This document shows positions 1-25,350 of a stretch of 25,350 bases of DNA, piece after piece (positions within the stretch are counted from its first letter, which is position 1; every line of letters starts with the position of its first letter). The position numbers and the translations under genes are program-made. Origin of the DNA: Actinomycetales bacterium (lineage in GTDB: Bacteria > Actinomycetota > Actinomycetes > Actinomycetales > Cellulomonadaceae); assembly GCA_012514835.1 (NCBI GenBank), contig JAAYZM010000297.1:1-25350 (forward strand). The letters are read 5' to 3'. The notes beneath the pieces were generated by a model. That model ran no database searches and was not told the DNA's origin. It was given only the letters and a program-made list of their open reading frames with translations.

Positions 1-2
1 TA

Positions 3-2390
3 CGACGCCGGGCGCTCGCTCGCGCGGCGCGCGAGGAGCACGCGCGCCCCGTCCTCGCCCCGGGGCGTCCCGGCTCGATCACCGCCCCACCGGCTCGCTC
101 CGCCGCGCTGCCCGGACCGTCTGCCGCGGGACCGAGCTCAGCGTCAAGCCTCGCCCCGACCCCCGCGAGCGGCCCGCAGCTCCCCGTGCGGCACGACGCC
201 CCTGCCCCGGGCGCGGCGACCGAGCAGCGGCCGGTCACGGACGACGCGACGCCGCACGCTCGGGTACCCGGTTCGGCGTCGGCGGTCGCAGGGCCCAGGG
301 GCGCCGACGCGCGGCGCCTCGTCGGACCGGCGACCGGGACTTCCCCCGGAGCCGGCGTCGCGGCGCCCGCTGCCCCGGGCGCAAGCGCGCGGGCGGCCGT
401 CGCGTCGCCCGCGCCCCTGCCGGCCCCGGCGGGTGCGGTCCTCGACCCGGCCGCACCATCTCCAGATTCAGATGCGCGTGCGGCCACCCCGGGCGACCTC
501 GGCCGGAGCACGTCTGCGACCTCACGTCTCGCCCGGCCCGGCGCGACCGTTCGCCCGCTCGCGGGGCCCGTGCGGCGCACGACCGGTGCGCGCTCGGCGC
601 CCGCGGTGCTGAGCGGCGCGGACGGTCTGCGACGTTCTGCTCGCGCGGGCTCGGACGTCGCCGCCGAGGATGTCGCACCGACCGCGGCGCCCGTGGCACT
701 CCCCACGGTGCGGCCGGGCGACGCGCACGCCACCGCGAGCAGCGCGCACGCCACCGCGAGCAGCGCCCGAGCACCGAGCGCGGCGTCGAGCGTGCCCGGC
801 TCCGCAGGGTCCCCGGTGCCGCCCGCCGCGGGCGCGCCGCGCGACGGGGCGCGTGTGCCAGGCGCGAGCGCCGCACGGACCAGCCCGGCGGCGACGCCGC
901 ACGCCGACGCCGAGCGCACGGGAACGGGGACGGGACAGCTCCCAGGCACGAGCCAGCCCGCGGGCGGACCGGCCCCGGCGGTGCGACGAGCCTCCGCGGC
1001 CCGGTCCACCGGGAGCACGACCCCGACCGCTGTGACCGAACCGCTGCACCCTCGCGACGCGAGCGGTCCGGCCGTGCGGTCGAACCCGTCCGAGTCCTTC
1101 GCCACGCGGTCGCCCGTCGGGGGCCCGGCGCGCGGCGCGGCGCTCCCGCCGTGGCGCTCCCACCGGCTCCCCGGCACGGGGCACCGGCGGCCCGTCGCGG
1201 TGCGCCGCAGCACGACGCGCCCCCTCACGGGCGACACGCCGGGCCTGCGCCGGCTCACCGCCGCAGTCCCGCACGCGCTCGCTGGTCCGCGCTCGACGAG
1301 CCCGCACCCTGGCGCGACCCCGGTACGACCCGGCCGCGCCCCCCTCGACTCCTCCCCGCGCGCACCCGAGCGTGCCGAGCACTCCCAGGGGCGGACCCCC
1401 ACGCCGGTGCGTCCCGCCGCGACGGCGCCCGCGAGCCCTGCCCACCCGCACGACGCGCCTGCTCTCGACCCCCGTTGGACCGGCCCCGTCTCGACCGTGC
1501 GTCGCACGCCGCTCCGCGGCACGCCCGCGCCCGGGCCGACCATGCACCGCGAGGCAGCCATGATCCCGAGCTCGTCCCCCGGGGCCGTGCTCACCGAGAC
1601 GGCGCACGGAGCCGTCGGGACGGCGCTGCGCGCACTCGCCCCCACGACCGTCGCCCCCGCGGTCCCCGTGCTCCCCGCCCGACCCGGGGCGCCCCAGGTC
1701 CCGAGCGGCCCTGTCGTGCGCCGCTGGGACTCGCACCGCGCGACACCCGGCGTGCCCGCGCACCCGGGGCTGCTCGGCGCGGCGCGGAGCGGTCCGCCCG
1801 CGGGCGGACCGTCCCACGCGGGGGCACCCGCTCGCCCGGCGGCCCCGCGCGTGCCCGCCGCTCGAACCATGATCGGCGCGCACCGCGCACCGACAGGCTT
1901 GCCCGGGGTCGGCGCGCTGCCCCCGGCGCCCCCGCTCGTCGCGGTCGGCTCACCGGCGACCGGGCACCCCGGACGGACACCTGGCGCACCGACCGCGGGC
2001 GTGCCGGCCACCGCGCTCGCGGGCGCACCCACGGGTTCCGGACCCGGCGCTCCCCCGCCCGGGGCGCCCCGGGTCGCGAACCTCGGCCCCGCGGGCGGCG
2101 CAGCGCCCCCCGCCGCCGGGGCGACGTCCTTCCCCCCTCCCCCGTGGGCCGCGCCGTCGTCGGCCCCCCGCACCCCAGGAGCCGACGTGCGACCCCACCT
2201 GTGGACCGGTCAGGCCGAGCAGGCCGCCGACCCCGACGTCATCGCGAGCGAGGTCGAGCACCGCGTCGTCGCGCGGCTCGAGGAGTGGATCGCGACCGAC
2301 CTCGACGAGCGCGTCCTCGAGCTCGTCGAGCGCCGTGTCGCCGAGGAGACCGAGAGGCGCGCGTGGCGCCTCGGTACGGAGGTGTTCTGA
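3..2390 (+). CDS. 5'-truncated Pro/Ala/Arg-rich low-complexity ('extensin-like') CIS-associated protein with a charged helical C-terminus
   Basis: I read the frame of the 186..2390 ORF back to base 3 and found no stop, so the true start is probably upstream of the window (the track uses GTG186). The only ordered-looking part is the C-terminal ~55 aa (DPDVIASEVEHRVVARLEEWIATDLDERVLELVERRVAEETERRAWRLGTEVF). Its TGA overlaps the next ATG (TGATG at 2388-2392), which supports a real gene. Confidence 0.7.
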   Translation, partial: RRRALARAAREEHARPVLAPGRPGSITAPPARSAALPGPSAAGPSSASSLAPTPASGPQLPVRHDAPAPGAATEQRPVTDDATPHARVPGSASAVAGPRGADARRLVGPATGTSPGAGVAAPAAPGASARAAVASPAPLPAPAGAVLDPAAPSPDSDARAATPGDLGRSTSATSRLARPGATVRPLAGPVRRTTGARSAPAVLSGADGLRRSARAGSDVAAEDVAPTAAPVALPTVRPGDAHATASSAHATASSARAPSAASSVPGSAGSPVPPAAGAPRDGARVPGASAARTSPAATPHADAERTGTGTGQLPGTSQPAGGPAPAVRRASAARSTGSTTPTAVTEPLHPRDASGPAVRSNPSESFATRSPVGGPARGAALPPWRSHRLPGTGHRRPVAVRRSTTRPLTGDTPGLRRLTAAVPHALAGPRSTSPHPGATPVRPGRAPLDSSPRAPERAEHSQGRTPTPVRPAATAPASPAHPHDAPALDPRWTGPVSTVRRTPLRGTPAPGPTMHREAAMIPSSSPGAVLTETAHGAVGTALRALAPTTVAPAVPVLPARPGAPQVPSGPVVRRWDSHRATPGVPAHPGLLGAARSGPPAGGPSHAGAPARPAAPRVPAARTMIGAHRAPTGLPGVGALPPAPPLVAVGSPATGHPGRTPGAPTAGVPATALAGAPTGSGPGAPPPGAPRVANLGPAGGAAPPAAGATSFPPPPWAAPSSAPRTPGADVRPHLWTGQAEQAADPDVIASEVEHRVVARLEEWIATDLDERVLELVERRVAEETERRAWRLGTEVF
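723..764 (+). repeat. Exact in-frame 21-bp tandem duplication (GCGCACGCCACCGCGAGCAGC x2; AHATASS x2)
   Basis: Read directly: 723-743 and 744-764 are identical. Confidence 0.9.
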
Positions 2391-3067
2391 TGGCTCCCGA
2401 GGCTGGCGCGCCGTCGTCGTCCGCGAAGGCCTTCCTCGAGGTCGAGGGCGGCGAGCGGCTCCCGTGCCTGTTCAACCCTGCCCAGCTCCAGGTGACCCGC
2501 TCGAACCGCTGGGAGGGAGCGACCCGTCCCGGGCGCGGCGTGCCCCGCCTGCGCTACGCGGGTGCCGAGGGCGGAACGATGGCGGTCGACCTGTTCTTCG
2601 ACACGACCCACGACGGCAGCGCCGTGACGCGGTACACGGGCAAGATCCACGAGCTCATGGAGATCGACACCTCGCTGCCCGGCTCGGACGAGCGCACGGG
2701 CAACGTGCGCCCACCCACCGTGACCTTCCACTGGGGCGACCTGCACTCCTTCAAGGCGGTCGTCGCGCACATGAGCACGACGTTCACGTACTTCTCCTCG
2801 ACCGGGACGCCGCTGCGCGCCACCGTCTCGCTCGTGCTGCGCCAGTACGAGGCCTCGCACGCCTTCGGGCCCCAGAACCCGACCTCGGGCACCCCCGAGC
2901 CGCACCGCGTCCACCGCGTCCAGTCGGGCGAGACGCTCGACCGCATCGCGGCGCGCTACTACGGCGACTCGACCCGGTGGCGCACGCTCGCGACCGCGAA
3001 CCAGATCCCCGACCCGCTCGCGCTGCGGCCCGGGTCGCTCATCTCGATCCCCCGGGTGGACACATGA
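2390..3067 (+). CDS. CIS tube-initiator-type protein with C-terminal LysM domain (Afp7/Pvc7-like), 225 aa
   Basis: C-terminal part of the 1151..3067 ORF, starting MAPEAGAP at ATG2390 (overlaps the upstream stop). It has the CIS-tube-like N-terminus (LPCLFNPAQL...VDLFFDT...PPTVTFHWG...F...GTPLRATVSLVLRQY) and a LysM motif (HRVQSGETLDRIAARYYGDSTRWRTLATANQIPDPLALRPGSLISIP). Confidence 0.9.
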   Translation: MAPEAGAPSSSAKAFLEVEGGERLPCLFNPAQLQVTRSNRWEGATRPGRGVPRLRYAGAEGGTMAVDLFFDTTHDGSAVTRYTGKIHELMEIDTSLPGSDERTGNVRPPTVTFHWGDLHSFKAVVAHMSTTFTYFSSTGTPLRATVSLVLRQYEASHAFGPQNPTSGTPEPHRVHRVQSGETLDRIAARYYGDSTRWRTLATANQIPDPLALRPGSLISIPRVDT

Positions 3068-4803
3068 GCCCGGGCGAGGTGGGGCTGCGGCGCACCAACG
3101 CGTCGATCTCGGTCGACGGCACGCCGCTGCCTGCGCGGGTGTTCGACGACCTGCTCGAGATGCGCGTCGCGCGTGGGACCAGGACGATCGGCCGGGCGAG
3201 CCTCGTGCTCGCCGACCGCACCTTCTCGCTCGCCGAGAACCACCTGCAGATCGGCAGCGAGGTCAAGATCTCGGCCCTCGAGCCCGCGGTCGAGATCTTC
3301 GCAGGGGTCGTCACGAGCCTCGCGACCGACATCGACCGGGACGGACCGCGTGTGCTCGTCACGGCGCACGACAAGTCCCACGTCATGGCACGTACCCGCA
3401 CGACGAAGACCTACGCCCAGCTCAGCGCGAAGGACATCGTCGAGCAGCTCGCGGGCGAGCACCGTCTGCGGGCCGAGGTCACGGACTTGAGGGCGGGAAA
3501 GGTCAAGGAGACCTGGTTCTGGCGGGCCGATTCGGCCCTCGGCCTGCTCGACGAGCTGTGCGACCGCCTCGGCTGGGAATGGGTCGTCGCGGGCTCGACG
3601 CTGCGCGTCGTCGACGTCTCACGGCTCGAGGTCCCCGAGCCGACGTGCACCCTGCCGTACGGTGACGTGCTGCTGCGCTTCTCGGCCGAGCAGAACCGCC
3701 CCGTCACGACCGAGGTCACGGTGCGCGGCTGGGACCCCGCCTCGAAGCGGTCGTTCACCTCGACGAGCACGACGCCGGACGAGGACAAGGGCTTCGTCGC
3801 GCCGGGCACGAGCCACGTCGCGACGACGGTCGTGACGCGGCGCGGTGCACGCACGAAGGCCGAGGCGGACGAGCTCGCGGCCGCGCTCGCGGCCCAGGCG
3901 GCCACCGTGACGGCGCGCGGACGGGCGCACTTCAGCCCGCAGATCGAGCCCGGCAAGGCGGTCAAGGTCACCGGGACCGGCCCCGGGGACGGCACGTACT
4001 ACGTGCGCGAGGTCGAGCACGTGCTCGACGGCGGCCCGTTGCGCACGAGCTTCGTCGCGGGTTTCCGGCCCCCCGCCCTCGTGACCGACCCGTGGTCGGG
4101 GCGGGGCACCCGAGGCTCGGTGCTCGCGAACGGGATCCACACGGGTGTCGTCACGGGCGTCGAGGACCCCGAGCAGCTCGGCCGCGTCCAGGTCAAGCTC
4201 TCCTCGGTCGACGACGAGATGAGCCTCGCGTGGGCACGTGTGCTCGCCCCGGGAGGAGGGCAAGGACGGGGCATCCAGTGGACCCCCGAGGTCCAGGACG
4301 AGGTGCTCGTCGGGTTCGAGGACGGCGACGCGCGCCGGCCCGTCGTGCTCGGCGGGCTCTTCAACGAGATCGACCTGCCCCCGGTGCGCAACCACGAGGG
4401 CTCGGTCAAGACCCGCACGCTCGTCTCGGCCGTCGGGAACAAGATCGAGATCGGGGACGGGGCCGACGCCGAGTACATCGACCTCGTCCTGCACGACGGC
4501 ACGGTGCGGCTGCACCTCGGCGCCGACCGCGTCGACCTCGAGGCGAAGGACAAGCCCGTGCGGATCTCCTCGGGCAAGGCCGAGATCGTGCTCGCGAAGG
4601 ACGGCACGATCACGATCAAGGGCTCGACGATCAAGATCGAGGCGGACCAGGAGGTCGCCGTGCAGGGCGCGAACGTCAAGGGCACAGCCTCGGCGGGCCT
4701 CACGCTCGACGGGGCGACCACGACCGTCAAGGCCAAGAGCTCGCTCAAGCTGCAGTCGACCGGGGTCGCCGAGCTCGCCGGATCGATGGTGAAGATCAAC
4801 TGA
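3064..4803 (+). CDS. vgrG: VgrG-like spike/hub protein (gp27-like late-control-D region + gp5 OB-fold + short beta-helix), 579 aa
   Basis: Starts MSPGEVGL at ATG3064 (ATGA overlap). Motifs: VTVRGWDP, GTYYVREVEH, GVVTGVEDPEQLGRVQVKL, WARVLAPGGG...PEVQDEVLVGFEDGDARRPVVLGGLFN, and a beta-repeat tail ending GSMVKIN. Confidence 0.92.
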   Translation: MSPGEVGLRRTNASISVDGTPLPARVFDDLLEMRVARGTRTIGRASLVLADRTFSLAENHLQIGSEVKISALEPAVEIFAGVVTSLATDIDRDGPRVLVTAHDKSHVMARTRTTKTYAQLSAKDIVEQLAGEHRLRAEVTDLRAGKVKETWFWRADSALGLLDELCDRLGWEWVVAGSTLRVVDVSRLEVPEPTCTLPYGDVLLRFSAEQNRPVTTEVTVRGWDPASKRSFTSTSTTPDEDKGFVAPGTSHVATTVVTRRGARTKAEADELAAALAAQAATVTARGRAHFSPQIEPGKAVKVTGTGPGDGTYYVREVEHVLDGGPLRTSFVAGFRPPALVTDPWSGRGTRGSVLANGIHTGVVTGVEDPEQLGRVQVKLSSVDDEMSLAWARVLAPGGGQGRGIQWTPEVQDEVLVGFEDGDARRPVVLGGLFNEIDLPPVRNHEGSVKTRTLVSAVGNKIEIGDGADAEYIDLVLHDGTVRLHLGADRVDLEAKDKPVRISSGKAEIVLAKDGTITIKGSTIKIEADQEVAVQGANVKGTASAGLTLDGATTTVKAKSSLKLQSTGVAELAGSMVKIN

Positions 4804-5228
4804 TGAGCATCCAGCCCACCGACCCGCACGCCGTGCCGACGGACTTCGTCGGCCGCGGCTTCGCGTGGCCCTTCGGCGTCGACCACACGGGCGCGCTGCG
4901 CATGACGAACGGTTCGGACCTCGCCGACTCGATCACGGTCGTGCTCATGACGGCGCCCGGCGAACGGCTCATGCGCCCTCAGTTCGGGTGCCGCATCTGG
5001 GACCTGCTGTTCGAACCCGTGACCGCGAACCTCGTGGGCCTCGTCCGCGAGGCCGTGCGGGACGCCCTCGCGCAGTGGGAGCCGCGCATCGAGGTCGAGG
5101 ACGTGCGCCCCGTGCCCGACGACGACCCTGGCCTCGTGCGCATCGAGATCGACTACCGCGTGCGGGCCACGAACGACCGCCGCAACCTCGTCTACCCGTT
5201 CTACGTCATCCCGCGTGAGGAAGCCTGA
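4803..5228 (+). CDS. GPW/gp25-family baseplate wedge protein (Afp9-like), 141 aa
   Basis: Starts MSIQPTD at ATG4803 (TGATG overlap). Motifs FVGRGFAWPF, LMTAPGERLMRPQFGC, ALAQWEPRIEV, IDYRVRATNDRRNLVYPFY. Confidence 0.93.
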   Translation: MSIQPTDPHAVPTDFVGRGFAWPFGVDHTGALRMTNGSDLADSITVVLMTAPGERLMRPQFGCRIWDLLFEPVTANLVGLVREAVRDALAQWEPRIEVEDVRPVPDDDPGLVRIEIDYRVRATNDRRNLVYPFYVIPREEA

Positions 5229-7171
5229 TGCCGCTCGACCCGCCGCACCTCGACGACCGCCGCTTCCAGGACATCGTCGACGAGGCCAAGCGCCTGATCC
5301 CCCGCTTCACCCCGGAGTGGACGAACCACAACGTCTCCGACCCCGGGGTCGCGCTCATCGAGCTGTTCGCGTGGATGAGCGAGATGGTCCTGTACCGGGT
5401 CAACCAGGTGCCCGACCGCCTCTACGTGCACTTCCTCAACCTCGTGGGGATCGACCTGTTCCCGCCGTCGGTCGCGCGCACCGAGCTCGTGTTCCGGCTC
5501 ACCGCCCCGACGGGCGAGGTCGTGCGCATCCCCGCGGGGACGCAGGTCGCGACGGCCGACGACGACGACCCGGTCGTCTTCGCGACCTCGCACGACGCTC
5601 TCGCCCGGCCCGCCGCGCTCGTCGCGGCGCTGACCCGCTCGGCCGCGACCGGGGCGACGCGTGACGTGTGGGAGGACCTCACGCTCCCCCAGGGCGCGGT
5701 CGTGTGCTTCCCGTCCGAGCCGCTCGTCGAGGGGGACGCGTTCTACCTCGGCCTCGCGTCCCCGCTCGCCCACCAGGTGCTCGAGCTCGAGATCGACGCG
5801 CATGCCGAGGGGATCGGGGTCGACCCGCTCGACCCGCCGCTCGTGTGGGAGGTGTGGACGGGTGAGGCCTGGACGCCGTGCATCGTCGAGCAGGACACGA
5901 CGGGCGGGCTCAACCAGGACGGCTCGGTCGTCATGCTCGTGGGCCCCGAGGCCGCTCCGCTCGTGCTCGGCGGGACGTCGGCGCACTGGCTGCGGGCCCG
6001 CATGCTGCGCCCGACGACGCACCGTGCTGGCTACCAGGCCTCGCCGCAGGTCTCGGCCGTCGTGGCCCGCACGGTCGGGGTGAGCGCCCCGGCCGAGCAC
6101 TCCGAGGTGGTCCCCGGGACGCTCCTCGGACGATCGACGGGCATCCCCTCGCAGACCTTCGACCTCCCGCGCGGGCCGGTCGCGGCGCGCCGTCCCGGCG
6201 AGCACGTGCTCGTGACCGACCACACCGGGACGCACGTGTGGGACGAGGTCTCCGACTTCTCTTCCTCAGGACCGCGCGACCGGCACGTCGTGTGGGACTC
6301 GGGTGCGGCTCGGGTGACCTTCGGCCCTGCGGTGCGGCACCCCGACGGCACGGTCCGCCAGCACGGGGCGATCCCGGGCGACGGCGCCGAGGTGCGCGTG
6401 ACCGCCTACCGCACGGGCGGGGGCGCACGCGGCAACGTCGGGGCGCGCACCCTCACCGCGCTGCGCAGCGCGCTCCCGTACGTCGCGAGCGTGACGAACC
6501 CGCGGGCCGCGACGGGCGGCGTCGACGCCGAGACGGTCGACGAGGCGCGCCTGCGTGGCCCGCTCGCGCTGCGCACGGGCCAGCGAGCCGTGACCGCGAC
6601 CGACTTCGAGATGCTTGCGCGCCAGGCGTCGATCGAGGTCGCCCGCGCACGTTGCCTCCCTGCGGCCCGCACGGGCTCGCACGCGGTGCGGCTGCTCGTC
6701 GTGCCGCAGGTGCGCACCTCTGCCCTGACGCACGAGATCGACGACTTCGCACTCTCGACCGAGCTGTTCGACACGGTCGCCGAGGCGATCGAGTCGCGGC
6801 GCGCGGTCGGCGTCGCGGTCGAGCTCGGCACACCGTACTACCAGGGCGTGAGCGTCGCGGCGCTCGTGCGGACCCTCCCGGGCCGGCCCGCGGACGCGAT
6901 CCGCCAGCGCATCGGCGAGGCGCTCACCGAGCTCGTCCACCCGCTCGTGGGTGGCCCGGACGGCTCGGGCTGGCCCTTCGGTCAGGCGCTCACGGTCGGC
7001 GCCGTCTCGCAGGTCGTCGAGGGGGTCGACGGCGTGCTCGCGGTCGACGAGGTCCAGCTCTTCGAGTACGACCTGCGCAACCGCAAGCGGGTCGGTGAGG
7101 GGCGGGAGTCGATCACGCTCGGGGAGAACGCGTTGTTCCTCGCGGCCGAGCACCGGGTCGTGGTCCGATGA
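5228..7171 (+). CDS. Putative baseplate assembly protein (baseplate J / Afp11-like), 647 aa
   Basis: N-terminal LDDRRFQDIVDEAKRLIP..PEWTNHNVSDPGVALIELFAW, YRTGGGARGNV, ATGGVDAET, RAVTATDFE and C-terminal GWPFG motifs. Directly follows gp25. Confidence 0.93.
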   Translation: MPLDPPHLDDRRFQDIVDEAKRLIPRFTPEWTNHNVSDPGVALIELFAWMSEMVLYRVNQVPDRLYVHFLNLVGIDLFPPSVARTELVFRLTAPTGEVVRIPAGTQVATADDDDPVVFATSHDALARPAALVAALTRSAATGATRDVWEDLTLPQGAVVCFPSEPLVEGDAFYLGLASPLAHQVLELEIDAHAEGIGVDPLDPPLVWEVWTGEAWTPCIVEQDTTGGLNQDGSVVMLVGPEAAPLVLGGTSAHWLRARMLRPTTHRAGYQASPQVSAVVARTVGVSAPAEHSEVVPGTLLGRSTGIPSQTFDLPRGPVAARRPGEHVLVTDHTGTHVWDEVSDFSSSGPRDRHVVWDSGAARVTFGPAVRHPDGTVRQHGAIPGDGAEVRVTAYRTGGGARGNVGARTLTALRSALPYVASVTNPRAATGGVDAETVDEARLRGPLALRTGQRAVTATDFEMLARQASIEVARARCLPAARTGSHAVRLLVVPQVRTSALTHEIDDFALSTELFDTVAEAIESRRAVGVAVELGTPYYQGVSVAALVRTLPGRPADAIRQRIGEALTELVHPLVGGPDGSGWPFGQALTVGAVSQVVEGVDGVLAVDEVQLFEYDLRNRKRVGEGRESITLGENALFLAAEHRVVVR

Positions 7172-7716
7172 CGCGCACCGACGACTGGCTCCTCGCCCAG
7201 CTGCCCGCGGCGCTCGCCGCCGAGGACTTCTTCGCGCGGTTCGTGCGGATCTTCCAGGCACAGGGCTCGACCCTGCTCGCGCACGCGGACAACCTTCCCC
7301 ACCTTGCCGACCCGGGGGTCGCCCCGGTCGAGCTCGTGCGATGGATGACGCGCTGGCTCGGCAGCCCGGGCCTCGACCCGAGCTATCCCGAGGACATGCA
7401 CCGCGCGATGCTGCGCACCGCGGCCGCGACGCTCCAGTGGCGCGGCACGAGGCGCGGCCTCGTGACGCTGCTCGACCTCGTCACGGGCGGGCAGGTGCGG
7501 GTGAGCGAGAGCGGTGGCGTATGGCCCCAGGACGAGGCGCCCGACGGTCCGCCGTGGGTGCGCGTCGAGGTCGACGACGCGGGCCGGGTCGGTGTCCCGG
7601 ACCTCGTCGACCTCGTGCTCGACGAGGTTCCCGCGCACGTGCGGGCTGAGATCGTCGTGGGTGGGCGGGTCGTGTGGCCCGCGGTCGCCGCGACGGCGGA
7701 AGGTGCGAGGCGATGA
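7168..7716 (+). CDS. Phage tail protein (P2 gpI-like / Afp12-like baseplate component), 182 aa
   Basis: FFARFVRIF..., LADPGVAPVELVRWMTRWLG, LQWRGTRRGL and EVPAHV motifs. ATGA overlap with baseplate J. Confidence 0.85.
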   Translation: MTRTDDWLLAQLPAALAAEDFFARFVRIFQAQGSTLLAHADNLPHLADPGVAPVELVRWMTRWLGSPGLDPSYPEDMHRAMLRTAAATLQWRGTRRGLVTLLDLVTGGQVRVSESGGVWPQDEAPDGPPWVRVEVDDAGRVGVPDLVDLVLDEVPAHVRAEIVVGGRVVWPAVAATAEGARR

Positions 7717-8309
7717 GTGACGTGAACGTCCCGACCCGGGTCCCGACGGGTGTCGCGACGAGCCCCGGCAGCAGCATGGTCGTCGGCGCTGCCCCGCTCG
7801 AGGGCGCGGCCGAGCCGGCGGCGGGCGTCGCCGCGGTGCAGTCCGCGGGTGCCGGGCCGCTCGTCGAGGTCACGTGCCCGGGCTGCGGCGCGCTCGCGCA
7901 CGTGCGCGCGGACCGGCGCAGCGCGGCCGACTTCTGCGCGACGTGCGACCACCCCCTGTTCTGGGCGGGCGTGCGTTCGGCGCCCGAGGGCGTCGCGGAC
8001 GACGCCTCGCTCGACGCGCGGTACCGCGCCCCAGGCGTGGTCGGCACCGCGCAGCACTCCCCGCTCGCGTGCCCGCGCTGCGGCGAGCACAACCACGCGA
8101 CGTGGGGCGCGTGCGTGCGATGCGGCGCCGAGCTCGACCCGCCACCGCCGCCGCCCCCCGTCCCGCCCGCGCCCGCACCCGCGCCGCCGCAGGTGGTCAC
8201 GGTCGAGCGTCCCGTGCCGTGCGGGCACCCGCCCGTGTGGCTCGTCGTGCTGATCTCCTCGATCATCTCCGCGGCCGTCGTCGCGGGGATCTTCCTCGCC
8301 GTGGGCTGA
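7713..8309 (+). CDS. Double zinc-ribbon protein with poly-Pro linker and C-terminal transmembrane helix, 198 aa
   Basis: Start MSDVNVP at ATG7713 (ATGA overlap with the previous stop). Four CxxC pairs (CPGC, CATC, CPRC, CVRC), PPPPPPPVPPAPAPAPP, then a hydrophobic VWLVVLISSIISAAVVAGIFLAVG running up to the stop. Confidence 0.85.
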   Translation: MSDVNVPTRVPTGVATSPGSSMVVGAAPLEGAAEPAAGVAAVQSAGAGPLVEVTCPGCGALAHVRADRRSAADFCATCDHPLFWAGVRSAPEGVADDASLDARYRAPGVVGTAQHSPLACPRCGEHNHATWGACVRCGAELDPPPPPPPVPPAPAPAPPQVVTVERPVPCGHPPVWLVVLISSIISAAVVAGIFLAVG

Positions 8310-8359
8310 GCGGCACCTGAGCGGTCCTTGTCCAGGGACCGTGCCATGCCTCGCCACGA

Positions 8360-8400
8360 CCGGGCGGGCCCTCACGCTCCTCGCGCCCGGGCCCGCCCGG
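8360..8400. terminator. Perfect 12-bp inverted repeat between convergent operons; candidate bidirectional terminator
   Basis: CCGGGCGGGCCC (8360-8371), a 17-nt loop, then GGGCCCGCCCGG (8389-8400), lying between stops at 8309 (+) and 8404 (-). No U-tract. A weaker hairpin (CGGTCCTTG..CAGGGACCG) lies at 8322-8341. Confidence 0.6.
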
Positions 8401-8403
8401 GTG

Positions 8404-11400
8404 TCAGGGGCCGTCCCCGCCCGGCGGGCCACCCCCACCGGGCGGACCACCACCGGGCGGGCCGCCCCCGCCGGGCGTCGTGACCGTGACCACGTGCTCG
8501 CTGCGCGGGTCGGTGCTGCCGGGCGCGTCCCACGTCGCACGGATCGTGATGCTGGGTGCGGCGACGTGCGTGCTCGGGACGGTGAACGACACGGTCCCCG
8601 AGGCGTTGGTCGTGAGGTCCGCGCTCGTCCACACGACGCTCCCCGTCGAGCTGAGCACCGTGACGCGCACCGTGCGGCCCGAGGCGTCGAAGCCCGAGAT
8701 CCCGCCGAGCCGCGCACTGCACGAGATTCCCGTGCCCTCCGTGCGGGTGTCGGGGCAGCCCGTGAACGTGAACCCGAGGTCGCTCAGGGTGCCCGTGACC
8801 GGGACGTCGCGGCTGCCCTCGAAGGGCCCGAGGCCGAGCCCCGCCCCGTCCCACGTCGCGGTGACCTCGAGGGTCCCGGCCGTGACGCGCTCGCGCGGGA
8901 CCGTGAACGTCGCCGACCCCCCGGAGTCGGTCACGAGGTCGACGCTCCAGGACCCGGACGCGACCGTGAGGGAGCGTCCTGCGGCGCTCACCCCCGTGGG
9001 CGGCTCGAACCTGACCGAGCACGCGAAGGCCGTGAGCAGGACCGCGTCGGCGGGGCAGAAGGCGAAGGTGAACACCTCGGGCACGAGCTCGGCCGTGACG
9101 GTCGCGATGCTGCCGGGGCTCGTCCCCGCGACGATCGTGGTCCCGCCCCATCCCGTGGGCGGGGTGACCGAGGCGGAGATCTGCGTGGCGGGGACGTAGA
9201 CGACGGTGTCGCTCGCGCCCGCCGCGACGGTCCGCTCGAGGGTGAAGTCGTCCGGTCCGACGACGACCGCGATCCTCGCCTCGGCACTCGTCGTCGGGGG
9301 GGCGCTCGCGCGCAGCCGGACCTCGCGCTCGGCGACCGTCATCGTGATCGTCGCCGAGCCACCGGTCACGGCAGTCGCGGTGCCCACGTGGCTCCCGTAG
9401 TGGTTCGCGGGTCCTGTCACGGTCGGGGTCCACGTGCCGACCGGCAGCTGGGGGAAGGACGTGGAGAACACGTTGCCGCTCGCCCCTGCCCGGACGAGGG
9501 TCGCGGGACCGAAGGTCGCGGGGTCGCCGTCGTCGGTCTCGCCCTCGAGCACGACCTGGGCGCCCGTGAGGTCGGTCCCGTGGGTCGAGGTCACCTGGAC
9601 GGTCGCGGCGACGAGGTCGAGGTCGGCGACCAGGTCGACGATCGTCGACTGGCCCGAGGACACCGAGATCGTGCGCATCGCGATCAGCGCGCCGGGCGGC
9701 TCTCCCTCGGCCGCGGGCTCGCGCGCCTCGACGACGTAGTCGCCCGGGTCGACGTCGAGCATGCGGTACTGGCCGATCGAGGAGGACACGGCGGACGCGA
9801 CGACCTCGGTCCCGTCGACCTCGCGCAGCGTGACGGTCTTGCCCACGAGCGGCTGGACGTTCCCGTTCGCGAGGCGCCGCCCGACCGTGCCCTGGACGGA
9901 CCCCGAGGGCGTCGTGAGCGCGATCGGGAGGGTCTTGTGCGTGTCGGCCTCGACCGTGTGCTTGACGTGGGCCGAGAGGAAGGTCTTGCCCGCAACGCTC
10001 ACGTCGTAGGTGATCGGCAGGAGATCGACGAACAGGTACTCGCCCTCACCGACCCCGGTGCACGCCGGGGGCGGGTCGGTGAGCCGCGCGCACGGCAGGA
10101 TCTCGCGGATCCCACCGCCCTCCTCCCAGCGCAGCTTGACGTCCATCCCGTCGACCTTCGTGCTGCCGTCGAGCACGGTCACGGTGAGCTTCGCGGGGAG
10201 GGGCGCGAGGTCCAGGTCGACGTCACCCCTCTGCTCGCCCTCCTCGAGGACGACGTCCTCGGAACCTCCTTCGGCGTAGGTGCGCGGGAGGTGTCCCGGC
10301 GCGGTCGCCCGGACCCGCCACGCGACCCCGCTCTCGAGCCCTTCGTCCTCGACCGTCCCGGTGATGCGGTAGGCGCCGAGATCGCCAGACGTCGCACCGA
10401 AGGTCTGCGTCCCGCCGGCGACGGGCCGTTCGGCCGTGACCTGGGCCCCGGGGAGCTCGACGACCCAACCCGAGTCGGCGGAGATCACGGTGCGGATCGT
10501 CCCCGAGACCGCACCGAGCCGCGTGAGGTTCGCGGCGTGCGGCGGTTCGGCGGGTCGGCCTGCGGTCACCACGACGCTCTCCTCGAGGTGCCGGTACCCC
10601 GCCGCCCGGGTCTCGACCGTGTAGCTCCCGGGGACGAGGCCTCCGAGGTCGACGCGCCCGTCGGGGCCGGTGACGCCCTGACCGACCTCGGTCGCGCCCC
10701 GGGTCACCGCGACGTGCGCGCCGGCCACGGGCGAGCCCTCGTCGCGCGCCTCGACGACGAGCCGCCCGTGCTGCGTGAGCGTCCACAGGGCGGTCTGCTC
10801 GCTCGCGCCCGGCTCGACGTCGAGCTCGAGGTCGACCCCCGTGAACCCTGGCCGGGCGACGCGCACCGTCCACACCCCGGGGCGGATCAGGTTGTCGCCC
10901 GAGCTCGCCGAGTCGGACACGGTCACCGCGCCCGTCTCGGGGTCTGCGACGAAGCTCACGACCCCGGCGCCGGGCGGACGCCCGAGGATCTCGAAGGTCA
11001 CGTCGTCGTACGCCCCGGGCCCGTCGGGGACCGCGGGGTCGAGCACGACCTCACCCTCGAGGGGGACGGGCAGCGGGGTCAGGGTGATCATCCCGATCTC
11101 GCCGGCCGCGACCGGGACGACCGGCCGCGCCTGGAACCTCGGGTCCGGGACGCGGACGGTGACCATGCGGTCGATCAGCTCGAACGCCTGCCCCGCGCAC
11201 TGCGCGTCGACCGTGCACACCGCGACCGTCCCGCTCGCGTCGGTGCGGAAGGTGCGGTCGACCGTGATCGGGATCGAGCCCACGAAGTGCGTCACCCCGC
11301 TCACGATCACCTCGACGTCGCGCAGCGGTGTGAGCGGCCCGTCGGTCTTCTGCCAACCGACCTGGAACTCGAACGAGGGGATGCCGGTCGTGACGATGAT

Positions 11401-14400
11401 CTGCGCCGCGACCTCCTGGTTGAGGTCGACCTGGACGGTCGTGGACCCCACGACGTTGCCGCTCACGCCGTCGAGGACCTCGAACACCCACGTGCCCGAG
11501 GCGAGCCGGGCGACCGAGACGAAGCCGTTCGTCGTGCGGTGCTCGGTCCCCCCGGTCTCGCCCGCACGACGCACGTTCACGGGCACGTCGTCGACCGCGA
11601 CGATCGATCCCGAGTCGCCCGCCTTGAGCACCGTGAGGTTGACGATCCCGAGCCGCTCGAGCGTCACCTCGTAGCGCCGCAGGTCGCCCGGGGCGAGCGA
11701 GATGCGCACGGGGTCGGGTGTGACGTACGAGCCGTGGACCCCGTGCAGCTCGACCCAGTAGGTGCCCGCGCGCAGGCGGTCGATCGTGTACGAGCCGTTC
11801 GTGACCTCGGCGCACCGGTGCGTCGCCGAGGCGCAGTGCTCGGCCGTGACGTCGCACGGGTCGCCCGTGATCGCCTCGGGCGCGGGGCCGTCCGCGGGGC
11901 TCACGACGACGCACGCCCCCGCAGGAAGCACGCCGACGCGCGGGATCACGGTCCCGGTGAGCGAGGGTGAGGGCTGGAGCGCGACGGTCGCGGCCTCGGC
12001 CCGCACGCCCATGCCGACCGTGACCTGGACCGAGCTCGGCTCATACCCGGGGGCGGACAGGTGGACGGTGAACCGCCCCGGGGGCAGTGCGTCACCCGTC
12101 GCGGGGTCGCTCGCGGGCAGGACGTAGGCCTCGGAGGGGTCGACCGCGGTCTCGAAGGACGCCGGGGTGCCGTCGAGGCGTGTGAAGTCGACGCGCGCGT
12201 GCACCTTGCACTCCTCGCCGCCGAACAGCACGACGCAGGTGAGCACGCCGCCGTGGCTCGCGTCGACGACGCGTCCCGTGATCGACCCGGTCGAGGTCAG
12301 ACCGTCGTCCTTGACGGGGGTGAGGCGAAGGTCGACGTGCGCCTCACGCCCGTCGCTCACCTCGACCTCGGCGTAGTCCTGGGTGAAGCCGAAGGACTGC
12401 ACGCTCAGCACGTACGTGCCCGCGGGAATGCCCGAGAACAGGAACGTGCCCTGACCGCCCGAGTCGGACATCGTGCGGAAGGACTCGGACTCCGAGGTCA
12501 GCACGAGCCCAGCCCCCGCGATCCCGGGTCCCTCGGTCGAGGTCACGGTGCCCTTGACGGCCCCTCCGCGGGTACCGGCCGAGATGTCCCAGTCGGTCCG
12601 GCCCGCCGGGCCGAGCCGTACCTCGCGCGTCACGGTGTTGTACCCGGGGCCCGAGACGGTCACGGTGTAGGTCGCGGGGACGGGCAGGTCGGGGAGCACG
12701 AAGGTGCCCGCGTTCTCGACCCCCGTCGCGGTGGTCGCGGTGCGCGAGGCCGAGCCGTTCGCGGCGGTCACCGTGAGCCCGCCGATCCCGCCCGTGCCGC
12801 CGAGCGCGTCCTTGCCCAGGACGCGCCCCGAGATCGAGGCGAGCCCGGGGCGCAGCCGCAGGTCGACCGTCCGCACGCCCGCGGCGGGCAGGGTCACGAG
12901 CCGCGAGCGCGCCCCGAGCCGGTCCGAGGCCGCGGTCACGAGGTAGGTCCCGGGGGTCGCGAGACCCTCGACCTGCCAGCGGCCGACCTCGCCGCGCGTC
13001 GCGGTACGGGTCGTGACGGTCGTGGTCCCGTCGCTGATCGTGACCTCGACCCCGCCCGCGGGTCCGTCGGGACCTGTCACGAGCCCCGAGAGCCGTCCCG
13101 TGCCCGCGCGCAGCTCGGTCTCGAGGGCCGCCGCGGCGAGCTCCTCGCCCGTGCGCAGCACACGCTGGGTCTGGAAGCCGGGCTTGCTGATCGACACGAG
13201 ATAGCGGGCCGTCGGGGACAGCCCCGCGATCGCCCACGCACCCTCGTCGTCCGAACGGACCGTCATGCGCTGGGTCGAGTCGTCGGTCGGGGCGAGCGGG
13301 AGGGCGGTCGCGAGGATCTTGCCGCCCGTCGCGGAGGCGGACGGCGCGCGCACCGCGCGCACCGCGCTCACGAGGCCGTACACCGCGCTCGCGGCGGGAT
13401 GCATCGCGGCGAGGGTCTCGCCGACCGCCTCGCCCGGGCCGCGCGCGTCGGCCGACGACGGCGCGTCGTCGACCCCGTCCCACAGGCTCGCTGCGGGCAG
13501 GACGGTCACGGTCGCCCCGCCCGGGCTCGGTCCGGTGATCTGCCCCGCGGCACGCACGCCGCTCGCGTCGTCGGGCGTCTCGTCGGTCTCGTCGCCCGGC
13601 GCCTCCTCGCCCTGGCCGTCCCCGCCCGCACCGGGGCCGGGCGCTCCGGGGCCGGGCGCGCCGTCGGTCGGCTCGGCGCCCGGGTCGTCCACCGCGACCT
13701 CGACCCGGTCGACCGAGGTCGAGCGGTCGGCGAAGCGGTCCGCGAGGTAGGGCAGGGCGACCGAGACGCCCGCGAGCCACAGCGCGAGCACGCTCACGAC
13801 ACCCACGACGCGTGCGAGGCCCGAGCCGACGAGCGGGCGCACCGAGAGGTTGCCCTGGACGTGCTGGGGCGCCGAGCGGCCCGTCGCGGTCACGGTGTAG
13901 GAGTGCCGCCGCCGCCAGCCGACGAGGCGCACGCGCGGGGCACGCACGCGGACGGGGACGCGCACCGTCGTCCTGGGCGCGACCCGCACGGGCCCCTCGG
14001 GCAGCTCGACCTCGAGGTCGTCGCGGCCCACGCCCGTCAGCGCGACGTCGGCGACATCGTCCGAGGCGTTGACGAGCACGACGTCGACCGCGGCCGAGCG
14101 GACCGCGCGCGCCTCGACCGGCTCGACGCTCATGACGGGCTCGCTCTCGCCGTCGACGCGCACGCTCGCGTCCGCGAGGACCCGGGCCGCGCTCCCGCGG
14201 ACGACGGCCTCGACCGCGACCACGAAGGGGTAGTCGCCCGGTGCCGCCCCCGCGGCGGGCACGAGGGGGACCGTCACGGTCACGGTCTGGTCGGCCGCGA
14301 CGCCCGGGACCACGAAGGTCTCGGGGGCCCACGTGGGCTCGAGCCCGACGACGGCGACGCGCACGTCGGCCGCCTCGGGGGCGAGGTTGCGCACGTGCAC

Positions 14401-14478
14401 GACGAGCGGAGCGGTCTCGCCCGAGGGGGCGTGCGAGCCCGGCTCGACGAGGATGCTCGGCGGTCTCAGGGTGCTCAT
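8404..14478 (-). CDS. Giant single-pass membrane protein: two N-terminal Ig-like domains, TM helix, ~14 carboxypeptidase-regulatory-like repeats, two terminal Ig-like domains, Gly/Pro tail; 2024 aa
   Basis: Start MSTLRPPS at 14478 with AGGAG 6 nt upstream (the track extends to 14589, overlapping the upstream gene). TM VVGVVSVLALWLAGVSVALPYL (~13744-13809). Repeated G-x-[FYW]-x3-[GD]L-x-PG-x-Y-x-V motifs typical of the carboxypeptidase-regulatory-like (CarboxypepD_reg/Cna-B-like) fold. Confidence 0.88.
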   Translation of the reverse strand: MSTLRPPSILVEPGSHAPSGETAPLVVHVRNLAPEAADVRVAVVGLEPTWAPETFVVPGVAADQTVTVTVPLVPAAGAAPGDYPFVVAVEAVVRGSAARVLADASVRVDGESEPVMSVEPVEARAVRSAAVDVVLVNASDDVADVALTGVGRDDLEVELPEGPVRVAPRTTVRVPVRVRAPRVRLVGWRRRHSYTVTATGRSAPQHVQGNLSVRPLVGSGLARVVGVVSVLALWLAGVSVALPYLADRFADRSTSVDRVEVAVDDPGAEPTDGAPGPGAPGPGAGGDGQGEEAPGDETDETPDDASGVRAAGQITGPSPGGATVTVLPAASLWDGVDDAPSSADARGPGEAVGETLAAMHPAASAVYGLVSAVRAVRAPSASATGGKILATALPLAPTDDSTQRMTVRSDDEGAWAIAGLSPTARYLVSISKPGFQTQRVLRTGEELAAAALETELRAGTGRLSGLVTGPDGPAGGVEVTISDGTTTVTTRTATRGEVGRWQVEGLATPGTYLVTAASDRLGARSRLVTLPAAGVRTVDLRLRPGLASISGRVLGKDALGGTGGIGGLTVTAANGSASRTATTATGVENAGTFVLPDLPVPATYTVTVSGPGYNTVTREVRLGPAGRTDWDISAGTRGGAVKGTVTSTEGPGIAGAGLVLTSESESFRTMSDSGGQGTFLFSGIPAGTYVLSVQSFGFTQDYAEVEVSDGREAHVDLRLTPVKDDGLTSTGSITGRVVDASHGGVLTCVVLFGGEECKVHARVDFTRLDGTPASFETAVDPSEAYVLPASDPATGDALPPGRFTVHLSAPGYEPSSVQVTVGMGVRAEAATVALQPSPSLTGTVIPRVGVLPAGACVVVSPADGPAPEAITGDPCDVTAEHCASATHRCAEVTNGSYTIDRLRAGTYWVELHGVHGSYVTPDPVRISLAPGDLRRYEVTLERLGIVNLTVLKAGDSGSIVAVDDVPVNVRRAGETGGTEHRTTNGFVSVARLASGTWVFEVLDGVSGNVVGSTTVQVDLNQEVAAQIIVTTGIPSFEFQVGWQKTDGPLTPLRDVEVIVSGVTHFVGSIPITVDRTFRTDASGTVAVCTVDAQCAGQAFELIDRMVTVRVPDPRFQARPVVPVAAGEIGMITLTPLPVPLEGEVVLDPAVPDGPGAYDDVTFEILGRPPGAGVVSFVADPETGAVTVSDSASSGDNLIRPGVWTVRVARPGFTGVDLELDVEPGASEQTALWTLTQHGRLVVEARDEGSPVAGAHVAVTRGATEVGQGVTGPDGRVDLGGLVPGSYTVETRAAGYRHLEESVVVTAGRPAEPPHAANLTRLGAVSGTIRTVISADSGWVVELPGAQVTAERPVAGGTQTFGATSGDLGAYRITGTVEDEGLESGVAWRVRATAPGHLPRTYAEGGSEDVVLEEGEQRGDVDLDLAPLPAKLTVTVLDGSTKVDGMDVKLRWEEGGGIREILPCARLTDPPPACTGVGEGEYLFVDLLPITYDVSVAGKTFLSAHVKHTVEADTHKTLPIALTTPSGSVQGTVGRRLANGNVQPLVGKTVTLREVDGTEVVASAVSSSIGQYRMLDVDPGDYVVEAREPAAEGEPPGALIAMRTISVSSGQSTIVDLVADLDLVAATVQVTSTHGTDLTGAQVVLEGETDDGDPATFGPATLVRAGASGNVFSTSFPQLPVGTWTPTVTGPANHYGSHVGTATAVTGGSATITMTVAEREVRLRASAPPTTSAEARIAVVVGPDDFTLERTVAAGASDTVVYVPATQISASVTPPTGWGGTTIVAGTSPGSIATVTAELVPEVFTFAFCPADAVLLTAFACSVRFEPPTGVSAAGRSLTVASGSWSVDLVTDSGGSATFTVPRERVTAGTLEVTATWDGAGLGLGPFEGSRDVPVTGTLSDLGFTFTGCPDTRTEGTGISCSARLGGISGFDASGRTVRVTVLSSTGSVVWTSADLTTNASGTVSFTVPSTHVAAPSITIRATWDAPGSTDPRSEHVVTVTTPGGGGPPGGGPPGGGGPPGGDGP
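8407..8475 (-). repeat. Gly/Pro coding repeat at the C-terminus (PGGGGPPGGGPPGGGGPPGGDGP)
   Basis: Three GGG(G)PP units read directly from the translation; CCGGGCGG/CCGGCGG recurs on the + strand. Confidence 0.8.
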
Positions 14479-14494
14479 CGTGGGCTCCTGGGGC

Positions 14495-17020
14495 TCATGG
14501 CACGATCTCGATCTCGATCTGGGCGTCCTCGCTCGCGTCGAGCGTGAACGGCGAGGAGGCGCCGAGGATGGTCCCGCCCGCGGAGGCACGGACCTCGAGG
14601 ATGTAGTTGTCGGGGGCGTCGACGTCGAGGAAGTCGAACGCGCCGTCGTCGTCGGTCGTCGTCGTGCGCAACGCGCCCACCGCGGTCCCGTACGCGGCCG
14701 CGCGGTAGAGCAGCACGGTGCGGCCCGCGACCGGCGTGCCGCCCTGGACGACCGTGCCGCGCACCCGGGCGGGCGCGACGAGCTCGGCGTCCTCGCGCAG
14801 CACCTGTCCCGCGGTGAGCACGACGATCTGCGAGGTCGCCCGGGTCCCCGCGCGCGCGAAGGACAGCGTGTACGTCCCGGGCGGGATCTTCTCGATCCGG
14901 AACAGGCCCGCGTCGCGGCGCGGCGTCGAGGCGGTCGTGACGCGCCACTCGGCGGTCCCCGAGGTGAGCGTGACGATCACGTTGGGGGCGTTCTGGGCCG
15001 GCGAGCCGTCGCCGAGGGTCTGCGTCACGCGCCCGTGCAGGACGGCCGTCGCCGAGCGCATCGCGACGTCGACGCGGTCCGCCGACGGCGCCCCCGCGGT
15101 CACCTGCCCGAAGGCGTCGAGGCTCACCGAGAGCACCTGCTGGGCGAGGTCGGTGCGCTCGAAGGTCAGGGTGTACGTCCCGGGCACCGCGAGGCCGTCG
15201 ACGTCCCACGCGCCCACGGGGTCGGTCGACCGGGTCACGGTCTGCAGGGTCGTCGCCCCGTCCGAGACGGTCACCGAGACCCCGCCCGCGTCGCCCCCGC
15301 CCTCGACCGTGACGCGGCCCGCGAGCGCGCCGCGGTCGCGCCCGAGCACGATGTCGACGCCCGTGAGCTGCTGGCCCTGCGTGAGGGAGAAGGACAGCGT
15401 CGCGGCGGCGTGGTCGTCGGCCGTGACGACCACGGTGTACGTCCCTGGCGTGGGCAGGCCGAGCAGGCTGAACGCTCCCTCGTCACCGAGCTCGGCCGTC
15501 TCGCTGATCGTCTCGAGGCGGGTCGCGCCCGAGACGGCGACGACGCTCGCTCGGCCGAGCGGGCCCTCGGGCCCGAGCACGGTGCCCGCGATCGTGCCGT
15601 CGCCGAGCACGAGCGGCAGCTCGACCCCGAGGCGGTTCTCGCCCGCCGCGACGTCGAGGCGCTGGACCTTGGTCGCGAAGCCCTGCTTGACGACGACGAC
15701 GTCGTACACCGCCGGGGAGGGGACGTCGGCGAGCTCGAAGGTCCCGTCCGAGGCGACCGGGACCGTTCGCACGACGGCCCCCGTCGACGCGCCGGGTGCT
15801 TCCCCGGGCTCGGGGCCGACCTGCCCCGCGAGCGGTTCGCTGTCGAGCGGCATCTCGAGGTGCACGGTCGCGCCCCCGACGTCCGAGCCGACCACGGTGC
15901 CCGCGATCGTCGCGGGGACCCCGCCCGCGACGACGAGCAGCCCTGTGACGGTGTCACCCTCGCCCGCGGCGACCGGCACCGCGTCCCCGGGGGCTGCCGC
16001 CGCGGGGTACCAGACCTCGGCGAAGCCTGCGCCGCGCACCCGCACGAGATACTCCCCCGCGGGGAGGCGGTCGACCGCGAAGGCGCCCGCGGCGTCGGTC
16101 GCGGTCGTCGCGACCGCCTGTGCCTGGTCGTCCGCGGCGAAGACGTCGACCGCGACGCCCGTGAGCGGTGCGCCCGTCGCGAGCTCGACGACACTGCCCG
16201 CGAGCCCCGAACGGCCCGAGGTGACCCCGCCGTCGCGGGCCTGGGCGACCTCGATCGCGAGCCGGCGGTCGGCCGCGGAGCGCTGCACGACCGAGGACAG
16301 CGCGACCGTGATGACGACCGCGAACACCGTGATCGCGAGCACGAGGCCCGCAAGACCGAGAGCACTGCGCCCGATGCGGGCCTTCTGCACGAACACCCCG
16401 GCTGCCGCGGGCGGGTCGTCGGGGCCGGGCGCGCCCGGTCCGGCGTACCGCACCTCGAAGGGGCGCATGACGGGGTCGCCGAACCAGCGACGCCGGGCGC
16501 GCACCTCGAGCACCGCGGGCTCGCTCGACCCGGGCGCGGGCGCGAGGGTCGCGGGCGTGAAGGTCATCTCGGCCTGTGCCTCGGGGTCGACCCCCACGAG
16601 CCGCACGGGGTCGGTCGTGTTGCCCGCGTTGTGCACCGTGAGGTGGAAGACCGCGTTCGCCCCGCCCGTGACGGTGCGCGGGTCGACGTCGATCGTCGTG
16701 CGCGGCTGGGCGGGCACCTCGACGACCGTGTCGAGCACGACCACCTGACCCGTGCCCGTGCGGTCGAGCACCTGGACCGTGAAGTGCCGGTCGCCCGCGA
16801 GCGTGCCCTCGGGCAGGGTCAGGCTCACGCGCGTCGTGAGGGTCGCCCCCGGGAACAGGCGCGGGCTCGGGTCCTCGATCGTGACCCAGCTCGCGTCGGC
16901 TCCCAGGACGCGCACGTCGTAGCCCGCGATCACGTCGCTCGTGTTGGTGAGCGTCACGAGCATCTCGACGGGCGAGCCCGCGTACGCCGTGACGCGGCGT
17001 GGTGCGACGTCGACGTGCAT
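14495..17020 (-). CDS. Single-pass membrane protein: two N-terminal Ig-like domains, TM helix, six carboxypeptidase-regulatory-like repeats; 841 aa
   Basis: ATG17020 lies 1 nt after the upstream stop. TM LGLAGLVLAITVFAVVITVAL (~16298-16360). Six repeat cores: GAFAVDRLPAGEY, GTFELADVPSPAVY, GAFSLLGLPTPGTY, GAWDVDGLAVPGTY, GLFRIEKIPPGTY, GAFDFLDVDAPDNY. Confidence 0.9.
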   Translation of the reverse strand: MHVDVAPRRVTAYAGSPVEMLVTLTNTSDVIAGYDVRVLGADASWVTIEDPSPRLFPGATLTTRVSLTLPEGTLAGDRHFTVQVLDRTGTGQVVVLDTVVEVPAQPRTTIDVDPRTVTGGANAVFHLTVHNAGNTTDPVRLVGVDPEAQAEMTFTPATLAPAPGSSEPAVLEVRARRRWFGDPVMRPFEVRYAGPGAPGPDDPPAAAGVFVQKARIGRSALGLAGLVLAITVFAVVITVALSSVVQRSAADRRLAIEVAQARDGGVTSGRSGLAGSVVELATGAPLTGVAVDVFAADDQAQAVATTATDAAGAFAVDRLPAGEYLVRVRGAGFAEVWYPAAAAPGDAVPVAAGEGDTVTGLLVVAGGVPATIAGTVVGSDVGGATVHLEMPLDSEPLAGQVGPEPGEAPGASTGAVVRTVPVASDGTFELADVPSPAVYDVVVVKQGFATKVQRLDVAAGENRLGVELPLVLGDGTIAGTVLGPEGPLGRASVVAVSGATRLETISETAELGDEGAFSLLGLPTPGTYTVVVTADDHAAATLSFSLTQGQQLTGVDIVLGRDRGALAGRVTVEGGGDAGGVSVTVSDGATTLQTVTRSTDPVGAWDVDGLAVPGTYTLTFERTDLAQQVLSVSLDAFGQVTAGAPSADRVDVAMRSATAVLHGRVTQTLGDGSPAQNAPNVIVTLTSGTAEWRVTTASTPRRDAGLFRIEKIPPGTYTLSFARAGTRATSQIVVLTAGQVLREDAELVAPARVRGTVVQGGTPVAGRTVLLYRAAAYGTAVGALRTTTTDDDGAFDFLDVDAPDNYILEVRASAGGTILGASSPFTLDASEDAQIEIEIVP

Positions 17021-17021
17021 G

Positions 17022-19244
17022 TCAGCCCCCCGCCGCGATCGTGAAGGACTGCGTCGAGGTCCGCCCGCGCCGCACCTCGACGAGGGCCGTCGCGAGCGTC
17101 GTCTCGCCGCGCACGACGGTCACGGTCCACGTCCCGGGCTCGAGGTCCGGGATCGTGTACGTCCCGCCTGCGCCGGAGGACGTCGTCGTCGTGGTGAAGA
17201 TCGCGCGCCCGTCGGTCGCCCGTACGGTCGCTCCCACGAGGCCGACGTCGCCCTGCGTCACGCGGCCCTCGACCCGTCCGAAGGCCGAGGCCATCGTCAC
17301 GGGCGCGAGCCCGCCCGAGCCGACCACGACCGGGACCGTGACCGCGGTGTAGCCGGGGTGCGTGAACGTCAGCGTCACCTCGCGACCCTGGGGCAGGCCC
17401 GTGAGGGAGAAGGTGCCGACCGCGCCCGCCGTGAGCGTCGTCGTCTCGACGCCCTCGACGCCGCCCGCCGTGACCGTGACCCCCCCGAGCGGGTCGCCCG
17501 AGCCGTCCTGGACGATCCCCGTGACCGTCCCGACGCCGCCCGTGAGCGCGACCTCGAGGTCGGTGAGCGCCTCGCCGGGCCCGAGCGTGACGACCGCGGT
17601 CATGGTCTCGAAGCCGTCCTTCGCGAACGCGAGCACGTAGGTCGCCGGGGTCGGCAGCGAGCCGATCACGAACCGCCCGACCTGGCCCTGGGTCGGCGTG
17701 CCGACCTCGACGAGCGTCCCGTCGACCGTGGTCGTCACGGTGACCCCGCCGAGGCCCGAGACGCCGTCGGTCACGGTCCCAGCGACCTGCCCGTCGCCTG
17801 CCGAGAGGCGCACGTCGAGCGCGAGCCGGACCTGCCCACCCAGGACGCGCTCGGTGAGCCTGCTCGGCTGGTAGCCCTCGGCCGTGAAGGAGATCTCGTA
17901 GGTGCCCGGGGCGGGCAGGTCGTCGAAGCGGTAGGTGCCGTCGGCCCCCGCGCTCGTGGTCCGCGCGCCCCCGTCCGCACCGGGCCACACGGGGGTCGCG
18001 GTGACCTCGACCGCGACCTCGCCGTCGGGCAGGCCCGTCGTGACGGTGCCAGCGAGCGAGGCCGCGTGCCCGTCGATCACGAGGTCGACCCCTTCGGTGA
18101 CCTCCTGGGCGCGCACCGCGACCGGCTCGGCCGCCGCGTCGCTGCGTGCGCTCGGCCACCAGACCTCGTCGTAGCCCGGGCTCGCGACGCGCACGAGGTA
18201 GCTGCCCGGGAACAGGCCCGCGAGCTCGAAGGTCCCGTCGGCCTGCGTCGCGCCGGTCGAGGTCACGACGAGCCCGTCGCGCGTCTCGCGCAAGAGCTCG
18301 ACCGTGAGCCGCCCCACGCCCTGCCCGTCGGCCGAGCCGCGGACGGTCCCGGTCACGACCCCGCCGACCCCCGCGGGCAGCGCGCCGTCCTTGGGCAGCG
18401 CCCCCGCGGGCGGTGCCGGCTCGGCAGGGGCCTCCCCCCGCTCGGCTGCGGCCTGTGCCGCGGCGGCAGCGAAGAGCGAGCTCGGTGCGGCCTTCGTCAG
18501 GGGGTCGGTGCCGAGCACGAGGCCCATGCCGAGCACGAACGCGAGGGCCCACGCGGCGATGATGAGCAGCAGGACGAGGACCGTCACGAGGCCGCGCGAG
18601 ACCGTCGAGCGCTGCCGGAACACGAGCTCGGTCTGCGACGTGACGCCGCGCGCGTCCGCGACGAGCGTGAGCGGGCGGTCGCGGTCCGAGCCGTAGAGCT
18701 GACGCGGACCGCGCACGACGACGGTCGACGTCGCGCTCGTGCCTACCGGGACCGAGAGGGTCGAGGGGACGAGCGTCGCGGTGAGCGAGCGGTCGGTGTC
18801 CTCGGCGCGCAGCGCGACCTCGAGCGGCTCGTTGCCCTCGTTCGCGACGTGCAGCGTGAAGCCCGCACCCGAGCGCGCCCGCACGAGCGAGGGCTCGGCG
18901 TGCACGCGCAGCGCGGGGCGCGGGGGCACCTCGAGCTCGACCGCGTCGACGGCGGGCTCGGCGCCGGGCGCACGCCCGCGCACCACGAGGTCCACGACGT
19001 ACCGCCCCGCGGGGAAGTGCTCGGGCAGGTGGAAGCTCACGCGCAGCGTGCCCCGGGCCTCGGGGAACAGCACGAGCGGGGCGGGCGAGACCGTGACGTA
19101 CGGTGCGGTCGGTCCGTGCACCTCGACACCCACGGCGTCGATCACGTGCGAGGTGTTGACGACCTCGAGGTTGAGGCCCGCGCGCGGGGAGGCCCCGGAC
19201 GGCGGCGCGACCTCGAGCCGGGACTCGGCGGCGACGACCCTCAT
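17022..19244 (-). CDS. Single-pass membrane protein: two N-terminal Ig-like domains, TM helix, five carboxypeptidase-regulatory-like repeats; 740 aa
   Basis: ATG19244 overlaps the DUF4255 stop (ATGA) and is preferred over the track's GTG19313. TM LVTVLVLLLIIAAWALAFVLGMGLVLG (~18510-18590). Five repeat cores: GTFELAGLFPGSY, GTYRFDDLPAPGTY, GRFVIGSLPTPATY, GTFSLTGLPQGREV, GTYTIPDLEPGTW. Confidence 0.9.
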   Translation of the reverse strand: MRVVAAESRLEVAPPSGASPRAGLNLEVVNTSHVIDAVGVEVHGPTAPYVTVSPAPLVLFPEARGTLRVSFHLPEHFPAGRYVVDLVVRGRAPGAEPAVDAVELEVPPRPALRVHAEPSLVRARSGAGFTLHVANEGNEPLEVALRAEDTDRSLTATLVPSTLSVPVGTSATSTVVVRGPRQLYGSDRDRPLTLVADARGVTSQTELVFRQRSTVSRGLVTVLVLLLIIAAWALAFVLGMGLVLGTDPLTKAAPSSLFAAAAAQAAAERGEAPAEPAPPAGALPKDGALPAGVGGVVTGTVRGSADGQGVGRLTVELLRETRDGLVVTSTGATQADGTFELAGLFPGSYLVRVASPGYDEVWWPSARSDAAAEPVAVRAQEVTEGVDLVIDGHAASLAGTVTTGLPDGEVAVEVTATPVWPGADGGARTTSAGADGTYRFDDLPAPGTYEISFTAEGYQPSRLTERVLGGQVRLALDVRLSAGDGQVAGTVTDGVSGLGGVTVTTTVDGTLVEVGTPTQGQVGRFVIGSLPTPATYVLAFAKDGFETMTAVVTLGPGEALTDLEVALTGGVGTVTGIVQDGSGDPLGGVTVTAGGVEGVETTTLTAGAVGTFSLTGLPQGREVTLTFTHPGYTAVTVPVVVGSGGLAPVTMASAFGRVEGRVTQGDVGLVGATVRATDGRAIFTTTTTSSGAGGTYTIPDLEPGTWTVTVVRGETTLATALVEVRRGRTSTQSFTIAAGG

Positions 19245-19810
19245 GAACCGTTCCCCGGCAGTCGCGAGAGCGCGGGCTCGACCCCCTCGACCGCCGTCGG
19301 TGCCGTCTGCCACGGGTAGGCGTCGGCCGCGACCGTCGCATTCAGCACGAACGAGGCCTTGAGGTGCCCGCCGATGCCCGACCAGACCTCGCGCGGACGG
19401 GTCGCGTCGTCGCCGCCGAGCGCGAGCTGGACCGAGGAGTCGAGGGGTGCGGCGACGTGCTCGGCGGGCACGACGGGGTGCGCGAGCAGCCGGGTGAGGA
19501 CGTCACCGAGCAGGGCGTGCTCGTCGCGGACCGAGCCGGCCCATGCCGAGACGAGGTAGGACAGCTGGACCATGGGCAGCGCGAAGCGGCGTTGGGTGCG
19601 CCCGTCGGGGCCCTGCCGCCGCTCCTGGACGCGCGGCGGCTGGGGAGAGCGCGAGACCCCGAACAGGAAGAGGTTGACCGTGAGGCGGTTGACGCTCGCC
19701 GACCACGTCGAGCTCGGCGCCTCGAACGACACGTCCCCCTGCTCGGTGGGGAGCGGGAGCGTCGTGCGGAGCAGCTTCTCGATTCCGTCCTCGACGGCGG
19801 GGATCAGCAC
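19241..19810 (-). CDS. DUF4255 / Pvc16-Afp16-like CIS cap (tail terminator) protein, 189 aa
   Basis: GTG start with AGGAGG at 19820-19815. Motifs DVSFEAPSSTWSASVNRLTVNLFLF, LSYLVSAWA...DEHALLGDVL, EVWSGIGGHLKAS fit DUF4255. Confidence 0.9.
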   Translation of the reverse strand: MLIPAVEDGIEKLLRTTLPLPTEQGDVSFEAPSSTWSASVNRLTVNLFLFGVSRSPQPPRVQERRQGPDGRTQRRFALPMVQLSYLVSAWAGSVRDEHALLGDVLTRLLAHPVVPAEHVAAPLDSSVQLALGGDDATRPREVWSGIGGHLKASFVLNATVAADAYPWQTAPTAVEGVEPALSRLPGNGS

Positions 19811-19899
19811 GGCACCTCCTTCGGCTCCTGGTCAGCCCGGCCACGTCCACGACCAGGTCGCCGGGACACCGTCACGCTAGGAAGCCCCGAGCGGGACCA

Positions 19900-19916
19900 A
19901 CATCGGTAATCGCTAC
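19900..19916 (-). promoter_or_regulatory. Candidate operator/promoter motif GTAGCGATTACCGATGT upstream of the DUF4255 operon; contains the dyad TCGGTA-N5-TACCGA (19903-19919)
   Basis: 15/17 identical to the motif at 21942-21958. A TAGCGT (-10-like TAnnnT) lies 20 nt downstream on the - strand (19879-19874). Confidence 0.5.
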
Positions 19917-20000
19917 CGAACTTCGCCGCGAGGACTCGACGCGGGCCCGCCCCGGGTGCGAAGGTGCCAGGTCGGGCGGGTCGTGACGAGGGAGGTCGGG

Positions 20001-21926
20001 ATGGTCGCGGCGAGCTGGCCGGACGACGTCGTCGCGGCGCTGCGCGACGCGCTCGAGCGGCGCGGGACGTCGTGGTCGCACCGGGGCGAGGTGGCGCGCG
20101 CGCTCGACGTGCTCGCCGACCCCGCCTCGCGCCTTGCGGCCCTCGGGCCGGGGCTCGCCGACGTGCGCATCGCCTTCTCGCTCGACGACGACGACGCCGC
20201 GCTGCTCGCGGTCGCGCTGCTTGCCGAGGCACATCCCGCGGGGCACCTCGCGTGCGGTCTGCTCGCGGGTGACGAGGGTGCGGCCCGACCCACGGTCGCG
20301 CTCGCGCTCGAGCTCGCGGGGCTGCCTGCGACCTCGGCCCGGGCACGCGACCGGCTCGGTCCGCTCGGGCTTCTGCGCCGCACGGGTCTCGTCGAGCTCG
20401 ACGGTGCGGACGTCCTGCTCTCGCGGCGCCTCGTGCTGCCCGACCGGGTCACCGCGCGCCTGCTCGGCTCGCACGCCGCCCCGGCCCGCCTCGTGCCCCT
20501 GCTCGTCGAGCCCGTGCCCGCCGAGGTCCCGGGGCTCGCGGAGGTCGCCGCGGCGCTGCGCGCGGGCGAGGGGCTCGTCTGGGTCCACTCGCCGTGGGGC
20601 ACCGCGGGGGCGGCGCTCGCGGTCGGGGCGTGCCGCGAGCTCGGTGTGACGTGCCTCGTCGTCGACCTCGAACGCCTCGCGGTCGACGCGGCGGGGCGGC
20701 GCGACCCGGTCGAGGTCACGGCGGCGGTGCGTGCCGCGAGCCTCGAGGCGGGTCTCGACGGCTCGGTCCTCGTGCTCGTCGGTGCGCACCTCGCGGGTCA
20801 CGACGTGCGGATCTTTGACGGGTGCGTCGTGCCGGTTGTCGCGGTCGGACGCACCGCGTGGGACCCGCGCTGGCACGCGACGCTCCCGCCCGCGGTCCTC
20901 GCGGGCCGCCTCCCGGTCGAGCAGCGCGCGACGGCGTGGGAGTCCGCGGTCGGGCCCGAGGCGCTCGACCGCGAGGTGCTCGCGCTGCGCATGACGCCCG
21001 AGGAGATCGTCGCGGTCGGACGGCGCGCCCGGGCCGACGCGCGCGCCGCGGGCCGGGCGGTCGACGTCGTCGACGTGCGCCGCTCGGCGCGGCGGCTCGG
21101 TGGGGCGGGGGGCTCGCGCGTGCGCACCGGGACGAGCCCCGCGACGCTCGACGACCTCGTCCTGCCCGAGCACACCCGGCGCGAGGTCGTGCGCCTCGTC
21201 GGCTGGGCGCGGGACCGCGACGAGGTGCTCGCGCTCGGCGACCTGCACGGCAAGGGCGGGAAGGGCTCAGGCATCTGCGCGCTGTTCTCGGGCAGCCCCG
21301 GGACGGGCAAGACCCTCGCGGCGCACGTCGTCGCGGACTCCCTCGGGATGGACCTGTTCCAGGTGGACCTGTCGACCGTGGTCGACAAGTACGTCGGGCA
21401 GACCGAGAAGAACCTCGAGCGCGTCTTCGAGCAGGCCGAGTCGCTCAACGCGGTGCTGTTCTTCGACGAGGCCGACTCGCTGTTCGGCTCCCGGTCGGCC
21501 GTCAACGACTCGCGTGACCGCTATGCGAACCAGGAGGTCGCCTACCTCCTGCAGCGTATGGAGGCGAGCGAGGGCATCACGATCCTCGCGACCAACCTGC
21601 GCGGCAACCTCGACCCCGCGTTCGCCCGCCGGCTGCACTTCATGATCCACTTCCCCGACCCTGACGTGCCCACCCGTGAGCGGCTGTGGCGCCACCACCT
21701 CGCCCAGCTGCCGTCGACCGACCCCGCGGACCCGGTCGACGTCGAGATGCTCGCGCGTGACCTCGAGATCGCGGGCGGCGACGTGCGCAACATCGTGCTC
21801 GCGGCGACCTACGACGCGGTCGCCGAGCAGGTCGACCTCGGGATGCGGCACGTGCGGGGCGCGGCGCTGCGCGAGATGTCGAAGCTCGGCCGCCGGGTGT
21901 CCGGTTCGTCCTGGTCGGGTGCCTGA
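20001..21926 (+). CDS. Afp15/Pvc15-like AAA+ ATPase, 641 aa
   Basis: ATG20001 with GGAGG 5 nt upstream. Walker A GSPGTGKT (21291-21314), Walker B VLFFDEAD, DLSTVVDKYVGQTEKNL, DRYANQEVAYLLQRME and ILATNLRGNLDPAFARRL. Winged-helix-like N-terminal region and a degenerate first AAA-like module. Confidence 0.93.
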   Translation: MVAASWPDDVVAALRDALERRGTSWSHRGEVARALDVLADPASRLAALGPGLADVRIAFSLDDDDAALLAVALLAEAHPAGHLACGLLAGDEGAARPTVALALELAGLPATSARARDRLGPLGLLRRTGLVELDGADVLLSRRLVLPDRVTARLLGSHAAPARLVPLLVEPVPAEVPGLAEVAAALRAGEGLVWVHSPWGTAGAALAVGACRELGVTCLVVDLERLAVDAAGRRDPVEVTAAVRAASLEAGLDGSVLVLVGAHLAGHDVRIFDGCVVPVVAVGRTAWDPRWHATLPPAVLAGRLPVEQRATAWESAVGPEALDREVLALRMTPEEIVAVGRRARADARAAGRAVDVVDVRRSARRLGGAGGSRVRTGTSPATLDDLVLPEHTRREVVRLVGWARDRDEVLALGDLHGKGGKGSGICALFSGSPGTGKTLAAHVVADSLGMDLFQVDLSTVVDKYVGQTEKNLERVFEQAESLNAVLFFDEADSLFGSRSAVNDSRDRYANQEVAYLLQRMEASEGITILATNLRGNLDPAFARRLHFMIHFPDPDVPTRERLWRHHLAQLPSTDPADPVDVEMLARDLEIAGGDVRNIVLAATYDAVAEQVDLGMRHVRGAALREMSKLGRRVSGSSWSGA

Positions 21927-21941
21927 GCCGCACAAACCTGC

Positions 21942-21958
21942 GTAGCCGTTACCGATGT
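21942..21958 (+). promoter_or_regulatory. Candidate operator/promoter motif GTAGCCGTTACCGATGT upstream of the DUF4157 gene
   Basis: 15/17 identical to the - strand motif at 19900-19916, at a similar distance from its start codon (79 vs 89 nt). Confidence 0.5.
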
Positions 21959-22037
21959 CGCACGCCGCACGAGACGCGAGGCTGGTCGCAGCGCCGGGGT
22001 CGGAGGGTGCCCGGCGCACGCCCGAGGAGGAGCCTTC

Positions 22038-25000
22038 ATGAGCGACCAGCCCGAGCACGTCCACGCTGAGCGCGGCCACGCGCACGCACCTGCGGCCGAC
22101 AGCCGTCGCACGACGTCGGCCCCGGCCCGGCCCGCACCGGTCCTCACGGTGGGCCGCGCGGACGACCCCATGGAGCGCCTCGCGGACTCTCTCGCGGACC
22201 GGGTCGTCGCCGACCTCGACGCGAGCGAGCCGCACCGCCACTCCCCCGGGTGCGGTCACCTGCGCCGATCGGTCGCCCCCACGCCCGCAGGGGCCGTCGG
22301 GCTCGAGGGCGGCGACCTCGACGTCGAGGCGAGCAGCGCGATCGAGGCGGCCCGCGGCGGCGGGCGCGCCCTGCCTGCGCCGGTGCGCCGCCGCATGGAA
22401 GGGGCCTTCGGCACCTCGCTCGGGCACGTCCGGGTGCACGACGGCCCGCAGGCAGCGCGCCTGTCTGCGGCGATGCAGGCCTCGGCCTTCACGGTCGGCT
22501 CGGACGTCTTCTTCGGCGCGGGTCAGCTCGACCCCTCGACGCGCGAGGGTGAGCACGTCCTCGCGCACGAGCTCGCGCACGTCGTCACCGAGGGCCCCCG
22601 GTCGGTGCGGCGCATCGTGATCCGGCGCAAGCCGGGCGGCTGGCTCTCGAAGGTCAAGAGCGGCATCTCCTCGGTCAAGAGTGCCGTGGGCGGCAAGATC
22701 GACGAGGTCAAGGAACGCCGCGCGACCGTGAAGAAGTCCCAGGAGGTCGAGAAGGCCGAGCAGGAGCACCTCAAGAAGGAGCGCGAGCGCGGCCAGGAGG
22801 GTCGCGCGATCGGCACCGCGCTCGTGTGGGGCGACCCGTCGAAGCCGCCAGCCGACGAGCAGGAGCGCCTCGAGCGCGAGGAACGCCTCAAGGACTTCGG
22901 GCGCCGCTTCGAGACGCTCCTGCAGGCCGAGCGGGACCTGTTCGCCGAGCTCAAGGAGAAGTACGGCGACTCCAAGCCCGAGGAGGACATCGCGCAGGAG
23001 GCCTACGACGAGATCTGGCTCAAGGCCCCCGAGGACATGCGTGCCGTGCGTCCCGCCCGCGAGACCCGGGCCGAGCGGCTCGTGAACCAGGTGCGCCAGG
23101 TCCAGTCGGGCGGCGAGGCCCAGCAGGCCTCGGTCGACGACGTCGCCGCGCGCACCACGGTGGGCGGGATGCTCTCCAAGACGGTCGAGCGCGCGTACGA
23201 GCACATGGTCGTCGAGGCCAAGAAGCTCATCGACGACAGCGCCGCCCAGGCCGCGAAGGCTGCCAAGAGTCGCAAGAAGCCCAAGAAGCCGCCCAAGGTC
23301 CTCACCGAGGCCGAGGCGCGCACGCAGGTGCGCAAGCTTGGCCTCGAGTTCTGCAAGAGGGAGGCCGTCGCGCGCAAGCACAAGAAGCCGCGCGTGATGC
23401 CCGAGCCGGGCAGCCGGATCGACGACGCCGCGTGGGAGCAGGCCAAGGAGCGGGTCGAGCTGCGCGAGCTCAAGGCCGAGCAGGACAAGGCCGCGATCGA
23501 GCGCCTGCAGACCCAGCTCGGGGTCGGCGAGGACGCCAAGGAGCGCGCGAAGGACACCGACCCGCTCGCGGGGACGAGCACGATCAACACCGTCACGGGG
23601 ATCGCCGGGACGGTCGGGGACCTCTCGACCACGGGTGGCGAGAAGGTCGCCGACGCCCCCACCACGATGGGCAAGATCAAGGCGTTCTTCACGGGCGGCA
23701 AGGCCCCCGAGAAGCGCAAGCGGGACGACTACGACACGCCCGAGGGGGCCCTCGAGCAGACGACCGACGGCGCGCAGGCCGCGGGCGGGGTCGTCACGAA
23801 GCTCGCCGCCGCGGTCAACGAGGGGCTTGCCCTCGCGAACCACGTCAAGGCTGCCGTGCGGTCGAAGGACCCGTGGGAGGCCGTCAAGGCGACCAAGGCG
23901 GGGCTCGGCTCGGTCAACAGCCTCGTCGGCTGCGCGAACGAGTCCGCGAAGCTCGCACGCAGCATCGAGCCCTCGCTGTCGAAGGAGGTCGCGGGGGTGA
24001 TCCCGGGCTTCGGGGTCGCGACCGCGGTGATCGACACGGTCCGCGCGACGCTCGACGTCGCGATGGCAGGCCGCCGCATGCACGAGACGGACACGACCTT
24101 GTTCGAGGCCCGGGCCCGCACGACCGAGACCGACGCCGACGTGCTCATCTGGCCGATGCTCAAGATGGCCGAGGCCCACACCAAGACGCTCGAGAACAAC
24201 GTGTGGGTGCTCGGCAAGTCGATCTTCGACCTCGGGGTCGCGATCGCCGAGCTCGGCACCGCCGGTGCGGCGAAGGTCGTCAAGCTGGTCGGGTCTGTCG
24301 TCGACAAGGTCCACACGCTCGGGCACAAGATCGCCGACGAGATCCTCACCGCGCGCGCCAAGCGGGCCAAGAAGGAGTCGTCCGTGCTGCACCTCGAGGG
24401 CGCGGCCCAGGACGAGCTGCGCATGCACCCGAAGATGGCGGTCGACGCGATCATCGTCCAGGCGGTGCACGGCGACGAGAAGGCCATGGCCTACCTGACC
24501 AACTACTGGGTCGACGGCAAGCAGGTCACACCTGAGCTCGTGGCCCGCATCGACAAGGTCAAGGTCGGCCCCGCGGCGAAGGACACGGGCAAGGTCGTCG
24601 ACCCCAAGGACATCGCGGCGCAGGACACGGGCCGCGGCGGGGACGACATCGTGCTGATCAAGATCCGCAACGCGATCCTCGCCGAGATGAACACCGAGGC
24701 AGACCCGAGGTCGATCTTCGACAAGCTGCGTGCGGGTGTCGCGCAGGCGAGGTCCGGCTTCGGGTACCTCGACAAGTGGAAGAAGACCGGCGAGATGGCC
24801 GAGACGCGCAACAAGCACGCGATGGACACCGACTACGACCACACGCTGCGCGAGGACCGCGGCTTCCTGTGGCGGGTGAAGATGATGCTCAAGAGCGAGG
24901 AGAAGTTCAACCGCTCGGTCGCCAAGACCCAGGTCCTCAAGGACGCCGACGCGCGCGAGGAGGAGATCGCCAAGCAACGGCGCGTGCGCACGCGCGCCCA

Positions 25001-25298
25001 GCTGCCCGACGACGTCTCGGTCGCGATCGGCCCGCACAAGCTCGGGCTCACCCCGTCCCCCGAGGACGTCAAGGCGATGTTCGCGAAGGCGACCGACAAG
25101 GAGCTCACGCGGGAGATCGAGCGCACCCCGCCGCGCAACTCCGCGGGCTGGATCGACCTCATGCGTGAAGAGCTCAAGAAGCGCCAGGCCGAGCGGGCCA
25201 AGCGGTCGAAGGCGAAGGGGAAGAAGGCGAAGGCCTCGAACCCTGCGCCCCAGGGCGCGCCGTCGTCGACGGGCTCGAGCCAGAAGGTGGGCGCATGA
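22038..25298 (+). CDS. DUF4157 (eCIS core domain) protein with a large unrecognised C-terminal region; candidate CIS cargo/effector, 1086 aa
   Basis: AGGAGG 7 nt upstream of ATG22038. Pre-domain motif VLTVGRADDPMERLADSLADRVV and DUF4157 core GGRALPAPVRRRMEGAFGTSLGHVRVH...ASAFTVGSDVFF...LAHELAHVV (HExxH at 22566-22580). Adjacent to the CIS ATPase. Confidence 0.9.
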   Translation: MSDQPEHVHAERGHAHAPAADSRRTTSAPARPAPVLTVGRADDPMERLADSLADRVVADLDASEPHRHSPGCGHLRRSVAPTPAGAVGLEGGDLDVEASSAIEAARGGGRALPAPVRRRMEGAFGTSLGHVRVHDGPQAARLSAAMQASAFTVGSDVFFGAGQLDPSTREGEHVLAHELAHVVTEGPRSVRRIVIRRKPGGWLSKVKSGISSVKSAVGGKIDEVKERRATVKKSQEVEKAEQEHLKKERERGQEGRAIGTALVWGDPSKPPADEQERLEREERLKDFGRRFETLLQAERDLFAELKEKYGDSKPEEDIAQEAYDEIWLKAPEDMRAVRPARETRAERLVNQVRQVQSGGEAQQASVDDVAARTTVGGMLSKTVERAYEHMVVEAKKLIDDSAAQAAKAAKSRKKPKKPPKVLTEAEARTQVRKLGLEFCKREAVARKHKKPRVMPEPGSRIDDAAWEQAKERVELRELKAEQDKAAIERLQTQLGVGEDAKERAKDTDPLAGTSTINTVTGIAGTVGDLSTTGGEKVADAPTTMGKIKAFFTGGKAPEKRKRDDYDTPEGALEQTTDGAQAAGGVVTKLAAAVNEGLALANHVKAAVRSKDPWEAVKATKAGLGSVNSLVGCANESAKLARSIEPSLSKEVAGVIPGFGVATAVIDTVRATLDVAMAGRRMHETDTTLFEARARTTETDADVLIWPMLKMAEAHTKTLENNVWVLGKSIFDLGVAIAELGTAGAAKVVKLVGSVVDKVHTLGHKIADEILTARAKRAKKESSVLHLEGAAQDELRMHPKMAVDAIIVQAVHGDEKAMAYLTNYWVDGKQVTPELVARIDKVKVGPAAKDTGKVVDPKDIAAQDTGRGGDDIVLIKIRNAILAEMNTEADPRSIFDKLRAGVAQARSGFGYLDKWKKTGEMAETRNKHAMDTDYDHTLREDRGFLWRVKMMLKSEEKFNRSVAKTQVLKDADAREEEIAKQRRVRTRAQLPDDVSVAIGPHKLGLTPSPEDVKAMFAKATDKELTREIERTPPRNSAGWIDLMREELKKRQAERAKRSKAKGKKAKASNPAPQGAPSSTGSSQKVGA

Positions 25299-25350
25299 GC
25301 TTCCTCATGGACGTCGGCGAGACGCTCGCGGGGCTCGGCCGCGAGGTCGA
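25295..25350 (+). CDS. 3'-truncated hypothetical protein (MSFLMDVGETLAGLGREV...) overlapping the DUF4157 gene stop
   Basis: ATGA overlap at 25295-25298 and open to the window end; only 18 codons are visible. Confidence 0.5.
   Translation, partial: MSFLMDVGETLAGLGREV

Follow-up and report, generated by a model that had tools for sequence, protein, structure and literature searches.

Contractile, phage-tail-like injection systems (CIS) that lie in the cytoplasm of monoderm bacteria have to deal with both a membrane and a thick wall, and for this step CisA (SCO4242), the membrane adaptor needed for firing of the Streptomyces coelicolor CIS (PMC12237407), is the sole adaptor so far; published papers point out that such systems lack tail fibres and a trans-envelope complex. 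The closest described relatives of the proteins considered here are Sco4256-4258, which were published as 'CIS-associated effectors' (Casu 2023, PMC10066040), a protein of this type also being called a 'putative toxin' (Vladimirov 2023, PMC10020575). Deletion of sco4256-4258 phenocopies deletion of the CIS, tube lumens are mostly empty in the triple mutant, which the authors read as pointing to cargo, and overexpression of the proteins in E. coli is toxic (all PMC10066040). Additionally, Sco4256 co-purifies with CIS particles (PMC10020575), and the extended particle as modelled by cryo-EM does not show Sco4256-4258 (PMC12237407). Typical of the family is a conserved N-terminal domain of ~200 aa, its Ig fold resembling that of PapD-type pilus chaperones, with one TM helix right behind it. 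Homologues 'in subtype IId eCIS', including those of Ilumatobacter, Sanguibacter and Cellulomonas, appear in Supplementary Data 4 of PMC10020575; about one third of the published homologues carry a C-terminal lectin or toxin-like domain, which is not strictly defining.

The locus that we describe devotes ~11 kb to three membrane proteins of this family, the outer lengths of which are conserved across classes of Actinomycetota. We find these proteins more likely to be the envelope-side partner of the CIS than its cargo, and their homology to proteins labelled effectors provides a concrete, testable alternative for the role of the whole family.

A cap-headed operon of three paralogues

The window, i.e. 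the whole 25,350-nt stretch of DNA that was analyzed, holds a CIS locus of a Cellulomonadaceae-like actinobacterium (Table 1). Minus-strand reading frames were set by GC3 frame analysis for the cap gene and for the three genes behind it, here P1, P2 and P3, and true starts were placed by orthologue alignment for P1 (ATG at 19244) and P3 (14481). The cap stop and P1 start overlap as ATGA, P1 and P2 are 1 nt apart, and the 16 nt between P2 and P3 contain GGAG; the four genes are one tightly coupled operon headed by the cap gene, as a sequence-only reading of this DNA had proposed. A 795-aa ORF at 16954-19341 lies in the wrong frame by the GC3 analysis and was rejected as a gene. Contigs from compost RNA libraries were rejected as proof of transcription, given that they cover the whole locus evenly, intergenic DNA included.

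Table 1. Features of the window, with positions counted from its first nucleotide
Feature	Position	Strand	Evidence or content
CIS baseplate genes: tube-initiator/LysM, VgrG-like spike, gp25, Baseplate_J, Tail_P2_I	2390-7716	+	Pfam matches
Tail-anchored double zinc-ribbon protein, last gene of baseplate operon, CisA position, without ectodomain	7713-8309	+	Pfam DZR, E = 7.7e-8
Convergent intergenic gap, 94 nt	8310-8403	.	GC-rich inverted repeat (GGGCGGGCCC ... GGGCCCGCCC), identified by inspection of the sequence
P3, 2025 aa	8404-14481	-	N-module, TM helix, acidic Gly/Pro linker, at least 11 (~14) prealbumin-like repeats, distal part
P3 distal part, poorly conserved	~8407-9144	-	Two Big-like domains and a Gly/Pro tail
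P3 TM helix	~13753-13809	-	
P3 N-module	~13810-14481	-	
P2, 841 aa	14495-17020	-	Tandem-Ig N-module, TM helix, 6 CarboxypepD_reg repeats
P2 repeats (6)	14498-16297	-	
P2 TM helix	~16298-16354	-	
P2 N-module	~16355-17020	-	
P1, 740 aa	17022-19244	-	Tandem-Ig N-module, TM helix, linker, 5 CarboxypepD_reg repeats
P1 linker and 5 repeats	17025-18530	-	
P1 TM helix	~18531-18587	-	
P1 N-module	~18588-19244	-	
CIS cap/tail terminator gene (Pvc16_N, DUF4255), first gene of operon	19241-19810	-	Pfam PF14065, E = 2.5e-25, 89.7 bits; GC3 0.93; TGA overlaps P1 ATG
AAA+ ATPase, divergent	19956-21926	+	Pfam AAA, E = 3.6e-28; WHD
eCIS_core/DUF4157 protein, 1086 aa	22038-25298	+	Pfam eCIS_core, E = 1e-28

P1, P2 and P3 share one architecture. 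Their N-modules are paralogous by BLASTP (P1/P2, E = 1e-15; P2/P3, 2e-4; P1/P3, 2e-3), and each protein has a single hydrophobic peak, a strong helix right after the N-module (residues 243-261 of P1, 223-241 of P2 and 261-279 of P3, in the numbering of the printed translations). No N-terminal signal peptide was found in any of the three. An AF2 model of P2 residues 1-262 (pLDDT 97.3) predicts two Ig-like sandwiches, with strand 1 beginning at residue 2 and strands continuing up to residue 212, followed by a long helix at 218-261; no disordered N-terminal leader is seen in this model. The Ig-like pair had already been suspected, as had a basic/aromatic motif, which corresponds to a conserved R177 and an invariant G181 in an 81-sequence N-module alignment. 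Pfam and NCBIfam offer no model for the module, only weak FixG_C and Cep192_D3 matches, and its Foldseek neighbours are FAP47/HYDIN, CEP192, 2QSV, RbmA, PapD/FimC/CsuC and transglutaminase. The fold is chaperone-like (PapD/ASH-like), the likeness to PapD being at the level of the fold only.

Beyond the helix, all three proteins match CarboxypepD_reg (PF13620; P1, E = 2e-42, 143.8 bits; P2, 4e-42, 142.9 bits; P3, 4e-55, 184.4 bits), each above the gathering cut-off of 32.3. How many repeats are there? Our own repeat HMM finds 5 significant repeats in P1, 6 in P2 and at least 11 in P3, where the spacing suggests ~14 repeats plus two weak Big-like domains, ~16 in total, in line with the 5, 6 and ~14+2 counted beforehand. 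The orthologues of P3 are colinear up to about residue 1750, and the tip beyond is variable. A model of the tip contains four beta-sandwiches (pLDDT 79) with adhesin extender regions and macroglobulin MG domains as nearest structures; these matches are generic beta-sandwich matches only, and no binding or enzymatic domain was found in the model. For the ~3600 aa of the trio, Pfam and further domain and structure searches revealed no toxin or enzyme domain, and neither a lectin nor a toxin-like domain was found at the C-termini, which hold only CarboxypepD_reg-type and Big-like repeats. The earlier description of the outward arrays as non-catalytic stalks of graded length (5, 6 and ~16 domains) is supported.

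As rods of tandem rigid beta-sandwiches of the CarboxypepD_reg/SdrD_B/SpaA type, the ectodomains resemble Gram-positive stalks and giant adhesins (SdrD B repeats, SpaA-type prealbumin domains, the MpIBP extender). Unlike those proteins, however, the trio proteins have no signal peptide or cell-wall anchor, no sortase signal was found in them, they would be held in the membrane by an internal signal-anchor helix that follows a cytoplasmic module of 220 aa, and their repeat number is fixed and not variable. An identity as eCIS tail fibres of the Afp13/Pvc13 type was rejected: such fibres have no TM helix and are encoded after the baseplate genes, whereas the trio has an internal TM helix, a cytoplasmic module and a cap-headed operon, and Pfam and further domain searches found no fibre-family domains in it.

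Kinship with Sco4256-4258 and distribution of the trio

For comparison we used a Streptomyces-type 8-Mb genome, the CIS locus of which matches S. coelicolor in gene order and domain content. In this genome, a profile built from the N-modules of P1, P2 and P3 finds two tandem proteins (E = 1e-29 and 1e-28), which join an N-module and a TM helix to ChW or Ricin_B and sit between the sheath/tube genes and the ATPase/cap/LuxR genes; by BLASTP, a trio N-module aligns with a Streptomyces-type protein over 256 colinear residues at 27% identity (E = 5e-17). The Foldseek neighbours of the N-module are, moreover, those of the published HHpred list for Sco4256. Judged by these alignments, the trio proteins are long-stalked relatives of the Sco4256-4258 family, and the sequence-only reading, which had pointed to SCO4256-4258, was right because the N-modules are homologous to those proteins. 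Its remark that no description was known fails for the family, which is published (PMC10066040, PMC10020575), and stands for the architecture: in the literature searched, in full text, there is no description of CIS proteins with CarboxypepD_reg stalks, nor one under the names of the carrier genera. The link of ricin and ChW domains to the N-module came from the genome profile search; no ricin domain was found in the short proteins among the best 150 matches.

The two groups are alike in being tandem paralogues, in having a homologous tandem-Ig N-module followed by one TM helix, in sharing structural neighbours and in being encoded in a CIS locus beside the ATPase and cap genes. They differ in that Sco4256-4258 end in a short ricin, ChW or lectin domain, whereas the trio proteins carry long prealbumin-like arrays; in that the triplication of the trio is separate from, and much older than, the Streptomyces duplications; and in that the trio genes would be co-transcribed with the cap gene and reside in mostly non-filamentous hosts.

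With a P2-type alignment as query, we collected 80 related loci, 67 of which have three tandem modules and 72 of which have a cap match just upstream. Carriers of the trio include Cellulomonas, Sanguibacter, Nocardioides, Nakamurella, Frankiales and Acidimicrobiia; full-length orthologues of P1 occur at 47% identity, and in metagenome contigs at 37-40% identity the whole locus is kept. Across 401 sampled Actinomycetota genomes, Pvc16_N is present in 24 of the 30 that have an N-module versus 32 of 401 overall, and the cap gene lies directly upstream of the trio in all six trio genomes sampled. Trio-type proteins do not, in other words, commonly occur without CIS genes, and adjacency to the cap holds family-wide, for trio clades and Streptomyces-type clades. 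A subclade of short (~400 aa) N-module proteins in genomes without Pvc16_N counts against a CIS partnership. The caps linked to trios form a divergent subgroup (56-89 bits versus 116-175 bits for other caps). The cap-headed trio is a conserved, widespread locus type, no oddity of one genome, and in this point the sequence-only reading is corrected.

In the tree, the three proteins fall into position-specific orthologous clades in a fixed order after the cap (support 99/98 for the first type, 100/98 for the second and 93/74 for the third), by which the triplication is ancient. Five repeats are present in 66 of 67 first-type proteins and six in 46 of 67 second-type proteins; we take the repeat numbers of 5, 6 and ~16 to be fixed by selection. 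The question of how CIS meet the envelope extends, with this distribution, to cultured, mostly non-filamentous and largely unicellular genera (Cellulomonas, Sanguibacter, Nocardioides, Nakamurella), for which developmental cell death is no obvious purpose of a CIS.

Membrane topology and possible roles

Which way do these proteins face? An N-in/C-out topology, as suggested before, is favoured because a signal peptide is lacking, the TM flanks are unequally charged, the cysteines are confined to the ectodomain in even or paired numbers, and relatives are fused to wall-acting domains. The flank before the TM helix has a mean net charge of +2.37 and the flank behind it one of +0.23; the N flank exceeds the C flank in 210 of 243 proteins (210 versus 10 for positive-inside). 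Third-type ectodomains have a mean of 14.6 Cys and an even count in 48 of 49 cases; all 14 Cys of P3 lie in the ectodomain, as 7 close pairs. Positive-inside charges and even, paired ectodomain cysteines fit Sec-inserted resident membrane proteins. In other family members, the same module and TM helix are joined to domains that work on the wall, of the PG-binding, PASTA, SLT, matrixin, ricin or ChW kind.

We consider the trio to be ancient paralogues within the Sco4256-4258 family that form a bitopic, envelope-spanning dock, trigger or sensor for a cytoplasmic CIS, and put the probability of this reading at roughly 0.55. The gene structure, homology, conservation, fold and topology signals on which it draws are observed; that the proteins reside in the membrane, form a hetero-oligomer, touch the CIS and serve in docking or sensing is what we infer from them. 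A folded tandem-Ig (PapD/ASH-like) module would sit in the cytoplasm, followed by one signal-anchor helix and, outside the cell, by an acidic non-catalytic rod of 5, 6 or ~16 beta-sandwich domains. The trio would be permanently in the membrane of the producer, probably as a hetero-oligomer, its cytoplasmic Ig modules making the contact with the CIS particle or with the machinery that loads and caps it. The two short stalks would roughly match the thickness of the wall, and the long stalk would overshoot it and bear the fast-evolving tip. Such a dock would be the counterpart of the trans-envelope complex or tail fibres of other systems, and its proteins would not be toxins carried in the tube. 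The CIS-deletion phenotype of the sco4256-4258 mutant (PMC10066040) and the co-purification of Sco4256 (PMC10020575) speak for such a partner of the CIS; the fact that the cryo-EM model shows none of the three Streptomyces proteins (PMC12237407) speaks against it. Dedicated membrane proteins also position a contractile machine and define its firing site in the TssJLM trans-envelope complex of the T6SS and the thylakoid-anchored CIS of Anabaena (cited in PMC10020575); those anchors have no sequence or fold relation to the trio and are baseplate-bound, whereas the trio genes travel with the cap gene.

The heteromer had also been proposed before. Predicted as a complex, the three N-modules with their TM helices score 0.38 versus 0.00 for the best control. 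Of 78 solved complexes 51 reach the mark on this scale, as do 2 of 108 mismatched pairs, and a pass of 0.60 or less is false more often than true if the complex was not already a likely one; the prediction weakly suggests a hetero-oligomer and does not by itself count as evidence for binding. More speculative than the dock, trigger or sensor as such is a bolder form of it, in which the trio would be the missing trans-envelope apparatus of Gram-positive CIS: a heteromeric membrane complex whose Ig modules capture the particle, and whose two wall-length stalks and one overshooting, variable-tip stalk relay an outside contact or a signal from the wall so that the particle docks and fires, or else lead the tube across the wall. 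Sco4256-4258, the 'effectors' of Streptomyces, might then be envelope adaptors too.

Could the trio instead be cargo? On the published model for Sco4256-4258, the N-module would target the protein to the particle, the protein would be carried inside the tube or along with it, and after firing its TM helix and outer domains would come into play, for example by membrane insertion. Genes right after the cap occupy the classical payload position of PVC/Afp-type loci, which the position of the trio resembles. Strung like beads, domains of 3 nm could be accommodated in a lumen of 4 nm, so that size by itself is no argument against loading. The homology to the Streptomyces proteins also speaks for cargo, as do the empty lumens, CIS-deletion phenotype and E. 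coli toxicity reported for these (PMC10066040) and the presence of Sco4256 in purified particles (PMC10020575), although membrane proteins, when overexpressed, are often toxic for unspecific reasons. Against cargo stand the lack of a toxin or enzyme domain and of a disordered N-terminal leader, the charge and cysteine patterns of resident membrane proteins, and a repeat number fixed over a long evolutionary distance, as one would expect of a ruler more than of a toxin. A more conventional effector candidate of the same locus is the eCIS_core/DUF4157 protein, and another cargo candidate is the TMP-like cargo described in PMC13277306. The function published for Sco4256-4258, that of a lumen-loaded effector, fits the trio architecture poorly, and we regard cargo as unlikely.

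Rather less probable still is a role as membrane-tethered assembly or loading factors, in which the PapD-like Ig pair would act as a chaperone for cargo, or for addition of the cap, at the distal end of the nascent particle, with the stalks only fixing the site at the envelope. Such factors would account for the empty lumen of the Streptomyces mutant (PMC10066040) without the proteins being cargo, and the cap adjacency throughout the family, the ATGA overlap, the divergence of the trio-linked caps and the chaperone-like fold are all in keeping with them; why there should be three paralogues, and 11 kb spent on a conserved ectodomain whose tip varies, is, however, left unexplained, and the likeness to PapD does not go beyond the fold. 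We think it least probable, and improbable in its own right, that the trio consists of ordinary surface stalks or adhesins that are co-regulated with the CIS, e.g. for cell-cell spacing or wall architecture, and have no physical link to it. The ectodomains do look like giant-adhesin extender regions and S-layer or pilus stalk domains, and a cap gene is missing for some of the short N-module proteins, but linkage to the cap and order behind it are near-invariant across classes, an adhesin has no need of a large conserved cytoplasmic module, sortase signal and signal peptide are absent, and Sco4256 co-purifies with particles (PMC10020575).

The neighbouring gap and the CisA position

A scan for consensus promoters and terminators found no match; at 8310-8403 this is because the inverted repeat has no T tract. 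The repeat itself is a possible bidirectional terminator between the convergent operons.

CisA likely does the same kind of job as the one that we propose for the trio, i.e. linking a cytoplasmic CIS to the envelope, and like the proteins proposed here it is encoded in a CIS locus and spans the membrane once, N-in/C-out. CisA, however, has a disordered, Cys-rich, Zn-binding N-terminus before its TM helix and a small conserved C-terminal domain of ~150 aa, whereas the trio combines a folded, Cys-free Ig pair with long stalks; the two are not homologous, and the trio was rejected as a set of CisA homologues. The CisA position is taken in the window by the tail-anchored zinc-ribbon protein, which has its TM helix at residues 190-208 of 211 and is conserved in related loci. 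It is this protein only, and not the trio, that the CisA-position gene of the Streptomyces-type locus resembles, through a weak match between their Zn-ribbons (E = 0.004).

Operon and protein architecture

The contig (25 kb, 75% GC, from a MAG that is 80% complete) carries a four-gene minus-strand operon, cap-P1-P2-P3, which is convergent with the plus-strand baseplate genes of a contractile injection system (CIS). True reading frames were chosen by third-position GC, and the P1 and P3 start codons were assigned from full-length orthologues. The cap and P1 genes overlap in an ATGA, a 1-nt gap separates P1 from P2, and P2 and P3 lie 16 nt apart with a GGAG between them. These tight junctions, together with the mutual paralogy of the tandem-Ig N-terminal modules (N-modules) in pairwise comparison, bear out the sequence-only reading that the cap gene heads an operon of three paralogues.

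Genes of the CIS locus and their positions in the window
Feature	Position	Strand	Remarks
Pro/Ala-rich ORF	3-2390	plus	at least 795 aa; upstream of tube initiator; without Pfam match
CIS baseplate genes		plus	tube initiator with LysM, VgrG-like spike, gp25, Baseplate_J, Tail_P2_I, tail-anchored double zinc-ribbon protein
Zinc-ribbon protein	7713-8309	plus	after Tail_P2_I; four CxxC pairs; TM helix at extreme C-terminus; without ectodomain
P3	14481-8404	minus	2025 aa
P2	17020-14495	minus	841 aa
P1	19244-17022	minus	740 aa
Cap gene (Pvc16_N)	19810-19241	minus	operon gene 1
AAA+ ATPase			divergent from cap gene; Pfam
eCIS_core/DUF4157 protein	22038-25298	plus	1086 aa; divergent side of cap gene; without a recognised C-terminal domain

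Each of P1, P2 and P3 opens straight on a beta-strand and has a single strong hydrophobic helix; a signal peptide was not found in any of the three. The AF2 model of P2 residues 1-262 (pLDDT 97.3, alignment of 81 sequences) comprises Ig-like sandwiches at 2-102 and 108-212 and then a helix at 218-261. C-terminal to the helix lie CarboxypepD_reg repeats: five in P1 and six in P2. P3 has at least 11 that reach significance, and their spacing suggests a total of about 14; at its distal end, two weak Big-like domains precede a Gly/Pro tail. The trio gave no match to a catalytic, lectin or toxin domain. In compost RNA-library contigs, the tail-coding 3' end of P3 has a 9-nt (or 2+7-nt) insertion at 8399-8402, an in-frame length polymorphism between strains.

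Family, age and linkage to CIS genes

Searched against 1.84 billion proteins, a profile of the three N-modules matched 6333 cluster representatives, and for 290 of these E was 1e-30 or lower. About 90 of the best 150 matches share one plan (module at 1-255, TM helix, 5-6 repeats, 740-900 aa), and four or five of these 150 reach ~2000 aa; the best full-length orthologues of P1, P2 and P3 are 47%, 50% and 55% identical. Two tandem proteins of an 8-Mb, 76% GC Streptomyces-type genome also match (E 1e-29 and 1e-28), one with a ChW domain and the other with a Ricin_B domain. They sit between sheath/tube genes and ATPase/cap/LuxR genes, the layout of S. coelicolor SCO4253-4263, and their domains are arranged as reported for Sco4256-4258 (PMC10066040). 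In pairwise BLASTP, a trio protein and a Streptomyces-type protein align at 27% identity over 256 colinear residues, TM helix included, and the Foldseek neighbours of the P2 N-module model (FAP47/HYDIN ASH domains, CEP192, 2QSV, RbmA, PapD/FimC/CsuC and transglutaminase C-terminal domains) are the structures in the HHpred table for Sco4256 of Vladimirov et al. (PMC10020575). The N-terminal likeness to SCO4256-4258 proposed earlier thus holds, and this homology places the trio within a published family. The supplement of the same paper names Sco4256 homologues in Ilumatobacter (two adjacent accessions), Sanguibacter and Cellulomonas, so the reach of the family, though not the architecture, is already in print. 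The earlier statement that no description of this variant was known stands for the long-stalk architecture: in the literature searched, we found no description of the long fixed-stalk trio, its age and spread, or the topology evidence. In AlphaFold DB clusters, the tandem-Ig module and helix are also fused to PG-binding, matrixin, PASTA, SLT transglycosylase, C39 peptidase-like and Ser/Thr kinase parts; the module looks like a general cytoplasmic one paired with wall-facing domains.

A P2-type alignment, run against a single genome of each species, found 80 loci, in Cellulomonas, Actinotalea, Pseudactinotalea, Ruania, Georgenia, Sanguibacter, Jiangella, Phytoactinopolyspora, Nocardioides, Nakamurella, Frankiales, Acidimicrobiia and Solirubrobacterales, the closest being from an uncultured Cellulomonadaceae MAG (80% identity). 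Three tandem N-modules occur in 67/80, with products of ~720-870, 740-1170 and, if complete, 1800-3080 aa. In a maximum-likelihood tree of 112 N-modules, position-specific clades (first-type 99/98, second-type 100/98, third-type 93/74) stand apart from a clade of Streptomyces-type and short single-copy forms (100/95), and the triplication is therefore an old event, separate from the Streptomyces duplications. The number of repeats is constant: five in 66/67 first-type proteins and six in 46/67 second-type ones, the remainder of which have a weak sixth repeat under threshold. P3 orthologues are colinear up to about residue 1750, and the final ~250 residues align in the nearest relative only. 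One trio is on a contig labelled as a Proteobacteria MAG (L064, JAKBFW010000050.1), and its third-type module lies ~0.06 changes/column (total tree distance) from that of a Cellulomonadaceae contig (L082); the public record has probably misbinned the contig.

A trio commonly found without CIS genes would have counted against the sequence-only reading, and this is not the case: a cap homologue lies directly upstream in 72/80 loci, most others being cut contigs, and zinc-ribbon and baseplate genes come next wherever the flank is long enough. Among 401 sampled Actinomycetota genomes, the module is present in 30, Pvc16_N in 32 (a tally that includes the unpublished genome G088, counted there only) and both in 24; the cap gene is directly upstream in 6/6 trio genomes. 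The six module-positive, cap-negative genomes have short proteins (~400-560 aa), five of which form one subclade. Its members (N-module plus TM, 397-407 aa from module start; L028, L031, L032, L034 and L035 in G390, G251, G147, G264 and G290) come from genomes of one family, in which Pvc16_N was not found. This short-protein branch may be able to work without a CIS. Trio-linked caps score 56-89 bits against Pvc16_N versus 116-175 bits for other actinobacterial caps, and form a divergent subgroup that may co-evolve with the trio. The MAG that contains the window holds a second eCIS_core-ATPase-cap-P1-P2-P3 arrangement (contig C570, ~2500-15000), 70-79% identical in amino acids, and also has two sheath genes (contigs C141 and C99). 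Either the bin mixes two related strains or species, or a single genome has both loci.

Topology and proposed role

Across 243 family members, net charge is +2.37 in the 15 residues before the helix versus +0.23 in the 15 after, the N-side being more positive in 210 proteins and less positive in 10. Third-type ectodomains average 14.6 Cys, with an even number in 48/49, and the 14 Cys of the window's trio are all in the P3 ectodomain, arranged in seven close pairs. Because flank charges, Cys pairing, wall-domain fusions and the missing signal peptide agree, we favour the N-in/C-out signal anchor proposed earlier, with a predicted oxidised ectodomain on the wall side.

Tandem beta-sandwich rods extend ~3-4.5 nm per domain. 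The P1 and P2 stalks would thus measure ~15-25 nm, comparable to the actinobacterial wall, and that of P3 50-70 nm, reaching beyond it. The earlier idea of a heteromer is weakly supported: in a three-chain N-module prediction, the first Ig domain of P2 touches that of P3 (score 0.38 versus 0.00 for the best control). Of solved complexes 51/78 reached the mark, and of mismatches 2/108, but passes at or below 0.60 are weak.

What, then, does the trio do? In Streptomyces, CIS function depends on the Sco4256-4258 family: triple deletion of sco4256-4258 phenocopies CIS deletion and leaves the tube lumen empty (PMC10066040). Sco4256 co-purifies with particles (PMC10020575), but the ordered cryo-EM model of the CIS is without Sco4256-4258 (PMC12237407). 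The empty lumen and the gene position after the cap gene would both suit a trio carried as cargo of the tube, but a toxin cargo sits poorly with proteins that have no toxin domain and the signature of resident membrane proteins, and we consider cargo unlikely. The same two observations would also suit a loading factor, which we regard as less likely still. From its predicted architecture, the trio is most likely an envelope-spanning CIS partner rather than a tube-carried toxin, given the resident-membrane signature, the absence of a toxin domain, stalk lengths kept constant across wide evolutionary distances, a variable tip and a separate DUF4157 effector candidate within the locus. As candidates for the cargo or tape measure of this CIS, that DUF4157 protein and the Pro/Ala-rich ORF are both more conventional.

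The zinc-ribbon protein occupies the position of CisA, the membrane adaptor of the S. coelicolor CIS. Between its Zn-ribbon and the second one of a 491-aa CisA-like gene from a Streptomyces-type locus there is a weak match (46%, 35 aa, E 0.004). The CisA-like protein of the window's locus type is without an outer domain, whereas the Sco4256-like proteins there have very large ones.

Metagenomes of compost, manure, soil and rhizosphere (13 studies) contain near-identical DNA. Compost RNA-library contigs cover the locus evenly, intergenic DNA included, and are therefore only compatible with its transcription.
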